Virus record (IMG/VR): IMGVR_UViG_3300021171_000010
Coordinates: 1 to 64,000 of that record
Length of the DNA: 64,000 nucleotides
Reading direction: 5' to 3' (one strand)
Source of the DNA: a virus
Shown here: piece by piece, positions 1 through 64,000 of the stretch
Position numbering within the stretch: the stretch's first letter is position 1
Layout: every line of letters begins with the position of its first letter
Position numbers and translations under genes: made by a program
Notes under the pieces: generated by a model
What the model was told of the DNA's origin: nothing
Database searches by the model: none
Seen by the model: the letters and a program-made list of their open reading frames with translations, nothing else

Positions 1-2
1 AC

Positions 3-176
3 GTCGCCTACGCCGCCTACGCCGCCTACGCCGCCGCCTACGCCGCCAACGCCGCCGCCCGCGCCGCCAACGCCGCCGCCCGAGATGAGATATTGGGGAT
101 TATGGCAGAAATCGGGGTTGAAGCACTCCAGCTTTGTAAATCACCCGGATGCAAATGGCTAAGCTTGATAAAATGA
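3..176 (+). CDS. 3' end of an Ala-rich (AAYAA-repeat) phage protein, truncated by the window start
   Basis: Frame from nt 3 reads VAYAAYAAYAAAYAANAAARAANAAARDEILGIMAEIGVEALQLCKSPGCKWLSLIK*. Its TGA overlaps the next ATG (ATGA). Confidence 0.6.
   Translation, partial: VAYAAYAAYAAAYAANAAARAANAAARDEILGIMAEIGVEALQLCKSPGCKWLSLIK
6..81 (+). repeat. GCC trinucleotide-based coding repeat interrupted by TAC/AAC/CGC codons
   Basis: gcctacgccgcctacgccgcctacgccgccgcctacgccgccaacgccgccgcc... is directly visible. Confidence 0.85.
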
Positions 177-274
177 AATCGTTGTCCAACATGTTTTGGT
201 TTTTTATGTTGATGACCTTGTTGGTCCCGGTGGCGAAGTTCGCACTGATTGCAGTTTTGCTTTTGTTCAAATGA
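173..274 (+). CDS. small hydrophobic (membrane) peptide, 33 aa
   Basis: MKSLSNMFWFFMLMTLLVPVAKFALIAVLLLFK*, with ATGA overlaps at both ends. It is below the ORF-track cutoff. Confidence 0.5.
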   Translation: MKSLSNMFWFFMLMTLLVPVAKFALIAVLLLFK

Positions 275-345
275 AAATACTTTTGCTTCTGGCAGCGGCG
301 TGGTTCCTTTTCTTGCTCAGCTTCGGCCTAGCAATGCTCCCATGA
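271..345 (+). CDS. small hydrophobic (membrane) peptide, 24 aa
   Basis: MKILLLLAAAWFLFLLSFGLAMLP*, with ATGA overlaps to the upstream peptide and to the recombinase start. Confidence 0.45.
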   Translation: MKILLLLAAAWFLFLLSFGLAMLP

Positions 346-977
346 TGAAAGTATTTGGCTACACTCGCGTTAGTGGTCAGAGTCAGAACGAAGGCGATGG
401 TCCTGAAAGGCAGGAATGCGCCATCAGGGCGTTCTGCAACACGCACAACTTACCGTTGCTGCAGTTTCATCACGAGGCAATAACTGGCAAAACGGAGGCT
501 TTGGCCCGGCCAGTCTTTTCGGAACTATTAGCTTGTGCGAATGTGATAGTGGTTGAGAAGATGGACCGCCTCGCACGCGACCTTGTAGTTTCTGAGCTGT
601 TGCTGCGGGAATGCCGGGCGCAGAAGATTAAAGTTTACGCGGCCGACCAGGGCTTATTGGATATGGCCGGGGATTGCGACGAGCCCGGCCGCAAGTTAAT
701 ACGACAAATTTTGGGCGCGGTGGCGGAGTTTGAAAAGTCCACCATCGTCATGCGGATGAATGCGGCTCGCCAGAGAATTATTGCAAAAGGCGACCGGTGC
801 GGGGGAGCATACCCCTACGGATATTATGAAGGCGAAGCGAGAATTAAGCAGCTCGCGCAGGATTTTCAGAAGGCGGGCCAGTCGTTGAATCAAATAGCGG
901 CTTTGCTGAATGAAGCGGGATTGAAGCCTCGCTTTGGTAAACAATGGAATAAGTTTTCGGTGAACAGAATTTTATGA
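342..977 (+). CDS. serine recombinase (resolvase/invertase family) with C-terminal HTH
   Basis: Catalytic motifs GYTRVS...Q, RP.F..LL and VVEKMDRLARD; AVAEFEK helix; PYGY and SLNQIAALLNEAG C-terminal segment. Start placed at ATG 342. Confidence 0.88.
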   Translation: MMKVFGYTRVSGQSQNEGDGPERQECAIRAFCNTHNLPLLQFHHEAITGKTEALARPVFSELLACANVIVVEKMDRLARDLVVSELLLRECRAQKIKVYAADQGLLDMAGDCDEPGRKLIRQILGAVAEFEKSTIVMRMNAARQRIIAKGDRCGGAYPYGYYEGEARIKQLAQDFQKAGQSLNQIAALLNEAGLKPRFGKQWNKFSVNRIL

Positions 978-1165
978 GAGGACATTATTTGAATCACACT
1001 GCAACCACGGATGCAGTAGAAATTGCCACAGCCCTGCACAAAGAGCAGTGCGAGCTGAGGCTTGCTCGAATCATGAATGGCGCCGAGCCGTCGCACCAGA
1101 ATGGACACGTAACGCCCAAGAAGCAGCCTGTTCAAACTAACATCGCGGACGGGACAAAGCGCTGA
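974..1165 (+). CDS. hypothetical protein, 63 aa
   Basis: ATGA overlap with the recombinase stop. Confidence 0.5.
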   Translation: MRGHYLNHTATTDAVEIATALHKEQCELRLARIMNGAEPSHQNGHVTPKKQPVQTNIADGTKR

Positions 1166-1310
1166 GCATGTTGAGGCCCGTAAGGCCAATAGCACCTGAG
1201 AATAAAGGCCACAGAGAAACTCCCGCGCCGGGAGGCCCACAGGTAAAAGCGAATACTGTTAGCTCGTCACCTTTTCTCAGGTAGAATTTTGCAGATTGTT
1301 CTTTGAATTT

Positions 1311-1621
1311 GGGCGCGAATTTGGTTTCGATTTAATCGGAGCAAAGTTTAGCTGCACGCACAGGATGCCTCGTTGGCCTGTTTAAACATCCGAGACAAAA
1401 ATCAAACGATAATACTGAACCGTTAGGTGACAGTGTGAGTTTGTTCGATATGTGCGCCCGGCCGGCGCAGCCCGCATCACCAATGCAGGCACGCACGATT
1501 CCGGCGCACATGATTCTGGCCTGAGGCCAGTGGTGGAGGCAGGAGCAGTGTTGGTAAGCGTGTAAGTCAGTTTTTCTTTTTCGGATTAAAGACGCGAGTT
1601 CGAATCTCGCCGCGTCCACCA
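1311..1621 (+). ncRNA. ssrA: tmRNA (phage-encoded, reduced)
   Basis: 5' GGGCGCG pairs with 3' CGCGTCC-ACCA, giving a G3.U wobble (Ala identity). T-arm GCGAG-TTCGAAT-CTCGC. Helix 2: TTTAATC/GATTAAA and GCACGC/GCGTGT. pk1: ACAGG/CCTGT plus CTCG/CGAG. Tag frame begins TCA AAC GAT AAT and its stop lies in the loop of the CTGGCC-TGA-GGCCAG hairpin. Confidence 0.9.
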
Positions 1622-1625
1622 ATTT

Positions 1626-1961
1626 ATGTTTAGAGATAAAATTAAACAGAGGGTATTTCAGCGAAAGTGGCAAGCTGAACAGCGACGAAAAAGAAAGTTA
1701 AAAGTAATTGTTTTGCTTGGCGGGAAGTGTAATAGATGTTCCTATGCGGGACATCCTGCGGCATTTCAATTGGACCATATTTTGCCTTTACTTCGACCGA
1801 GTAGAACTGTGCGTAGTGCTGGAAGCACAACTTGGGATGCTGTGGCTCGCGGACAAATTATACTGGACGAAGTTCAGTTGCTATGTGCAAATTGTCACGC
1901 TATTAAAACGTTCGAAGAAGACCGCAAAAAGTTTAAATGCTGGAAAGGTGAAACTGTTTAA
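1626..1961 (+). CDS. HNH endonuclease (CxxC...DH...LLCANCH type)
   Basis: LGGKCNRC, FQLDHI, VQLLCANCHAIKT. Confidence 0.82.
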   Translation: MFRDKIKQRVFQRKWQAEQRRKRKLKVIVLLGGKCNRCSYAGHPAAFQLDHILPLLRPSRTVRSAGSTTWDAVARGQIILDEVQLLCANCHAIKTFEEDRKKFKCWKGETV

Positions 1962-1962
1962 T

Positions 1963-2034
1963 GGCCCGGTAGTTCATGCAGAACACCGAAAAGATAAATC
2001 GGAGATGCAAGCTCGTAACCTTGCCCGGGCGCCA
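1963..2034 (+). tRNA. degenerate tRNA-like gene, GAT at the anticodon position (Ile-like pseudo-tRNA)
   Basis: GCCCGG/CCGGGC acceptor stem (6 bp), D-arm GTTC/GAAC, anticodon arm CCGA/TCGG around AAGATAA, T-arm GCAAG/CTTGC, terminal CCA. It lacks U33 and the canonical TTC loop. Confidence 0.55.
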
Positions 2035-2055
2035 ATTTGAATCGACTGTTTATGA

Positions 2056-2433
2056 GTGACTCGATTAATAAAATTTCTGTGCTTGGGACTGCTCGCGATG
2101 TCAACGTTTGCGAGGCCATCACCGAAACCCACAGGCAGTGTGACGCTCGCTTGGGATGCAGTCACCGATTCTTCAGTCACTGAAGTGCGAGTTTATTATG
2201 GAGAACAATCACGCACATATGAAGGATTTTTCGCTGTTACTCCCGACCATAGCACGTGCACTGTCACCGGGCTCATTCCCAATCGAGAATATTTTTTTAC
2301 CGGCACCGCGGTCAATCCAGCAGGAGAATCGCCCTATTCAAACGAAGTAAGTTACACGTTCGATGGCAAACCGCGACAATCCGTCCCGGCGCCTCTAGTC
2401 AACCTAAACCAAAAAACTGAAAATGAAAATTAA
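2056..2433 (+). CDS. secreted fibronectin type III domain protein
   Basis: Sec-type signal peptide; SVTLAWD...VYYG...TVTGL.P...YFF..TAVN..GES.YSNEV FN3 pattern. Confidence 0.8.
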   Translation: MTRLIKFLCLGLLAMSTFARPSPKPTGSVTLAWDAVTDSSVTEVRVYYGEQSRTYEGFFAVTPDHSTCTVTGLIPNREYFFTGTAVNPAGESPYSNEVSYTFDGKPRQSVPAPLVNLNQKTENEN

Positions 2434-2812
2434 AGCCCTCTTCACCTCACTGCTGTTAATCGCTGGTTCCGCTTTCGCTGGCAGCACTGGCAAAGTCTCC
2501 TTGGCCTGGGACGCTACCACAGACCCCACTATTACGGAAGTGAAGATTTACTACGGCACCGCTTCCGGCGTTTATGGGACTACTCCGATTGTGCTCCCTA
2601 TTGTTCCGCCGGCCACTTCGGTGCCTACCACGGTCACAGTCACCGGGCTGGTAAACAGCACCACTTATTTCTTCGCTGCCACATATGTGGGGGCGGAGCC
2701 AGATGGGACTTTTCTCGAATCGCTGTTTTCGAACGAAGTGAATACCAAGGTGCCTTACGCTCCGCCCGCGGCCCCGACCAACCTGAAGGAAGTCAGCGCG
2801 GTAGCAAAGTAA
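2423..2812 (+). CDS. secreted fibronectin type III domain protein (paralog)
   Basis: Signal peptide ending AFA; VSLAWD...IYYG...TVTGL...YFFAA...ES.FSNEV. Confidence 0.8.
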   Translation: MKIKALFTSLLLIAGSAFAGSTGKVSLAWDATTDPTITEVKIYYGTASGVYGTTPIVLPIVPPATSVPTTVTVTGLVNSTTYFFAATYVGAEPDGTFLESLFSNEVNTKVPYAPPAAPTNLKEVSAVAK

Positions 2813-2817
2813 TTTAC

Positions 2818-2889
2818 AGCGGTGAGAATGGGATTCAACTTTGTCTCATAAGCAAAGCCCTGTAGGTTCGACTCCTACCTCCGCTACCA
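2818..2889 (+). tRNA. tRNA with CAT anticodon (Met or Ile2), short D-arm
   Basis: Acceptor AGCGGTG/CTCCGCT-ACCA with one mismatch; D-arm GAAT-GGG-ATTC; anticodon loop CTCATAA; T-arm GTAGG-TTCGACT-CCTAC. Confidence 0.78.
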
Positions 2890-2955
2890 GTGTCCGGAAG
2901 CTAGACCGAGATGCGCTCCGGAGCCCGATGACGGAAAGGGTGCCTCGGCTCCGTC

Positions 2956-3003
2956 AAAGCGCCGCCCACGGCAGTAACTGGCATGAGGCGGCGCTTTTTT
3001 TTT
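2956..3003 (+). terminator. intrinsic terminator-like hairpin
   Basis: AAAGCGCCGCC...GGCGGCGCTTT stem followed by a T9 run. Confidence 0.7.
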
Positions 3004-3036
3004 CGGTTGCCCCTCTGGCTACCACACTATTATGGT

Positions 3037-3177
3037 ATGGTAGCTATTGTTGTTAGTTTCGTTGTTGGCGTTGTTGCTGGTGCGGTTTCTACGTTCCTCT
3101 TCCTCCGGAAGAATGCGAAGATTGCCGCTCAGGCGAACGCCGTTGTTCACGCCGTGGTTCCTCCGGCCGCAAAGTGA
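3037..3177 (+). CDS. small single-pass membrane protein
   Basis: MVAIVVSFVVGVVAGAVSTFLFLRKNAK...; ACTATTA motif 4 nt upstream of ATG 3037. Confidence 0.6.
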   Translation: MVAIVVSFVVGVVAGAVSTFLFLRKNAKIAAQANAVVHAVVPPAAK

Positions 3178-3217
3178 TACCCAAAACTGGGTTGCCGTGT
3201 GCAGCCCGGTCCTCTTT

Positions 3218-3529
3218 ATGCAAGTCTTCACGCTATATCAGCCCAAGACCGCCGGTATGCTCCGCCTGTGGGCACTGTCCTGGGAGCGCCGCGGCTGGAA
3301 AACCCGGCTGCTGACCGACCGCGAGCTTAAGAAATTTGGCTCAATCAAGCGGGCGATGCGCGGCCGGAAGCGAGCAATTTTCGTTCCCCCATCGGCGATT
3401 AACTTCGGATTTTCGCCAGGAAAGCGCCTACCGAAGATTAGCCGGTTCCCCGCGCGCGGCTGGGAGTCAGCGCCCGTGGTGCAGTTTAAACGAGAATACG
3501 ACATTTTAAATTGCGGCAGATACATCTAA
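3218..3529 (+). CDS. hypothetical basic protein; N-terminus loosely resembles glycosyltransferase-like phage proteins
   Basis: Likely start at ATG 3218 (MQVFTLYQP...LRLWALSWERRGWKTRLL). Abuts the next gene. Confidence 0.45.
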   Translation: MQVFTLYQPKTAGMLRLWALSWERRGWKTRLLTDRELKKFGSIKRAMRGRKRAIFVPPSAINFGFSPGKRLPKISRFPARGWESAPVVQFKREYDILNCGRYI

Positions 3530-4003
3530 ATGAGAGAGATTGCTTTATCTCGTGGTTTGGTGGCTTTGGTGGATGACCACAACTTTGATTGGCTTAATCG
3601 GTGGAAATGGCACGCACACAAAGCTGATAAAATTTGGTATGCGAGGAGAAATGAAGGCCGAGGAGAAACACGAACTACCGTGTTGATGCACAGGGAAATT
3701 CTACAGCTACGCGGAGGGTCCCGAGGAGACCACAAAGATGGGAATGGGTTAAATAACTTAGAAGAAAATATACGTGCCGCAGATGCTATGACTAATGGGC
3801 AGAACCGGCGTCCCAACGCCGGGCGCTCTCTAAAAGGTGTAAGTTTTCATAAAGGAAGTTGGATAGCGCGCATTACTGTTGGCGGAGTTACAAAACATTT
3901 GGGGTGTTTTTCTTCTGAGGAGTCGGCGGCCCGAGCATATGATGCAGCCGCATTAATTTATTTCGGAACCTTCGCACGCTTAAATTTTCCCGGAGATGCC
4001 TGA
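3530..4003 (+). CDS. HNH-AP2 homing endonuclease (copy 1)
   Basis: ALVDD..FDWL..WKW, MHREIL, GDHKDGNGLNN..ENIR, AP2 domain KGVS...W.ARI...HLG.F...E.AARAYD.AA...FG.FARLNFP. Confidence 0.9.
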   Translation: MREIALSRGLVALVDDHNFDWLNRWKWHAHKADKIWYARRNEGRGETRTTVLMHREILQLRGGSRGDHKDGNGLNNLEENIRAADAMTNGQNRRPNAGRSLKGVSFHKGSWIARITVGGVTKHLGCFSSEESAARAYDAAALIYFGTFARLNFPGDA

Positions 4004-5930
4004 TATCTTCGACAGAGTAGCGGAGCTTGTCCATCGGCGGAAAATCATTGACGCTGCTGGAACGCTTGCAGAAGAGTTTAAGATAAAGCTTAAATTAAAT
4101 TCCGAAAAATCTGCAAATAATTTTTTGTTGGGGGCCGTTCACAATCTATTGAATACTGGAAGGCCGGATAGAGCTGCCCAGATTCTTTGGTCCCCTACAC
4201 AATTCACCGCCGAGCCGAGTTCAGTAAAAGCGGTGTGGAATCTATATGACACCGCGAACATGGGCCTCATCATGGGCGCGGCTAAGATGGGCAAAAGTTT
4301 TTCGATGGGGGTGCGCCTTTTCCTGGAATGGGTGCGTGACCCGGAATGGACATCAATACGTGTAATTGGACCAAGTGAAAACCACCTTGAAGAAAATCTG
4401 TTCTCTCACCTTGTCGCTCTTCATAGTCGTGCGGCCCTTGAAATGCCGGGCGAAGTCGGTTCGTTGTTCATCGGCCTTAATCGACGGGACCAGCTATCCT
4501 CGATTAGGGGACTGGTCATTCCCAAAGGGAACACGAAGAAGGCGGGGAGATTGCAAGGTGGACACCGTAGACCGCGCGCGGTTTCTCATCCAATCTTCGG
4601 CCCCCTATCTCGCCTTTTTATCTTCTTGGACGAAATCGAAAACGTGCCCAATGGTGTTTGGCTCGACATCGACAACGTTTTATCCGAAATAGAAAAAGAG
4701 GGCGGCCCGGGCTCAGGCTTCAAAATTTTCGGCGCTTATAATCCCACAAACTCTGGCGATGAAGTAGCCAAGCGAGCCGAGCCGCCTTTCGGGTGGTCAT
4801 CGGTAGATGAGGAAACGCATTTTCGGTGGAAGTCAATCCGCGGATGGGAGGTTCTTCGGCTAGATGCGGAGAAGACGGAAAATGTGCTGCAGGGCAAGAT
4901 GATATTCCCCGGGCTGCAAACCAGGGAAGGCCTTGAGACGATTGCGTTGAATGCCGGCGGCCGGAACGCTCCCGGATATCGCACCATGGGCCGCGGAATG
5001 TATCCGTCCATGGGCATGGAAGCCACTGTGGTGCCGCCGGGCATGCTGGATAAATGGCGCGGGACTTTCATTTGGTATGAAGACCCTCAGCCGGTAGGCA
5101 GCACAGATTTGGCTTTGGAAGGTGGAGCGAACTGCGTTCACACTCTGGGAAAATTCGGCCGAGCCACTGGTATAAAATGGCCGTCCTCATTACTATTCCC
5201 TAACGGGCATACGCAGATGTTTAAAGACCGAGCCGGGCAGGTGATGCCTCGTTGGGCACTACAAGCGAATTCCCAGTTCGTGTTTCCCAAAGGTGACACA
5301 GTGGTAATGAAGGAAGGGATTTTACTAATTAATCGACGTAGCGGCACTGTAGGAAAATATTATGCGTGTGACCGAACCGGACACGGCGCCGGCATCGCAG
5401 ACTTGCTTAAGTATGAATGGTCCGGGGAAATCCACGATGTCAACTATTCGGGCGGCAGTAGCGAAGAGAAGTTGATGGCAGAGGACACAAAGACTTGCAA
5501 AGAGCAATTTGAGCGAATGCAAACCGAACTTTGGTTTGCACTCCGCGCCTGGGGCGAGTTCGGTTATTTTCTTTTGGACCCTGCTATGGATTTGTCAAAG
5601 CTTACGCAGCAGCTAACGCAGAGACGTTTTCGCACCTCTGGCGGAAAATCTAAAGTGGAAAGCAAAAAAGATTATATGAGCCGCGGATTTGCTTCTCCTG
5701 ATGAAGCGGACTCACTTACTTTGCTCATTCACGCTGCCAGGAAAGGTAGCGGATTGATTCTTTCGATGCGCGGTGACCACCTTCCGGATGTTCCAGGTGC
5801 AGACCCCAATAGCCCGGGAGAGGATTGGCCGGGGCAATATGAAAATGGTGTGCATGTGGATGTGTCCAATAAAGCCGACTATTTAGATACAGCCGAAAGG
5901 CTGCCATTTGATTACGCCGGCATCCTATGA
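3996..5930 (+). CDS. terL: terminase large subunit
   Basis: Walker A-like GAAKMGKS, Walker B FIFLDEIE, coupling motif GAYNP, nuclease motifs TDLA.EGG, DRTGHGAG and SPDEADSL. Lies upstream of the portal. Confidence 0.85.
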   Translation: MPDIFDRVAELVHRRKIIDAAGTLAEEFKIKLKLNSEKSANNFLLGAVHNLLNTGRPDRAAQILWSPTQFTAEPSSVKAVWNLYDTANMGLIMGAAKMGKSFSMGVRLFLEWVRDPEWTSIRVIGPSENHLEENLFSHLVALHSRAALEMPGEVGSLFIGLNRRDQLSSIRGLVIPKGNTKKAGRLQGGHRRPRAVSHPIFGPLSRLFIFLDEIENVPNGVWLDIDNVLSEIEKEGGPGSGFKIFGAYNPTNSGDEVAKRAEPPFGWSSVDEETHFRWKSIRGWEVLRLDAEKTENVLQGKMIFPGLQTREGLETIALNAGGRNAPGYRTMGRGMYPSMGMEATVVPPGMLDKWRGTFIWYEDPQPVGSTDLALEGGANCVHTLGKFGRATGIKWPSSLLFPNGHTQMFKDRAGQVMPRWALQANSQFVFPKGDTVVMKEGILLINRRSGTVGKYYACDRTGHGAGIADLLKYEWSGEIHDVNYSGGSSEEKLMAEDTKTCKEQFERMQTELWFALRAWGEFGYFLLDPAMDLSKLTQQLTQRRFRTSGGKSKVESKKDYMSRGFASPDEADSLTLLIHAARKGSGLILSMRGDHLPDVPGADPNSPGEDWPGQYENGVHVDVSNKADYLDTAERLPFDYAGIL

Positions 5931-6133
5931 ACGAAGTGGACGAGATTGTGGAACAAGAATTGGAAGTGGCCCGAGCACTGGACCGTATAATGGAGAAGGC
6001 ACAGATGTATGCGCGGCGCCTGGACACGCGCACTACGGACGAAATGTATCGCCCACTCCCTGTGGGGCACCCCGCGGCCCGGCTCCGATTCCTTGCTTAT
6101 AGAATGAAGCTCGCCAGAGAGGCGCTCTTATGA
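5927..6133 (+). CDS. hypothetical protein
   Basis: ATGA-coupled at both ends. Confidence 0.6.
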   Translation: MNEVDEIVEQELEVARALDRIMEKAQMYARRLDTRTTDEMYRPLPVGHPAARLRFLAYRMKLAREALL

Positions 6134-6696
6134 CTTTGAACACCAATATTTTTCCAAAAACGGGGTTCATGTTCGTTGAAAAAGACGGAGCGCGCATTTT
6201 CGGGCAGACCTGGGCCGGTGTTTTCGCTCGCGTAGCCGCTTACCGGCGGCGAAAAGGGCAGCCGGAGGGTGACGTGCCGGGCGAAGTCATCGCGCAGGCC
6301 TGTAGCAGGGAGCCAATTATCTGCAATCATGGCACGAACGCCCCATTGAATCAGCAAGCGGTGCCTTTGAAGACCCGGGTGCTCGCGTGGTTGAATAGTT
6401 TGCGTGCGAATCGGGAAAAACATCCGGTGGAAATTGTGTCGTGGGAAACCGCAAGGGAGCGAACAGAGATTTGTGCGAAGTGTCCGAAGAATCAGGGCCT
6501 AGCGGATGGCTGCGCAAGCTGCCGAGCAGCCCTTAGGGAGCTCCGGGACGACCTTGTGGGCAACCGATTCAAGGACGGCCGGCTGAATGAGTGTGACGTT
6601 CTGGGGGAAGACTTACCAGTATCGGTATATTTGGAGCAGCAGACCGTGGAACACGGTGGTTTGCCGGCAAACTGCTGGCGCCGGAGAAGTCTATGA
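6130..6696 (+). CDS. Cys-rich hypothetical protein
   Basis: CAKCPKN, CASC, C..LG, PANCW; ATGA coupling. Confidence 0.7.
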   Translation: MTLNTNIFPKTGFMFVEKDGARIFGQTWAGVFARVAAYRRRKGQPEGDVPGEVIAQACSREPIICNHGTNAPLNQQAVPLKTRVLAWLNSLRANREKHPVEIVSWETARERTEICAKCPKNQGLADGCASCRAALRELRDDLVGNRFKDGRLNECDVLGEDLPVSVYLEQQTVEHGGLPANCWRRRSL

Positions 6697-6959
6697 GTAT
6701 TTTTCGACGTTTTGGGCATTTTGTGGCCTCGTTTTTTCGCGTGGAATGGTGGAAATGGCGCGGATACGAGATTTTAGCTGACCCGGCGCGCCAGAGAATC
6801 CGTTTTCTCTACTGTCAGCACTGCGAGGCTTATAAAGAGGGCATGTGCACGGCTTGTGGATGCCTTGTGCATGCTAAAATTTCACTGAACAGCGAGGAAT
6901 GCCCGCTAAAGTATTGGCCGCGCGAAAAAGTGAAGAAAAATTCTGATTCACAGAGCTAA
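6693..6959 (+). CDS. small Cys-rich protein (CxxC...CxxCGC...K...CP..W pattern)
   Basis: CQHC...CTACGC.VHAK...ECPLKYW. Confidence 0.7.
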   Translation: MSIFRRFGHFVASFFRVEWWKWRGYEILADPARQRIRFLYCQHCEAYKEGMCTACGCLVHAKISLNSEECPLKYWPREKVKKNSDSQS

Positions 6960-6981
6960 TTTGTCAACCATTGTGTAGAAT

Positions 6982-9108
6982 ATGCCTCAAGGCAGCACCT
7001 TTGTCGCTAGCGACACCGATTTATCAGGCTCTGGATACCCGAGAAACTATCTTGGGTCTGTAATTCAGTCCCCCAAGCTCGATTCAGCGAACAAACCGAC
7101 GCAGAGGTCTATTAAAGATATCGGGATGGCGCGTGACGTCATCAAAACGGTAGTCATGGCCGGCCGGAATCGCTCCATCGTTAATTCTCGCATTCTGGCG
7201 AAGTATAATGCTGAGCGGCCCTATGATGCATACAAGCTGGAAGCCGAGGGCCTGGGCTGGCGTTCGAATTTTACTACCAAGCCGCTCCCTTCGATGATTG
7301 AAAAGGTGGCGCCCATCTTTTTGTCGGCCGTCAACAACCTCAAGTATTTTACCAACGCTTCACTTGACCCGAAGTGGCCTAACTCAGTGGAGAAGACGGA
7401 AAAATTTCGGAAAGCAATCACTGACACTATTCGCGCCTGGAATGGCTGGCAGACTTTTGTGGAAGACGTCGCGTTCAACAACGCTTTGTTTGGTCACAGC
7501 GTGGTGGCGTGGCTCGACGAGTTTTCTCCGTGGCCGAAACATTTTCAGCAGGATGAAAGTTTCATGGCGGATGGCACCAAGGCAAATCCCAAATGGGCAC
7601 AGATTGCAGTCTTGAAGGAAGTATATTTACCGCATGAACTTTTCGAACAAATCAAAGACCAGGAGTCGGCGAAACTTGCCGGCTGGAATTTAGAGAACAC
7701 GCGAGACGCAATTAACCGCGCTTCGCCGATGCAAGTCAGGGACCGTTTAAACGTAGGAGGCACACTTGAAACTTGGTATCAAAATGCCCTCCGGGAGCTT
7801 ACGATTGGCGCCTCGTATATGGCCGGGGCTTCGATTGTCGTGGTTTACACTCTACTGGCCCGGGAGGTGTCGGGCAAGGTGTCTCACTATCGAGTGGCGG
7901 GTCCCGAGATGCTGGAGATTTTCTCCCGTGATGACCGGTTTGACAGTATGGAGGCTGCGACGGCATTTTTCAGTTTCCAAAAAGGTAATGGCACTCTTCA
8001 CGGCTCCAAAGGCATTGGGCGTGATATTTACGAGTTGGCCGGAATGATTGACCGCACACGCAACGAAGTGGTTGACCGGCTCATCATGTCGGGCAAGACC
8101 ATGTTCCAGGGGGACGTTCGCCGGCTGCATACGTTCAAGATGTCTATCATCGGCAACGCTGTGCTGGTGCCCACGGGCTGGGTTCCGGTGGAGACGAAGG
8201 TAGATGGAAACGTTGATGCCTTTCTCAAGCTGGACGCGTATTTTGGACAACTGGTAAATCAGTTGATTGGTTCCGTGTCCACTCCGCCGGCGGATGTGGG
8301 CGAAGGGATGCGCTCTCCGGCCGCCTGGAATCTTTTGGCTCAGCGCGAGGAGCAAGGTCAGGATGTTCGCATTACGCGCTTCATGGTTCAGTTCTGTGAC
8401 TTCATACAGCAGATGCAGATTAAGCTGTGCGATTCGGATACTATCGAGCCGGCCGCGAAAGTGATGCAAAAGGATTTGCTGCAAATCATGACGCGCGAGG
8501 AGCTCGACGAATTAGCCAATCACCCAGTGGCCGGAACAGTAAAAGATTTGACGCCGATTCAACGGCAGCTTTTGGTGTCTATCGCGGGTGAGAAAAAAGG
8601 AAATCCACTTTACAATCAGCGTCAGCTTGAGCTGGAAGATTTGACTGCGCGCGTGAGCCCGGAATTCGCTGAACGCGTGTTATTGCCTGAGAATGACCCC
8701 ACAGTGACTGCAGAGCAAGACCGTCAACAGCAGCTTGAGATTATGCTGCTTTCGCACGGGCAGCCGGTGCCAGTCTCTCCGCGGGATAATCACCTTATCC
8801 ATTTGAATGTGATGATGCCAGTGCTGGAACAGACTGGCGGGCAGGTGATGCAGGGACAACTTACTACGGATGTTCTGGAAGCGATGATTGCGCACGTGAA
8901 CGACCATTACAACGCCGCGCTTAGCCAAGGCACTCGGCCCAAAGCTTTGGCGCAGGTGAAAGAATTGCTCGACAAGGCCGGCGAGGCTTTGGCTAAACTT
9001 AAGCAGATTGATGCGCAGGCTGCACAGCTATCACAGCAGCATCAGCAATTTATGCAGGGTGGTGCCCCAGCAGCTCCCGGAGCAGCACCAGCACCGCAAC
9101 CACAATAA
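6982..9108 (+). CDS. portal protein
   Basis: 708 aa after terL and before the scaffold; C-terminal PV..RDNH..HL motif and Gln/Pro-rich tail typical of podovirus portals. Confidence 0.75.
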   Translation: MPQGSTFVASDTDLSGSGYPRNYLGSVIQSPKLDSANKPTQRSIKDIGMARDVIKTVVMAGRNRSIVNSRILAKYNAERPYDAYKLEAEGLGWRSNFTTKPLPSMIEKVAPIFLSAVNNLKYFTNASLDPKWPNSVEKTEKFRKAITDTIRAWNGWQTFVEDVAFNNALFGHSVVAWLDEFSPWPKHFQQDESFMADGTKANPKWAQIAVLKEVYLPHELFEQIKDQESAKLAGWNLENTRDAINRASPMQVRDRLNVGGTLETWYQNALRELTIGASYMAGASIVVVYTLLAREVSGKVSHYRVAGPEMLEIFSRDDRFDSMEAATAFFSFQKGNGTLHGSKGIGRDIYELAGMIDRTRNEVVDRLIMSGKTMFQGDVRRLHTFKMSIIGNAVLVPTGWVPVETKVDGNVDAFLKLDAYFGQLVNQLIGSVSTPPADVGEGMRSPAAWNLLAQREEQGQDVRITRFMVQFCDFIQQMQIKLCDSDTIEPAAKVMQKDLLQIMTREELDELANHPVAGTVKDLTPIQRQLLVSIAGEKKGNPLYNQRQLELEDLTARVSPEFAERVLLPENDPTVTAEQDRQQQLEIMLLSHGQPVPVSPRDNHLIHLNVMMPVLEQTGGQVMQGQLTTDVLEAMIAHVNDHYNAALSQGTRPKALAQVKELLDKAGEALAKLKQIDAQAAQLSQQHQQFMQGGAPAAPGAAPAPQPQ

Positions 9109-9126
9109 ACGAAACCATACTGACCT

Positions 9127-9477
9127 ATGGAAATACAAGCTGGCCCGCTTGATTGGGCCTCGAACGATTACGATAATTGGGCCGCGTTTCTTAACACAGA
9201 AACCGGCAGGCGTTTTCTCCCTCGCCTGCTTGAGTCTGTTCCTCCGCTTATCGAGGGTGGCGACACAAACGCGATTCTGATTCGGACCGGAGTCGTTAGG
9301 GGTTTTCAATTGGCCGTTCAAGAATTAGCGCGTATGGCGCGTAATGATGGACCGCCCCCCAAAGTGGTAGATACACATCCTCCCTTGGAAGATGATAAAG
9401 CCTGGAATGACGGGCAGACCCTTGACCCAAATCCGCCCGCCCGCCCCGTTCTTGAACCTGACTTTTCGAAAGTATAA
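9127..9477 (+). CDS. small portal-adjacent protein
   Basis: FLNTETGRRFL motif and position between portal and scaffold. Confidence 0.6.
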   Translation: MEIQAGPLDWASNDYDNWAAFLNTETGRRFLPRLLESVPPLIEGGDTNAILIRTGVVRGFQLAVQELARMARNDGPPPKVVDTHPPLEDDKAWNDGQTLDPNPPARPVLEPDFSKV

Positions 9478-9480
9478 TTT

Positions 9481-10866
9481 ATGCCTGACCCTATTATTCA
9501 GCCCAGTCCCATGGACCCTGCAGCCGTGGAAGACCATAATAAACAAATCGCGCAGAAAGTGGCGGCCCAAGACATCATGGGCGCTTCCATGACGCCCGGT
9601 TCGACGGAGCCGGCACAGTCGGCGCTTGATAAACTTTTTCAGGAGAACGAAGCTCGACTGAAAGCGGCAGCGGGTGGGAAAGAGGCACCCGACCCGAACG
9701 CTACCCCCGCTACTCCGAAGACTACGGATGAGCCGGCGCCGAAGCCCGCCGAGCCGGTAGCCGAGCCTAAGGCGGATGAGACTCCTGCCCCAGCAGCGGA
9801 GCCCACACCGGAGCAGAAGCGCGCTGAGGAGCTTTTCAAAGATGCGCCTAAGCTTCCTACCGGCGCTAGTCCGAAGTCGGCCGAGGCCTTCAACCATGTT
9901 AAGGTGGAAGCGGCGAAAAAGATGATGGATTTGGAGAACAAACTTGCTGAGACATCGAAGGCTTTGGAAGAGGAGCGCAAGCGAGCTACCACTCCGACCA
10001 CTGAGCAGCTTGAAAAAGAAAACGAGCTCAAGGAGCTCCGGAACTGGCGCGCCAAGGTGGACGTTCAGTTTGACCCCGCGTTTCGAGAATTCGACAAGCA
10101 GATTTCTGAAGCGAGCGAATTTATTTACGCGCAGCTCAAGGAGTCGCCGGCCATCAATGATGACCACATTAATCTTATTAAGCAATATGGTGGTCCACAT
10201 AAGATTAATCTAACCAAGCTTTTCGAGACCATCAAAGACCCTACGCTGCAGCGCTCGATTGAGAATCAGGTGAATGAGCTGAAGCGGATTGAATACCAGA
10301 AGGGCAAAAAGATTGCTGAGGCAAAAGACAACATCGAGACTTACACGCAGGCGCGCGAGGAGCATTGGAAGAAGCAGGCAACCGCGCACACGATGGAAAC
10401 TCAGAATCAGCTTACCGCGCTTTTCAAAGACAAGTCCATGGAATGGTTTGCTCCAAAGAAGCCGGCTGATAGTGCGACAGCGGAGGAGAAGAAGGCCGCC
10501 GAGGCGCACAATGCTTTCATCTCAGAATTGAATGACCAGATAAAAGCCGCGGCCAATGACGATTCACCACAGATGCGCGCGGTTCTGGTCGCTGGCATGG
10601 CTCAGCTTTTCAATCTGCAGCGGGAGCATGCGAGCCTTAAGGCTCAATTGGAATCGGCCGTTAAAGAGCGTGATGCACTTTCCACTAAAATGGAAAAAAT
10701 CAAGGCCTCTGCCACTACTCGGTTGCGCGAGAGCGCTGCGCCGGGCGAGGGTGTGCGGCAGCCAGCCAAGCCGGCTGTGGGTGTTAAGACGCGCACGGAA
10801 GACGCGGTTGACGCTCTGGCGCGCCAAGTGATGGAAGAGCGCCAAGCTAAGGGATTACCCGTCTGA
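9481..10866 (+). CDS. capsid scaffolding protein
   Basis: Pro/Glu/Ala-rich N-terminus, long coiled coil, position in the head module. Confidence 0.7.
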   Translation: MPDPIIQPSPMDPAAVEDHNKQIAQKVAAQDIMGASMTPGSTEPAQSALDKLFQENEARLKAAAGGKEAPDPNATPATPKTTDEPAPKPAEPVAEPKADETPAPAAEPTPEQKRAEELFKDAPKLPTGASPKSAEAFNHVKVEAAKKMMDLENKLAETSKALEEERKRATTPTTEQLEKENELKELRNWRAKVDVQFDPAFREFDKQISEASEFIYAQLKESPAINDDHINLIKQYGGPHKINLTKLFETIKDPTLQRSIENQVNELKRIEYQKGKKIAEAKDNIETYTQAREEHWKKQATAHTMETQNQLTALFKDKSMEWFAPKKPADSATAEEKKAAEAHNAFISELNDQIKAAANDDSPQMRAVLVAGMAQLFNLQREHASLKAQLESAVKERDALSTKMEKIKASATTRLRESAAPGEGVRQPAKPAVGVKTRTEDAVDALARQVMEERQAKGLPV

Positions 10867-10871
10867 TTTAT

Positions 10872-11771
10872 ATGTCACTCGTTCCATCTGACCATGGTGC
10901 GGGAATCAATACGAAGCCGACCTTTCCGGCGACTTCGGTGATTCAATATGACAAGAAGGTGCTGGTTGCGCTTCCTTGGCAGAAATCCGTTAATCCTATC
11001 ACGTCTTTTTGCGTGTCCCAGCTAATGGACCGCCGGCGAACAGCGGCAATGATTTCCTTCGGTGATGCTTTTGTGGCGCACACCAGGAACTCCTGCGCCG
11101 ATGTTTTTCTTGAATCCCCGTGCGAGTGGATGCTGATGATTGATGACGACATGATTTTGCCTTTCGGTGACCCCGGATGGTTTCGCACATACACGGGCTT
11201 TCAATTCGCTGAAAAATTCATGTCTTTGAATGCGATTGACCGGCTGATGAGTCACAAGAAAACCGTGGTGGGTGCTTTGTATTTCGGGCGTCATCCGGCG
11301 GCGCCGGCAGTCTTCAATGAAGGGCAAGCAGATAGCGCGGTGTCTGTTTATTGTCGGCGCGGCCCGCACGATGAAATTCGCGCTACTAAGTGGGTAGGAA
11401 CTGGCTGTTTGTTGGTGCATCGCTCAGTGTTCGAAGCTATTGAAAGAAAGTTTCCCAGGTTGGCTAGGAATGGAAAACGGGGAGGAAATTGGTTTACGTC
11501 TACTGAAGCCAGTGTAGTGTCTAAGCTTGAACAGATTCGCAGTGAGCTTCAGCAGGGGCCTTTGGATGGGACCAAAGCGTATAAAGCTTTGGAGGGCGTC
11601 ACGGCGGCACTAGCCCTTGCAGAGCACGAGAACATGCTTGGGTTTGGTGAAGACGTCTCATTTTGTATGCGGGCAGCCGCGGTCGGGCACCCAGCGCACG
11701 TGGACCTGGGTTTGATTTGCGGCCACATTGGGCACGCCGTCTACGGGCCGCACAACACCGGTTTGCGATGA
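10872..11771 (+). CDS. GT-A fold glycosyltransferase (GT2-like)
   Basis: RN...FL...EWMLMIDDDM (DxD), VGTGCLLVHRSVF, GEDVSFC, CGHIG. Confidence 0.82.
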   Translation: MSLVPSDHGAGINTKPTFPATSVIQYDKKVLVALPWQKSVNPITSFCVSQLMDRRRTAAMISFGDAFVAHTRNSCADVFLESPCEWMLMIDDDMILPFGDPGWFRTYTGFQFAEKFMSLNAIDRLMSHKKTVVGALYFGRHPAAPAVFNEGQADSAVSVYCRRGPHDEIRATKWVGTGCLLVHRSVFEAIERKFPRLARNGKRGGNWFTSTEASVVSKLEQIRSELQQGPLDGTKAYKALEGVTAALALAEHENMLGFGEDVSFCMRAAAVGHPAHVDLGLICGHIGHAVYGPHNTGLR

Positions 11772-12502
11772 GTCCCAAAATCCTAATATGCTTGGAGTTT
11801 TGGGAGGGCGACAAAGCCCAATCGATGCAGCTCGCGCGATTCATCGCCGACCTTCAGCCCGGGCGCTGTGATTCTGCCGATTTTCTTTTCGTGTCACGTT
11901 TTGACTGTTCGCAGGATGCGGAAACAATTAAATATGTTGCTCGAAAGTTCAACGTGCACCACTACCGCAGTCCGAAGTCTGGCACGGGTTGGCCTCATGG
12001 TTGCAATGAATTGTGGTTCGGTGCCATGGAGTGGATTTATCACATGATAGAGGCTAAGAAAGTGCCTCAATATAAGGCCATTTTTACAATCGAGGGAGAC
12101 GGGCTTCCTCTGCAGTCAAACTGGATTGTGGACTTCTCTCGTAAGTGGGATGAACTAAATGCTATAAAGCCTGTTTATGTAGCAGGCGCTATATTGAATC
12201 CCGGCGAAGACGGGGAGCACGTGAACGGCCAAGCGTTCTTCTCTGGTGACCTTCGATTTTTATTTTGGATTGTTAAACGAATTAACGGAGCTCCTTCGAA
12301 TTGCGGCTGGGATTATTGGTTGCGGAAGGATTTTGCCCGATGGGGGCAGGCGCAGATGCCCGGGCTTCGTTGCTACTGGGGCACTAAGACTTTCTCACAG
12401 GAGCAGTATGAGCAGGAGCAACGAGATGGCACCGTGTGGCTGCACGGAGTTAAAGACAATTCACTATACTCAATGAGCCGAAAGAAACTCTTGAACGTAT
12501 GA
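11768..12502 (+). CDS. putative GT-A fold glycosyltransferase
   Basis: IFTIEGDGLPL (ExD), H.NG, GWDY, C-terminal LHGVKD. Start at ATG 11768 (ATGA overlap). Confidence 0.6.
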   Translation: MSPKILICLEFWEGDKAQSMQLARFIADLQPGRCDSADFLFVSRFDCSQDAETIKYVARKFNVHHYRSPKSGTGWPHGCNELWFGAMEWIYHMIEAKKVPQYKAIFTIEGDGLPLQSNWIVDFSRKWDELNAIKPVYVAGAILNPGEDGEHVNGQAFFSGDLRFLFWIVKRINGAPSNCGWDYWLRKDFARWGQAQMPGLRCYWGTKTFSQEQYEQEQRDGTVWLHGVKDNSLYSMSRKKLLNV

Positions 12503-13434
12503 TGGACCGAAATCGAAAAGTTTACGTGGCCGGACATCGTGGTCTCGCGGGCCGCGCAATTCTTCGGGAGCTAAATACCTTAGGATTTGAAAACGTGTTG
12601 ACGATTCCGCACAATTTATTGGACCTACGAAATCAGAAGGAAGTTTTTTCGATGTTCAAGCATGAGCGCCCCGATTACGTTTTTCTGTGTGCAGCTAAGG
12701 TGGGTGGAATTGTGGCGCATCTCAATTCGCCTGTTGATTTTTTGGTGGACAATCTGGCCATCCAAACGAACGTTATGCAGGCGGCTAAGCAATGCGGCGT
12801 GGAAAAGCTTTTATTCTTGGGGTCTGCGTGCGCGTATCCGAAGTTTGCGCCTAATCCAATCAAGGAAGAGTATCTACTTACCGGCGAACTTGAGCCTTCA
12901 AACCGGGGGTATGCTCTGGCGAAGATTGCGGGCATTGAAGCGTGCAAGGCATATCGAAGGCAATACAATTGTGATTTTATCGCGTGTATGCCAACTAACT
13001 TCTATGGGCCGGGCGACAACTATCATGCAGAAAATTCGCACGTTATTCCTGGCATGATACGCAAACTGCACGAAGCCAAAAAAGCAGGCGTCTGCAAAGC
13101 TGTATTGTGGGGGACCGGATTCCCGGTTCGTGAATTTATCTATTCCGACGACTTGGCCCGCGCGTGTATTTTTCTCATGAATAATTACAGCAGCGGGGAG
13201 CTTATAAATTTAGGTTCCGGGGAGAATGTGACCTTGCGCGAATTGGCGCGTCTGGTAGCGGCCGCGGTGAATTACCAGGGCGATGTTATCTGGGATACGG
13301 AGAAACCGGACGGAACCCCCGAGCGAAGGCTAGATAATTCCAAGCTTTTTGAAATGGGCTGGCTGCCGACTGTTGGACTGGGCTATGGTTTGCTAGAAGC
13401 CTACAAAGATTTTTTATGCCGAGAGCACTTATAA
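12499..13434 (+). CDS. fcl: GDP-L-fucose synthase (epimerase/reductase)
   Basis: [35 protein letters not shown] (YxxxK), PTNFYGP.DN, SHVIPG, WGTG.P.REF, KPDGTP. Confidence 0.95.
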
Positions 13435-14366
13435 CTGGAATAACCGGGCAGGATGGTAGCCATCTTGCTGAATTGCTGTTGTCAAAAGGCTATGAGGTGC
13501 ATGGCATCATGCGCCGGGCTAGCACCTTCAACACGGCGCGTATCGACCACATATGGGATAAACTGTATATTCACCATGGTGACCTAACGGATTCGGGCAA
13601 TCTCTCGCGCATCGTTCACACAGTGGCGCCGGATGAGGTTTACAACTTGGGTGCGCAGTCGCACGTGAAGGTGTCCTTTGATGTTCCGGAATATTCTATG
13701 GAAGCGACCGGCGGCGGCTCGCTTCGATTGCTGGAAGCGGTGAAGGAATTCGCTCCTGGCGCTCGGTTTTATCAAGCGAGCTCGTCCGAGATGTTCGGCT
13801 CTTCGCCCCCGCCTCAGAATGAGTCCACCCCGTTTCATCCACGCAGCCCTTACGGATGCGCAAAGGTTTTCGCCTACTGGACCGCGGTAAATTATCGAGA
13901 AGCTTACAAAATGCATGTGAGCAACGGGATTTTATTCAACCACGAGGGACCGCGCCGCGGAGAGACTTTTGTTACGCGAAAAATTACCCGGGCTGTGGCT
14001 CGAATAAGGAAGGGGCTGCAGAAAGAGCTGGTGCTTGGTAATCTTAATGCTCTTCGTGATTGGGGGTATGCCGGCGACTTTGTGGAGGCTATGTGGTTAA
14101 TGGTGCAGAAATCTTGGGCTGATGATTACGTTATTGCTACGGGCGAGATGCATACGGTGAAGGAATTTATTGAGCTCGCTTTCGATTATGTGGGCCTTCC
14201 CTGGGAGCCTTACGTGAAGACGGACCCTAAATATTTTCGTCCCTCTGAGGTGGATGCGCTGCAGGGCGATGCGACGAAAGCGTTTAAACAGCTCGGGTGG
14301 AAACCTAAAACTTCGTTTGCTGACCTTGTGGCGATGATGGTTGAGAACGACCTAAAGATAGTATGA
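13416..14366 (+). CDS. gmd: GDP-mannose 4,6-dehydratase
   Basis: [71 protein letters not shown]. Confidence 0.97.
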
Positions 14367-15094
14367 ACAATAATACGATGGTTGTAGTTTGTGGATACGC
14401 GGGGGACGCGCATCAGATTCGAAATTTGATGCCTTATTATTTACACCATCGTTGTCCTGTCCTCATTTTGTCCCCTTCAGATTCTCCCATCACGCCCCAG
14501 CAGCTTCCTATCCGTAGAGAGCTTGGGTTTTTGACTGGGGGTAAGCGTGCATACACCGGCCAAGAATCTCTTGACCGTCAGATTGAGCACATGCGATTGA
14601 TGCTACGGTGCCCGGCTGAGTATAAATTTTTTCTCGCTCATGATTCGGATTCTGTTGTGTTGAGCCAAGAGCTTCCTAGCTATATCTACAATGAGCCCGA
14701 TGTTCTGTGGTCAAATGAAGTCAGCGATGCGATGCATGACCCTCACCGACCGGCGGATTATTCATATCCGCATCTTGCTTTTCAGCCGCCATATTTTATG
14801 TCGCGAGGGGTCATTGAGCGTTTGTTAAGCGTAGCGCCGGCGGTGAAAGCGGACCCGCACACGCCCTTTATCGATTGGGCAATGATGGCCTGGGCCGTTA
14901 AGGCGGGGATTCCACACAAGAATTTTATTGAGGGCGCCAGTTGTCCCACTACTCCTGGCTATGGTATTGACACGATGAAAGAACTTGTTGAAAGGCATGG
15001 GCGGTATTTCGTCCATTCGGTGAAAACCCCCGAGGCGTTGAAGACATTGGTGTGGGCTCGCGTAGCTTTTAAGAATCGTTTTAGGAAGGGTTGA
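14363..15094 (+). CDS. putative GT-A fold glycosyltransferase
   Basis: [10 protein letters not shown] (DxD), PPYFMSR, FIDW, C-terminal FVHSVK. ATGA-coupled to gmd. Confidence 0.55.
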
Positions 15095-15186
15095 GTGTCT
15101 ACTTTAGAATACACACTATTATCTCAGCTATGGGGGGATATCCCCCGGGGCCGCAGTTGCAGGCAGCGCAGGACTGTTAATCCAGC

Positions 15187-15687
15187 ATGCAAGTATCTGG
15201 CAATAGTGGAATTAGAGCAGGGAAGTTCTCCACTTCCCTTAAGATAGTCCCACCCATAACCACGGCAAATTATTCGGCGGGCCAGAGCCTGGGAGGGCTC
15301 ATAACATTGTCCAATGCTGTTAGAATAGCGGGCCAAGGTTCCACGCTGTCCAGTATTACGGTGGCGGACAACTCTAGGCAGAATGCCGCTTTTTCTATTG
15401 TGCTATTTGATGCTAAGCCCACTACAGCCACAATCACAGACCACGTAGCTTTTTCGTTTGGGGCAACAGATATTGCCAAAGCTGCCGCACTTTTTCCTAT
15501 TACATCACAAGAATATGTGAATATAGATTCGGGGTCATCAATCGCGACCGTCCCGGGAATTAATGTTTACATAAAGAATAATGAGAATACTTTATTCTTA
15601 TATGCAGCGCTCGTGGTAGCTGCTGGAGGCCCGCACTATACTTCAGTTTCTTCACTACAATTCATATTCGCGTTTTCCCAGGATTAA
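15187..15687 (+). CDS. beta-rich virion decoration-like protein (paralog 1)
   Basis: Thr/Ser-rich; aligns by eye with 15691-16152 and the C-terminus of 17764-18669. Confidence 0.6.
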   Translation: MQVSGNSGIRAGKFSTSLKIVPPITTANYSAGQSLGGLITLSNAVRIAGQGSTLSSITVADNSRQNAAFSIVLFDAKPTTATITDHVAFSFGATDIAKAAALFPITSQEYVNIDSGSSIATVPGINVYIKNNENTLFLYAALVVAAGGPHYTSVSSLQFIFAFSQD

Positions 15688-15690
15688 TCA

Positions 15691-16152
15691 GTGGACAACA
15701 CCAACTCAGTTGTAATAATTTTGCAACACCCTACAATTTCAACTGCTGCGTATCAGACTGGTTTTGTGGTCGGGGGTCTTCAAACTTTATCGAATGCTTT
15801 GTCTTCGAGACAAACGGGAATTTTGAATTCTTTGCGTGTGCTCGATAGGTCTAATCAAAGGGCTCCTTTAGATGTGATTTTATTCAGCTCCCAACCCACA
15901 GCCGCAGCCACAGTAGACCACGCAGCGTTTTCATTTTCTACTGATGATTTGAAAGTCATTGCCATAATTTCAATTCTCACCACGGATTATGTGACTGTTG
16001 GCGGTAAGGCCTTGGCCACAGCACCTAACCTGGGACAATCTCTTGCGGTGCCTAGTGGGACCACGCTCTACGCCGTTGCTGTGACTTCTGGGACTCCTAT
16101 ATACACCACTGCAACGGACATTCAATTTGTTTGGGGATTCATTACAGATTGA
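15691..16152 (+). CDS. beta-rich virion decoration-like protein (paralog 2)
   Basis: PTIST.AY..GF.VG.LQTL.NA...TGIL.SL..LD.SNQ.AP.D...STDDLKVI...DYVT...TLYAVA.TSGTP.Y is shared with 17764. Confidence 0.65.
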   Translation: MDNTNSVVIILQHPTISTAAYQTGFVVGGLQTLSNALSSRQTGILNSLRVLDRSNQRAPLDVILFSSQPTAAATVDHAAFSFSTDDLKVIAIISILTTDYVTVGGKALATAPNLGQSLAVPSGTTLYAVAVTSGTPIYTTATDIQFVWGFITD

Positions 16153-16338
16153 TTTTTTCTGGGCATTCACCCACTGTTATTTTAGAGCCTTAAAAAGGTC
16201 CCGCCCCGGCTCATGCGGGAAGTTGCCTATTGCTGTTGGCCGCAGCGAAAAAGAAAACTGAGCGAGTCCAGTGTTTAGACCGCCCGGGCAAATTTCGGGG
16301 CACCGGCTGACAGTCCCCAGCAATTGTTAGGCAATTTT

Positions 16339-17655
16339 ATGGCTTTTTTCTGCGATAATCCTAGCGCGATTTCTGATATTGCGTCAAAGGATACAAACCG
16401 CATCGTGGGCACCATCGCTAAAGCGCTGGCCGCGAATGCTCCTTTCATGAACGTCATTCAGGGCGGAGTGTTTCCGTCTGGCACGTCTGACGCTATCCGG
16501 TCCATCGTCCAGATGCAGGCCGCTCCGGGCGACTCCCTGGCGGTTCCTAATTTCGTCTGCGATACCGACATCTGCGGTCAGACTGGTATCCAGGACTTGA
16601 CAGATACCGTTGAGTTTACCCTCCGGCTGGAAAGCTTCAGGGGTCGTGGTCCAAACATCTGCGTTAAGAAAGGCTACGCGGCCTTCAAAGGCAGTTATGT
16701 GATGGCTGAAGACTCGCTGAAGAAACTCGTTGTGCAGTATATCAACGCGGACATCCGCGCTCAGTTATACCTGCGCTCTGCGAGCAAATTCACCGCGAAT
16801 GCTGGCTATGATTTCAACTCGCTGTTCACCGGCGGTTTGGAAACTGACTTGGGTGTCAAGTTTGCGCCCCTGTTGCCTACCGGCCCCATGACCTTCAAGG
16901 CCTTGCATTTCATTGCGCGATATATGCGCGAGGTTCTTTTCGCCGAATGGTATTCGGCCGACCAGGGCATGCCCCATTTTCGGTTCATCGGCAGCTCCGA
17001 CCAAGTGGAATATTTCCGGTCGGAAGTCGGCGTGCAAAACGTCATGATTGGTTTGACCACTGGCGGTTATAAGCTCGGCGAGGAAACCCTCACCGCTTAT
17101 TCCTTCGAACAGAGCCCTGCTTATCGGGGCATCGCGTTCGGTGTTGACCAGCGGCCTTTGCGGTCCACCGGCTTTAACGCTGATGGCACCCTGGCGCTGA
17201 TTAACCCTATCACCATCGTGGCGAATCCTGCGCGCGGCGTTGCTTTCGCTAAGCCCAATCCGGCTTGGCTGAGCGCTCCATATGAAGTGGGTTTTCTCAT
17301 CGCTGATGGCTCGTTTGAGCGTTTGGTGCCCGAGAAGTATGTTGGCGAAGGTTCCTTCAAGTTCGCGCCTCAGTTGCACATGGGCGAGCTCGAATGGCAC
17401 TATATCATCGACAATCAATGTAATCAGTGGGGCGACTTTGGATGGCACAAGTATCAGATTACTCGCGCCTACCGGCCTTTGCGCCCGCAGCACATCGTGC
17501 CGATTCTGTATGGACGCTGCACCGCCGACCTGGGCTTGGTGGCTTGCGCTAATCCTACTACCAGCACCTTCAGTGGGGCGTTCAGCTACACTAACGTGGG
17601 TGTTTGCGGCGACAATGAATCGCCTGTGATTGGGCCTGGATTCCCCACCCTCTGA
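16339..17655 (+). CDS. major capsid protein
   Basis: About 438 aa in the head module, strongly biased codon usage, own upstream promoter motif and downstream hairpins. Start at ATG 16339. The call rests on position and size, not on a diagnostic motif. Confidence 0.72.
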   Translation: MAFFCDNPSAISDIASKDTNRIVGTIAKALAANAPFMNVIQGGVFPSGTSDAIRSIVQMQAAPGDSLAVPNFVCDTDICGQTGIQDLTDTVEFTLRLESFRGRGPNICVKKGYAAFKGSYVMAEDSLKKLVVQYINADIRAQLYLRSASKFTANAGYDFNSLFTGGLETDLGVKFAPLLPTGPMTFKALHFIARYMREVLFAEWYSADQGMPHFRFIGSSDQVEYFRSEVGVQNVMIGLTTGGYKLGEETLTAYSFEQSPAYRGIAFGVDQRPLRSTGFNADGTLALINPITIVANPARGVAFAKPNPAWLSAPYEVGFLIADGSFERLVPEKYVGEGSFKFAPQLHMGELEWHYIIDNQCNQWGDFGWHKYQITRAYRPLRPQHIVPILYGRCTADLGLVACANPTTSTFSGAFSYTNVGVCGDNESPVIGPGFPTL

Positions 17656-17662
17656 GCAAATC

Positions 17663-17724
17663 TAGCTCTCCCTGAGAGCTAAGCAGAAACGAGGGGCGCA
17701 CAGTGGTCAGGCTGTGCGCCCCTT
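17663..17724 (+). terminator. tandem hairpins after the capsid gene
   Basis: TAGCTCTC-cct-GAGAGCTA and AGGGGCGCACAG-N8-CTGTGCGCCCCT. Confidence 0.6.
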
Positions 17725-17763
17725 AATAAAAACTGACAAACATTTTATCCGTTAGGCGAATTT

Positions 17764-18669
17764 ATGGCATTCACCGAAGACACAGGCTTCAAGACCGGGG
17801 ATTCTCTTTGGTCTCTCACTCGCAAGATTCTTTCTCGTCTCAACCAGGGTATATCGACATCCGGAGGTGGTGGAGGTGGTGGGGGTGGCGGTCCTACTCA
17901 AATTCAGGATGGTGGTGGTAGTGGAGCTCTAGCAACCGTAACGGCGGCTAATGCCGTTAAAACCGATGGAAGCGCAGTAACACAACCTATTTCCAATGCA
18001 AACCTGGGCAATCTTGACGTTTCTCTCTCTACTCGGCTGAAGCCCGCGGATACTCTTACCGCAGTCACTACGGTAGGAACTATCACGAATCCCGTCACAG
18101 TAGCACAGGCCACTGCGGCTAATCTCAAGGTAGATTTATCCGGCACGGGCGCCAATGCTACGGCGTTGAAAGTGGATGGCAGCGCGGTGACACAGCCAGT
18201 TAGCGGAAACGTGGGAGGTAAGACCGCCGTAATTAAAGCCAATCCGACTATCAGCACGAGCGCCTATTCGGCCGGCTTCACTGTAGGGGCAATCCAAACT
18301 CTTGCGAATGCGTTCACCTCACAGAGCACAGGAATTTTGGAATCTTTGATTCTACTCGACAAGTCTAATCAGAAAGCGCCGATGGATATTCTGCTTTTCG
18401 ATGCGAATCCCACCAACGCAACAACCACTGACCATGCGACTTTTGTAATCTCCACAGATGATTTGAAAGTGATTGGCCGAGTATCTGTAGCTGCGGGCGA
18501 TTACGTAACCATCGCGAGCGGTGAGGCAGTGGCAATTAAAACCGGCCTGGGAATCGCGCTGAAGGCCGCGGCTGCCGGCACTACTCTCTATGCTGTGGCT
18601 ATCACGTCAGGCACGCCCACTTATTCTGCCACTGCGCTGCAGTGGGTTTGGGGAATCCTGCAAGACTGA
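17764..18669 (+). CDS. virion fibre/decoration protein (poly-Gly linker, KxDGSAVTQP repeats, C-terminal paralog 3 domain)
   Basis: G10 run; KTDGSAVTQPIS and KVDGSAVTQPVS repeats; C-terminal domain similar to 15691. Confidence 0.7.
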   Translation: MAFTEDTGFKTGDSLWSLTRKILSRLNQGISTSGGGGGGGGGGPTQIQDGGGSGALATVTAANAVKTDGSAVTQPISNANLGNLDVSLSTRLKPADTLTAVTTVGTITNPVTVAQATAANLKVDLSGTGANATALKVDGSAVTQPVSGNVGGKTAVIKANPTISTSAYSAGFTVGAIQTLANAFTSQSTGILESLILLDKSNQKAPMDILLFDANPTNATTTDHATFVISTDDLKVIGRVSVAAGDYVTIASGEAVAIKTGLGIALKAAAAGTTLYAVAITSGTPTYSATALQWVWGILQD

Positions 18670-18671
18670 GT

Positions 18672-20240
18672 ATGCCTAATCCGGTAGTCAATAGGCGCCT
18701 GGGCGGAGGAGCCAGTGGGTCTAACCCGTTGCTGAATGGGATTATTTCCTATTGGGATTTTCAGACTTCATCTTACCTGGATTTGGTAGACGGAAATAAC
18801 CTGTCTGCACCTAACGGTGGGGTGACTACCCAAGCTGAATTTATTGCTAACGGTATTCAGGTTAGTTCGGGCGTTGGGGCTGTAGTAGGTATAGCGGATA
18901 ACGCTAGTTTATCCGGAGGAGCGGGCGTATCGTTTACAGTAAGTGTGTGGTCTAATACCGCCAGTGGAACAAATGGTTTGCTTATCGGGAAGTGGGATAA
19001 AACGCACAATGATTATGCTATTCTGATTAATAGCCAGGATAGAGTAGTATTTGTAGCTACTGACATCACCACAGGGCTTGTCGTTGAAGTTGATTCAAAG
19101 TTTAATGTGTCCGGGGCGTCTAGCTTTAATCATTTTTGTGCCGGATTTGATGCTACGGTAGGTGCGATTTGGCTACAGATTAATGGTGGAGTTCGATTTT
19201 ATTCTAGTTGTAGTGGAGTTCAACGAACAGTAGCTGCTTTCACTGTGGGTAATTTTGGGTTGGCTTCGGCCCAAACTGGATTAGGCGCAGGTTTGGATGA
19301 GGCCGCTTTTTGGCACCGTAGCTTAAGTGCAGATGAAGTCAATCTTCTTTATAACATGGGAATTGGAAATCAGTATCCATTCTCTGGAGTTGTGGTGACT
19401 GGAAGCTCTTTGACTGTAGGCCAGGATTGGGCGAATAGGGTAGTTTCAAACGGTGGCGCTGCGCCTAGTTCCACTTCTATAAACGCCGCAAATGATTTTT
19501 ATAGTGGATTGGTGACTGATGGATTGGCCGGAATAGTAGTAGCTGCCAATATGTTTGCCCCGGACAATCTGATTGCGGCTATTACTCCGTTGATTGCACA
19601 GGCCGGTTCTGACCCTTGGGTTAATCACAATTTTGTAATTGGTGATTTGACTGTAAATGGATTGGTAGGAGATGGGTCCACTAAATATTTAGCAACCGGG
19701 ATAATTCCCGGGCTAGCGGATGTTTTTCGATTGAATGCGCCATTGACTAGTATTTCTGCCGGATTAGTCGGATACACATCAGTTGATAACTCTGGTTCGC
19801 AGGAAGAACTTGCTTGTTATGGGGCCAATACTCAATCTGAATTTGGATTGGCGACTAATTTTGGCGGCTCCTCATACCTCACTTGTTGGAAATTTGTTAC
19901 TTCTGGCACTGATGACATTGTTGTTACTGCGCCCTCTCCTGCCACTGGCTATTTTTCTGGGCAACGAACCGCTTCGAATGCAATTGCATTTTATTTTGCT
20001 AATAGTGGGCATGCGCACTCTACTCTAGGGAGCGGAACAGGCAATCAAACGGGTTCAATAGAAACCGTCCAACCGCTTTTTGCTTTTGCTGCCAATAACA
20101 ATGGTGGAGGTCCAGCTAATTTCACTAGAAAACGACTTTCATTTTTGGCGGTCACTAAAGGGCTTACTTCGGCGCAAGATGCGAAATTGTTTTCGCGAGT
20201 GCAAACTCTGCGCACTACTTTGGGTGGGGGATTCGTATGA
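18672..20240 (+). CDS. LamG/concanavalin-A-like virion protein with a second C-terminal domain
   Basis: GIISYWDF, SFTVSVW, LDEAAFWHRSLSADEVNLLYN LamG pattern. C-terminal half is paralogous to 24462-25343. Confidence 0.75.
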   Translation: MPNPVVNRRLGGGASGSNPLLNGIISYWDFQTSSYLDLVDGNNLSAPNGGVTTQAEFIANGIQVSSGVGAVVGIADNASLSGGAGVSFTVSVWSNTASGTNGLLIGKWDKTHNDYAILINSQDRVVFVATDITTGLVVEVDSKFNVSGASSFNHFCAGFDATVGAIWLQINGGVRFYSSCSGVQRTVAAFTVGNFGLASAQTGLGAGLDEAAFWHRSLSADEVNLLYNMGIGNQYPFSGVVVTGSSLTVGQDWANRVVSNGGAAPSSTSINAANDFYSGLVTDGLAGIVVAANMFAPDNLIAAITPLIAQAGSDPWVNHNFVIGDLTVNGLVGDGSTKYLATGIIPGLADVFRLNAPLTSISAGLVGYTSVDNSGSQEELACYGANTQSEFGLATNFGGSSYLTCWKFVTSGTDDIVVTAPSPATGYFSGQRTASNAIAFYFANSGHAHSTLGSGTGNQTGSIETVQPLFAFAANNNGGGPANFTRKRLSFLAVTKGLTSAQDAKLFSRVQTLRTTLGGGFV

Positions 20241-20428
20241 TAAAGAGGATTTTGGAAAACGAAAAACTACTTTTTGCCGCCCTCGGTTTTAATGGTGTGC
20301 TGGAAGGAATCAGGCACATTATTGTGAAATACCAACCCGAACTTACTGCTTTGCTTACGCTTTTACAGATAGCTATCGCGGCGCTTACCTTGGCGCACTT
20401 GGGTAAAAAACTCCTGAAGAAAAAATGA
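20237..20428 (+). CDS. putative holin
   Basis: 63 aa with hydrophobic helices and a Lys-rich C-terminus. Confidence 0.5.
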   Translation: MIKRILENEKLLFAALGFNGVLEGIRHIIVKYQPELTALLTLLQIAIAALTLAHLGKKLLKKK

Positions 20429-21177
20429 AAAAAATCCTGACCTTACTTGCGTTATCCTCGTTCTTGTTTACTGGGTGCGCTCTTATTCCTAAACCGGTTG
20501 AGTTTTTCCAGAAGAAAGTGAAATCCTTCCCCGAGCCCACTTCTAAGCAGGTGGAAGTTCAGAAACAAACTGCACAACGGGCTAAGGAAGCGGCTCAGGC
20601 TACCCTAAGCACCGCAGTGGATGAGGGCGCTAGCACAAATCTTGTGGCGACTGCCAAAGATACCGCGGTGCTCACCGACGCAGTTTCGACTTCTCTGGGG
20701 CCGCCCGTGAAACCGTCTGTGGCGCCCGCGCAGGATTTGTCCACAGAGCTTTTGACCCAGGTAGCGAAGCTAAACCGAAAGATTGATGCTTTCGCTGAAG
20801 CAAACGAAAAGGTGGAAGGTAAAAAAATTGAAGGCACCGGAGTTTTTTCGGTTCCTTACTTCGTGTATGCCGGCGGATTTGTTTTGCTTGTGGTGGTTGG
20901 ATGGCACTTGGCTAAAACTGCCTTGATGGCCGGTTCGATTGCTAATCCGGCGATTGCTCCCCTACTGGGCCTTGCAAATGGCGGCATGAACGCTGCCGGT
21001 GCCGCGGCGGGAAAGGGACTGCAACAGGTGGTTGCGGGAGGCTCCGCATTTCTTAAAAAATTGGAAACGGAAGTGACAGACCCCGCGCTCCGACAAAGAG
21101 TGAAAGACCTTTTCGTGGCGGCACACAAAGAGGCTCAGGATGCGGATGTGAAAGTGCTTGTTGACAAGCTTAAATGA
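20425..21177 (+). CDS. lipoprotein with coiled coil and internal TM helix (spanin-like)
   Basis: Lipobox FTG-C at residue 18; helical region; TM segment VPYFVYAGGFVLLVVVGW. Follows the holin. Confidence 0.55.
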   Translation: MKKILTLLALSSFLFTGCALIPKPVEFFQKKVKSFPEPTSKQVEVQKQTAQRAKEAAQATLSTAVDEGASTNLVATAKDTAVLTDAVSTSLGPPVKPSVAPAQDLSTELLTQVAKLNRKIDAFAEANEKVEGKKIEGTGVFSVPYFVYAGGFVLLVVVGWHLAKTALMAGSIANPAIAPLLGLANGGMNAAGAAAGKGLQQVVAGGSAFLKKLETEVTDPALRQRVKDLFVAAHKEAQDADVKVLVDKLK

Positions 21178-21192
21178 ACCGACTCTTAGCCT

Positions 21193-21366
21193 GTGGACAA
21201 TGACCAAGATGATGGTGCCCCGCCGGTGAACAACACCGGCCGAAGCGCCGAGAGCGAGGGCGGAGATTTTCCTGTTGCCCACGCGCACCCCGTTAGGCCG
21301 CGAAACGTTATGCAAGTTCCTCCGCCCGCGCCGCAATACGTTTTGGTTGTTACTAACCCCGATTGA
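21193..21366 (+). CDS. hypothetical protein, 57 aa (not in the ORF track)
   Basis: GTG start 4 nt after an ACTCTTA motif; MDNDQDDGAPPVNNTG...VLVVTNPD*. Fills the gap up to the next ATG. Confidence 0.5.
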   Translation: MDNDQDDGAPPVNNTGRSAESEGGDFPVAHAHPVRPRNVMQVPPPAPQYVLVVTNPD

Positions 21367-21369
21367 AAT

Positions 21370-22569
21370 ATGCCTGGAGACACTGGAAATTGCACCGATT
21401 GCGGGACTTGTAATCCACAAAACCCCAATCCTATCGATACTTGCGGCCGGTCGTTGCTGCAGTGTGACAACCCTTGCCGTTCGCAGCCGGGAAACACGGC
21501 AGCTTGTGAATCGCTCCCCAGCCAGATTCAGAATTTCACGCTCCAGTTTTTCGGCACAGTGGTCAAGACGGAAGTAAATGGTGTGGTTCAGTGGCTTCTG
21601 CCCTGCAGTCTGGACGTTGGTTTGCCGGCGAATCCTCGCGGAGTGGATGAGGGTTTGGCTTGTTATTTCCTTAGGCTATTTCAAACGGGGATTACCGGTT
21701 TGCAGGGGCCGCCCGGAGCGCGCGGCCCATCGGGTTGTGACGGACGAAACGCATACACTGTTACGCTGCAGGCCTTTTCTCAGCCAAGTTTGGGAAGCCC
21801 AATCGCCCAGGTGCTGACCCAATACAATCCTGCCATTTTGACGGGCCTATCTGTTTACATCGCGGGGTCTGGGTGGTATCGAGTCACTCAGGCAAATTCT
21901 GATGGCACCCTTTTTCTGTCCTTGGAGGAGTCGCTTGTCAATGCGCCGTCAAGCATTCCGGCGGGTTCGTTGGTGGTCATCGCTGGCGAGCCGGGCGCAC
22001 CTGGGCTTACCGGACCGGTTGGACCCCAGGGGCCTCAAGGTTTGCAGGGCGGTCAGGGTCCTGTTGGACCTATCGGGCCGCCGGGAATTCAGGGACCTCC
22101 GGGAACGCCGGGCAATACTCCCGTGCTCGCTTTTGGGTTTGCCCATGGCACAGATAGTGGCGGCGCTGATGCTAGCGTAGGTAGCTCTTACGCCGCGTTG
22201 AATTTTGGACCGGGAACTTTCGGATTTGTTGCTGTTGCGACAGGAACGTATTTCATCACGGTGGTGCTCACATTTAGCGTAACGCAGAATGATAATGTGG
22301 CGCCTAATCTGATTCCATCTCCGTTTGGCAAGTTGGTAAATATCACAGCCAGTGCAGACATTGCTTCTTCGGAGGTTTCAGTCACACCGTCCAAGATGGC
22401 ATCGTTGCCTGGAGTTACACAAGTTCAATTGACAATTAGTTCAATTGTAACTGTAGGCGCGCCGAATACATCAATCGGAGTTTACACTAAAGCTAACGGA
22501 ATCGCGGGCTCTAGCTCGGTGACTGCCATATCGGCACAAACAGTAATTAATTGGGTGAAAATCGCATGA
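21370..22569 (+). CDS. collagen-like fibre protein with Cys-rich N-terminus
   Basis: Two G-X-Y tracts; CTDCGTC...C...CDNPC...C N-terminus; beta-rich C-terminal domain. Confidence 0.78.
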
Positions 22570-22904
22570 AACAAATGGACCGAGATTTGAATATGTCGGA
22601 GATGGGGCCGGATAGCCAGCCCGAGATGCCGAGAAACGACCACTATCCCACAATTCATTTTGAGGGGCCGGAGGAACTCGGCTTGCCGGAGCACGGCACG
22701 ATGCTAGTTCATTACAAGGTAAAGCGCGAGGTGGAAACGAAACACCCCCCGGACCGGCACTGGTATTCTTGCGATATCGAGATTCGAAAAATTTGTGGGG
22801 CTGAAGCAGAGAAAGATATGCGACCCTCTAAACGTGATACATCAGCAGAAGACAGTTTGGACAGGCTGATGAAAGAGCGCGAAGAGGGCGGTTCACGTGA
22901 GTAA
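22566..22904 (+). CDS. hypothetical protein
   Basis: ATGA-coupled at 22566; acidic, about 112 aa. Confidence 0.6.
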
Positions 22905-24462
22905 TCAGGGACCGGTGGGGCCTCAAGGTCCGGTTGGGCCTCAAGGAGCTCCTGGCGTAGTGGGACCAGTTGGTCCGCAGGGCTCCACAGGCCCTCAAGG
23001 TTTTGACGGGGCTCAAGGTGTTCCTGGACCGATTGGCCCACAGGGTGCCACAGGTCCGCAAGGTGTCCCTGGACCGGTTGGTCCACAAGGCGCCACAGGC
23101 CCTCAAGGGCCGGCTGGCAATGGTGGGACCGGAGTAGTCAGCACTAGTAATTTCTACAACATCAAGACTGATTTTGGTGCTTTGGGGGACGGAACAACTG
23201 ATGACACAATTGCCATACAGAATGCTATTAACGTCGTAGCTGCCTCGCCTGCTGGTGGGACAATCTTTTTTCCCAATGGTGTCTATATAATCGGCGGAGC
23301 CATGCGAGGAAGTGGAGCGTATCAAGCCCAGTTGCTTATACCTGAAATTCCAAACTACCCAAACCAAACCACGCTTATTCGATTTGTCGGTCCCGAGATG
23401 CCGGCACAAGGTCTCCCAGTAATTGCCTCTTTACCGAATGCTTTTGGCGGCGCTGTTTTAAAAAGCACCTTAGCTTCTACTGGAGGCGGCACCAATGCTG
23501 TAATCGCTACTGTTCGAAATACGGTTCCTAATTTTAACAACTTTAATTCCGTGTCAATAGATATGGAGAATCTGACAATCCAAGTGTCAGATAATCCTCA
23601 AATTTCTGGATTAAATTTCAGAAAAGCAGTTTGTCTCCGCCTGCGCGGGGTCACCGTTTACACGGGAGTGGCGCCGTTTTCATCCTCCAAGCCCACACTT
23701 ACTACTTCCATAGGCGTTGTGACGCCTGACAACAACAACGGAGCTTTTACTAGGCTTGACGACACTGTTGTAAGTGGTTTTTATACTGGGTATGAGCTGA
23801 ATGAACATGCTTGTGGCAATAATGTATGCGCATATTATTGTTTTCAAGGGGCTACAGTTCCTTTTGCATACCATGCTTTGCATTTCGAGCGTATTCTTTT
23901 GGTTCATTGTCCTCATGGGCTTGTGTGGAGCGGAGCATCCAGACTTGATGTAGAACAACTGGACGTTGAGTATTCTATGGGGGATTGGGCTGTTCTGGTT
24001 TCCAATTTGGATGACCCGGGTTCGGTGGCTTCAGGCAATATTCGATGGGCGGCTGTTCAGGGGGGCACTGGTCCCACTATTGGGGTAATCCATTCTTTTC
24101 CAAACGCGGCACCGTTGATTCATCTGCAAGAACTAGGAGATGGATTGCTTACCAGCAGTGCAGCCGCAACAGTTTCCGGCCCAACTGTGCTGGATTTTTC
24201 TGGGGCTCCCCTTCAAACATTTATAATGTCAGGAGATGTCTCTTTTACTACTCAGACCAGACGCGCCGGCGCTTTTTTGAGTGCGCGCATGCTTCCTAAT
24301 GGGGCGGTTCGTTCAGTTCTTTTTCCGGCTGGGTGGACTTGGTTGGGGGTAGACAATAGCGCGGGATTATCTTTGCCAGTAGGAAAAACTGGGGTGTTAT
24401 CTCTCACGTGTTACGGCCCGTTGGATTCGGATGTTGTGGCGGTCTATGCCGTTTCTCCCTAA
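22897..24462 (+). CDS. collagen-repeat tailspike with pectate-lyase-like beta-helix
   Basis: About 23 G-X-Y triplets, then [25 protein letters not shown]...[11 protein letters not shown] (pectate lyase 3 N-cap). Confidence 0.82.
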
Positions 24463-25343
24463 TGATTCCTAATTCCCTATGCAATGCGCCGTTTTTAGCA
24501 TCCGCGGCGAAGGTATCTAGCGCTCCTATATCTGCGGGAGCCGCCTGGGCTACTCAAGTTCAGGTTAACGGGGGAGCTAAACCCAGCAATAATTCAATTG
24601 CCGCCTGTTCAACTTTTTGGTCCGGTCTGATATCAGATGGAATATCAGGAAAAATAGTTATGGCTAATGTCATAGCTCCTGATAGTTTGACTGCAGCTTT
24701 GACCCCGCTTCAGGCCTCTTACGGTAATTTGCTATGGGCAAATCACAATTTTCTGGTTTCTGATTTAACTGTGGGTGGTTTAAAAGGTGATGGAGCTACA
24801 AAATATTTGGATACGGGCTTAATTCCCGGAGCCGCAAATAGTTTATTGACTAGCTCATCTTTTGGATTGGCTATATATGTAACAGAAGATAGCGCCGGTG
24901 CTGAAGAAGAGTTGTCTTGCTACGGACCATTGAATTCTTCTTGGTGTTCGTTGATGTCGAACTGGACGCAAGTAGGGGCTTTTGGATGTTGGCGATTCAT
25001 CAATGTGAATAGTGATTTCATTCGTACCACTTCTCCCAACCCTGCAATTGGGTATTTTTCAGGGCACCGAGTCGCTTCTAATTTACTGAGCATGTATTTT
25101 GCTAGCAGCACGCACGCGCATACTGCGTTGATTACGGGCACTGCTGCTCAGTCAGGCTCGATTGAATCGGTCAGGTCTTTGTTTGCTTTTGCGGCCAATA
25201 ACAACGGCACCGGTCCAGCCAATTTTAGCCACAAGCGTCTTTCATTTTTTGCGGTGACTGCGGGCTTATCATCAGCAGAAGACACGTTGCTGTTCGCGCG
25301 GGTGCAAGCGCTTCGGCAGGCCTTGGGCGGGGGATTCATTTGA
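24462..25343 (+). CDS. virion protein paralogous to the C-terminal domain of 18672-20240
   Basis: Shared NGGA.PS..SI.A, APD.L.AA.TPL, W.NHNF...DLTV.GL.GDG.TKYL.TG.IPG, LFAFAANNNG.GPANF..KRLSF, LGGGF. Confidence 0.75.
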   Translation: MIPNSLCNAPFLASAAKVSSAPISAGAAWATQVQVNGGAKPSNNSIAACSTFWSGLISDGISGKIVMANVIAPDSLTAALTPLQASYGNLLWANHNFLVSDLTVGGLKGDGATKYLDTGLIPGAANSLLTSSSFGLAIYVTEDSAGAEEELSCYGPLNSSWCSLMSNWTQVGAFGCWRFINVNSDFIRTTSPNPAIGYFSGHRVASNLLSMYFASSTHAHTALITGTAAQSGSIESVRSLFAFAANNNGTGPANFSHKRLSFFAVTAGLSSAEDTLLFARVQALRQALGGGFI

Positions 25344-25358
25344 CCCACTATTAATTGT

Positions 25359-26366
25359 ATGTTCTTAGTCAATGACGTTTACGATGAGGCCAAGAACATT
25401 ATTGGCACGTGCGACGACACCAAGCTTTTTCGATGGCTGGGTGACGCAGTGTCCATGATTGCTAACAAGGAAGACCTGGAAGGCTGGAAAGGTTACCTGG
25501 ACATTTGCACGGGACATTGCCCGAATTGCAACGCGAGCTCGACAACCTGCAATAATCCGGCTGGATGTGGGCGCCGGGTGGTTACTCTTCCCCGAGAGGT
25601 TGACACAGTGATTGGGGTGAACGTAGGCGGCCAGCCAGTTCTTGGCCGGAATCAGCTTTTTCAGTTCCACTTAAACGGCCCTGGAAGTTGCCGCACTGTT
25701 TGCGAGTGGGCCTATACCGACCAGGGAAATTTTCACGTCACATACAAGGATTTGCATACTCCGGCGTTGCTGGTAGGTTACGCCGGCAATCCTGGGGACA
25801 ATGGAAAGTCATTCATCGTTTACGGGTATGACGACAAGCAGAACGTTCTTCGGCGCCAGGAGGGCGGAGTTTGGCTAAACGGGCTTCGGGTGCAGATAAG
25901 CTACGGTTACGCTATTCCTGCCGTAGGTGACCCGCTCGTGTCGCGCATCACCGGGCTTTTCAAAGACCCGACTATTTCTAGCGCACGCCTCTCGACAATT
26001 GACAGCAGCGGCTCAACCGGAGTGCTTCTGGGGATTTATGAGCCCGATGAAACAACTCCACAACTCCGCCGGATTCAATTGAATCGTTCTTGTAACTGGG
26101 TCCGTATTGCCTACAGGAAAATAAATCCGATATTTTCAAGTAAGTTTGACCACATCCCGTTGCGCAGTCGTGTAGCGCTTTTGGTGGCTGTTCAGGCTCG
26201 TAAACATTATGACGATAGGCAGGCTGCCGATGCTCACGCCGCGGAAGCGGATGCGGCTCGGTTGGAGCTTGAGGCCCAATATGCAGCCGAGCCACCTAAC
26301 TTTTTTCCGCCACAAGTTATTGACATGTCAAATCCCCGTGATAAATACGATTATGACATCCGTTAA
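25359..26366 (+). CDS. head-tail adaptor / tail tubular protein A-like
   Basis: Position before the nozzle gene; VTLPREVDTV motif; helical C-terminus. Confidence 0.55.
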   Translation: MFLVNDVYDEAKNIIGTCDDTKLFRWLGDAVSMIANKEDLEGWKGYLDICTGHCPNCNASSTTCNNPAGCGRRVVTLPREVDTVIGVNVGGQPVLGRNQLFQFHLNGPGSCRTVCEWAYTDQGNFHVTYKDLHTPALLVGYAGNPGDNGKSFIVYGYDDKQNVLRRQEGGVWLNGLRVQISYGYAIPAVGDPLVSRITGLFKDPTISSARLSTIDSSGSTGVLLGIYEPDETTPQLRRIQLNRSCNWVRIAYRKINPIFSSKFDHIPLRSRVALLVAVQARKHYDDRQAADAHAAEADAARLELEAQYAAEPPNFFPPQVIDMSNPRDKYDYDIR

Positions 26367-26997
26367 GTTTACCTTATGGTTTGCGAAAACGATTTTATCG
26401 CTCATTCCGGAATCGAATGCGTTTAATTCTTGGGCAGCTAAACGTCGCAGTTATTTAAAAAGAAAAGGCACCGAGTTTGAAAAATTGAGAGCTAGACTCG
26501 CCGCCGCGCGATTTAGAAAAGCACATCCCGAGAAGGCTGGGGAATACTGGGACGCATATTACGAGGAACATAAACAAGTTTTGTTTCAAAATAAAAAAGA
26601 ATTCAACAAACGTAATCCAGAAAAGGTCCGACGATACGGGAGGAACAAGCAGCGAAATCGCCGAGTAAAAGACCCGGCGTATAGAATCGAATCTTCTATT
26701 CGATGCCGTATGCGATTGGCACTTAAAGGACTGAGTAAAAGTAAAAATACTTTATTACTATGTGGAGTTTCTTCTTGGCAGGAATTGCGCGCCAAGATTG
26801 AGCAGACTTTTTTGCCTGGATTTTCGTGGGGTAATTATGGGACCGTGTGGCACATAGACCACAAACGTCCTTGCGCAAGTTTTGATTTGTCAGACCCCAT
26901 ACAGCAGGCACAGTGCTTTCATTGGTCAAATCTTCAGGCTCTTTCAGTTCAAGAAAATTTGAGCAAAGGTGCAAAATGGAATCCGGAGGGAAAGTAA
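26353..26997 (+). CDS. free-standing HNH-type endonuclease (WHIDH..P...CFH.SNLQ.L...ENL.KG family)
   Basis: Basic helical N-terminus; SWGNYGTVWHIDHKRPCASFDL...CFHWSNLQAL...ENLSKGAK. AT-rich relative to its neighbours. Confidence 0.8.
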   Translation: MTSVKFTLWFAKTILSLIPESNAFNSWAAKRRSYLKRKGTEFEKLRARLAAARFRKAHPEKAGEYWDAYYEEHKQVLFQNKKEFNKRNPEKVRRYGRNKQRNRRVKDPAYRIESSIRCRMRLALKGLSKSKNTLLLCGVSSWQELRAKIEQTFLPGFSWGNYGTVWHIDHKRPCASFDLSDPIQQAQCFHWSNLQALSVQENLSKGAKWNPEGK

Positions 26998-29028
26998 ATG
27001 GGCCAGCTTCCTCAAGCAACAGACTCGAACCTAATTCAGGACTTCGATGGCAGTTTTTTTCAGGGTTCCAAATCCGATTGTGACCCGTCCCAGCTACCTG
27101 TTGGGTATGCGTGGAACCTGATTAACATGCTGAATCTCGGCGGAGTGCTTTCTTGCCGTCCCGGGTATCGTTGCATTTATACTTTGCCAGATGGAAATCT
27201 TCAGGGCCTAACTCTTTTTCGTCCTCTCGTGGGAGTGGAGCAGCTTATTGCGGTGGTGGACGGTTTGATTTACGTTTCTCCATATCCGTTCGTTTCATTT
27301 ACTCAATTAAGGGGCGTGACCCTTTTGCCGGCAGCGGAACAAGTTTTTTGGGCGCAGACTTTGCAGGCCGCAGAACGAATTACAGAAGACTTCGCATCTG
27401 CGATTAAACTAATTCCCAGCAAAGCAGTGTTGTTCATTCAGGACGGCGGATTCTCCGCACCTATTTGGTATGATGGCGCCCAGTTTGGTTCTGTGCAAGG
27501 CCACGCATTCGACACGCCCGCAGGTGGTTCGATGGTATGGGTGGGCAGCCGTTTGTGGGTAGCATCAGGAAATCAAGTTTTTGCTAGCGATGTGGGTAAT
27601 CCATTTTCGTTCCGGGAAAACATTTACTTGGGTGGCAGCTCAGCCTTTTTCTTTAACGGTCCAGTAACCGCCATGGCTAAAACGCCATCTATCGAAGCCC
27701 CTCAATTGATGGTATTCACGGAGCTTGATGGTTCAATCCTTCAGGCTAATATTCAAGACCGGACTCAGTGGCCCACCACAGTAGATTTTCAAGTGGAAGT
27801 CGTCCAAGTCGGATGCTCGTCGCAGCGTTCCATAGTTTCCCACTACGGCCAAATCGCATGGTTTTCTCCTTCCGGTGTCGCGATTTTCGACCCCGCCACT
27901 GCGGGCAAATTGACTGCGCGGTTACCCGTAAGAGACAATGAAATGTTGGTCAGCAAAACTCGTTTAAACGATGACCTTTCCTTGGTAGCGACCGGCGTGT
28001 TCGGACAATTTTTAATGTTCTCAGTGCCTGTGGATGACATCTACAATAAACATACCTGGGTGCTCAATCACGCGAGTTTCGAAACCTTGTCAGATACTTC
28101 CGGACCTTCCTGGTCTGGTTATTGGCTGGGCACTCGACCGGTAGAGTGGGCGTATGGGACGGTAGCGGACGTGCAGCGAATTTATCACATTTCAAAAGAT
28201 GCAGATGGGCATAATCGAATCTGGGAAGCTTTTCGGCCGGAAAGATTGGATAATGGTTGCCCGATTACCTGGGCCATGGAAAGTCGGGCCTATTTTGGCC
28301 TGACGGCTCCCACCCAGATGAAGGGGCCAGGACAGCGCGCCCGGCTTACCTGGGGTGATATTGCCATGGCCGGAATCGGTGAGGACATCGACTTGGGGGC
28401 GTTTTACGCTGGCGGCACGCGCGGCGCCTATAAACCGTTTCTAGCTAAACGGCTATCGGTGGCAAGAGGCAGTTTAGCATTTGACCAAGACATTGGAATT
28501 AATTCCCAGCTTTTCGCGTTCAAACCGCAATCCCGAGTGGTTCGCACGGAAGACGCCAGCAAGCAGCCTCTAGATTCTCCTTTAGCTTCGTGTGGCGCCG
28601 AGCGCCCCGAAAACGAGAATATTGATGAAAGTTTTCAATTCCTGATTGTGGGTCACGGGCCGGCAACCATTAGATGGGTGAGAGCATTTGGTCAAACTGT
28701 TCCGGAAGCCTTTCAAGGCAGCGGAACCGCATGCACTGATGAAACCGGAGTGAACGCCGTTCGATTTGATGGTGTTGGTGTGGCTGCTAATGATGAAGCC
28801 GGCGCTATCGCCGCTCTGGCGGCCGTCAATACGCAGCGTTATACTTCAGTGCAAACAGTGTCTGTTACTCAAAAAGGATTCTCTGAAGTAGGTGTAGGGA
28901 ACGCTGAAAGTATAGTGTCTCAGGAAGCAGCCGACCGAGTGGCGGGAATTATTGCCACCAAGCAGGCTGAAGCAGCCTTGTTCGCAGTTGTTCCCCCCGT
29001 GGTTTCGCAGGGGGTGGGGCTCCCGTGA
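26998..29028 (+). CDS. tail nozzle / tail tubular protein B-like (stabilization protein)
   Basis: 676 aa, beta-propeller-like; N..N.GG.L..RPG and RLWVA...VFASD motifs; podovirus gene order. Confidence 0.65.
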   Translation: MGQLPQATDSNLIQDFDGSFFQGSKSDCDPSQLPVGYAWNLINMLNLGGVLSCRPGYRCIYTLPDGNLQGLTLFRPLVGVEQLIAVVDGLIYVSPYPFVSFTQLRGVTLLPAAEQVFWAQTLQAAERITEDFASAIKLIPSKAVLFIQDGGFSAPIWYDGAQFGSVQGHAFDTPAGGSMVWVGSRLWVASGNQVFASDVGNPFSFRENIYLGGSSAFFFNGPVTAMAKTPSIEAPQLMVFTELDGSILQANIQDRTQWPTTVDFQVEVVQVGCSSQRSIVSHYGQIAWFSPSGVAIFDPATAGKLTARLPVRDNEMLVSKTRLNDDLSLVATGVFGQFLMFSVPVDDIYNKHTWVLNHASFETLSDTSGPSWSGYWLGTRPVEWAYGTVADVQRIYHISKDADGHNRIWEAFRPERLDNGCPITWAMESRAYFGLTAPTQMKGPGQRARLTWGDIAMAGIGEDIDLGAFYAGGTRGAYKPFLAKRLSVARGSLAFDQDIGINSQLFAFKPQSRVVRTEDASKQPLDSPLASCGAERPENENIDESFQFLIVGHGPATIRWVRAFGQTVPEAFQGSGTACTDETGVNAVRFDGVGVAANDEAGAIAALAAVNTQRYTSVQTVSVTQKGFSEVGVGNAESIVSQEAADRVAGIIATKQAEAALFAVVPPVVSQGVGLP

Positions 29029-30425
29029 ACATTATCCAGGAAAATCTCTTCTTACGCCGACCGCCCATTGATTATGTGTCGCCCCCGGTGTGTCCAGTTT
29101 TCGTGACCCCTTCGAGTGGTTCAGGCTCTTCATTGACCAGCGCTTTTACGATTCCAGAATCATGTAATTTGGTATCGCCCACGGCGTTTGTCGGGCAAAA
29201 CAACATTTTGACTTGGACTCCTCTGCCTACTTCCTGTCAAGGAGGATGCCAGGATTCTGCCGCATCAGGCGATGCCGACTGCAAAACGGTTGAATTGTGC
29301 TATTCAGTATATCGAGCCACCAACGCGAGCAATCCCAATGGAAGTTATGATTTGATTGCTTCATGTGTCCCGAAGCTTACTACTATAATGTGCACACCCG
29401 GTTGCTATGTTGCGGCTGCGGTGGATGCTCACGGCGTGGAAATCGCGAGAGGAACACCGGTGTGTGGCAACGGCAGCGCGCCGATTAAGATTGCAATGCC
29501 CGTGGTAGACGGAGCGGTAGAATACAATTTGTATCACACCTCGGACCCTTCTAATCCATCTGGGATGTATCAGTTAGTTTTATCTCTATATGGGGGCGAA
29601 GCTTTTGAATTGTGCGCAACTGGGTGTTATCGGGTCGGTTTCATCACGCCAGACGGAGCAACTCCGCTAGGTAACGTTGTTTGTGTTACTGTGCTGTGCC
29701 CTCCCCAGGTGTGTTCCCCTGGAGACATTTGGAATGCGGCGAGCTGCTCTTGCGTCCCTATTATCTGCCCTCAGCAGCCATGCACTCCCGGTTTGATTTG
29801 GGATTTTCTGCATTGCGATTGTGTGCCATGTCCGGTTCAACCCTGCTTGCCGAGTCAGATTTGGGACACCACCAATTGCGCGTGCGTTACTTGTCCTGTA
29901 GAGCCGTGCCCACCCGGGTCCTGCTGGAATCCCTCCATATGCGCTTGCTCAGGTGCGCCCGGGGCTGGTTGGTCCAATGCAACTATAATTGCTCCCTGGG
30001 CCATATATGAGGGAGTGCCCCCGCTTCCGCCCGGAACTTTTGGGATAACCGGTGGCTACACCGGGAATTCGTCATTGACTGGCTCTTTATTCATGACGGG
30101 TGCCGCGGGCTTCAATAATCTTTTCGGGGAAATCCAGTTTAGCGTGATAAATCCCGGAGGTGTGGGCAACAGCGCTACCATGATTTGGAATTACACAGCT
30201 ACCGGTCCATCCAATCTGGGGATTGCAGTAAGCCAGGGGGGATGTTTAATAGGAACAGGAACCTGTGGAATCATGGTGCCGAACACGCCGGGCTCATACA
30301 GCGTAAGCTTTCCATTGCCTTCTTCTCCCGGGATAATCACGGTGGATTTTAAATTGGAAATCGAGGGACCGGCAGCCTCGAATGTGGCGAATTTAAGCTT
30401 TAGTTTCAACAACAACTGTCATTGA
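29025..30425 (+). CDS. Cys-rich tail fibre/appendage protein
   Basis: Many Cys residues; four tandem CPxxxCxPxxxWxxxxCxC repeats. Confidence 0.6.
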   Translation: MNIIQENLFLRRPPIDYVSPPVCPVFVTPSSGSGSSLTSAFTIPESCNLVSPTAFVGQNNILTWTPLPTSCQGGCQDSAASGDADCKTVELCYSVYRATNASNPNGSYDLIASCVPKLTTIMCTPGCYVAAAVDAHGVEIARGTPVCGNGSAPIKIAMPVVDGAVEYNLYHTSDPSNPSGMYQLVLSLYGGEAFELCATGCYRVGFITPDGATPLGNVVCVTVLCPPQVCSPGDIWNAASCSCVPIICPQQPCTPGLIWDFLHCDCVPCPVQPCLPSQIWDTTNCACVTCPVEPCPPGSCWNPSICACSGAPGAGWSNATIIAPWAIYEGVPPLPPGTFGITGGYTGNSSLTGSLFMTGAAGFNNLFGEIQFSVINPGGVGNSATMIWNYTATGPSNLGIAVSQGGCLIGTGTCGIMVPNTPGSYSVSFPLPSSPGIITVDFKLEIEGPAASNVANLSFSFNNNCH

Positions 30426-30435
30426 GGATAAAAAT

Positions 30436-31263
30436 ATGGCCCTAGTAGCAACAGACCTTTTCATCCAGATGGGACCGATTCCGCCCACTTTCATCGGCAC
30501 ACCGCAAGCCCTCGCTGACGCTATGGTGCAGCGCATGAAAATTATGTCGCCCGGCGGAACGAATTTCATTTTCACAGGAGACACCGCGCCGACTTCAAAC
30601 GTTGGACCGTGGTTACGCGGCAAGCAGTGGTGGGTATGGGACCCCGATACCAAGCAGTATGTGCCGCTTGACCTTTCGGCGAGTTTGACAATTCCGTTCT
30701 TTATCGGCAATTCTACTCCCTCCGGGACATCTCCTACAGTATGGCTGCAGACCACGCAAGATGCGACCACCTCAGCCCCCACAGCTTTTGGAATGCCCAT
30801 CGGATGGAATGTGTGGAACGGCACCTCATGGGTGCCTTTTGTGGGTATTGTGACTTCCGGACCGACTGCAAACAGACCCACCAGTCCCGCCAATCTTCAG
30901 CAGTTTTATGACACTGATATCAGTTGCTTGATTTGGTGGGAGCGTTCACAGTGGAGAACTGTGAGTGGGGTGCCCGGCGATTTGAAATTTGTAGTCTTCA
31001 CCACGCTGGCAGCCGCATTAGTGGCTAATCCCGGCTGGGACCTTTTCGGGCGAAACACCCCAGGTTTTCTCGGTCGCGGTCTCGTTGCTGCTACCCAGGA
31101 CGCAGTGGGGTCTAACGGTTCAAGCACATTTGCTCCGGTCCCCGGGGTGCCGGCGAGGCACGCTTTTGACACCTTCGGTGAGGCGAATCAAATCGCTACA
31201 TCCGGGTCATCGGGACTGGTTTATCCTCCTAGTATGGCCTTTTGGTTGCTCGTCAAAGGATGA
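30436..31263 (+). CDS. tail-associated protein
   Basis: Trp/Thr-rich; GPTANRP and GDLKFV...GW collar-like motifs. Confidence 0.55.
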   Translation: MALVATDLFIQMGPIPPTFIGTPQALADAMVQRMKIMSPGGTNFIFTGDTAPTSNVGPWLRGKQWWVWDPDTKQYVPLDLSASLTIPFFIGNSTPSGTSPTVWLQTTQDATTSAPTAFGMPIGWNVWNGTSWVPFVGIVTSGPTANRPTSPANLQQFYDTDISCLIWWERSQWRTVSGVPGDLKFVVFTTLAAALVANPGWDLFGRNTPGFLGRGLVAATQDAVGSNGSSTFAPVPGVPARHAFDTFGEANQIATSGSSGLVYPPSMAFWLLVKG

Positions 31264-31273
31264 CTATTAGGAT

Positions 31274-31714
31274 ATGGTTCGCCGCTTAACGCCCGGAGAG
31301 ATGGAAGAAGCCGTTTTGACGGTCATGCCATGCTTTGAGAAGGAATTCGGGCATTTTGCGCCAGTGAAGCCTGAGTTTTTGGCGGCGCACTGGAAGCTCA
31401 TTATGGATATGGGCGGTCTTGCTTTCGGGCTGGAAGTAGCCGACGAATGGCGAGGGTTTCTGCTCGGTTCTGTGCTTCCGGACATGGTATCTGGTGTAAA
31501 GCAGGGCCTAGAATTTTTTTGGTTGGTTGAAAAAGAGTTTAGAGGTGAAGCCTCACTTCAACTATTGAATGCATTCGAAGCAGAATGTAAAAAGCGTGGT
31601 GCTCAGTGGGTTGTGATTGGCATGTCTCAGCTCGCGGCGCCGGAGAAGCGGAAACGAAAATACGCGAAACTGGGATACGTTCCCCACTGCGAAACTTGGT
31701 ATAAGAAAATTTGA
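31274..31714 (+). CDS. GNAT-family acetyltransferase
   Basis: EFFWLVEKEFRG...LLNAFEAECKKRGA...YAKLGY. Typical position before podovirus ejection genes. Confidence 0.8.
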   Translation: MVRRLTPGEMEEAVLTVMPCFEKEFGHFAPVKPEFLAAHWKLIMDMGGLAFGLEVADEWRGFLLGSVLPDMVSGVKQGLEFFWLVEKEFRGEASLQLLNAFEAECKKRGAQWVVIGMSQLAAPEKRKRKYAKLGYVPHCETWYKKI

Positions 31715-31717
31715 AAT

Positions 31718-32725
31718 ATGGGTGACGTATTAGGCTTTGTTGGACAAATTGGCGCGGCCGAAATTCAATCTTCGGCTGCAGAACGCGCTACTCAGGCACA
31801 GCTAGATGCTCTGAATCAGCAGCGCAATTTTGTTTTTCAGAATCTTCAACCGAGCACGATTAATGCGCAAGCAACTCAGGCGGATGTCCAGCAAACGCTG
31901 AGCCAGCTTGAACTGCAGCGTCAAATAGACCCTGGACTTGCTGCCGCTAGGCAAGCGGCAGGTTCGCAGATAGCAGCAGGCACTGCGGGAATTGGAGCCA
32001 CGAGCAACCCCATTGCTGCTCAGGCGGCTGCAGAAGCTACTTCCGGCGTGAGTGGTGCGGCTGGCAGCACCTCTGCTCAGGGTAAACAGCAATTGATTGA
32101 CGCCGCATTGCAGCAACTTAAGCTTGGCGCTACTCTTCCTCCGGATGTTGAAGCTCAACTCGTGCAGTCGGGTCTGGAACAATCTGGAATGGTTACCCAA
32201 TCCGCTTCCGGCCAGGGCATCGGCGGCCAGCTTCAGCGGCAAATCCTTGGGACAGCGGGTATTCAGTTGCAGATGCAACGCCAACAGCAGGCGCAAAACC
32301 TTTTGATGGGGGCACAGAATCTGGAAACATCTCGCGCTAACATCTTGCAGTCGTTGTTTCCGAATCTGGCGCAGACTCAGCTAGCCAATCTTCAGGGCGC
32401 TGAAGGCGCTTTCAACACCTCGAATGCCGCGGCTCCGAACGTAGGCTTAAGCGGCACCAATGTGGCCAATTTGTGGCTCGCGCGCGTGGGCGCTACGAAT
32501 CAGCTTACGCAATCTGCTGCGAACGCCGCGGCTCAGGGCGCAATGGCTCAGGGCACCATTTGGGGACAGGCCGTAGGCGGAGCCGCGCGCGCTGCAGGCG
32601 GAGCGCTTCCCACTGCTAGCCAACTGTGGAGCAGCTTAAACACTAACACCGGAGCTGGCGGAGTGGCTCCCGGAGCAGACCAGCAAAGCCAAGCAGATGC
32701 ACAGGCTGCCGCATCGATAATTTGA
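31718..32725 (+). CDS. internal virion / DNA ejection protein
   Basis: Gln/Ala/Gly-rich, hydrophobic N-terminus, follows the GNAT. Confidence 0.65.
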   Translation: MGDVLGFVGQIGAAEIQSSAAERATQAQLDALNQQRNFVFQNLQPSTINAQATQADVQQTLSQLELQRQIDPGLAAARQAAGSQIAAGTAGIGATSNPIAAQAAAEATSGVSGAAGSTSAQGKQQLIDAALQQLKLGATLPPDVEAQLVQSGLEQSGMVTQSASGQGIGGQLQRQILGTAGIQLQMQRQQQAQNLLMGAQNLETSRANILQSLFPNLAQTQLANLQGAEGAFNTSNAAAPNVGLSGTNVANLWLARVGATNQLTQSAANAAAQGAMAQGTIWGQAVGGAARAAGGALPTASQLWSSLNTNTGAGGVAPGADQQSQADAQAAASII

Positions 32726-32728
32726 TGT

Positions 32729-33199
32729 ATGGGACTTTTCGGCTGGACAGCACAATCATTGGTTCCTCCTCACTCTGTGAGTGCCTTTGGCACTGGTGGT
32801 GTGGGAATGCAGAACGTGTCCCAGGTAGGCACCCCGGCGGCTCAGACTTTTACCACACCGACCACGCCACAGCTTAACATTCAGCCACAAATGCAGCAGA
32901 TTCTTGCGAAGATTTTAGGACCTAATTATCAGCAGGGCACGAATCCAAGTCCCATTGCTGGGTCTCAAGATTTGTATTCTCCGAACTATTTGGCTCAGGT
33001 GAATTCAGGCACTGCGCCCCAGGTTTCTCCAAACGGTTTCACTCGATTTGGGAATTCTTTTTGGCGAATGCCCGCGCAGCAGCCCGCGGAGTCTCAGCAG
33101 CTATCGGGCACCCCAGCACCCACTTTTGCGCCCGCAGCTACCAGCTACGGCGCGCCTTCTGCGTGGACTCCCAACCAAACGAACCTTTTCAATATCTAA
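32729..33199 (+). CDS. Gln/Pro-rich internal virion protein
   Basis: Low-complexity ORF within the ejection module. Confidence 0.55.
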   Translation: MGLFGWTAQSLVPPHSVSAFGTGGVGMQNVSQVGTPAAQTFTTPTTPQLNIQPQMQQILAKILGPNYQQGTNPSPIAGSQDLYSPNYLAQVNSGTAPQVSPNGFTRFGNSFWRMPAQQPAESQQLSGTPAPTFAPAATSYGAPSAWTPNQTNLFNI

Positions 33200-33202
33200 T
33201 TT

Positions 33203-34801
33203 ATGGCTATAGGACAAGAGCCCATTCAACCGATTCAAGCTGGCGCCACTGCGCAACCGCTAGTCACTTCGGCATCCGATGTCGTCACTCCGGATGCGGT
33301 GGCGCAGCTTACTGATGGTTTTCGCAAAGGCTTCATAACGGCTGATGATGTGGTCAATCGTATCGGGGACGTAGGCAAGGCACAGAAAAAGGCCCTCCTG
33401 GAATCTCTTGGTGAATATGTCAATCCGGATTTGATTAATTCACGGCTTGCTGCTGCCAAAGCTTCGACTGCGCAGAGTAATCTACAGCAGCAGCAAGCAA
33501 CGGCGGCGCAGGGCATCGTGCAGCCGGCCGCTAATCTCGCGCAGACACAGATTGCTTCTCAGCAGGCTGAAGCGGTTTACGGCAAAGGTGGACTGGAAAC
33601 TTATCAGACTCTTGGGCCGCTCTACGGTGAGTCTATGCCGCCTAATCCGGATGAGAACGATTTCAAGAAAGCTGCGCAGCGCGGGAATGAAATGAAAGGG
33701 CAGATGATGTTGGCGGACCGGTGGCTGCAACAAATCGCACCAGCGGCAGATTACACCTTCACCGATGCCCAAGGCAATACATATCCTCGCAAGAAAAATT
33801 GGCAGGGCATTGATGTGACTCCGCCAAACCCTTCGACCGGATATCCCGGGTCTCCTGCTTATTGGGCCTATGCGAAGCAGCTCGACCAGTTTTTGCCGAA
33901 GTTCCATCCAGCCCGGTCCCAGTATTTTCTTGACCAGTCTTCGGCACCTAGCCCGGATGATGTTCACGAGGTGGAACCTACTGTGCCGGCGGGAACGCAT
34001 CCCGCCTCGTCTGCGATTGAGCCTTTGACGGATGACCAAGTGCGAGCAGCCGCGGTGAATAAGTTGGGCCTTACCGGTGACCAAGCGGCGAACATGAACG
34101 CCCGAGATTTGACAACCGCCAGGACTCTCATAGAGCCTGCCCAAGCTCCTCCTGCAGTTGCTGCCGCTCCGGCCGCTGCTGCCGTAGCTCCCGCTTATTC
34201 CGGCCAGGGCGCCGCGCCAGGGGAAGTTCCCATAAAGCCCGGTCAGACGGTGCCTGAGGCACGCGAGCAGCTTCAGAAGCTTCCCGGTATCGAGCAATTT
34301 GCCAAGGCTCAGCCTCTGTATGCCAATTTTCTATCCGCGGCAGTGAACGCGCACAAAACTCCGGCCGGGGAGCCTACGGGAACCAGTGATTTGACTCTGG
34401 GAGAAACCTACGGCAAGCTGCTTGACCCGAGCGCCACACTTCGCGAGTTTAAGTGGGATGCTATCAAAAAAGCCATACCCTGGGCCGATGAGTTTTCGGA
34501 TGCTAAGAATTTGATTCTGCGCACCCACACTTTCCCACCCCAGTTCCGGCAGCGCTTGGTGGACGATGGATTCAACATCATCGAAAATAGCGAAAAGGCA
34601 ATTGCGCCGAAGTTGCAGTATGCTCAGAAGCAATATCCTGGGGTGCTCGATTCTGACGAGCAGGGTATCGCGAATGGAGTGCCTTTCCGGCAGCGCAAGG
34701 GTTATTACCAAGCAATCGCGAGCTCTCCTGCCGCGGCTGCCGGTGGCAATAAACGCACAGTAAATATTCCTGGTGTTGGCCCGGTAATCGTCAACTTTTA
34801 A
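33203..34801 (+). CDS. internal virion / DNA ejection protein
   Basis: Ala/Gln-rich; SDL.L...YGKLLDP.ATLRE motif of the type seen in podovirus ejection proteins. Confidence 0.65.
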   Translation: MAIGQEPIQPIQAGATAQPLVTSASDVVTPDAVAQLTDGFRKGFITADDVVNRIGDVGKAQKKALLESLGEYVNPDLINSRLAAAKASTAQSNLQQQQATAAQGIVQPAANLAQTQIASQQAEAVYGKGGLETYQTLGPLYGESMPPNPDENDFKKAAQRGNEMKGQMMLADRWLQQIAPAADYTFTDAQGNTYPRKKNWQGIDVTPPNPSTGYPGSPAYWAYAKQLDQFLPKFHPARSQYFLDQSSAPSPDDVHEVEPTVPAGTHPASSAIEPLTDDQVRAAAVNKLGLTGDQAANMNARDLTTARTLIEPAQAPPAVAAAPAAAAVAPAYSGQGAAPGEVPIKPGQTVPEAREQLQKLPGIEQFAKAQPLYANFLSAAVNAHKTPAGEPTGTSDLTLGETYGKLLDPSATLREFKWDAIKKAIPWADEFSDAKNLILRTHTFPPQFRQRLVDDGFNIIENSEKAIAPKLQYAQKQYPGVLDSDEQGIANGVPFRQRKGYYQAIASSPAAAAGGNKRTVNIPGVGPVIVNF

Positions 34802-34804
34802 GAT

Positions 34805-37800
34805 GTGCCTACGTTTACCGCACCTGACGGTTCGCCTGTTACTTTGACCCCAGAGCAGCAGACTCAAGCGCTTAGCCTTGCATCTGCTGCTACTCCCGAA
34901 GCTACTTTCACTCGGCCTGACGGCACTCCCGTCACATTGGCACCTGAGCAGCAATCTCAGGCGTTGCAACAGGCCCAATCTCCCGCGCCGATGCTTAGCC
35001 GGCCGGATGGCACGCCCCTGGACGTCACAAGTCTTCATGCTGAACAACTGGCCGAGTTGAATAAGCAAGAGCCGGGTTTCGACCTCCCGTCCGTGTGGAA
35101 TTCCCTGCCCGCGGAACAAAAAACACCTGACGCGCTAGCGAGATTTTCTGAAGCTTCGCACCTCGTGCATCAGCAGCCTTTTTCGTTGCCTACGGTGACC
35201 AAGATGCTTTCCAATCTCTGGCAGCTTGCCAAAGGGGGCGGCGAGATGATTTCCAACCTTGCCAAGGGTGGCGCTTTGATAGTTGGTGGATATCCCGGCG
35301 CAGGCACCTGGATGGACCCCCAGAAGGTTAAGGAAGTTCAGCAGGGAATCGCCGAAGGATGGTCTGGAACAGAGAGCGCGGTGACTGGACTCGCCAATCA
35401 ACTCAAGGAAACAGTGGTGCGGCACGTCATTCAGCCGCCTAACACACTGGACCCGGCGGTTAAGCAGCAGAATTTTCTTGATGAGGCTGCGATGGCAGAC
35501 CAGCAGTCTCAAATTCTAAAAGGTCGCGGCGAGTTCATGAATCGAGTTGGTGGCGATGAAATATCTTATTTGGAGTCACAGGGATTTCCGGTTCGCCCAG
35601 AGCATGCTGCTAATCTTGCTCAAGTGGACCCATTCACTTTTTATCTTTTTGGCAAAGCCTTTGACGCATTGCCGGCGGCTACTAAAGCGGCTATTCCCAC
35701 GCCGATTTTAGACGCAATTCAAAAAGCCAGCGATACCGCGACCGATACCGCCAAACAAATCGTGGGCGGAGGAGCTGCTGCGACTGCTGCAGTGCTGCAA
35801 GGTGTAGGCGCGGGCGTGACTAAAGCGGCTCCGCATATTGGGCGCCCCGCGGCTGCGATTGCCGGCGGAATTCATGCCGGCGTGCCGGGCGCGGTCACGG
35901 GACTGGTTTTCGGCAAAGGCATGACCGAATCCCTGTCTGAGATGGGGAAGAAAATTGCTTCGGCAGCTAAAGGCACCGCTAAATTCGGTGAAGGCGTGTC
36001 CAGCGAGGCGGCTACCGGACCGGTATCACAGGCTGCCAAGGACATTATTGAAGCTGCGCCCGGCGCATTAGCTGGTGTCGCTCAAGGCGCCGCTTTAGAT
36101 GTGGGACTTCAGGCGGCCACAGCAGAGACGCCGCAGCAACAGCAAAGCTTCACCCCGGTGGGGACCGCCATGGGATTGACTCATGGTGCTATGTCTGCTG
36201 GCAAGTGGATGCTCGGCGGCCAACTTGCAGGAGAGCGGAACTGGGGCGCTACCGCAGGTGTGCCAAATTCGGCAGCGTTTCCCGCGCTGAACACTCTCCA
36301 CAACGCCGCAATGTCTGCTGCGCCCCCTAAGATTCAGGAAAGAATCAGGGCGATTCAGCAGCTTAAGCAGGGAGTCAATCCTAACACTGATGTTTTCTAC
36401 ATCCCCGACCCGGTGGGTGTGATGGCTGCTCTGGGTGCAACTCCGGGTGCGGAACAGCATGCTTTTCAGGCCGGCGCCGCGAATGGAGTTTTCTTGAAGG
36501 ATTTGCCCGGAGCGAATGGGCAGAAGCGCAACGCAATCATCTTCCAGAACGTAGATGCGGCCCCACACGAAGCAGTGCACGCGATGGATGCAGCTCTCGG
36601 AGCGGAAAGAGTAAATGAGCTTAATCAGTCTGCTAAATCAGACTATGGAGACCTTTGGGACCAATTTACCAGTCATTACGCCAATTTGCTCAATGGAGGA
36701 CAGCCACTTCCTGAAGGCACTACGCCAGGAGATTTTCTGCTTCAGCAATCAGGATTTGGCCCTGAGGCAGCCCGGAATAAAACCGGCGGAGACGGGTCAG
36801 ATTGGCAGACTGCTCTGACACCAGACGAAAAGCAAAACGCGATTGACCGCTACATCGGCGCCGAGATTCGCGCGGAGAACGGGGACGCGTATTTCAAACG
36901 CACGGGCGGCAAAGCGCCGGGATTCACAGACAAAATGGCGAATGCTGCCGGCGAGCTCGTAAGCCTGCTAGGTGGAAATCCCTTAGAGGGACGCGTTAGC
37001 AGCGGACTTCAACTACCGTTGCGATGGGACACGTTTAAACAGGCTGGTCAAACTCTTGCCGAGGCCCGGGCTAATGTTCCTCCTGCTTTGCGGCCTGTAG
37101 CTAGAACGCCACTAACTACTAAGACGGTGCCGACCACGCCGGAGGAAATCCAGCAGAATGCGGATGACGCAAGAGTAATTGCTGGACAGCAGCCGGCAGA
37201 GAAACCGACTGGCGCCGAGGGCGAGCAGTCGCCCAAAGAAGCCCTGGGAACAGTTGCTGAAGCGATTGCAAGCCAGTCCCCAGTGCGATATCAATACCGC
37301 GGGGCCGCCGGCGAAACTCCTACAGGGGGAGCCTTGGAAACTGATGTTTCGCAGCGCCAAGCCGAAATAGCCAAAGCTCAAAACGTGTCTGAGACCGACC
37401 GAGATCTTTTCGAGCGCGTCGGATTCCCATACAAAGTAGAAATGACCGGCAAAGGTCCTCAAGTTCTAGACTGGGCGCCCGTAAATCTCGCCGCAAATGC
37501 TTTTCGTTGGTCCAAAGCTCTGTCAGAACTAGCCAAGAAAAATCCAAATGCTCCGGAGCTTGCACGCAATCCATTTGCATTAGATGTCGCGAAAGGCGAG
37601 TTCACAACTGAAGGCTGGCATGATTTGTTAGACACTGCACAGAAAGTATCTGCAAATCAACTTGCCGGATTTGGCGGGGCTGGACAGAAAATCGTTGTGC
37701 CGTCCGATTTAGGGGCTGCGAACGTCTATGCACCGCCTCGTGTTTCTGAAACTGCTCCTTTTCAAGTTGACCAAGCGAAAGCAGATTTTATTAACATGCT

Positions 37801-40800
37801 TTATGGGGAACGTCCGCCAGAGACACCGCGTGTGTCTCGCAAAAGCGGCGTCCCCGCCAATGTTGTGGCGCAGAAAATCTCTGCCGCTACTGAGCCCGGA
37901 AGGGTAGTTGAGCCAGCGAAGATTCGAGCAAAGCCCAAGCAGGCCGCCGGGCTTGGCGTGGAACCTGGGACGTTAATAGAGCGCGCGCCATTCAAAGAGC
38001 CAATTTTGGGTGTGCCTACCATCCAGGAAGTAAATCCCACCCGAGGTGCTTTAGAAAATGCCCTGCAGTCCGCCGGTGTTGAAATCCCCAAGATGACAAA
38101 AGTCATCCGCCGGTTGAACCTGGAACATATCCATTCAGTTCAACCGGAACCAAATCTGCCGCGGACCGCGGGCGCCAATGTTCTAACCACCACTGCCGGC
38201 TTTATGCCGGTGACGGATTTTGTTGACCGGCTTGATAAAACCTCGCCGGATGATTGGCGAAACATGGTGACCAATTATCAGGGCCGATTTGGGGGTGGAC
38301 AGACCGGTTTGTCAATAGAGGTTGGGGCTGGGGCAAAAAGTCCTGAGGAAGTGGCAGCTTTGCAATCTGCTACGGAGCGCCAAAGTGAACTAATGCGCGG
38401 GGCTTTAAAGAACAGAGATTTTCAAACTGCCGCGGGATATGCGATTAAGGCGCAGGCAGCTAGAGAGGCTCATGAGGCCGCTACTGGTGGCGGAGGGATG
38501 CCAGATTTTCTGCAAAGGTATCACCCCGAGGCTGGATATAAACCTCCGTTTCCTGAATCGACTTTACAAGCTGCGCCGCGGAATGAAGATGTGGCCAAAG
38601 TGGCAGAGGATTATGTGGGCCGACCGCTGCGTCCCATCGGCAATTTGCCAATCAGCCCCGACTTAGGCAAGCGCCTCGCGGACTTCGCACAGGAAGCGCA
38701 GCACAATCCGGATGACCCTGCTGTGAAGGCTAGTTATGGTGCGTTGAACGCGCAGATTAAACAGCAGTATGACGCAATCCGGAAAGCGGGCTACACTGTA
38801 GAGCCGTGGACCGGCGCAGGCGAGCCTTACAAGTCCAGTGCCGAGATGTCTGCAGACGTGCGCGACAACAAGCACCTTTTCTTCACGCCAACTGCGCGCA
38901 GTTTTAGTGGCCAAGAAAACAACTTGATGCTACAACCCTCTGGCGTGGGTGATTTAAGTCATAATGATTTATTCCGCGCGGTGCATGATTTCTTCGGCCA
39001 CGCCAAGGAGGGGTTGCAGTTTGGTCCCCGGGGTGAATATAATGCTTGGCGGGAACATTCCCAGATGTTCAGCCCGGAAGCTCAGGGCGCCTTAGCTGCC
39101 GAGACTTTGGCTCAAAACGCTTTCGTAAATTTCGGTAGTCATCTCCGCAACGCGGAAGGAAACATACCGGCAGTGGGAGAGCCCGGGTATGTTCCGCCTG
39201 CTCAGCGACCTTTCGCGGAACAAAAAAATTTCGTGGTGCCCTCCGAACTCAGGAAAGCCGCACAATTTCAACCACTTCCTCCCGGTGCTGGCAAAGCTCT
39301 TGATTGGCGTGACTTAGGGAACGATACTCTTGCTCCCGGCCTTCACATCGAAGCTATCGCTGGAAAGCCTCCTGCTGTTCCGATTTCTCAGCTCCAAAAA
39401 GAGGGCTGGAAAACGATGGACTTTCAAGATAATGGAAGCTTCCATGATTACGACAATCGCCCCGTTTTTTACAAAGATAATACGGGAAAATTTCCCGTAA
39501 CTCCTGATGGAGTAAAGGCGGCTTCTGAGGCCGCTAGTAAAGCTTTTGATGAAGCTCAAAATTTAGCGTTCGAAGACCGATATGGCGAAGGCCCCGTTCA
39601 ATATCAGCCTAGACCAATCGAAGAGGCGCGTAGCGAGCCGAAAACGATTCTAATTCGCCACGGAACGACTGCCCTGAATAACACTGACCCGACCAAAGAT
39701 TTAATCCGCGGGCACAAAAACGTTCAGCTTAGTGAAGAGGGCCGACAGCAAGCCGCGGAGCTGGGGCAGCAGCTTAAAACCTCTGGTATCTCCAGAATTT
39801 ATTCCTCTGATTTAGACCGCACCATGGACACTGCCAAGGAAGTGGCCAAAACCACCGGTGCGCCTATAACGCCCGATGCTAGACTAAGGCCCTGGAAACT
39901 TGGAAGCACAATCGAAGGAAAACCGACAGCGGATATGCTGCCTAGAATCAAATCTCTTACTGAGAGTCCAGATGAACGACCGCCCGGCGGAGAGACCTTC
40001 AATGAATTCAAGGACCGTTTTCTTGAAGGCTATCACGCAATCCAGGACGCGCATCCGAATGAGCACACCGCTATAGTGACTCACTATCGCGGCACGAAGT
40101 TGATGGATGCTTGGCGTGCCGCCGGCGTGGATAATGACGAGGTGAAACCAGATGTTTTCGATGCATATGACCCGCACAAAAAACCGGGCAGTTATCAGGT
40201 GCTCGACAAGCAAGGTAATGAGCTACCTCTAGATACCGCTCGCCCGGAGGGAGCTCCAATCACTCACCTCTCTGATGCTGAGTTGAACTCGGCGCCGGGC
40301 ATGACGCGCGAGCAGACTCTGGCAGCCGAGCGAGGGGGAACCCAGCCAGCACAGTTCAAGCCTCGTGAGAAACAGGAAAAAGAAATCGAGCTGCGCCACT
40401 GGTCAAACATTCCGGGACTCAAAGTGCTTGACCCTCGTTTTCATGGCACCGGCTTGAGTGGTGAGGAACGCGCCCGAGCCCGTGACTACAAAGAAATTTA
40501 CGTGCCTCGCACCTATTTTGGAACGAAGGATTACACCAAAGAGCCGAACCTGGGGCCAGAGCAATACCGCGCTTTTGTGCAGCGCAGCAAGCTCTACCCG
40601 TTTCAGGAAGACCCCAAAGATTTGTGGCCCACGCCGGAGGAAGTGGAAAAGGCCGGATACGCGCCGATGGACTCTCGCGCGGCGAATACGCTTTACGAAA
40701 ATAAGATTGCGCAGGCTGGTTATGAGGGCTATATTCACCGTGATGCAAAAGTCGCTGCGAAGTTCACCAAGACTCCGGTAGAATATTTAGGCTCTATGGC

Positions 40801-42715
40801 CCAATTCTCACCATCTACCAAACCTCGTGCTATCCGAGCAGCCGCAGTGCAAGACAAAGACACTGGCCAAATTTTCGAAGGTTTTGCACATTTTGATGCT
40901 CACGGAAAAATGCTGGATGCTGGTTATAATCCTCACGACTTGTTTCAGCACCCGCAGGGTTTTGTGACAAATGAAGGTGAATTTTTGGACCGAGAACAGG
41001 CTTTAAAAAGGGCGAGAGAATTGGACCAAATACGTCCTTCCTACGCCGAAAATAAAACGCGAACGCGTGCTATTGCTGAGGCTATAGATATGGCCGCCAA
41101 ACCCCCATCCTCAGCAGAGCCGGCCGGGCCGGCGCAATTCAAACCCGCGGGCGCTCCCAAACTGGAAGATTTCCAATCTGAAGACAAAATAGCTAAAGCG
41201 CTCGCGCGCCCGGGATGGGCATTACTCACCGCGACCGAAGAGCGAAAAGGTCCCGGCACTGCTCCGGTAAATGTGAAAGCAAACGAACGCTTATCAGACA
41301 GACTCGCTCAGCTCGGTTATGATTTCACTCCTGTAGCTGGCAGCTATAAAGGCATCGACCAAGGCCAGAATTTTCTCGTGACTGGCATTTCTCCACAGGA
41401 TGCTCTCACGCTGGGGAAGGAATTCAATCAAGAATCCGTTCTTACTCCCGCCGGACTGGTGTATCAAGACGGAAGTGTGCACCCCGCCAAGCCGGAAGAG
41501 ACTACCATAGGCAAAGCGGCCAAGAAAAACGATTTCTATTCCCAAGTCCAGGGCGGCCCGGCATTTTCGATGGGTATCGATTTCGAGAACAAGATTCCCG
41601 CTTCTGAAGCTCCAGTCCCCGCGGCTCGGCCAGAGCAGCAGATGATGGGCGGAGAGTTTTCGCCCACCAAAGAGCTGGCCGGCAATCAAATGTCGCCCAC
41701 GGAGCTGAAGGAACATTACCCGGAAGCGATTGTAGTGCCTGATAAGGAAAACGGCAAGCCTGTAGGCATCCCTTCGGATATCAAAGAATCTCCACTCTAC
41801 AAAGAGCATGAGACTGAAGCTGAGGCAGTGGACACTTTCGCTAAACGACTCGCAGACTTTGCTCGCCAATACAAAGACAACCCAGCTTACAAAGATGGGC
41901 TGCGTTGGTATTCTGAATTCGTCCCGCTTTTGAAAAAGCATTTTGGCGAGCATGCCCAAATAATGGCTGAGCTCCTGGCGGCCACAAGCCCGCAGAACAA
42001 TCCACAGCAAAATTTTGCGATGGCGAATGATGCGCTGGAAATGTGGAAGCGCGGCAAGTTCGATAAACAGCTCGCTAAATTCGAAGAAGGTGCAAAAAAG
42101 ATTGAAGATGGGACTTGGAAAGATTCCGGGGCGCCGACCGAAGCAAAATTCATGGCTGACTGGATTGATGAGCACGATTTAAAACCGCGGCAGAGCAATG
42201 GAAAGCTTTATAACATGCACTCTGTGCCAGTGCTTCAGGTGCTCGCCCGCAAGTGGCTAGAAAACACCGGCGGCCCGAAGACTCAAAACTTCGTCAAGAA
42301 TCTCTTGGGCACCGGGCATGGCGCCACTTATGATGTGTGGGCTGACCGTACCCTTCGCAGAATCGGATATTCAGGGCATCAAGCGCGATGGCGAATCCTG
42401 CCAAAGAACGCGGTGGGGGTCTCAGATGCTGATTTTGCTTTCGGCCAGAAAGTTTTCGCCAAGGCAGCCAAGGAGCTCGGCGTGAGGCCGGATTCTCTGC
42501 AGGGCGGTCTGTGGTTCGCAGAAAAACAATTGTGGGCGGACAACGGGTGGGGTAGACTTGACTTAGGCGATTTTCGGAAAGAAATCCAGAATCGCGAGTT
42601 GCTGAACCGCGGCATTGTGCAGCGCTTGGCAGCTACGGAAGCGGCGCAGCAAGCTCCTCAGACTGCGCAGAGCGGATTTGATTTGGGAATGATTGAACCG
42701 AGACCGATTCGATGA
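34805..42715 (+). CDS. giant modular ejection / polyvalent protein (HExxH peptidase, histidine phosphatase, ART-like, DUF3293-like and HhH-like domains)
   Basis: 2636 aa. APHEAVH at about 36560; VHDFFGH..GE domain; LIRHG...SSDL.R...PPGGE...VTH phosphatase; RHWS..L..LDP.F.GTG ART-like segment; WALLTA...FNQESVL; C-terminal WY...AATSPQ...GPKT..F..NL...DVW...LQGGLW domain. Confidence 0.8.
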   Translation: MPTFTAPDGSPVTLTPEQQTQALSLASAATPEATFTRPDGTPVTLAPEQQSQALQQAQSPAPMLSRPDGTPLDVTSLHAEQLAELNKQEPGFDLPSVWNSLPAEQKTPDALARFSEASHLVHQQPFSLPTVTKMLSNLWQLAKGGGEMISNLAKGGALIVGGYPGAGTWMDPQKVKEVQQGIAEGWSGTESAVTGLANQLKETVVRHVIQPPNTLDPAVKQQNFLDEAAMADQQSQILKGRGEFMNRVGGDEISYLESQGFPVRPEHAANLAQVDPFTFYLFGKAFDALPAATKAAIPTPILDAIQKASDTATDTAKQIVGGGAAATAAVLQGVGAGVTKAAPHIGRPAAAIAGGIHAGVPGAVTGLVFGKGMTESLSEMGKKIASAAKGTAKFGEGVSSEAATGPVSQAAKDIIEAAPGALAGVAQGAALDVGLQAATAETPQQQQSFTPVGTAMGLTHGAMSAGKWMLGGQLAGERNWGATAGVPNSAAFPALNTLHNAAMSAAPPKIQERIRAIQQLKQGVNPNTDVFYIPDPVGVMAALGATPGAEQHAFQAGAANGVFLKDLPGANGQKRNAIIFQNVDAAPHEAVHAMDAALGAERVNELNQSAKSDYGDLWDQFTSHYANLLNGGQPLPEGTTPGDFLLQQSGFGPEAARNKTGGDGSDWQTALTPDEKQNAIDRYIGAEIRAENGDAYFKRTGGKAPGFTDKMANAAGELVSLLGGNPLEGRVSSGLQLPLRWDTFKQAGQTLAEARANVPPALRPVARTPLTTKTVPTTPEEIQQNADDARVIAGQQPAEKPTGAEGEQSPKEALGTVAEAIASQSPVRYQYRGAAGETPTGGALETDVSQRQAEIAKAQNVSETDRDLFERVGFPYKVEMTGKGPQVLDWAPVNLAANAFRWSKALSELAKKNPNAPELARNPFALDVAKGEFTTEGWHDLLDTAQKVSANQLAGFGGAGQKIVVPSDLGAANVYAPPRVSETAPFQVDQAKADFINMLYGERPPETPRVSRKSGVPANVVAQKISAATEPGRVVEPAKIRAKPKQAAGLGVEPGTLIERAPFKEPILGVPTIQEVNPTRGALENALQSAGVEIPKMTKVIRRLNLEHIHSVQPEPNLPRTAGANVLTTTAGFMPVTDFVDRLDKTSPDDWRNMVTNYQGRFGGGQTGLSIEVGAGAKSPEEVAALQSATERQSELMRGALKNRDFQTAAGYAIKAQAAREAHEAATGGGGMPDFLQRYHPEAGYKPPFPESTLQAAPRNEDVAKVAEDYVGRPLRPIGNLPISPDLGKRLADFAQEAQHNPDDPAVKASYGALNAQIKQQYDAIRKAGYTVEPWTGAGEPYKSSAEMSADVRDNKHLFFTPTARSFSGQENNLMLQPSGVGDLSHNDLFRAVHDFFGHAKEGLQFGPRGEYNAWREHSQMFSPEAQGALAAETLAQNAFVNFGSHLRNAEGNIPAVGEPGYVPPAQRPFAEQKNFVVPSELRKAAQFQPLPPGAGKALDWRDLGNDTLAPGLHIEAIAGKPPAVPISQLQKEGWKTMDFQDNGSFHDYDNRPVFYKDNTGKFPVTPDGVKAASEAASKAFDEAQNLAFEDRYGEGPVQYQPRPIEEARSEPKTILIRHGTTALNNTDPTKDLIRGHKNVQLSEEGRQQAAELGQQLKTSGISRIYSSDLDRTMDTAKEVAKTTGAPITPDARLRPWKLGSTIEGKPTADMLPRIKSLTESPDERPPGGETFNEFKDRFLEGYHAIQDAHPNEHTAIVTHYRGTKLMDAWRAAGVDNDEVKPDVFDAYDPHKKPGSYQVLDKQGNELPLDTARPEGAPITHLSDAELNSAPGMTREQTLAAERGGTQPAQFKPREKQEKEIELRHWSNIPGLKVLDPRFHGTGLSGEERARARDYKEIYVPRTYFGTKDYTKEPNLGPEQYRAFVQRSKLYPFQEDPKDLWPTPEEVEKAGYAPMDSRAANTLYENKIAQAGYEGYIHRDAKVAAKFTKTPVEYLGSMAQFSPSTKPRAIRAAAVQDKDTGQIFEGFAHFDAHGKMLDAGYNPHDLFQHPQGFVTNEGEFLDREQALKRARELDQIRPSYAENKTRTRAIAEAIDMAAKPPSSAEPAGPAQFKPAGAPKLEDFQSEDKIAKALARPGWALLTATEERKGPGTAPVNVKANERLSDRLAQLGYDFTPVAGSYKGIDQGQNFLVTGISPQDALTLGKEFNQESVLTPAGLVYQDGSVHPAKPEETTIGKAAKKNDFYSQVQGGPAFSMGIDFENKIPASEAPVPAARPEQQMMGGEFSPTKELAGNQMSPTELKEHYPEAIVVPDKENGKPVGIPSDIKESPLYKEHETEAEAVDTFAKRLADFARQYKDNPAYKDGLRWYSEFVPLLKKHFGEHAQIMAELLAATSPQNNPQQNFAMANDALEMWKRGKFDKQLAKFEEGAKKIEDGTWKDSGAPTEAKFMADWIDEHDLKPRQSNGKLYNMHSVPVLQVLARKWLENTGGPKTQNFVKNLLGTGHGATYDVWADRTLRRIGYSGHQARWRILPKNAVGVSDADFAFGQKVFAKAAKELGVRPDSLQGGLWFAEKQLWADNGWGRLDLGDFRKEIQNRELLNRGIVQRLAATEAAQQAPQTAQSGFDLGMIEPRPIR

Positions 42716-42885
42716 AAACTAAACTGACAGAGAAGCAAAAAACTGAACTAGCTGGGGTTGCAAAATATTCTGCCGCCTCAGCGACTGATTCACCGTTTTG
42801 GAATGATGTGCTGCAGCACCTGGAAGACAGCCACGCGAAGCGGCAAGCACAGATTGAGCCTCGCAAACTGAAAGGAAACTATTAA
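42712..42885 (+). CDS. hypothetical protein, 57 aa (not in the ORF track)
   Basis: ATGA overlap with the giant gene; MKTKLTEKQKTELAG...KLKGNY*. Confidence 0.5.
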   Translation: MKTKLTEKQKTELAGVAKYSAASATDSPFWNDVLQHLEDSHAKRQAQIEPRKLKGNY

Positions 42886-42888
42886 TTT

Positions 42889-43581
42889 ATGGCAACTGAT
42901 ACTAGCATGATTCAACCAGCGGATGACGCTGCTCCGCCTTCTCCTCAGGTCCAGCCCGCCAATGCACCAGCACCCCCTGCCGGGCCAAAGCTTTCCGAAA
43001 AGCTGCTCAAGATGCCGGCGATGCAAGCGCTTTTCGCTGGTGCACCTCCGGCCCTGAGCGCACCCACCAAGGACTTTACTCAATCCAAGCGGGACGAGGC
43101 TAAGATAATCAAGGACAATCTCCCAGCGCTGCAGCAGGTCGGCATGGGCTTTTACAAGTCCCTGAGCGGTCATCTGGGGGTTATATACAACATGCTGCAT
43201 GTGCACCTGCAGGATTTGCAGGCTGCAGATAAAGCCGGCAAGTTGACCGTCTTGGCGCCAGATTTTGATTCCATCACCCACGCAGTGTCCAAAAGTGGGG
43301 CACGTAACCCTGTCCTGGCGGTCCGGGGTGTTCCTAAAGGCTTCAAAACTCCTACTCCCCAGGCCCCGCCTCTGGCCGCCCCGGTGCCCCCAGGCGCTTC
43401 TGGACCCGCTCCCGCCCCTATGTCACCTCCTCCGGCTCCGCAAGTGCGCCCCGCCCCCGCCGGCGTTCAGCGCAAGCTAGCTAATGCGAGAGTGGCGAAC
43501 CTTCAACCGGGCGCCCCGACTTCTGGGGCTTCTCCGGGTGCCGGCCGATTGCTGAACGCAATCATGAAGCCAGTCATCTAA
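42889..43581 (+). CDS. Pro-rich hypothetical late protein
   Basis: ACTATTA motif 4 nt upstream of the ATG; last + strand gene. Confidence 0.7.
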   Translation: MATDTSMIQPADDAAPPSPQVQPANAPAPPAGPKLSEKLLKMPAMQALFAGAPPALSAPTKDFTQSKRDEAKIIKDNLPALQQVGMGFYKSLSGHLGVIYNMLHVHLQDLQAADKAGKLTVLAPDFDSITHAVSKSGARNPVLAVRGVPKGFKTPTPQAPPLAAPVPPGASGPAPAPMSPPPAPQVRPAPAGVQRKLANARVANLQPGAPTSGASPGAGRLLNAIMKPVI

Positions 43582-43917
43582 ATTCTCACTGCTGAGAAAT
43601 GTGCCTTCGGCGGTCATGCCCAACTTTTGGGCGATGGCAGAAAACTCCGGTCCATGTCCTGGCACCGGGCAAGCCGCATGACAGAGCTCGTGCAATAAAA
43701 ATTGAAGCATCTGGCGCCGGCCGGGGAATTTCTTACTAATGACGACCACGTTCACCGCACGGTGAAACTCCCCAAAATAGTGAACATGCTGGCAGTCTCC
43801 CAGGAACACGCGCAGCCGAGTAGGTAGCGGGTGCCCGATTCGAATGAACTCGCCGCGCATTAGCTTTACTGCGCGGCGTAGCCATTTTTCCTTGAGCGCT
43901 CGTCTAGTGAGAGGCAT
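43477..43917 (-). CDS. SprT-like zinc metalloprotease
   Basis: LLHELCHAA...GHGPEF...LGM. Confidence 0.7.
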   Translation of the reverse strand: MPLTRRALKEKWLRRAVKLMRGEFIRIGHPLPTRLRVFLGDCQHVHYFGEFHRAVNVVVISKKFPGRRQMLQFLLHELCHAACPVPGHGPEFSAIAQKLGMTAEGTFLSSENLDDWLHDCVQQSAGTRRSPRSRGARLKVRHSRIS

Positions 43918-44386
43918 CTGGAAAATTTAAAGCCGCGAAATCACCAAAAAGTTTTTGTGCCGCGGCATCGTAAGCCTTGGCGGCCTCTACTTCATCATCG
44001 AAGTATCCTAAGTGTTTCTGGCAAGCATCAAGGACAATATATGCTCGCCAGCACTGGTCCCTTCGATACCAGCTCACGCCTTTGAAGCGACTGGTTCGTT
44101 TGCCTTGACGCGGTAAAATTTGATAACGCACGTTTTGAGCATTAGTGCAGACTCGTAAATTATCAAACCAGTTGTGCAGGCCATTGCCATCCCAGTGATT
44201 CACTTTTGCGGAATCCGGCGCGTTTACTAGCCATCTATGTAAGTAAACGAGCGAACCAGCGATGCGCGCTCTGGCATAAATAGTTTTCTCTCTTCGGTCC
44301 GCATGCCACTTATGAAGATTAACACTAGCAAACACCGAATCATCCACCAAGGCAACTAATCCCTGAGAAAGGGGAACGACTTTCAC
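43904..44386 (-). CDS. HNH-AP2 homing endonuclease (copy 2)
   Basis: ALVDD, YLHR, VNHWDGNGLHN..DNLR, SRFKGVSW...EAAKAYD.AA..LFGDFAALNFP. Confidence 0.9.
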   Translation of the reverse strand: MKVVPLSQGLVALVDDSVFASVNLHKWHADRREKTIYARARIAGSLVYLHRWLVNAPDSAKVNHWDGNGLHNWFDNLRVCTNAQNVRYQILPRQGKRTSRFKGVSWYRRDQCWRAYIVLDACQKHLGYFDDEVEAAKAYDAAAQKLFGDFAALNFPDASH

Positions 44387-45654
44387 GGCGTGACTGAAAA
44401 GGTTCCAACGTTACCATGCTCAGGATGCCAAAGAAAAGCCTCTGCCGCCCTTAACCCGTCATAGCCCTTCATGCGGTGCCACGCGTCAGCGGGGCAAAGG
44501 CTGGGGATGATTCGGACCCGAACACCGTTCTGTTCCTCTACCGGCTGCCAGAAGATTTCCTTTTTGTGGTGCCAATGACCGAGATGAATCTCGCGGAACT
44601 TCGCAACGGCCCACAGTTCTGGCTTCTCAGTCGCCATAATGAGCGGCAAGTTTTTGTGAGGTTCATTGTGCCCATGCGTGTATCCGATTAAGCACTTGCC
44701 AAAGGCATAATATTTTCGCAAAGTCGGGGCATTGTTAACAGTCACCCCGGGAGTTTTATTGAACCAACCTTCCAGGGTATCGCCCAGATAAAAAATTCTT
44801 TCGGTATCGTGATTTCCAGACACCATCACCACATCAACTGGCGCAATCTCTCGGAGTCGAAGAATTGCGTCCACCATTAACTTACGACCCGCCACGAAGG
44901 ATTTCTGATACCTAACGTCCTCATGTTGTGGCGTGCCCGCGGTAGTCGTTTGCGCCGCATTGTCAACATTAAAAAAGTCGTTGCCGACTGGAAAAACAAT
45001 TCTCCCGATAGGGAAACCTTTTGCCCGGGAAATGAGCCGCTCAAGCGCGGTAGAAAAAACAGACTGTGCGATTTTTGCATCATAGTTCTCTCCGGATTCG
45101 GGAGCCCAACAGAGTTTGCCTAGGTGTAAATCAAAAATAGAAATTTCCAATAAATGACCTTCGGTGCGCAAAGCGCAATCGCGAACGATTGCCGGACGCT
45201 TCGGCGCCTGCTGTGCGAATTGTTTCAACATTTCCTTAATCAACTCGCGGGTCTGGTTCACCACTATTCGTTTCTTCAGCCACGCTTTGACCTGAAACAG
45301 GGGCAATTTATCGGCCTCGTCGTTCTTGTCTTTGTAGCCCATCTCCCACTTGTTGACTACATAACGTTCAACTTCCCAAACGGACAAATCTACTTTAGTA
45401 AACTGCAGAAGCTGGTCAAGAGAAGTAATCTCTCGACTACAAGAGGAAGCGAAGCCGGTAGCGCCGGAATCTTCGAAAGTTGTTCCTTCTTTTGGGGTAT
45501 TAGGCGCCGCCGGTAGGGGAAGATGAGCTATCTTCGCCGTCACTTGGGAGACTCGGCGGCCGAGGGCTTCGGCGATTTCTTTTGCGGTCTTTCCCTGGGA
45601 GCGGAGTTGCGTCAGGGTTTGCGTTTCTGTTTTTGTCCAAGGGAGCTTGTTCAT
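44383..45654 (-). CDS. calcineurin-like metallophosphoesterase with N-terminal Myb/HTH-like segment
   Basis: DLHLG, GNDFF, SGNHD, THGH, GHWHH; N-terminal WT..E...L...G.T.KEIAEALGR. Start placed at ATG 45654. Confidence 0.82.
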   Translation of the reverse strand: MNKLPWTKTETQTLTQLRSQGKTAKEIAEALGRRVSQVTAKIAHLPLPAAPNTPKEGTTFEDSGATGFASSCSREITSLDQLLQFTKVDLSVWEVERYVVNKWEMGYKDKNDEADKLPLFQVKAWLKKRIVVNQTRELIKEMLKQFAQQAPKRPAIVRDCALRTEGHLLEISIFDLHLGKLCWAPESGENYDAKIAQSVFSTALERLISRAKGFPIGRIVFPVGNDFFNVDNAAQTTTAGTPQHEDVRYQKSFVAGRKLMVDAILRLREIAPVDVVMVSGNHDTERIFYLGDTLEGWFNKTPGVTVNNAPTLRKYYAFGKCLIGYTHGHNEPHKNLPLIMATEKPELWAVAKFREIHLGHWHHKKEIFWQPVEEQNGVRVRIIPSLCPADAWHRMKGYDGLRAAEAFLWHPEHGNVGTFSVTP

Positions 45655-46246
45655 TTTTAGTTTCAACACCGTTTTTTTCCAACCATTCGTGAGTAAAGGG
45701 AGTCTGCCGGCCGGCAAAGGCTTCGTCAAAAGCGAACAGACATTGCTCAACTGTAGGGCCGATGCCCACCAAGCAGGTAGGCGAATTCAAATCCCCTTTG
45801 AAAGCGGCCCAGTCGCCTGTTTTCAACCGCACCAGGGTAGGATTCAACCGAGTATGGGGCGAGGAAATTTCTAGAGAGGCTTTTTTCTGCGCTTCCAGAC
45901 TTTCCAGGTTCAGCTTGATGGCTGCCTTGTAGTCGGCCTCGACCTGCTTTTGAAATTCGCTGTCCCACCGCGCGCTGTCATCCAAAATCGCATCCAGGCG
46001 TTCACACACCTTGATAAAAGTGTTCTCTGCAGCGACAAGGGCTTCCCCAGGCAACGCCTTTTCGGCGGAGGGCACGGAAGACTCATTGTATTCCATGTTC
46101 TGTGCCTTCACGTTACAGGCGGTAATCATCATGCCGATGATTTGCAAACAGGTGTTCACCTGCTGCTGAGTCGCCAACTCCCGCATCGAAAGCTGAATTT
46201 GTGGAGGATTCACGATTTGATTCTGCCTAAATGATTGATTGCCCAT
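45500..46246 (-). CDS. hypothetical protein
   Basis: 248-aa ORF; its C-terminal tail overlaps the next gene. Confidence 0.65.
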   Translation of the reverse strand: MGNQSFRQNQIVNPPQIQLSMRELATQQQVNTCLQIIGMMITACNVKAQNMEYNESSVPSAEKALPGEALVAAENTFIKVCERLDAILDDSARWDSEFQKQVEADYKAAIKLNLESLEAQKKASLEISSPHTRLNPTLVRLKTGDWAAFKGDLNSPTCLVGIGPTVEQCLFAFDEAFAGRQTPFTHEWLEKNGVETKNEQAPLDKNRNANPDATPLPGKDRKRNRRSPRPPSLPSDGEDSSSSPTGGA

Positions 46247-46718
46247 ACTTTAAAAAGTTTGTCCTCGCAAATTCTCCAAAAAATTTCCGAGCCGCAGCAT
46301 CATATGCCTTAGCAGCCTTTTCTGCCGTGTCGAATCTTCCAAGGTATTTGAGCCGATTGTTTACTCGAATACTAGCTTGCCACATCCCATTATGCCAGCT
46401 AACGCCCTTGAAACCGGAGGTATTGTTTCGGCTCATACCCTTGTTTTGCTGATTTTGGTGCCGAGTAACACGAAGATTATAGCGCTGATAATTTAGAGAA
46501 TTTCCATCAGCATGGTCTCCTTGTGTTTTAGGATTATCAAGTCCCAAAATTAAACGATGCATCAGGATAAGCTTACGCATGCCTTTGCATCTAATACTGC
46601 GCGCGGCATAATATCCGCTATTCACTTCCATTGCATACCAATTCCATTGGCTGAGCCATTCAAAATCAGCATCATCAACTAAAGCAAATTGACCCTTTGT
46701 CAAGGGAATCTGTTTCAT
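46227..46718 (-). CDS. HNH-AP2 homing endonuclease (copy 3)
   Basis: MKQIPLTKGQFALVDDADFEWL, MHRLILG, GDHADGN, NTSGFKGVSW, AAKAYD.AA...FGEFARTNF. Confidence 0.9.
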   Translation of the reverse strand: MKQIPLTKGQFALVDDADFEWLSQWNWYAMEVNSGYYAARSIRCKGMRKLILMHRLILGLDNPKTQGDHADGNSLNYQRYNLRVTRHQNQQNKGMSRNNTSGFKGVSWHNGMWQASIRVNNRLKYLGRFDTAEKAAKAYDAAARKFFGEFARTNFLKYGQSII

Positions 46719-47224
46719 ATTAAACGCCCCAAGTGTTGTTTACCCCAAAGCACCAACCAAATAGCATCCACAGCATCATCACTTAAATCTTGTGCTTTAA
46801 ATTCGGGATATTGTTTAAACAGAGCAGCTTTCATCATCGGCTTGTCGGCTCCTCCGTGCCCTGTCGCGAATTTTTTAAGACCCGAAGTCGAAACACATTC
46901 ACATATTTTATTGGCTCTTGAAGCGACAAGCCAAACCACCGTTCGAAATGAACTCCAAAGTTGCGCCTGAAGCCGGTATGTCGAAAACAGAACATCTTCA
47001 AATATTATCACTGAAGGGTTATACTGGACAACAACTTTATTCAGAGCATCAAAAAACCTGAACACTCGCGGGTCTCCGCGGCGGGTCTGCCGAGTTTGCC
47101 CCCATCGTTTGATTTCCTGAGCGGTGCCGAGCTTCCAATTAGTGGCCGCGATTGCTTTGCCATCGAAAAAGGCAACGCCAGTGTCAGTTCCCAAATCAAG
47201 TCCCAGTATCGTCGGTGGTCCCAC
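46715..47224 (-). CDS. RuvC-like Holliday junction resolvase
   Basis: ILGLDLG..TG, IIFED, LKKFATGHGGADK, DDAVDAI acidic tetrad. Confidence 0.85.
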   Translation of the reverse strand: MGPPTILGLDLGTDTGVAFFDGKAIAATNWKLGTAQEIKRWGQTRQTRRGDPRVFRFFDALNKVVVQYNPSVIIFEDVLFSTYRLQAQLWSSFRTVVWLVASRANKICECVSTSGLKKFATGHGGADKPMMKAALFKQYPEFKAQDLSDDAVDAIWLVLWGKQHLGRLI

Positions 47225-47227
47225 ATA

Positions 47228-47884
47228 CTAGAAGTCGGAATAAAGAACGTGTCTCGCGAGTAATTTATTTCTGATTTTCTTGAGTGCGCTGCCGTGAATA
47301 TGCCGCACCGCCTCACAGGTCACACCCAGCTTTTTGCCAATGTCCGTAAGGGTGAAGCCGCTCTTGTAGTGCAGGTCAATCACCATCGCCTCGCGCTGCG
47401 ATAAAAGCTTAAGTAGCGGAGCGACCAAGGCCCACTGTTCCCGGAGTTTGACGGTTTTAAAATCTGGGTCTGCTATCTCACCAGTTAGGACTTCCACATC
47501 CAGAGTCTGCGTATCGGGGTCATTACTCATGCACAGCGTGTCTCTCAACTCCTCGCGCGAAACTGTGAAGCCTTTTTTAATCACTTTCTGAGTATTGAAA
47601 TATTCCTTCACCGCGCCACGGAGGTGTGCCTTGCTGAAAGCAAAGAACCGCGCCCAATTCGGCTTGAACCGCCGGGCAGCATTCAGCATGGCGCCATAGC
47701 ACAAACTCAAAAGTTCGGCGTCTGAAATCGCGGCCCCGCAAACCCGCTTGGAATACTTGACCGCCTCGCGCATATTGTGCAGCACTAGCTTGTTATGCGC
47801 AGTTGCGGTGCCCCGCTTCGCCAGGGCATTTTCTTGTGCAGTGGTCAGCTTCTCTTCAGGAAATCCGTCACAGATGTCGGTCAT
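47228..47884 (-). CDS. phage-encoded sigma-70 family factor (regions 2 and 4)
   Basis: NKLVLHNMR..V...KR...ELLS...AM.NAARRF.P...RF..F (region 2); LSQRE..VI.LHY...TLTDIG..LGVT.EAVR.I...ALKKIR (region 4). Start at ATG 47884 (ATGA overlap). Confidence 0.85.
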   Translation of the reverse strand: MTDICDGFPEEKLTTAQENALAKRGTATAHNKLVLHNMREAVKYSKRVCGAAISDAELLSLCYGAMLNAARRFKPNWARFFAFSKAHLRGAVKEYFNTQKVIKKGFTVSREELRDTLCMSNDPDTQTLDVEVLTGEIADPDFKTVKLREQWALVAPLLKLLSQREAMVIDLHYKSGFTLTDIGKKLGVTCEAVRHIHGSALKKIRNKLLARHVLYSDF

Positions 47885-50097
47885 ACGGGCAATGGAGTGG
47901 ATGATTGCGGTGGCGTAGTTGAATCCACCGGGACAGTCATTTCCCGGGGACGTTGAATAATCCAAGTTCGAGTTTTCAGGGCGCCTTCTTCCGAACGGCA
48001 TTTAATAATTCCCTCTTTTGACAGGCGTTCCATATAGCGATTGATTGAGCTGCCGTCAAGCCGGCGGTCCAGCAGCGCGTGCGCCGGGTCGGACATAATC
48101 AGCGCGGTTAAATCCCGCACGTTGCCGCGCCATTCAGTGTCTTTGTCGTGCGTCTCAAAATATCGCTTCAGCGATTCGAGCAAGATTTCCTTGAAAGGAT
48201 TTGCCGGATTGCCCTGCAGCACTTGGCTCAGCAAAGACGGCTCTTGAAAGCTAGCGAGCTCATATCTAGCATGCCGGGCAAGCTCATCAGAGATTTCCAT
48301 TTCAGAAAGCCACTTAAGAAAATGGGGCAATTCCTTCAGCAGAATTTTCTCCTGCTCACTTCGTGCCGGGAATTGGAAATCAGTGTGCTCCTCTACGCAG
48401 CGGAAAATATTGGTCTTGTCCAGCACAGTGTTGTCCAGGGTGCCTAAAATGCGCAGCGACACAGGGTCAAGGTTGCCCGTGATTCCAATCATGCCGCGCC
48501 ACTCAGTCATTCCGGAGACTACAAATTTTTCATTGTTGAGATGCTGGTCATTCGCCACCATTTTTTTCAGGGCAGCTTGGAAGCGTAGCGCCGAGGCTGA
48601 ATTCGCCGAAGGGTTATCGTCATCGAGTGCCCAATAGGGGTAGTGGTAAAGATGGGAATTGAAGGAGCTTCCTTCAACGAGATAATCCGATGCGTCAACA
48701 TATCCACCCAAGCTTCTTCCGAAAACCTCGCGGCTAACAAAAGTTTTTCCCACACCGGGACCTCCGAGAAAATACGAATAGCAGGAGGGCTGAGGCGCCC
48801 AATTAAGCGCTCGCATGTATCCAAAGTGGAACCACGCGAGGGCGTGGTTGAGCTGTGACCTGGGGTTAAATAACGCATCGAGCAGGGCAGAGATAAACGG
48901 AAAATTTCCATGAGGTCCCCAAACTTCTTTTACCGCTCCTGCGGCAGGTTGCACTGGTTTTTTGTTGTAGATGTTTAGAATTCGCTGACCATTCAAAATC
49001 ATGACGCCCGGCCGGCGCATTACAACCGGCACCGCGGCGCGCACACGGTTGTAAGTGTAAATGTGATTCTTGGCGAGCTCGATTTGGCTAACACCGTTAT
49101 CATCAGACTTTGTGGAGAGCTTGTGATTCACTTTCCAAAGCGTGACTTGCTCGTGCGGGTCTCGCCCTTCATACTCCTCTGAAATCACCGACTTGGACCA
49201 AAAACATTTTTTGTCCCAGTAGATGTCTTCTGTGGCTGATGCTATTGCGTCTTTGAAATAAGTTTTTGCGAATTCCTCGCCCAGGATGTCCGACCACTTG
49301 TTGAAAACCTTGGCAGCGTGCGCGGCGAAGGAAATCATTCCGCCCTCTTTCAGGATGGCAGACATCGGCGAAGTGCTCTCAGGAATCCAGAAGCTTGGCC
49401 CCTGGGAGCCTACTGTGAAATCCGTTGGCCACGAGAAGCCCGGGAATTTCGCTTTGATTTCCTTTTCGACAACATCCAAGGGAATTGCTTCCTCACCTTT
49501 TCCCAGGCCCTTAAAAGCATGTTTTTTTCCAACTCCAACGAAAAACGCCTGACAGTCTCTTCGGGGAAGTGCCTGAGCTCCGTCCACCTTTTCCCATTTG
49601 CATCCGTTGCAGTATAGACGGGTCGGTGTGATGAAAGCTTGTTCATCAAGGCCAGGGGCATGATGAAGCTGCAGCCACTTAATGGCCGCTTGGTAGATTG
49701 CGGAGCAGAAGCCATAGTCTTGAACGAGAAAAGGAATTTCGATGGGCCAGATGAACCGGCGATGAAAGCCCAGGGAGGTTTCGACCCACTGAGGTCTGAA
49801 AGGCATTTCCTTGATGATTTCCTGAATGCGCTGGTCAGGGATTTCCACGTCCAGGTCTGCCACGAAGGCATGAATCTTGTGCGGAGGATTAGACTCTTTA
49901 CTTACGCGCTGATTGGGATTCAATGCTTCCAGCCCGGAATAAAACTGATGCTGCGTTGCCGTGTTGCTATACCAAAGTTGGCGCTCTTCCTTATCCTTTC
50001 GGATTTGCAGCGTGATTACTTCTGTGGGAACGAAGTCCCAGGGTGCCGGGCACTCCTGCATGGAAAGGGTAACGAGATTCTTTGTAGCAAAAAACAT
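47881..50097 (-). CDS. primase-polymerase fused to SF3-like helicase
   Basis: AEP-like FVADLD and ETS.G.H motifs; Walker A GGPGVGKT, FNS.L, ALDD, LKKMVAN...EKF. Confidence 0.8.
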   Translation of the reverse strand: MFFATKNLVTLSMQECPAPWDFVPTEVITLQIRKDKEERQLWYSNTATQHQFYSGLEALNPNQRVSKESNPPHKIHAFVADLDVEIPDQRIQEIIKEMPFRPQWVETSLGFHRRFIWPIEIPFLVQDYGFCSAIYQAAIKWLQLHHAPGLDEQAFITPTRLYCNGCKWEKVDGAQALPRRDCQAFFVGVGKKHAFKGLGKGEEAIPLDVVEKEIKAKFPGFSWPTDFTVGSQGPSFWIPESTSPMSAILKEGGMISFAAHAAKVFNKWSDILGEEFAKTYFKDAIASATEDIYWDKKCFWSKSVISEEYEGRDPHEQVTLWKVNHKLSTKSDDNGVSQIELAKNHIYTYNRVRAAVPVVMRRPGVMILNGQRILNIYNKKPVQPAAGAVKEVWGPHGNFPFISALLDALFNPRSQLNHALAWFHFGYMRALNWAPQPSCYSYFLGGPGVGKTFVSREVFGRSLGGYVDASDYLVEGSSFNSHLYHYPYWALDDDNPSANSASALRFQAALKKMVANDQHLNNEKFVVSGMTEWRGMIGITGNLDPVSLRILGTLDNTVLDKTNIFRCVEEHTDFQFPARSEQEKILLKELPHFLKWLSEMEISDELARHARYELASFQEPSLLSQVLQGNPANPFKEILLESLKRYFETHDKDTEWRGNVRDLTALIMSDPAHALLDRRLDGSSINRYMERLSKEGIIKCRSEEGALKTRTWIIQRPREMTVPVDSTTPPQSSTPLPV

Positions 50098-50099
50098 AG

Positions 50100-50582
50100 T
50101 CAGGGGAAATTAAGCACCGCGAAGGCACCAAAATATTTACGAGCAGCGGTATCATAGCATTCGGCAGCTAATCGTAAATCTCTAAAATATCCCAAGTGCT
50201 TCTTTTTACCGTTCACCTGTATTTGCACCACCCAACTTTTATTGCTAATTTTCCACGAGACGCCCTTACGCCCAGAAGCATTATCGATACGCAAGCGCTG
50301 ATTTTGATTGTTGTTCGTCCTAGTGGCTACTCTTAAATTATGTTCCCTATTGTTAAGGCCATCGCCATCCCAATGGTCCCCCTCAATTTTGGGATTTTTA
50401 ATGCCTAAAATCAGGCGGTGCATTCTTATTTGAAGCTGCTTGCCGTTCGGCCCCGGAACATTCCGCACTGCATAGAAAGTTTTTCCGTGCTTCTGGGTCC
50501 ACCACTTCCATTGATTGAGCCAAGAATAGTTCCAATCATCTACAATAGTAGATTTACCTTGCGTAAGCGAAATGCGTTTCAT
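50100..50582 (-). CDS. HNH-AP2 homing endonuclease (copy 4)
   Basis: LTQGK..IVDD, MHRLILG, GDHWDGDGLNN..HNLR, NASGRKGVSW, FGAFAVLNFP. Confidence 0.9.
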   Translation of the reverse strand: MKRISLTQGKSTIVDDWNYSWLNQWKWWTQKHGKTFYAVRNVPGPNGKQLQIRMHRLILGIKNPKIEGDHWDGDGLNNREHNLRVATRTNNNQNQRLRIDNASGRKGVSWKISNKSWVVQIQVNGKKKHLGYFRDLRLAAECYDTAARKYFGAFAVLNFP

Positions 50583-52555
50583 TTACAATAGTGAGAAACG
50601 GCTTTCGCCTCTGCGGCCAAAGGGAAATTGGGCGCCCAGTCAGGTGGCGTAGACATGTAATTCTCAATGTCTTCAGGTGACACGTCTAAATCAACCTCTA
50701 AAATGTTTTCATCGTGAGCTGTCCATAAACTTGTTAGCCCTGCTTTATGCGTGCGAACTACGGTAGACGCAAAGAAATCTCTAGCCACGGCTTGCACAAT
50801 GTTCTCTGTCAGCTTACCACCGTAGCTGGGAACGCGCCGACCGCCCACCTCAGCGGTATATTCCGTTTTCATCCAGGGCTTGCCGTCTTTCTTACTCTTC
50901 TCCATGCGGCCCTGCGCGCGCACGTTCTTGTAAATCATTTTCCTGCCATTCGGCAAGTTCATCACAAAGTCTCCGCCCACTGAGCTCCGAAAATTCTCCT
51001 CTAGCTTTTGCCACATTGCTGTGATAGTAGGTGAGGCAGCGCGAAAGTCTCTGACCAGTTTCCGAGCGAAAGCCCCATAGCCCGGCACCTTAGTGGTAAC
51101 GTCAGTGAAAGGGTCAACGATTTCTTCGAACTCCGGGTCAGTTTCGGTAAGGTCCATGCCGGATTCTTTGAGCGCAGTGGCGATGAACTTTTCCCAGCCG
51201 GCTTGATACCCGAGTTGCAGCACCTGGATTTTGATGAGCTTATATTCATTGGTAGACTTGTCCATCTTGCCACCGGTATAACCAAAGTTTGCCCTCGCAA
51301 AAGCTTCGTAAACTGACAGGCCGGAACGCACCTCTTCCAGCATTTTTCTATTACCAGACAACCACGCCAGCACTCTCGGCTCGATTTGCGCAAGGTCGGA
51401 GACAATCATTTTCTTGCCTGGCCGGGGAACGAAAAGCGCCCGGAAGTCCAGAGCGAATCTAACTTCGTCGGGCCACTTGCCAGTTTTGCTGTGCTCCTTT
51501 ATATAGCGCGCAACTGCCTTGTCATCCTGCTGCAGCAATCCGGATTGCAAGCCGAAAGCAGGATATCGGCGCATGTTCTGAAAATTGATTTTGTTATCGC
51601 CGCTCCACCGGCCGGTATGGGCGCCCCAATACTTGAGACCGAAAGGTATCGTGCCATCCGGCCGTAACCGAGACTTCATAGTCAAAAAGCTTTTGTAAAG
51701 CTTATTGATAGACCGCCATGCGGTGACAGCGAGAATCCAGGGATGCTGCGGTGCATAGAGTTTTTCCCAGGCATCATACTCCTCCTCACTCTCAGCCTTA
51801 ACGGGACAGCAAGGTATGCCAACGCGCCGGCACTGCTCCGCGATGCATTTTGAGCTAGTGGGCGAGAGTTTAAAATCATCCCAGTCTTCGTCATCTGGGT
51901 CTTGCATCCACGGAATCATTTTTTCCGTATTGGCTTTCATCTCGTGCGAATCGCAGATGTAGCGGTTCAGCAATTCAACGTCCACCTGTATGCCGCGGAG
52001 ACCTTGGTCAATCGTAAGATTAGAAAGGATGCGTTCATCTTCACTCCATTTGTGGGCGTGGTCGGTCCAAATTTTGTGCGGCCAGTATGCATCCCGGCGC
52101 GCGTAAGCAAGCATGGCGGTCTGCTGCTCCGGTGTGAAGTCTTGGGGCCAGCGCTTACCTTCAGCGTCTGCGCGTTCCGCCTTGCTGACCCGAACCCCAT
52201 AAAGCGCTTCAACCGCGTTATCCAGGGCTCGCTGATTGCAGAGAAAAGAAGTGAGATTCGCAGTGCAGTGCCATTCCGCCGGCGTGAATTTGGGGATGAA
52301 CTGCCTGCGCTGCATCTCGGAGATTACGGAGAAATCGAATTTCTTGTTGTGTGAAAGCAAGACCCGACCCTCAAGAGCGCTCCAGGTCATGTCCCTGGGA
52401 TGCCCGGCCCAGCAAGTTTCGCCATCCGTCACCGAAACCATATAGCAGTCAAAGAGCTCATGCCGGCAATACTGCTCGTCAATCAAGCTCTTGATGGAAT
52501 ACTTAAGCTTGGGAGCGTAATACGTTTCCGTATCAATCAGGATGGGCGGCGGCAT
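50579..52555 (-). CDS. family A DNA polymerase with 3'-5' exonuclease
   Basis: ExoI IDTETY, ExoII HNKKFD, ExoIII YARRDA; HTGRWSG, NFQN; motif A SDLAQIEPRVLAW; motif B K...L.LGY; ENIVQAVARD; motif C AHDE. Confidence 0.93.
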   Translation of the reverse strand: MPPPILIDTETYYAPKLKYSIKSLIDEQYCRHELFDCYMVSVTDGETCWAGHPRDMTWSALEGRVLLSHNKKFDFSVISEMQRRQFIPKFTPAEWHCTANLTSFLCNQRALDNAVEALYGVRVSKAERADAEGKRWPQDFTPEQQTAMLAYARRDAYWPHKIWTDHAHKWSEDERILSNLTIDQGLRGIQVDVELLNRYICDSHEMKANTEKMIPWMQDPDDEDWDDFKLSPTSSKCIAEQCRRVGIPCCPVKAESEEEYDAWEKLYAPQHPWILAVTAWRSINKLYKSFLTMKSRLRPDGTIPFGLKYWGAHTGRWSGDNKINFQNMRRYPAFGLQSGLLQQDDKAVARYIKEHSKTGKWPDEVRFALDFRALFVPRPGKKMIVSDLAQIEPRVLAWLSGNRKMLEEVRSGLSVYEAFARANFGYTGGKMDKSTNEYKLIKIQVLQLGYQAGWEKFIATALKESGMDLTETDPEFEEIVDPFTDVTTKVPGYGAFARKLVRDFRAASPTITAMWQKLEENFRSSVGGDFVMNLPNGRKMIYKNVRAQGRMEKSKKDGKPWMKTEYTAEVGGRRVPSYGGKLTENIVQAVARDFFASTVVRTHKAGLTSLWTAHDENILEVDLDVSPEDIENYMSTPPDWAPNFPLAAEAKAVSHYCK

Positions 52556-52565
52556 AGAAATTAGA

Positions 52566-52594
52566 AGCGCCGCCCCGGGTCAGCGGGACGGCGC
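52566..52594 (-). terminator. GC-rich hairpin upstream of the polymerase
   Basis: GCGCCGTCCCG...CGGGGCGGCGC on the - strand, followed by TTCTAATTT. Confidence 0.45.
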
Positions 52595-52612
52595 GTAGGC
52601 ACCAGGGAACTA

Positions 52613-52963
52613 TTACCGTGTTGCTCGCAGGGTGCAACCCACAGAGGGCTGTTTTTGGACTTTCGACTGTATGAGCCTTGCGATTGCATCATTGAGCGCA
52701 GCCATAACCTTATCAGAAAGCGCGCCCGTCACACAACAAGCATTTTCATCCAGCGGAAGAGGCTCATGCAGGGGCGTGGGCCACTTGTTTCGAATCTCTC
52801 GAATAAAGGCCTCGACGTCTGCGCGCACTTCGTTCTGGAAGTCTTCCCCAACCCGGGTGAATTTGCCTGCCCGAAACTTCTGGGAGCACGCCAGGGCGTG
52901 ATTGTGAATGGCTGATTCATTCAGCAGCCGCAGAGTCGCAAGGTCAACAAATTCCGTGCTCAT
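52613..52963 (-). CDS. hypothetical protein
   Basis: 116-aa ORF, ATGA-coupled. Confidence 0.65.
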   Translation of the reverse strand: MSTEFVDLATLRLLNESAIHNHALACSQKFRAGKFTRVGEDFQNEVRADVEAFIREIRNKWPTPLHEPLPLDENACCVTGALSDKVMAALNDAIARLIQSKVQKQPSVGCTLRATR

Positions 52964-53613
52964 TCGTCTTCGCCGTCTCCTTCCAATTCTTTCGGGATTT
53001 CAAACGCCATGGCCTGTTTGTTGCAAGCACACAGCGGGGCGCCAACTTCTTCCAGCCATTTTCGAGTGATGCGAACATTGCAACCGCACTCGCCGCATTC
53101 CGCCTTGATTAGCCGGGTGGTCTGTTTCTTGTCCAGCCGAAAACCCGGCTGGAGGGCTGGGTGCGGATAATCTCCAAGCCTCGCCTGAGTCATTAAGCGG
53201 AGTTCTTGCATCAGCGATTCGCCGGCGTGCGTAGCGGTCATCTTGCCCTCAAGTCCGACCGCCAGGGCAGCTTTCTTGAAGACCTTGTTGTGCTTTTCCT
53301 TGCAGCCTACTACGGCGTGCACCAACTCATGAACCAGCACTGGCAACACCCCGGCCTGCGCCTCTGTCACACTGGCCGTAAGGCGAGGGCTGATGAAAAT
53401 GTGGCAGGCTTTGTCCTCGCTCGCCTTTTCCGGCCAACATTCCCCGATTGGGTATTTGCGGGTGCCTGTGCCGCCACGGCTAGGCCAGCCGCAGGATACG
53501 TGCAGTTTCGCCGGTATTTCATAACCGGCCGTCTTGAAATGCGTCCGAAGCAAATCGGTCGCAGCGATTAGCCAGCCCTCGCGGGTGGCATGTTTTGGTA
53601 TGGTTTTACTCAT
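52960..53613 (-). CDS. SprT-like zinc metalloprotease with C-terminal Cys cluster
   Basis: TREGWL, IGECW, IFISP, VLVHELVHA...H...F, ECGECG...R..RKWL...GAP.CAC. Confidence 0.8.
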   Translation of the reverse strand: MSKTIPKHATREGWLIAATDLLRTHFKTAGYEIPAKLHVSCGWPSRGGTGTRKYPIGECWPEKASEDKACHIFISPRLTASVTEAQAGVLPVLVHELVHAVVGCKEKHNKVFKKAALAVGLEGKMTATHAGESLMQELRLMTQARLGDYPHPALQPGFRLDKKQTTRLIKAECGECGCNVRITRKWLEEVGAPLCACNKQAMAFEIPKELEGDGEDE

Positions 53614-53618
53614 AAAAA

Positions 53619-53804
53619 TCAAGCAGGAGAGCCGTAGGCTTCAATCCTCCAAACTCCCCGCACGGAAGTCTTTTGCACAATCCGAGACTGTGTAGGCAGC
53701 TCCGGGTGTCGAAAAGAGACGTAATCTGCAAACGTCCCGTGCCGAACCCATCCCTTTGATTGCAGATATTTTATTGCAGATTTTTTCGAACTGAATATGC
53801 TCAT
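53619..53804 (-). CDS. hypothetical protein
   Basis: 61-aa ORF in the early operon with an AT-rich start context. Confidence 0.55.
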   Translation of the reverse strand: MSIFSSKKSAIKYLQSKGWVRHGTFADYVSFRHPELPTQSRIVQKTSVRGVWRIEAYGSPA

Positions 53805-53808
53805 AAAT

Positions 53809-54006
53809 TCAACGAGTGCGGGGCTCTAAAGTAAGCGCGCCATTTTCCAGCAGGTTCCACAGCTTCAAAAGGGTTTTCTCATCGCCTTTACCAATACGAA
53901 TTCCGCCATGGAAACCCGCCTTGCGAATTTCTTCGCAAAACTCAATTCCGTTCCGGGCTAGCACTCCGCCACCTGCGTATCGCATCCAAACATTTGCTTT
54001 GTTCAT
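53809..54006 (-). CDS. hypothetical protein
   Basis: 65-aa ORF, ATGA-coupled. Confidence 0.55.
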   Translation of the reverse strand: MNKANVWMRYAGGGVLARNGIEFCEEIRKAGFHGGIRIGKGDEKTLLKLWNLLENGALTLEPRTR

Positions 54007-54263
54007 ATAAGGTCCCTCGGAAAGGCGGTATTGCGATTTTCGGCGGGGATTGGCAAACCAGGACCGGCGTAAGGGCTAGGCTGGTAATATCCAGTGAAAT
54101 TCTCCACAACCCAACACGGTGCCCAGCCAGCATGCAGAGTCCCATCGTCGCCGTGCCACATAAAGCCGTAGTGCGGCTCCGGCCCAAATTTGTCCACACA
54201 GGACACGACACATTCAAAACGTCCAAAACTGAATTTTTGACCAGCGCTTAATTTTGCATTCAT
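54003..54263 (-). CDS. hypothetical protein (probably leaderless)
   Basis: ATG 54263 lies 6 nt downstream of the -10 box CATATT. Confidence 0.55.
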   Translation of the reverse strand: MNAKLSAGQKFSFGRFECVVSCVDKFGPEPHYGFMWHGDDGTLHAGWAPCWVVENFTGYYQPSPYAGPGLPIPAENRNTAFPRDLI

Positions 54264-54311
54264 GCCAACAATATGGCATACCCGTTTAAACAACGCAAGC
54301 GGATTTTTAAC
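54264..54311 (-). promoter_or_regulatory. sigma70-like early promoter (copy A)
   Basis: GTTAAAAATCCGC-TTGCGT-N17-CATATT-N6-ATG with extended TG; near-identical layout to copy B. Confidence 0.7.
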
Positions 54312-54328
54312 TTTTTAGTTTCACTAAT

Positions 54329-54360
54329 GAAAAGGGCAGCTTGGATAATCCAAGCTGCCC
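54329..54360 (-). terminator. intrinsic terminator after the SSB-like gene
   Basis: GGGCAGCTTGGA-TTA-TCCAAGCTGCCC-TTTT on the - strand. Confidence 0.75.
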
Positions 54361-54405
54361 AGTGCGACGAATGGCTAGCCGTGTGTATGTGGGCCTAGTG
54401 GTCGC

Positions 54406-55242
54406 TCAATTTGCAAGAGCCTGCTGGGGCTTCAGCACGGTCTTGGCGAATTCCAGAAAGCTCTCTGTGCTCTTCTGGAAAGGCAAGCACACCGGCACCC
54501 AAGCTTCCTTGCCGCCGTTGTATTTCTGCAGCTTGGTGGTGGTGGCGTAGTTGTAGCTGGGATAACCGCCCAGGCGCAGGCAGCCCGTCTGGCGATGGGT
54601 GAAGAACACCTTCCGGGCGCCCTCAGTGTAGATAGCGCCTTTCATATTCCACCACGCCAGGGCGTATTTGAAACCATCCACATCGAAGGTGAAAATGGTG
54701 CCGTCATCCGCCACAACATCCGGGCGGCGAATCAAGGTAAGCGCTGTGGCAAGGGGCTGGAAATACAGCATTCCAGCAGCCTTCTTGAGCTGCCACTCGG
54801 ACCAATCGCAAGTTCCGCCGGCCGAAACGACTTCAGCTTCGCTGTTCACAATCATTCCACGCGCGGCCGAGCCTTCGATTTTCTGCACGTAGCGGGTATC
54901 CTTCCAGCCGAGCACAGTGATGATAACGGGCGGCGAAGCCGGTTGAACTACGCCGGTGGCGGGGTCAATCCGCGGAGGATTGAACAGAGGCAGCTTGCCA
55001 TCGAAAAGCAAGGTGCCGAGAGGAAACCGCCGGCCGAGTTCGCTCATGTTTTGGACGATAAGTATATGCGGAAGTATAATATCACGAAAGGTCGGGATAT
55101 AATCCCCGAGAACTGGACCACCAGGAGCCACTGCACGCGTGCCGGCCGCCGGAGTTGTGGCCACAGCCGTTGTAGCTGGTGTGGTAGGTGGCGCTACTTG
55201 TTCGACTGGGACCGCGCCGGGTCCGAATGTTACTTCACTCAT
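54406..55242 (-). CDS. putative single-stranded DNA-binding / replication accessory protein
   Basis: DIILPHI.IVQ.MS...G motif, strongly biased codons, position after the exonuclease in a PolA module. Confidence 0.5.
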   Translation of the reverse strand: MSEVTFGPGAVPVEQVAPPTTPATTAVATTPAAGTRAVAPGGPVLGDYIPTFRDIILPHILIVQNMSELGRRFPLGTLLFDGKLPLFNPPRIDPATGVVQPASPPVIITVLGWKDTRYVQKIEGSAARGMIVNSEAEVVSAGGTCDWSEWQLKKAAGMLYFQPLATALTLIRRPDVVADDGTIFTFDVDGFKYALAWWNMKGAIYTEGARKVFFTHRQTGCLRLGGYPSYNYATTTKLQKYNGGKEAWVPVCLPFQKSTESFLEFAKTVLKPQQALAN

Positions 55243-55262
55243 TTTGTTTTTATGTTTTGTGT

Positions 55263-56507
55263 TTATGTGCTGCTTTTCTCCGTCAACTGACGTAGAAAAC
55301 TGTAGGAGTCTCCTCGCTCAACCGCGCCTGCTTCTTCCAGGGCCTTCTGGAATTCTTCCACGGTAGCCTCTTTGTAGCCGCGGGGCGTCTTCTCCAAAAT
55401 CTTATCTTCAAGGGTGCCGAAGCTCGCTTCAAGGCATGCTTGATATTCTTCCTCGTTCAAATATTTCAGGGCGACTTCCTTGAACTTCGCAAGGTCTTTA
55501 ATCTTTCGGCGCCCGCTCGTGGTCTCAATCTTGTAGCCGGGCGGAATCTTCGCGTCACCTCGAAGCACTCGATTTGTGACCTGCCGTTTAAACGCGCCAG
55601 TCCAAACTGCCATAACTTGGGCAAGCTCCATCGCGAGCTTTGTATTCTGCGGGTCTTGTATCTGCGTTGGCGTAATCGACTCCGGAAACGCTAGAGGATG
55701 AAACTTCTTTGCCACGCCCAAGGCAGTAGCGAGATTCGCCGGGCATCTACCGAGGTGGTCACAGAAAAGACACACCGGAGTGAACTGGCGCGCCAAAGAA
55801 AAATCTCCCAGGTGCTTTGCTTCGATTGCTCTTAGGCAGACGGTTTTAACTCGCCGATACAATTCGGGCGCCTGTTCGCGAGTGAACACAGCGTCTGTGA
55901 TGTAGTCCAGATGAGGCTGCTTAAACCAAAACCGAACCTTCTGAAGCTTGGCAAATCGTCTAAACAAACCCAGCGTGTAGGCGATGCCTTGAAGATTATT
56001 TTCAGCCGATTCAACCGCCCAGAATCCAAATTTATAGTCCACGAGTTCGGCGTATAATTCGTCCCAAGAGATGAATCCGTGGTCAATGTATCCGCCCGTT
56101 GTGCAATCAGCGTCTTCATATTTGCAATCGTCAATTGGCAAGTAAGTTTCTTTGAGCTCCTGGATTTGATACTTAGCGGGAACCGGTTGATTAACCGCCC
56201 AATCGTCACCCTTCGTATAGGCTTCTTGTGCCTGTTCCTGCATGAAAGCTCGCCGGGTAGCTACAAAATCCAGGCATTCCGCCACCGCCAAAGCGTCATC
56301 ATCTCCCAGTTGCGCGTTGTCTTCCTGCGAGTCCACCACCTTGTGCGCCCGGGTGCCGGCAGTTGAGCGGCGATGCACCAGACCGTCTGTCTTCGAATCG
56401 AAATCAGGACAGGCTTCCAAGCACTGCAGCTTGCTAGGTGACCTGGGATGATGCGGTCTTTCTTCCAGAATCCCAATGTTTTTGACTTCGAGGCCAGTGA
56501 CTTTCAT
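55263..56507 (-). CDS. PD-(D/E)XK / Cas4-like exonuclease (DUF2800-like)
   Basis: SPS......CP, GTRAH, E..L, GGYID, LVDYKFG, NNLQ..AY, CLFC...CP. Confidence 0.82.
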   Translation of the reverse strand: MKVTGLEVKNIGILEERPHHPRSPSKLQCLEACPDFDSKTDGLVHRRSTAGTRAHKVVDSQEDNAQLGDDDALAVAECLDFVATRRAFMQEQAQEAYTKGDDWAVNQPVPAKYQIQELKETYLPIDDCKYEDADCTTGGYIDHGFISWDELYAELVDYKFGFWAVESAENNLQGIAYTLGLFRRFAKLQKVRFWFKQPHLDYITDAVFTREQAPELYRRVKTVCLRAIEAKHLGDFSLARQFTPVCLFCDHLGRCPANLATALGVAKKFHPLAFPESITPTQIQDPQNTKLAMELAQVMAVWTGAFKRQVTNRVLRGDAKIPPGYKIETTSGRRKIKDLAKFKEVALKYLNEEEYQACLEASFGTLEDKILEKTPRGYKEATVEEFQKALEEAGAVERGDSYSFLRQLTEKSST

Positions 56508-56555
56508 AAAATAAGTAAGGCCAGAATATCACTTCCGGCCTTACTCACTCAACTA
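56508..56555 (-). promoter_or_regulatory. hairpin overlapping a candidate promoter
   Basis: AGTAAGGCCGGAA-GTGATA-TTCTGGCCTTACT-TATTTT-ATG; a TTGAGT-N16-GATATT promoter candidate overlaps the hairpin. Confidence 0.5.
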
Positions 56556-56566
56556 AATTTTTGAGG

Positions 56567-56845
56567 TTACTTCACCTTGCACCACCTACCGCCACAGAAG
56601 TGCCAAGCTCCTGGCTTGACGTCCAACAGAGCCGAAGCCCGGGCGGCATTGCGGATTTCAAGCAGCCGTTGCCGAAGCTTGTAAAGCGCCAGTAGCTTAG
56701 TCTGCGTGACATACTGAGGAGAAACTCCAAGCTGCTTTGCGATTTGTGCGTCAGTCATCCGCTTTTCAGGCGGCACGATGTCATCCAGGGCATCGTTAAT
56801 TTCCCGGCCAATTTGTAACTTTTCTTTAAGTGTATGAGTTGCCAT
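56567..56845 (-). CDS. HTH DNA-binding protein (sigma region 4-like)
   Basis: MTDAQIAKQLGVSPQYVTQT...AL.KLR. Confidence 0.7.
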   Translation of the reverse strand: MATHTLKEKLQIGREINDALDDIVPPEKRMTDAQIAKQLGVSPQYVTQTKLLALYKLRQRLLEIRNAARASALLDVKPGAWHFCGGRWCKVK

Positions 56846-56846
56846 T

Positions 56847-57041
56847 TTAGTATTTGGACATCACGCGAGACTTGATGTCCTGAGCGGGTTTTCCAGTAGG
56901 ACGCCAATTACTGTGCTCGACTGCGTTTAGCAATCGTTTCTGGCGAGCCGCCTTTGCAGGCGTTGTGGATTTTGCTTTGATACCTCCCGGAGTCCGCACC
57001 TGGACCCGGCCTTTTCCAACAGATTTTATACGCACTGGCAT
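56847..57041 (-). CDS. small basic protein
   Basis: MPVRIK...VRTPGG.KAK.TT..KA..Q.RLLNAVEH..WRPT. Confidence 0.65.
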   Translation of the reverse strand: MPVRIKSVGKGRVQVRTPGGIKAKSTTPAKAARQKRLLNAVEHSNWRPTGKPAQDIKSRVMSKY

Positions 57042-57532
57042 GTTTTAATGGTGGGAAAATTGAGCCGCGCAAACGAGCCAAAATATCTTGCAGCCAAAGC
57101 ATCATAAGCTTTAGCTGCCTCGATTTCATCAGTAAACAATCCTCCATAAATGTGAAGATAAAAATACCGAAGTTGCACAACCCATCGTTGTTTATCTGTC
57201 TTCCACGATACTCCACGAAAACGACTCGTTTTCCCAATTTTCAACTGGCGGAACGCAGAAGAATTTTGCTGATTAGAACAGGCCCTCAAATTCGAGCGAA
57301 GGCAATTTAAGCCATCTCCGTCTTTATGGTCTGTTTTTATTTTCCGGTCGGTAAGTCCCAAAATTACGCGATGTAAATAGCACTTTGTAAAGGAGCCGTC
57401 AGGTTTGACGGCGTGTCCGACCGCATAGGTGCGGCGTCCATATTTACGCGCCCACCAAGATTGCTGAGATACACGAACAAAGTCTTTTCGACTAACTCGT
57501 GCGAATCCTCCACTTGTAAGTAGTAATTTCAC
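57026..57532 (-). CDS. HNH-AP2 homing endonuclease (copy 5)
   Basis: GTG start at 57532; YLHRVILG, TDHKDGDGLN..RSNLR, SRFRGVSW, EAAKAYD...FGSFARLNFP. Confidence 0.88.
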   Translation of the reverse strand: MKLLLTSGGFARVSRKDFVRVSQQSWWARKYGRRTYAVGHAVKPDGSFTKCYLHRVILGLTDRKIKTDHKDGDGLNCLRSNLRACSNQQNSSAFRQLKIGKTSRFRGVSWKTDKQRWVVQLRYFYLHIYGGLFTDEIEAAKAYDALAARYFGSFARLNFPTIKTCQCV

Positions 57533-57781
57533 GCTGCAATTCGCAAACCTAATTCTGCGCCGCGGTCTACAAGAGACCGAAGCTGTTGGTTGAGCGGCGC
57601 GCAAGACTGCCGCAGCGATTTAATGCTGGCTGCCTTTTTAACGGCGCCCAGTTCCTCGTCATTCTCGATACGCATTATCTGCACATCGACCGATGCTAAC
57701 TCTGCTTGAATCTGCTTGACTCGCTTCGGAATTCTCCGAGCTCGATTAGCCAGCAGGTGTTTTTTGGTATTGTGTTGTCAT
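57529..57781 (-). pseudogene. small coiled-coil gene with a +1 frameshift near its start
   Basis: ATG 57781 in good context stops after 11 codons. The +1 frame gives TKKHLLANRARRIPKRVKQIQAELASV...GLRIAA*, ending in a GTGA overlap with the HNH start. Confidence 0.5.
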
Positions 57782-57893
57782 AAAAATAAACTGATTGAGA
57801 TTGCGAGCCAGATAAGCCGCCAGAGGCAAGCCCGGTCCCACCTCAGTTGAGAAAACGATTTGCATGGATGGAGTTGTCTATAAAGGCAAGGAT

Positions 57894-58436
57894 TCAATTG
57901 GCGAGCCTCAACATTTTCTGGAAAGTATCTTCACAATCCGGCGTGAAAGGAAAAGTGTTGGCCGGATTCACAAACTGGTCTGTCCGAATACGGTCAAAGA
58001 ACGGCACCACGATGTGCGGTGGAACGCCACGCTCATTACAGAATCGCTCAATAGTTGGCTTGGAAATACCAAGCTGGTAGTGAAGCTGAGCAACGCCCAC
58101 AGGAGTGGAGTCTATCCAAATTTCAACCTTCTTGGCCCAGGTATTGAGAAAAACCCCCTGTGCACCGCGCATACCGCAGTGCGCCGCTATGAGCCCCGCC
58201 CGGGCGCCCATACATTGAGCCCATCTCATATCGCCGGCCACGAATTCATGGGCATGCACCGTGTGATAAACAATCGGTGCACCTACCGGGATTGACTCCC
58301 TATGGGCGGCGAGAATAAGTGCATTTTCAAACTCTCTACTGCGCAGTCGGGACAGCTTTACTTCGTCCCGGGCCGCGAGAAGCTCCATGACCCTGGGGCA
58401 AGATTGCTGTGTATAAAGTTCTTGAAATGTATTCAT
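57894..58436 (-). CDS. hypothetical protein
   Basis: 180-aa ORF, ATGA-coupled. Confidence 0.6.
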   Translation of the reverse strand: MNTFQELYTQQSCPRVMELLAARDEVKLSRLRSREFENALILAAHRESIPVGAPIVYHTVHAHEFVAGDMRWAQCMGARAGLIAAHCGMRGAQGVFLNTWAKKVEIWIDSTPVGVAQLHYQLGISKPTIERFCNERGVPPHIVVPFFDRIRTDQFVNPANTFPFTPDCEDTFQKMLRLAN

Positions 58437-58675
58437 ACGCCGGCGAAAAAGGATTCGATGAATTTGTCTCGCCGCTCTGCGGTGCGATAGCCGCGGACCT
58501 TGTTCAGAAACCGGATAGCCTTGCGGCCCTCCAAAAACACGGTGTTCCGGAGCTTGGCGGAGTGCAGCACCACTTCAGTGGCTGACGCCTGCGTGAAGGA
58601 GCAATGCCGGTTGTGGTTGTCTTCCACCTTCACAGGAGCTTTGTTCATTTTGATGATTGTTGGCAAGTCGAACAT
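58433..58675 (-). CDS. hypothetical protein
   Basis: 80-aa ORF with TTTTATG start context. Confidence 0.6.
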   Translation of the reverse strand: MFDLPTIIKMNKAPVKVEDNHNRHCSFTQASATEVVLHSAKLRNTVFLEGRKAIRFLNKVRGYRTAERRDKFIESFFAGV

Positions 58676-58695
58676 AAAACTGTTACGAGATAAAG

Positions 58696-58902
58696 TTAAT
58701 TGTTACGGGCCGGATGACGAGACGGTAAATAGTTATGCTTAGGGCGGTCTTCATCGGGAACTGCATCAGTGAGCATCGCCCGGGCGGCAATGACTCGACC
58801 CCGCAAAGCGATTCCCTCCGGGGATTGGAAGTCTTTCACAGTATCTTCTGCTACGGCAACTGCAGCATTCAACGCCGCCCATTCTGCTCTGTTTAATCTC
58901 AT
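58696..58902 (-). CDS. hypothetical protein (probably leaderless)
   Basis: ATG 6 nt downstream of the promoter B -10 box. Confidence 0.55.
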   Translation of the reverse strand: MRLNRAEWAALNAAVAVAEDTVKDFQSPEGIALRGRVIAARAMLTDAVPDEDRPKHNYLPSRHPARNN

Positions 58903-58950
58903 GCCCAGAATATGACAGACACCACAACCAAAGGCAAGCGGATTTTAACG
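58903..58950 (-). promoter_or_regulatory. sigma70-like early promoter (copy B)
   Basis: GTTAAAATCCGC-TTGCCT-N17-CATATT-N6-ATG. Confidence 0.7.
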
Positions 58951-60441
58951 ATTTAAGGGCAGGTTATCCGGGCACCAGTCTGAATCAGTCAAAGTCATAA
59001 GGGCATCCAGGTTGTTTAGCTTACCCCGGACTGCACTCCAAATTTTCTTTTCTATTGTGCCAGCAGCGAAAAGCACTTTATAAAACGAATGAGATTTGCC
59101 GCTTTCCCTGGGAAGCCGGAAGAAAAGCTGGCGCATAGTCTCGGCAGAAAAGCATGGGCTCGCGATGCCGGCCCGGGGATGGCCGCCATGCAGGTCATGC
59201 AGCGACATCGACACCCCGCCGGCCTTGGAATTCACTATCAGTTTACGGAGGTGATTACTCTGGAAAGCGGCGAGGGTCTTCTCCCGGGTCTTGATTGTTG
59301 TGCCGTCGATAATGCCGGCACCGGGGAACTTCTTCAACAATTCTTCAATCGTTTGACGGTAGTTCACGAAAAACACCACTGATAATCCGCGGTCCGCATA
59401 GGTCTCGCCGAGCTCAGTCATAACCGGCACTTTTAGTAGCTCCACAGTCTGCTGCGCGCGCAGTATTTTGGTGAGCGGATGGTCCGGCGATTTATCATTT
59501 TCACTAGCATGCTGTTTTAGCGTTTCGACTGCTTCACGCATTATCCCATAAGCCCGGTCCATCTCTTCCGGCTTGTCCAAATCATAGAGTTCAGCGTCAA
59601 TCTGACAGGTGGGAAAACCGGGAATGCTTGCCACAGTCACTCTGACGCCACGAGCAGGAATAATCTGGTCCCTGATGGATTTCATAATTTCCAGTTGCCG
59701 GGACTTGCTAGCAAACCATTTCAAGCCACGCGTGTGCACATCGAACCGGACTTCCTGCTTCGCAAGCCAGCGTTTAAACGATGGGCGCCGCATTGCTGCA
59801 CCAAACTTTGTCTGCACTAATTCATCAGTGGAGTCATTATGTAAATCGAGAAGATAGCCGAGAGCTCGCATATCCAGGGGCGAGCTGGCCGGCGTAGCCG
59901 ACAAGCAAAGAGTCTTAATTCCTTGCCGCTTTGCCGCAAGACCGAGCTCGCAGTTCAAGGAATCGATACCGTTGAAGCGCTGCGACTCATCAAAAATTAC
60001 TAGGCGCACTGCTGGATTGAAAACGAAACTGCCGTAGTGGGCGCTAATTTTTTTAGTGACAAGGCAGTGAATTCCAGCCGGGTGGCAATAGCAAGGCACG
60101 AAGCGAGCGAAATCAACTTTGCACTGGCAATTCTCACACTGGAAATATTCCCGGGCTGCCCGGTATTCGGTCCAGGTGCCAAATTTTTGGTTTCCAGTGC
60201 GAAGAAGTTCATAATTGCAAAACGAAAACTTGTCATTAAAGGTCTCAGCAGCAAGGTCCCAGGCAGTCTTACTAATCTTAGGACCAACAATTAGGGCGGG
60301 TAGTTTTAACTGGGAGGCTACCCAGGCGCCCACGTAGGTCTTGCCGACTCCTCCATCTGACCAATCGACTACGGAGTCATGTTTCTGCAATAAAGTCAGA
60401 AGCTGCTCTGCAGGTTCGACTTGGTGAGGTCTTAGGGGCAC
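58945..60441 (-). CDS. superfamily 2 (SNF2-like) helicase with Cys/His insertion
   Basis: Q motif LRPHQ, GVGKT, NYELL, IFDESQR, LSATP, GGVSMSLHD, Q..R..R, GTIE..I; CENC...CYCH...HC insert. Confidence 0.85.
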   Translation of the reverse strand: MPLRPHQVEPAEQLLTLLQKHDSVVDWSDGGVGKTYVGAWVASQLKLPALIVGPKISKTAWDLAAETFNDKFSFCNYELLRTGNQKFGTWTEYRAAREYFQCENCQCKVDFARFVPCYCHPAGIHCLVTKKISAHYGSFVFNPAVRLVIFDESQRFNGIDSLNCELGLAAKRQGIKTLCLSATPASSPLDMRALGYLLDLHNDSTDELVQTKFGAAMRRPSFKRWLAKQEVRFDVHTRGLKWFASKSRQLEIMKSIRDQIIPARGVRVTVASIPGFPTCQIDAELYDLDKPEEMDRAYGIMREAVETLKQHASENDKSPDHPLTKILRAQQTVELLKVPVMTELGETYADRGLSVVFFVNYRQTIEELLKKFPGAGIIDGTTIKTREKTLAAFQSNHLRKLIVNSKAGGVSMSLHDLHGGHPRAGIASPCFSAETMRQLFFRLPRESGKSHSFYKVLFAAGTIEKKIWSAVRGKLNNLDALMTLTDSDWCPDNLPLNR

Positions 60442-60917
60442 GGAAAATTGAGACGTGCGAATTCTCCAAAATATTTACGCGCCGCAACATCATAAGCCCG
60501 GGCCGCTTCTTCTGCCGTTTTGAACCGCCCTAAAACAATTGATTTATAGTTTACACAAATCATCCCCACCCAAGGGGTCTGGGGGCGTCCTTTACAAGCA
60601 GAAACTCCTTTATATCCCGATTTATTATTTCGACGAAGGCCTTGATTTGCGTGATTTTGTGAATTAGTTGCGGGACGAAGATTGTGTCGCTGATTATCTA
60701 AGCCGTTAAGATTTTTATGCTTCCCCTGAATTTTAGAATCCGTAAGTCCTAAAATTTGTCGATGCATTAGATAATTTTTGCCTTTCCATCCTTCCTTACG
60801 CATCGCATACCAAGAGCCTCGAAAACAAACCGCTTGCCATCTCCATTGATTTAGCCAATCAAAATCAGCATCATCAACAAACGCAACTTTGCCCCGAGTT
60901 AGAATAATCTGTTTCAA
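60432..60917 (-). CDS. HNH-AP2 homing endonuclease (copy 6)
   Basis: LTRGKVAFVDDADFDWL, MHRQILG, GKHKNLNGLDN.R.NLR, NKSGYKGV, EEAARAYD.AA...FGEFARLNFP. Confidence 0.9.
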   Translation of the reverse strand: MKQIILTRGKVAFVDDADFDWLNQWRWQAVCFRGSWYAMRKEGWKGKNYLMHRQILGLTDSKIQGKHKNLNGLDNQRHNLRPATNSQNHANQGLRRNNKSGYKGVSACKGRPQTPWVGMICVNYKSIVLGRFKTAEEAARAYDVAARKYFGEFARLNFPCP

Positions 60918-61105
60918 TTTCCTAAAGCTTCACAACACCACGCGGCGTGGCGGTCTCCTTCAGGAACACCGCAGTGAGGACAAGCAGCGATAGCCAGTCC
61001 ACACTTGATGCATTCCCACCCCACAACAACGACCCCGCCAGTATCTTTACACTCTTCAGTGACTTCCTGAAGTTTGTGCGTTCCGCATTTTGGACACGTG
61101 TTCAC
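60914..61105 (-). CDS. small zinc-ribbon protein
   Basis: CPKCG, CIKCG, CPHCG, H...C. Confidence 0.65.
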   Translation of the reverse strand: MNTCPKCGTHKLQEVTEECKDTGGVVVVGWECIKCGLAIAACPHCGVPEGDRHAAWCCEALGN

Positions 61106-61539
61106 TTCTCCGTAAATTCAGCAATCAACTTGCCAGCGGGTCCCTTTGGGGGTCTATCATCAATCATGCAATCGCAGCTCATGGCATCCAGGATAATAGC
61201 CATGCAAGCTGCTACGCTGGCCTCGTGCGGCTTGCCAGTCTCGTGGTCCGCATCCTCGCCATCCAAGGCCTGTTGAAGGTGCCTCATCGCGGCTTCCAGG
61301 TAGACAGTCCTGCGGACTTTCTTGTCACGCCAATTGTAAGCGCCATACTTCTTAGCGCCCACTGCCATGGCGAACGAAGTGTATATGAGCAATGCCGGCG
61401 GCACTAATCGGAGCGGAGGTTTCTTCATCCCAAGAATGTCCTTGGGATTTGTTGTATCTACTGTTTCAGGCACGTTCATATCTCGTCCAGCTAGCTCAAG
61501 AGCTCGTGCATGCATCTGTGCCTCTGCAAAAGTGCTCAT
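61102..61539 (-). CDS. dATP/dGTP diphosphohydrolase-domain protein (DUF5664-like)
   Basis: NPKD..G.KK..L.LVP, GAKKYG.YNWR, Y..AAMRHL, GED.D.ETG.PH. Confidence 0.85.
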   Translation of the reverse strand: MSTFAEAQMHARALELAGRDMNVPETVDTTNPKDILGMKKPPLRLVPPALLIYTSFAMAVGAKKYGAYNWRDKKVRRTVYLEAAMRHLQQALDGEDADHETGKPHEASVAACMAIILDAMSCDCMIDDRPPKGPAGKLIAEFTEK

Positions 61540-61916
61540 GATGCGGGAATAAGCACAAAGTTTTCATATTGCCTCACTGGAATACCCAGGGCATGCGCGA
61601 CTGCCACTTCAGCACGGGCGCCCTTAGACCGTTCCCAGCCAGGAAGGCACACCACCATGTCTGCGTGCAAGCAGATATAATCACAATCCTTCAGGAAGGC
61701 CTCACGAAAATTCCACTTGAGATGCGCGATGTCTTTTAAGTCCCCGGTTTCGGATTTGTTGAATCCCACGCCGAATTCTTCCTCTTCACATTCCGCGGCG
61801 CTGAAGACTTCAAATCCTTTATCGCGAAGGGCGGCAGTCGCAGCGTGAAACGCGGGGAAGTTAAAGTCCTTGATGTTGCGCATCGGACCAGCCAAATATA
61901 TTTTTTGTGGATTCAT
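61536..61916 (-). CDS. DUF4406 / nucleoside deoxyribosyltransferase-like protein
   Basis: IYLAGPM....FNFPAF.AA...LR..G..V.S.A, AD....LPGWE.S.GARAE..VA..LG.PV. Confidence 0.85.
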   Translation of the reverse strand: MNPQKIYLAGPMRNIKDFNFPAFHAATAALRDKGFEVFSAAECEEEEFGVGFNKSETGDLKDIAHLKWNFREAFLKDCDYICLHADMVVCLPGWERSKGARAEVAVAHALGIPVRQYENFVLIPAS

Positions 61917-62116
61917 AGCGGGCTTTTCTGAGGAGGGTCGCCGCGCTGGCCAACTTCGGGAATACGAGTCTCTTCCTCTAGTTGCGTGCCGTCTTCACCG
62001 ACCTTCTTTTTAGTCTTGTCATAGACGCCGGCGGCACGATTTTTTTCCCCGGGCCACTGGGGTTGCTGACCTACCGTTTCCGGGGTCACCGATGAATTTG
62101 TTTCTTTTTCACTCAT
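61913..62116 (-). CDS. hypothetical acidic protein
   Basis: ATGA-coupled at both ends. Confidence 0.5.
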   Translation of the reverse strand: MSEKETNSSVTPETVGQQPQWPGEKNRAAGVYDKTKKKVGEDGTQLEEETRIPEVGQRGDPPQKSPL

Positions 62117-62334
62117 AAATTTTTGTTCCATTTAATGTAACTGCGCACTGCAAGAGCAAAGAAAACGCAGCAGATGAAAGCAAGGTCCCACATCCCGGCT
62201 GCAACAGATTTCACAATCCAAGCGGCTTCGCCAACCATCGAAAACCAGAACGCTCCTCGCCGGCGGTTGCCGATGCCCCAAAGGCCTGCAGTGATGGCGA
62301 TGTTACCGAGCCAGCCAAGCAGGAAGGTAATCAC
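62113..62334 (-). CDS. small membrane protein (PnuC-like half-transporter pattern)
   Basis: Three hydrophobic segments, G.W.IG..RR..FW...G...W, C-terminal Y.KW. Confidence 0.55.
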   Translation of the reverse strand: MITFLLGWLGNIAITAGLWGIGNRRRGAFWFSMVGEAAWIVKSVAAGMWDLAFICCVFFALAVRSYIKWNKNL

Positions 62335-63326
62335 AGGTCAACTCCAGTCACTGGTTCCGCAGGCGCTTGCGAGAAAAGCGCTTTGAATTCCTCCGGCGTG
62401 TAGAACCGCTGGCACGGGCTCGCTGTAATCGGGTCTGACCAAACCACCGGCTTCTTGTCGCCTTGAGGCTCTCGCTGCATTAGCTGCGAGGCTTGGCCAT
62501 CCAAGTGCGCCGCGAGCTGCTCATTACGCTGTCTCTTGTTGCGGCTCGCCATGGTGGTTTGAGAGGCTGCCACATGAAAATGCCTGAAGCCCGCTTCCTT
62601 GAGCATCTGGAATTCTGCCGTGGTCTGCACATCAGTCACCGCAACAATCCCGGATTGCACCTGGGAAGCTTCCTTAATAAGATACTTGGCCAGGAAACCT
62701 GCGGTGCCAAATTCCGGCATATCAAAAAGCAGCCGGGCGACCTGAGTCATTGTCACACGCTCCACCGTGTTTGGCTTTGCAAAATCGCCATTCGCCCAGG
62801 CGATTATCCGAGCAAATTCCTCTGCAGTAGGAGCCGGCCCCACCCAGAGCGCTCCTAATGGCATGTTGAATTCCAGCACCCGGGCGCCCAATAGCTGAGC
62901 GAGAAAAGACTTGCCGGCGCCAGAGCGGCCAGTGAAGAAGATTTTATGCGCGGGGTTTGTATTCACAGAAGCAATTTCCGGAAGGCCGGCCGCAGGCAGG
63001 GCAGCGGGCAGCACGGGGACTAGTTCCGAAGTCGGGACAGTTACAGTTTCCTCTTCCACCTTCGGCGCCGGAGCCCGCTTCCGCTTGCCCGCCATTGGAT
63101 TGGCTGCCGCCTGCGCTGCCTGCTCCTCCGCACTCGGTCCCCCCAGGGTTTCCGCCAGCATATGCGCCGCTTGCTGTTGCTCCAACTTGTCCGCAGCGCT
63201 CATCGCCGGGTCTTGGATGTTGGGGTTGTTTACGAGAGTTAGCAGGCTGCTTTGCGCGAGCAAGTCGTTTCCTTTGAGCGTGGGGTCCAGGGGGCGTGTA
63301 AGTTTTGAATCCAAAAGTCCGGGCAT
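62331..63326 (-). CDS. deoxynucleoside monophosphate kinase-like P-loop protein with low-complexity N-terminal extension
   Basis: IFFTGRSGAGKS.LA, VAVTDV...EF..LKE.GF. Confidence 0.65.
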   Translation of the reverse strand: MPGLLDSKLTRPLDPTLKGNDLLAQSSLLTLVNNPNIQDPAMSAADKLEQQQAAHMLAETLGGPSAEEQAAQAAANPMAGKRKRAPAPKVEEETVTVPTSELVPVLPAALPAAGLPEIASVNTNPAHKIFFTGRSGAGKSFLAQLLGARVLEFNMPLGALWVGPAPTAEEFARIIAWANGDFAKPNTVERVTMTQVARLLFDMPEFGTAGFLAKYLIKEASQVQSGIVAVTDVQTTAEFQMLKEAGFRHFHVAASQTTMASRNKRQRNEQLAAHLDGQASQLMQREPQGDKKPVVWSDPITASPCQRFYTPEEFKALFSQAPAEPVTGVDL

Positions 63327-63443
63327 AAACTAGTTCTTTCTGTTCTACTTGTATTGTCGGCGTTTCAACAGGCTGCGCGTCTTCGACATACTCGAAAAAC
63401 GCTTCACGGTATTCGCTGCATTCACTCACATGACGGATAGTAG

Positions 63444-63968
63444 CTAATTGCCGCGGTCTACACAACGTAATTTTATCTCGGCCAAGGTCAGCTCAATGAT
63501 GAGCTCGAAATGCATCACAGCTATGTCTAGTTCCGCCTGCCGGCGCTTTGCCATCCCGGCAGCGGCTTGCAGAATCGGTGCAGGTGAATCAGTGCGAGCA
63601 ATCTTGTCAAGCTGCCGGGCCAGCATCTGATAGGCGCACTGTGCATCCCGCCTTCGATTCGTCGCTCTACGATTCCACCTGTTCAACTGAGCGAAACTAG
63701 CGTAGTCGAAACGGTTTTCCAACTTGCCGTGCACTGGCTTCGCAACTCTGGTGGATTGATAATGATTCTCCCGGGCGCGCAGACATTCTTTGCGCTCTCG
63801 ATTAGTCATCCTCGCCTTTGGCGAACAGAGCATCTCAGTCGCCACTTCAATGGGCATGTGGTCAAACTGAACGCGTTCAATCGTCGTGCAACCTATTGGC
63901 GGAAACGGTTTCTGAATAGCGACAAGTTGGCCGTTTTTACAATCAAAATGATTAATGTGCTTATTCAT
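63444..63968 (-). CDS. hypothetical protein
   Basis: 174-aa ORF on the early strand. Confidence 0.55.
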   Translation of the reverse strand: MNKHINHFDCKNGQLVAIQKPFPPIGCTTIERVQFDHMPIEVATEMLCSPKARMTNRERKECLRARENHYQSTRVAKPVHGKLENRFDYASFAQLNRWNRRATNRRRDAQCAYQMLARQLDKIARTDSPAPILQAAAGMAKRRQAELDIAVMHFELIIELTLAEIKLRCVDRGN

Positions 63969-64000
63969 TCGAAAATCTCCGGGGTGGCGTTGGCTTGATT

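Follow-up and report, generated by a model that had tools for sequence, protein, structure and literature searches.

A phage-borne one-piece tmRNA gene with a long predicted tag frame in place of pseudoknots 2–4

The stretch of DNA analysed here (the window, 64,000 nt) is the first 64 kb of the 73,551-bp IMG/VR virus record IMGVR_UViG_3300021171_000010, which is rated 100% complete. A tmRNA gene lies near its beginning, and genes for tail fibres, DNA polymerase, a helicase and a sigma factor are found farther along. The genes surrounding the tmRNA are arranged as follows.

249–977: serine-recombinase-like gene (Resolvase domain, E 1e-24), 330 nt upstream of the tmRNA
1311–1621, + strand: tmRNA gene, one-piece, in the standard order, 311 nt (Infernal, RF00023)
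1626–1961, + strand: HNH endonuclease gene (phrog_2255, E 1.4e-14), starting 5 nt after the tmRNA 3′ end
2818–2889, + strand: tRNA-Met gene (CAT; ARAGORN), within the same extra segment of ~2.1 kb as the tmRNA
3530–4003: HNH endonuclease gene (phrog_99)
3996–5930: gene for a protein of 644 aa, taken as the large terminase by position, with no family match

The region upstream of the tmRNA encodes a complete Resolvase domain, whereas the Recombinase domain is cut off after its first half by the stop at 977; the frame that follows this stop (983–1105) is also conserved in relatives, and the whole region 249–1105 could be a split or frameshifted gene.

Searches with the terminase-like protein revealed 22 related IMG/VR loci, at 54–68% identity. 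Rfam scans covered 18 of them, and the whole records behind five loci (two among the four unscanned) were searched with RF00023. L006 was the only locus with a tmRNA (338 nt, 77.3 bits), and its record is complete and has no smpB; the five whole records of other relatives contained no tmRNA (0/5). A segment of about 2.1 kb that the relatives lack lies in the window between the recombinase-like gene and the gene preceding the terminase; it comprises the tmRNA, the HNH gene, two small ORFs and the tRNA-Met. The HNH gene at 1626–1961 is missing in all four whole relatives compared. The tmRNA of L006 adjoins two tRNAs and precedes the recombinase homologue by about 2.7 kb. Since relatives do not have the extra segment and the L006 copy is at a different position, the tmRNA is an accessory, movable gene of this phage group, and the ~2.1-kb segment is possibly a mobile cassette. 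Neither a blastn search with positions 1200–1700 nor a tblastn search with the terminase found a match among the INPHARED phages. When the 98 ORFs were compared with four whole relatives, the genes confined to both tmRNA-bearing phages included no candidate for a protease or an adaptor; besides the frame antisense to the tmRNA, the sole exclusive ORF encodes 63 aa (60914–61105), and a 455-aa exonuclease is 73% identical to that of G006, with marginal matches elsewhere.

The Infernal search with RF00023 matched positions 1311–1621 (+) over 311 nt, end to end with the model (1–374), at 75.4 bits, well above the gathering score of 47 (E 1.8e-27); these are exactly the coordinates at which the initial annotation, made from the letters of the sequence, had placed a phage tmRNA and for which it had suggested such a check. 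No other RNA family exceeded the Infernal threshold in the window. ARAGORN, suggested for the same purpose, went against the proposal and called no tmRNA in the window, in L006 or in the whole records, its only call in the window being the tRNA-Met at 2818–2889. Such genes are likely under-counted, because ARAGORN, with which Pharokka, a standard phage annotation pipeline, calls tmRNA, overlooks this form. A profile search for SmpB (PF01668) found none anywhere in the whole 73,551-bp record, so the earlier remark that the window has no smpB is borne out over the full genome. The molecule is in standard order rather than permuted into two pieces, with the 5′ acceptor strand at 1311 and CCA at 1619–1621; and its length of 311 nt, its pk1 and its conserved frame of 38 codons set it apart from RNAs of the DS6A type, which have no message part and measure ~65–120 nt. 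The features distinguished within and around the gene are listed below.

1290–1310, + strand: leader just 5′ of the mature end (direct reading); a part of it, TTGTTCTTTG..ATTT, is common to L006
1311–1317, + strand: 5′ strand of the acceptor stem, GGGCGCG, pairing with 1611–1617, with G3·U70; ACCA at 1618–1621
1331–1359, + strand: helix 2, 5′ strand, pairing with 1558–1590 (cofold and comparison with L006)
1332–1673, − strand: antisense open frame of 113 aa, open in the window and L006, probably not a gene
1360–1397, + strand: pk1 (Infernal alignment and comparison with L006)
1408–1410, + strand: likely resume codon, GAU (Asp), with an A at −4; its aligned counterparts are GCA in the consensus and GCU in L006
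1408–1524, + strand: tag frame of 38 codons, DNTEPLGDSVSLFDMCARPAQPASPMQARTIPAHMILA, and UGA at 1522–1524 (translation; the other two frames close early)
1441–1464, + strand: conserved core LFDMCARP (codons 12–19), an identical peptide in L006
1450–1511, + strand: long irregular hairpin within the frame, at the base of which AUGUGCGCC (1450–1458) pairs with GGCGCACAU (1503–1511)
1516–1530, + strand: helix-5-like hairpin CUGGCC-UGA-GGCCAG with the stop in its 3-nt loop (reading and cofold)
1531–1557, + strand: remnant of the pk2–pk4 arc, 27 nt, beginning with the conserved UGGUGGAGG (1531–1539)
1558–1590, + strand: helix 2, 3′ (returning) strand (cofold and comparison with L006)
1594–1610, + strand: T arm GCGAG-UUCGAAU-CUCGC, 5/5 pairs, identical in L006

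The tRNA-like domain, helix 2 and pk1, which had been described as intact, are all present according to the Infernal alignment, the cofolds and the comparison of pairs. The acceptor stem has seven of seven pairs in both the window and L006, with the encoded ACCA and a G·U at position 3 (G3·U70 is the alanine identity pair), and the cofold energies of helix 2 are −21.6 and −21.0 kcal/mol. In pk1, stem 1 is formed by ACAGG (1360–1364) with CCUGU (1377–1381; 5 bp) and stem 2 by UGCCUCG (1366–1372) with CGAGACA (1391–1397; 7 bp, one of them a C·A mismatch in the window that is U·G in L006); the pseudoknot ends 10 nt ahead of GAU 1408, and the spacer is A-rich. Among the 29 pairs of the acceptor stem, T arm and helix 2, four differ in both bases between the window and L006 and still pair, namely the acceptor pair 6:302 (C–G in the window, U–A in L006) and the helix-2 pairs 24:277, 25:276 and 47:250. 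As these paired changes, one in the acceptor stem and three in helix 2, and the C·A to U·G change of pk1 all retain pairing, there is good evidence that the RNA fold is under selection, as far as two sequences can tell. In the leader (1290–1310), no + strand site of the sigma-70 type was called.

The initial annotation had read a tag of 40 codons from position 1402. Its frame and its stop hold, and its resume point does not: judging from the alignments by which the position is inferred, GAU 1408 is more likely to be the resume codon than 1402, because it aligns with the consensus GCA in the Infernal alignment and with GCU of L006, with an A at −4 in both phages, and it gives 38 encoded residues ending in ILA. 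Counting the alanine together with the encoded residues, the tag would comprise about 39 residues in the window and 52 in L006. In the other two frames, the stop comes after 5 and 0 codons (window) or 4 and 0 codons (L006); these short frames are unalike and have no hydrophobic or Ala ending. No frame but the long one is plausible as a tag frame. The open length alone is unremarkable, as dinucleotide-shuffled arcs stay open as long from the resume site in 4961 of 20,000 cases for the window and in 1951 of 20,000 for L006. A search of a large protein collection with the tag frame gave no candidate, Pfam found nothing in the tag frames of the window and L006, and the ESM Atlas recognition value, 1246, is under the useful range. 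Searches of the genome and all loci by tblastn with the two tags returned only weak matches, which were put down to chance because they lie inside larger ORFs of another frame or strand.

The stop codon TGA (1522–1524) lies between CTGGCC (1516–1521) and GGCCAG (1525–1530), which form a 6-bp hairpin. The stop in a hairpin loop, as first noticed, is correct for the window; the sequence of the hairpin is not conserved, L006 having a different one, with UGA in its 3′ strand, and one partial relative another short one, with UAA in its loop. The distance from the stop region to helix 2, estimated earlier at about 25 nt, is 27 nt in the window (1531–1557, the 3′ strand starting at 1558) and 24 nt in L006, which leaves no room for pk2–pk4; the model positions of pk2–pk4 are either deleted or aligned at a posterior of 0.2–0.4 by Infernal, and the fold of 1525–1557, including the 3′ strand of the hairpin, is no better than that of shuffles (z −0.14). 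The absence of pk2–pk4 is thus supported, and so, from the extent of the frame and the missing pseudoknots, is the earlier idea that coding sequence has taken the place of the pseudoknot arc, with translated-type sequence filling the arc where pk2–pk4 normally sit. The frame region itself folds with z-scores of −1.90 (window) and −2.25 (L006), 6 of 200 shuffles being as good in each case. L006 also has a long hairpin there, but its letters and register differ from those of the window; part of the core codons lies in the base of the window hairpin, and the RNA structure may thus impose some constraint as well.

The element UGGUGGAGG stands directly after the tag stop in the window (1531–1539) and in L006 (L006:1093–1101), and its start is seen in the relative from run X6. 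The letters UGGUGGA after the stop are fully complementary to UCCACCA, the 3′ end of the RNA itself, the GGAGG in this post-stop element resembles a Shine–Dalgarno sequence, and one cofold pairs GGAGGC with the pk1 strand GCCUC.

In L006, the tag frame runs for 51 codons from GCU to UGA, directly ahead of the common post-stop element, and is longer than that of the window by 9 nt upstream of the core and by 30 nt downstream. The two peptides have only the LFDMCARP core, two further residue pairs and the final Ala in common; in the core, TGC is replaced by TGT and GCC by GCT, and the peptide is unchanged. A comparison of the gene with the contigs of four public runs added three partial relatives, and the comparison set consists of two full-length tmRNA sequences and three fragments. 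Record 2 of run X2 (soil metatranscriptome) keeps GAT, has a net gain of 6 nt before the core and shows GCC>GCT, CGG>CGA and CCG>CCT at the core end, with Ala-Arg-Pro retained. Record 10 of run X6 (soil DNA) has 3 nt more before the core, a silent CCC>CCA and a TCA>TTA change (Ser>Leu); its frame ends with Ile-Phe-Ala-UAA, the UAA being in the loop of a different, 4-bp hairpin. Record 5 of run X4 (watershed run) keeps pk1 and GAT. All four in-frame length differences are multiples of three (+9, +30, +6 and +3 nt), the core is altered at third codon positions only in both variants that differ there, and the three variants that extend to the end of the tag have ILA, IFA and SMA there. The initial annotation was to be given up if close homologues had lost the long frame; it is open in L006 and in the partial relatives. 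The predicted tail appears to consist of a variable acidic start, the conserved LFDMCARP core and a variable Ala/Pro/Arg-rich end that closes with a hydrophobic residue and Ala.

Pattern scans of IMG/VR (T arm, pk1, the LFDMCARP codons and the post-stop element) found only the contig of L006 or nothing, and a scan with the alignment of the two tags matched 41 stretches, none of which was confirmed. The pk1 19-mer had two metagenome and four genome matches, which were attributed to chance because none of the six proved to be a tmRNA.

The soil metatranscriptome X2 contains a 244-nt contig that is identical to 1322–1565 and lies wholly inside the gene, and it contains the contig of a relative, too; the sample and study codes of X2 differ from those of the run marked as a possible source of the DNA. 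The RNA is present in an RNA library, where DNA carry-over is possible, and the contigs show neither ends nor strand. No X2 contig covers the flanks at 1150–1310 and 1622–1800, but missing coverage of this kind does not count as evidence. The phage-borne tmRNA gene is real and probably expressed.

A comparison with the one-piece SsrA of the E. coli type indicates the same general organisation, including G3·U70 with CCA, the T arm, the long helix 2, pk1 just upstream of a frame that has no start codon and a stop at a hairpin. Unlike the standard SsrA, the tmRNA of the window has no pk2–pk4, is carried by a phage with no smpB and has GAU as its probable resume codon, UGA as the stop and a predicted tag ending in ILA rather than LAA. 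A database of 97,179 tmRNA sequences gives 10 aa as the most frequent tag length and 2 as the shortest (PMC11915505), and a review of 2021 quotes a range of 8–35 aa (PMC8012679), which is exceeded by the 38 codons of the window and the 51 of L006. UGA is listed as a rare tag stop in an older alignment, with 10 sequences against 157 with a single UAA (PMC1168896). The tag of Mycoplasma, with 27 residues, is described as having probably evolved for Lon recognition (PMC8403727); the Mycoplasma SsrA resembles the tmRNA of the window in its unusually long tag but is a bacterial housekeeping gene, and its tag sequence is unrelated.

Phage tmRNAs have been recorded in 402 of 18,146 phage genomes (PMC9004378), and the Bxz1-type mycobacteriophages and phage G are reported to carry them (PMC4131195). 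With RF00023, Bxz1 (AY129337) scored 73.9 bits and Bacillus phage G (JN638751) 67.6 bits, and ARAGORN calls both tmRNAs, with tags of 25 and 13 residues, respectively. Like these, the tmRNA of the window is one-piece and phage-carried among tRNA genes; unlike these, it and the L006 tmRNA are not called by ARAGORN and have frames of 38 and 51 codons. In the literature searched, no description of phage tmRNAs with long tags or few pseudoknots was found. As for the pseudoknots, tagging in E. coli is described as not seriously impaired when pk2–pk4 are replaced or interchanged, and two-piece tmRNAs that have few pseudoknots as tagging well (PMC3968760), so the loss of pk2–pk4 need not hurt. The two-piece tmRNAs of alpha-proteobacteria and cyanobacteria resemble the molecule of the window in having few pseudoknots, but they are permuted, whereas its order is standard; the E. 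coli replacements are laboratory constructs, while in the window the arc is filled by translated-type sequence. The tRNA-like-domain-only RNA of mycobacteriophage DS6A is likewise a phage-borne tmRNA derivative that relies on host SmpB (for the window, this reliance is inferred), but DS6A is described as having no message part (PMC4131195), whereas the tmRNA of the window keeps pk1, the resume context and the long frame.

From the sequence comparisons, we consider it quite probable that the gene specifies a working phage tmRNA, one-piece and without pk2–pk4, that tags in the long frame. The host AlaRS would charge the RNA through G3·U70, and host SmpB and EF-Tu would bring it to the stalled ribosome, delivery falling to the SmpB of the host because the phage has no smpB. 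Translation would resume at GAU 1408, continue for 38 codons and stop at UGA 1522, and the rescued chain would gain Ala and 38 residues. The likeliest purpose would be ribosome rescue in infection, combined with a tag recognised outside the short-tag pathway that the host normally uses; the preferred candidate for its reader is another protease or adaptor, by analogy with the Lon-directed tag of Mycoplasma. The initial annotation had surmised that the tag may redirect rescued proteins or alter their stability; a specific recognition function for the LFDMCARP core and the hydrophobic-Ala ends is plausible. A more tentative suggestion, which we hold to be rather doubtful, is that the tail is a functional peptide module, in which LFDMCARP would be a docking site for a particular factor of the host or the phage, or a nascent-chain element acting in the ribosome tunnel, and through which the phage would set the fate of every chain rescued in infection; if this were true, the pseudoknot ring, regarded as a structural hallmark of one-piece tmRNAs, would have been replaced wholesale by translated sequence.

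The main rival to a switch of protease or adaptor is a pure decoy role, in which the RNA would bind host SmpB, AlaRS or ribosomes and damp trans-translation, while the content of the frame would be immaterial or poorly translated. The phage, having no smpB, must use the pool of the host, pk2–pk4 are missing and a DS6A-like molecule is reported to inhibit tmRNA in E. coli (PMC4131195, PMC11915505), all of which agrees with a competitor; but the RNA retains pk1, the resume context and a complete message part, with covariation, and the frame, LFDMCARP and the hydrophobic-Ala ends, unnecessary for a pure decoy, are kept across diverged relatives, and we regard this role as unlikely. It seems still less probable that translation resumes one or two bases away and yields a short tag of 0–5 residues, with the remaining ~120 nt serving as structure that replaces the pseudoknots. 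The somewhat better folding of the region than of its shuffles (z −1.90 and −2.25) and the non-significant length of the open frame taken alone are compatible with this, but the short frames (5 and 0 codons; 4 and 0 in L006) are unalike and have no hydrophobic or Ala endings, the hairpins of the window and L006 differ in letters and register, the substitutions of the conserved block follow a period of three and are not compensatory pairs, and the resume codon in the Infernal alignment falls in the long frame.

The codon-like conservation could also come from a real minus-strand gene (1332–1673, 113 aa) overlapping the tmRNA. In both phages, this frame has no stop over almost the entire tmRNA (the L006 counterpart is L006:912–1181 (−)), and because its wobble positions coincide with those of the tag frame, it is compatible with the same substitutions and indels; since it is equally open, third-position changes and multiple-of-three indels alone cannot assign the strand under selection. 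The period-three pattern in the compared sequences shows a constraint of the coding type, the strand of which is not fixed by the pattern alone. The antisense product, however, had four candidates in the protein clusters, none at E<=1, and no Pfam family; the parts past the tmRNA 3′ end are unalike between the phages; the first start codon is TTG 1673 in the window and, in L006, an ATG formed with the base that follows CCA; the C-terminal end is displaced by a 1-nt indel in the pk1 loop; and the supposed gene would overlap the start of the HNH gene and stand alone on the minus strand in the first ~43 kb, where the other genes are on the plus strand. For these reasons, and because the sense frame starts and stops exactly where a tmRNA tag should, the antisense frame is probably incidental, though it is more than the tag frame alone explains, and a real gene there is very improbable. 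Least credible of all is that a host ssrA was caught at a prophage edge. Indeed, ssrA is named as a common integration site (PMC11915505), and the serine recombinase gene is 330 nt upstream; but the record is 100% complete, the neighbouring genes are phage genes, the tmRNA being inside a run of them between the recombinase-like gene and the HNH–terminase module, which argues for a phage gene, a homologue occurs in a second related phage at another position, and the six pk1 19-mer matches in bacterial genomes and metagenomes are not tmRNAs.

Returning to the preferred reading of a working tmRNA that tags in the long frame, phage tmRNAs are known, yet there is almost nothing on what they do. The present example would imply that a natural one-piece tmRNA can manage without pk2–pk4, and that the space thus freed in the arc can hold a tag four to five times as long as usual. 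The LFDMCARP core is kept at the peptide level between phages whose common proteins are mostly about 30–70% identical. If a specific factor recognises the tail, the tmRNA would give the phage a means of diverting the products of stalled ribosomes; the comparisons suggest that the phage may give rescued proteins a fate of its own choosing.

Several further features of these genomes deserve mention. Just upstream of the L006 tmRNA, at L006:198–273 and adjoining a tRNA-Met, ARAGORN calls a tRNA with a four-base anticodon (gtat), to which it assigns no identity. The window contains five paralogous HNH-type ORFs (3530–4003, 43904–44386, 46227–46718, 50100–50582 and 60432–60917), all of which match one common place in G006 and one in G001; the ORF at 57026–57604 is less clear, as its match is near that place in G001 but at a different place in G006. 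The scattered HNH-type ORFs point to a probable heavy colonisation by homing endonucleases. A single ORF of 2636 aa occupies 34805–42715, to which the relatives match only in part, at 42–55% over 535–871 residues, and two adjacent genes for nucleotide-sugar epimerases (12499–14366; phrog_540, E 2.6e-74 and 7.8e-89) are located in the structural block.

Follow-up and report, generated by a model that had tools for sequence, protein, structure and literature searches.

Unrelated domains of a giant protein from an uncultured 73.5-kb phage meet at a short linear motif, and comparison with its homologs shows that this motif is real, specific to the joints, present across the family and co-varying within each protein. 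What is new here is the motif "flavour", which is shared by the joints of one protein and the end of its N-terminal core and differs between lineages. We propose, with a probability of about 0.5, that the joints are cleavage sites of a metallopeptidase built into the same chain. The virus record carrying the gene has 73,551 bp, the window analysed is its first 64,000 nucleotides, and all features below lie on the + strand.

The gene and its genomic setting

The polyvalent-protein gene (34805..42715) has a GTG start and encodes 2,636 aa in the ORF translation. In the protein, seven cassettes (aa 1133-2284) lie between two conserved parts, the N-terminal core (aa 1-1130) and a DUF7178 domain at the C-terminus. 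The gene is the penultimate + strand gene in the virion block, adjoins tail-fibre and other virion-block genes, and is followed by a conserved 230-aa ORF (42889-43581); in related loci this ORF and the upstream ORFs (30436-34801) are retained around it. This position, together with the "structural protein" labels of distant proteins which share cassettes, suggests that the giant protein is part of the virion.

Polyvalent proteins carry several (2-15) unrelated domains in one large phage or plasmid chain, and the AlphaFold model of this protein contains at least five unrelated, confidently folded domains after the core. A zincin-like metallopeptidase domain is a frequent but not obligatory hub of polyvalent proteins, which travel in the virion and enter the host with the DNA. 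The homolog search gave 335 matches, while megablast with the giant gene gave none. As for the phage itself, its putative terminase had no tblastn match among 50,697 phage records, and its DNA polymerase shares at most 27% identity with those of cultured phages.

The N-terminal core and its probable zincin-like domain

The core begins with three tandem repeats of about 30 aa (aa 3-75; 34811..35029), which were recognised in the translation and form short strand-helix units in model 1. Two Gly/Ala-rich hydrophobic segments follow (aa 319-337 and 349-367; 35759..35905), with a Kyte-Doolittle window above 1.2 and pLDDT below 50. They may form a membrane-active hairpin; a profile search with this pair gave only an insignificant match, to ATP synthase subunit c (E 1.3).

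An earlier note on this DNA, made from the sequence alone, had pointed to an HExxH motif in the N-terminal half. We located it as HEAVH (aa 588-592; 36566..36580), in helix 583-598 of model 1, inside a domain modelled with a zincin-like metallopeptidase fold (aa 482-765; 36248..37099; pLDDT about 85-95). The motif is near-invariant, and H588, E589 and H592 form a candidate zinc site: among 100 aligned sequences, H588 and H592 are conserved in 100% and E589 in 97%. E687 (36863-36865) is also conserved in 100% and is the candidate third zinc ligand. Most full-length members (142 of 154) have HExxH, five have HDxxH, and in seven the motif was not found in the scanned stretch.

When the model of aa 482-765 was compared with known structures by VIA-align, it matched the Pro-Pro endopeptidases PPEP-3 (Z 7.4, 156 residues aligned) and PPEP-2 (Z 7.2), the catalytic domain of anthrax lethal factor (Z 7.1), the N-domain of Certhrax (Z 7.7) and the ArdC metallopeptidase (Z 4.5). 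The M34-type matches cover 150-172 residues at Z 7.1-7.7, a range (Z below 8) in which, according to the tool, the similarity is possibly a common arrangement. No Pfam or NCBIfam family matched aa 500-779 at E<=1, no peptidase appeared at E<=10 when the domain profile was searched against PDB sequences, and Foldseek with the whole 1,160-residue core model found no PDB match at E<=0.001. Against viral models, Foldseek returned only fragments of giant proteins from uncultured phages, and a language-model comparison of aa 480-760 led only to clusters without a name. Taken by its model, the core appears to hold a near-invariant HExxH...E domain whose zincin-like fold resembles Pro-Pro endopeptidases and lethal factor, with a middling match (Z about 7).

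The core ends with a region (aa 790-1125; 37172..38179) that VIA-align matches to the WYL/Sm-like beta-barrel, with helical inserts. Its matches are WYL regulators (Z 8.0-9.2 overall, 81-94 residues), namely PafBC (Z 9.2), BrxR (8.4), CapW (8.2) and DriD (8.1). The Pfam WYL family reaches E 0.13 and 12.7 bits here, under the cut-off of 21.8.

Cassettes and the C-terminal domain

Cassette 1 (aa 1136-1244; 38210..38536) belongs to segment cluster 3 with 42 members. Cassette 2 is the VHDFFGH domain (aa 1245-1485; 38537..39259; cluster 2, 67 members; phrog_3170), which is present in proteins of other phages too. Cassette 3 (aa 1491-1597; 39275..39595; cluster 18, 3 members) is small and has no confident fold (pLDDT below 50). 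Cassette 4 (aa 1610-1814; 39632..40246) is a histidine phosphatase, with a Pfam His_Phos_1 match at E 2.7e-33 and a structural match to PhoE (1h2e) at Z 22.1.

Cassette 5 (aa 1857-1996; 40373..40792; cluster 6, 18 members) had been labelled ART-like in the earlier note. Its neighbours in the language-model atlas are PF18760 clusters (score 0.93, 188 shared features), so the cassette is probably ART-PolyVal-like, which should be read as a lead only; Pfam gave it no match at E<=1. Sequence searches of the VHDFFGH and ART-like cassettes against PDB returned chance-level rows only. Cassette 6 (aa 2007-2077; 40823..41035; cluster 1) is a small domain, PRAIRAAAV...QGFVTNEGEFLDR, and the commonest in the family (85 segments in 68 proteins); its upstream neighbours are of 25 different kinds and its downstream ones of 31. 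Cassette 7 (aa 2116-2271; 41150..41617) is a DUF3293 domain (Pfam E 9.5e-07) with a fold like the phage T3 SAM lyase (7ock_L, Z 10.7, 122 of 152 residues aligned; S-AdoMet_lyase E 0.012). The histidine phosphatase and DUF3293 labels of the earlier note thus both stand above Pfam cut-offs, and together with the SAM-lyase-like fold they are effector enzyme domains of the conflict-system type.

The C-terminal helical domain (aa 2296-2618; 41690..42658) occurs in 113 of 119 proteins and passes Pfam as DUF7178 (PF23802; E 7.3e-07; 29.7 bits against a gathering score of 27, aa 2361-2572). It had been called HhH-like; its model does match HhH-GPD glycosylases at Z 7.3-9.6, which is only suggestive.

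Homologs of the giant protein also carry PF18760, radical SAM and GNAT domains. PF26092 is listed by sources for many homologs, and our Pfam scan gave no such match.

The joint motif in this protein

The seven motifs that the earlier note had listed, from GFMP (aa 1132-1135; nt 38198) to GEFSP (aa 2283; nt 41651), are all present, and its view that they fall at domain boundaries agrees with the low-confidence linkers of the AlphaFold models and with BLAST breakpoints. The core-end joint is A-G-F-M-P (aa 1131-1135; 38195..38209; block pLDDT 53), in which A is conserved in 97%, G and F in 100% and P in 99% of 100 sequences, and 59 BLAST alignments end within aa 1130-1139. Next comes a variant joint missed by the earlier note, GYKPP (aa 1244-1248), between cassette 1 (112 aa when counted as aa 1133-1244) and the VHDFFGH cassette, with breakpoints at aa 1240-1269. 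A-Q-F-Q-P (aa 1486-1490; 39260..39274; pLDDT below 50) has 70 alignment ends in aa 1480-1499. V-Q-Y-Q-P (aa 1598-1602; 39596..39610) was found by motif scan and in the model, and A-Q-F-K-P (aa 1849-1853; 40349..40363) closes a 35-aa disordered linker. A-Q-F-S-P (aa 1999-2003; 40799..40813), with 69 alignment starts in aa 1990-2009, lies where pLDDT dips to 69 between domains above 85. The second A-Q-F-K-P (aa 2110-2114; 41132..41146) is supported by motif scan, BLAST breakpoints and model. The weaker joint G-E-F-S-P (aa 2283-2287; 41651..41665; pLDDT below 50) precedes the C-terminal domain, with 65 alignment starts in aa 2260-2299; its [AED]FxP form was met only in P0003, P0004 and P0007, all close relatives. 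For each of the six motifs inside model 2, the surrounding pLDDT is below 50 or dips to 69, and the next domain, of unrelated fold each time, begins 5-12 residues on.

A sixth Q[FY]xP, LQFGP (aa 1404-1408), which had also been missed, lies within the VHDFFGH domain, where it is a conserved element of the fold rather than a joint. Composition-preserving shuffles (5,000) averaged 0.76 copies, and none reached the six found in the 2,636-aa protein. Since the motif was defined after being seen, the homolog sets described below are the stronger test of enrichment.

The codons at the motif copies vary synonymously (CAA/CAG, TTT/TTC/TAT and CCA/CCT/CCC/CCG), and the same holds in 12 of 13 related viral loci (L003-L014). 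As the earlier note had argued from the copies in this gene, such variation indicates selection at the protein rather than the DNA level, and a nucleotide repeat or recombination signal at the joints is ruled out by the differing codons. The thirteenth locus (L015) encodes a distant 5,207-aa protein without the motif.

The motif and its flavours across the family

In the cassette zones of 108 homologs (111,676 residues), Q[FY]xP occurs 371 times against 22.8 expected, while the N-terminal cores of the same proteins contain 33 against 20.6 expected. An independent set of 54 further representatives gave 112 against 8.75 expected. Four giant phage proteins which share cassettes but lack the core have 0, 0, 2 and 1 copies, against 0.3-0.8 expected.

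All-vs-all BLAST of 120 proteins gave 23,680 alignment starts, 28.6% of which lie within 10 residues of a motif; of the 21,200 alignment ends 23.6% do so, compared with 7.1% of random points. The starts peak 0-5 residues before Phe (3,800 vs 392) and the ends 0-5 residues after it (2,024 vs 427). Segments cut at the motif have a median length of 160 aa and cluster into reusable families, giving 109 distinct architectures in 119 proteins; the cassette swaps at the motif that the earlier note had suggested looking for are therefore found in homologs.

Each protein has its own flavour (QFQP, QFAP, KFQP, xFEP or xFLP), common to its joints and to the core-end A-G-F-x-P. Within-protein agreement for the residue after Phe is 0.424 against 0.199 when shuffled (maximum 0.253 in 500 shuffles). 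In 66 of 86 proteins (29.8 on average and at most 41 when shuffled) the core-end site carries the residue that prevails at the remaining joints, and where the prevailing residue is not Q, the match still holds in 22 of 41 (shuffle mean 2.6, maximum 9); all these margins are overstated because the shuffles ignore sequence kinship. For example, homologous joints of the sister proteins P0060 and P0062 read AGFEP vs AGFQP and QFEPK vs QFSPR. On the N-core tree there are at least 11 flavour switches. No N-core column was found to follow the flavour convincingly; those obtained were scattered and clade-bound, and independent switches are too few. The residue following the motif Pro is mostly K, A or S, and Pro itself at 63 of 584 sites.

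Proposed self-processing and the alternatives

We suggest that the protein would be delivered with the virion as a core (repeats, hairpin, zincin-like metallopeptidase and barrel), a variable string of effectors and a DUF7178 end. Each joint motif, [A]-[Q/K/G]-[F/Y]-x-P, precedes the next fold by a few residues within a disordered linker and would be recognised by one reader, which varies from one phage lineage to another. The reader would most likely be the protein's own metallopeptidase, which would cut the chain into separate effectors, either inside the capsid or once injected. If it works like Pro-Pro endopeptidases, in which P3-P1 is hydrophobic-x-Pro, the scissile bond would lie after Pro; a bond before Phe (Phe at P1') is equally open.

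Counted for self-processing are the enrichment of the motif in cassette zones, its coincidence with homology breakpoints and low-confidence linkers, the protein-level selection, the concerted flavours, the conserved zincin-like domain in the same chain as the joints, the specificity of the motif to this family as judged by the coreless giants that share cassettes, and the precedent of a 2017 prediction for polyvalent proteins (PMC5512222). Counted against it are the five full-length HDxxH members, which still carry 2-10 joint motifs, the middling fold match, the profile searches, in which no match names a peptidase, the failure of any N-core column to co-vary convincingly with flavour, the phage N4 virion RNA polymerase, which has a metallopeptidase domain and yet is packaged unprocessed (PMC5512222), and the low-confidence placement of the core-end motif in the model of aa 1-1160 (pLDDT 53), which therefore does not show the motif in the active site. 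A complex prediction of aa 470-770 with the core-end aa 1122-1160 (score 0.02, mark 0.32; no controls) speaks neither for nor against binding.

A serious alternative, though in our view less probable, is that the motif is a docking or recognition tag which is never cut: a lineage-specific partner would bind each cassette and the chain would stay whole. The partner could be a packaging or scaffold protein, a chaperone, the portal or tail channel at ejection, or a domain of the protein itself. The location of the joints, their disorder, the protein-level selection and the concerted flavours suit a binding partner equally well, so the present data fit docking or cleavage and cannot decide between them. 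The HDxxH variants retain the motif, as docking would allow, and the giant virion RNA polymerase of phage N4, which also has a metallopeptidase domain, stays unprocessed according to the main text of PMC5512222. On the other hand, no candidate partner was found, a tag at every cassette junction suits release and exceeds what packaging one chain needs, and the near-invariant zincin-like site would have no substrate.

It is unlikely that the joints are cleavage sites of another protease, either a capsid-maturation protease of the phage or one of the host. This would also agree with the motifs kept in HDxxH members, and a protease could be hidden among the virion genes, because most of them lack a recognisable family. 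However, no head-protease family was found within the window, and a host protease would leave the flavour differences between sister phages unexplained. Sites of the capsid-protease type common to other virion proteins were rejected, as the other 54 ORFs show no excess of Q[FY]xP (7 in 16,624 aa) and no obvious N-terminal propeptide marked by it.

The earlier note had also considered a recombination or shuffling joint, and a passive linker element or joint without any reader, kept by cassette exchange or linker shape, does agree with the homology breakpoints on the motif and the highly shuffled architectures, but we consider it improbable as the primary function. The DNA shows no conservation beyond that demanded by the residues and so offers little microhomology, and the motif copies of one protein co-vary. 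A spacer would not be expected to keep Phe and Pro near-invariant beside a residue that is lineage-specific yet uniform across the unrelated cassettes of one protein, and other polyvalent proteins shuffle the same cassettes without the motif.

Returning to self-processing, a more specific version appears doubtful to us: the joints would be a lineage-specific cleavage code co-evolving with the M34-like peptidase, and the WYL/Sm-like barrel would be a sensor which silences the peptidase in the capsid and activates it after injection (e.g. by nucleic acid or a host metabolite), so that the chain yields phage-specific anti-defence enzymes. In this family, precise candidate sites and a conserved candidate enzyme lie in one chain, and the naturally occurring flavours serve as built-in specificity controls, so the processing prediction is directly testable with recombinant protein and needs no phage culture. 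If cleavage is true, the motif would automatically delimit effector cassettes in several hundred uncultured phage proteins, many of these cassettes being of uncharacterised function and probably aimed at host defences. Short members (1,100-1,500 aa) were rejected as natural splits at a joint, as several of the 16 stop arbitrarily, e.g. at the VHDFFGH start; we take them as probable contig-end fragments.

Comparison with known systems

In MARTX toxins, which are secreted by bacteria, an embedded cysteine protease cuts between effector domains and releases them, and its activation by a host small molecule is established. The giant protein would be similar as a single chain that is delivered whole and made of swappable effector cassettes, with its own protease and short sites in the linkers between domains, the last two being candidates here. 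It differs in that its protease is a candidate zinc enzyme. In polyproteins of positive-strand RNA viruses, protease sites follow a virus-specific consensus. There, too, joint sites recur along one chain and are alike within a virus but not from one related virus to another, whereas here we have a DNA phage, its modules are effectors instead of replication proteins, and the protease class is unrelated.

The analogy between RNA-virus polyproteins and polyvalent proteins was drawn by Iyer et al. (2017), who predicted processing of polyvalent proteins by their own metallopeptidases (main text of PMC5512222). Those proteins are, like ours, giant phage chains in which an HExxH peptidase-like domain is embedded among disparate effectors (ART-PolyVal-like and others). 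Within that main text, "linker" is absent, "cleavage site" occurs in a reference title only, "DUF3293" has 0 occurrences and "WYL" appears in another context only; a joint motif is apparently not defined there, nor is this core, the DUF7178 end or the WYL-like barrel described (PMC5512222). The protein here is distinguished by a defined joint motif with lineage flavours, a single N-core family and no Pfam MPTase-PolyVal match, and its family extends the polyvalent-protein theme by the motif and its flavours. A full-text literature search for DUF7178, PF23802, DUF3293 and ART-PolyVal returned only papers on unrelated topics.

With the M34-type zincins (PPEP-1/2/3 and lethal factor), the core shares HExxH with a downstream invariant Glu and a model match at Z 7.1-7.4. 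According to the excerpted text of PMC12828418, the site recognised by PPEPs spans six residues (P3-P3'), and VNP, PLP and PSP are examples of its P3-P1 part; this hydrophobic-x-Pro resembles the F-x-P of the joints. Unlike these enzymes, the domain here has no sequence-level match to them, its HExxH-to-Glu spacing is 95 residues, and the residue after the joint Pro is seldom Pro.

The N4 virion RNA polymerase is packaged in the virion and injected (PMC5512222, main text). Unlike it, the giant protein showed no polymerase domain or homology in Pfam and homolog searches. Both are giant proteins of phages of about 70 kb with a metallopeptidase domain, which for the protein described here is a candidate one predicted from the gene and its models.

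Joint motif in the giant protein and its family

The ORF at 34805-42715 (+) encodes a giant protein of 2,636 aa, in which an earlier note had listed seven F-x-P-type motifs between domains, an HExxH motif in the N-terminal half and differing codons among the motif copies. All seven motifs were found where that note had placed them, HExxH was located as HEAVH at aa 588-592, and the codon differences were seen as well. The protein contains 6 copies of Q[FY]xP against 0.76 expected, a count that 5,000 shuffles never reached. Of these copies, LQFGP (aa 1404-1408) belongs to the VHDFFGH domain itself, as a conserved stretch inside it. An additional joint-like site, missing from the earlier list, is GYKPP (aa 1244-1248).

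The enrichment extends to the family. For 108 homologs, the cassette zones hold 371 Q[FY]xP vs 22.8 expected, and the cores of the same proteins hold 33 vs 20.6. When 1.84 billion representatives were searched exhaustively by phmmer with aa 470-1135 as the query, only 161 proteins matched; the best 150 of these match at the position expected for the core of a giant protein or are shorter pieces, and the 54 new full-length members contain 112 Q[FY]xP (8.75 expected). Four giant phage proteins which share cassettes but lack the core (Flavobacterium elemoC, Octadecabacter BD1 gp16, Planktothrix Pag-Yong1 and L015, a distant 5,207-aa protein) have 0, 0, 2 and 1 copies vs 0.3-0.8 expected, and the remaining 54 ORFs of the window have 7 in 16,624 aa. 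The motif is a trait of this giant-protein family.

Cassette shuffling and domain boundaries

With aa 1100-2636 as the query, 335 proteins were matched, and the 120 highest-ranking ones were used. Comparing the giant protein with 119 of these by BLAST yielded 433 alignments, which tend to start or stop at motifs: 59 ends at aa 1130-1139, 70 ends at aa 1480-1499, 15 starts at aa 1840-1859, 69 starts at aa 1990-2009, 14 starts and 11 ends at aa 2110-2119, and 65 starts at aa 2260-2299. Judging by these pile-ups, the protein consists of a core (aa 1-1130) and a C-terminal domain, both conserved, with a variable cassette zone between them. When all proteins were aligned with one another, a motif was no more than 10 residues away from 28.6% of the 23,680 starts and 23.6% of the 21,200 ends (random points, 7.1%). 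The peak of the starts is immediately ahead of the Phe and that of the ends immediately behind it; the motif is thus common to both neighbouring modules. Cutting at motifs gave 657 segments (median 160 aa) in 114 clusters, including 78 singletons, and 109 distinct architectures occur in 119 proteins. Cassettes are indeed swapped at the motif, a possibility raised in the earlier note: the commonest one is preceded by 25 and followed by 31 different neighbours.

In the AlphaFold model of aa 1437-2636 (mean pLDDT 75.7), folded domains are predicted at aa 1610-1814 (histidine phosphatase; PhoE Z 22.1), 1857-1996, 2007-2077, 2116-2271 (DUF3293, aligning to the phage T3 SAM-degrading enzyme in 7ock, Z 10.7) and 2296-2618 (DUF7178, whose likeness to HhH-GPD glycosylases, Z 7.3-9.6, is only suggestive). 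The pLDDT falls below 50 at aa 1454-1609, 1815-1856, 2078-2115 and 2272-2295, and dips to 69 at aa 1997-2006. It turned out that these stretches contain all six motifs covered by the model, with 5-12 residues separating each from the domain that follows, in line with the proposed boundary position. Because the folds that follow are unrelated, the motif belongs to none of them.

Flavours of the motif

Joint-like [FY]xP sites were chosen from alignment breakpoints alone (591 sites, 119 proteins). Counting from the Phe, A is at -2 in 248, Q at -1 in 275 and Q at +1 in 253 of them, and K follows the Pro in 152 (151 of 584 in another count). Each protein tends to use a single version, or flavour, at all its joints. 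For example, among the homologs, P0020 has QFQPK four times, P0056 has QFAP, P0059 and P0078 KFQP, P0101 and P0117 xFEP, P0114-P0116 [KR]FLP, P0119 AFLP, and P0008, P0010 and P0194 the one-residue-longer F-Q-A-P (4, 3 and 7 copies, respectively). Within-protein pair agreement is 0.424 vs 0.199 shuffled (shuffle maximum 0.253) at +1 and 0.471 vs 0.359 at -1, and in 66 of 86 proteins the core-end A-G-F-x-P has the +1 residue that prevails at the remaining joints (shuffle mean 29.8, maximum 41), as it does in 22 of the 41 in which the prevailing residue is not Q (mean 2.6, maximum 9), margins that are overstated because shuffles ignore the kinship of sequences. Independently of shuffles, core trees (FastTree and IQ-TREE quick, 100 rows) require at least 11 flavour switches at +1, and homologous joints differ between the sister proteins P0060 and P0062; the K/R form at -1 has 4-5 origins on these trees. 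A uniform flavour over unrelated cassettes without DNA identity points to a putative single reader of the motif per phage lineage. The motif is almost certainly a real, selected and joint-specific linear signal.

Candidate peptidase and possible roles of the joints

An alignment of 100 cores shows H588, H592 and E687 without exception, E589 in 97% of them, and A1131, G1132, F1133 and P1135 in 97-100%. Full-length members carry HExxH in 142 of 154 cases and HDxxH in 5, and in 7 neither was found in the scanned stretch. The model of aa 1-1160 (mean pLDDT 77.2) contains a well-predicted domain at aa 482-765, which VIA-align matched to PPEP-3 (Z 7.4, 156 aligned), PPEP-2 (Z 7.2), the lethal factor catalytic domain (Z 7.1), the Certhrax N-domain (Z 7.7) and the ArdC metallopeptidase (Z 4.5), while aa 790-1125 aligns to the WYL barrels of PafBC, BrxR, CapW and DriD (Z 8.0-9.2). 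An M34-like peptidase and a WYL barrel are thus probable rather than proven assignments of the predicted folds, since VIA-align itself rates Z values of this size as common and no sequence model (Pfam, NCBIfam, profile against PDB sequences) names the aa 482-765 domain. According to PMC12828418, a PPEP recognises a site of six residues in which P3-P1 is, for example, VNP, PLP or PSP, and cleaves behind the Pro; by analogy, the F-x-P joints would fit this P3-P1 frame.

We put putative cleavage at the joints, by any protease, at about 0.6; that the built-in peptidase would be the one cutting is an even bet. Against cleavage, the core-end motif has no confident placement in the model of aa 1-1160, the motif is retained in HDxxH variants, and the N4 virion polymerase, packaged unprocessed, is a precedent for no cutting (PMC5512222). 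The HDxxH variants and the N4 polymerase would also suit a docking tag on a chain left whole, a serious but less likely rival. Cutting by a different protease, with which the HDxxH variants would agree, is quite improbable, and a passive joint, compatible with the shuffling and at odds with the uniform flavours, is equally so.

With its size, its several unrelated domains in one chain and its effector-type enzymes, the giant protein matches the polyvalent proteins defined in Iyer 2017 (PMC5512222), and the processing of such proteins is an idea of that paper; in its main text "linker" is absent and "cleavage site" occurs only in a reference title. Full-text literature on DUF7178, PF23802, DUF3293 and ART-PolyVal yielded only unrelated work. 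New here are the core family, the defined joint motif and the co-varying flavours, core-end site included.

Besides, the N core has a conserved G-[FY]-A-P-P at aa 973-977 (37721-37735; P977 in 98-100% of sequences), which resembles the joint motif and could be an internal site or pseudo-substrate. The N-terminus has three tandem repeats of ~30 aa (34811-35029), and a pair of Gly/Ala-rich hydrophobic segments at aa 319-367 (35759-35905) may be the membrane-active hairpin of an ejection protein.

Genome setting

The source record is 73,551 bp, complete by CheckV, and the window covers bases 1-64000. The giant gene lies in a + strand virion block, downstream of collagen-like tail-fibre genes (21370-24462) and followed by a conserved 230-aa ORF; replication genes are on the opposite strand. 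The order 30436-31263, 31274-31714, 31718-32725, 33203-34801, giant gene, 42889-43581 is wholly or partly retained in all eight related viral loci compared. By sequence, no cultured phage is close: megablast with the giant gene and tblastn with the putative terminase (50,697 phage records) gave zero matches, and DNA polymerase identity to cultured phages is at most 27%.

The ORF at 50579-52555 (-) matches the phrog_17 DNA polymerase and is separated by an HNH endonuclease ORF (50100-50582) from a 738-aa ORF (47881-50097, -) with no family matches; across 47881-52555 (-) the polymerase thus seems split, as if a homing endonuclease had inserted into polA. The same endonuclease family (phrog_99, E 1e-27 to 1e-38) occurs in six ORFs (3530-4003, 43904-44386, 46227-46718, 50100-50582, 57026-57604 and 60432-60917), a remarkably large number of homing-type endonucleases for a phage of 73 kb. 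Within the virion block, a GDP-mannose 4,6-dehydratase and an NAD-dependent epimerase (12499-14366, +; Pfam E 9e-133 and 8e-60) might alter sugars of the host or of the phage. Near the record start, a serine recombinase/integrase-like ORF (249-977, +; Resolvase E 1e-24, phrog_95) suggests that the phage may be temperate or carry an invertible segment, and a sigma-factor-like phage ORF is located at 47228-48001 (-) (phrog_351, E 2.5e-17).
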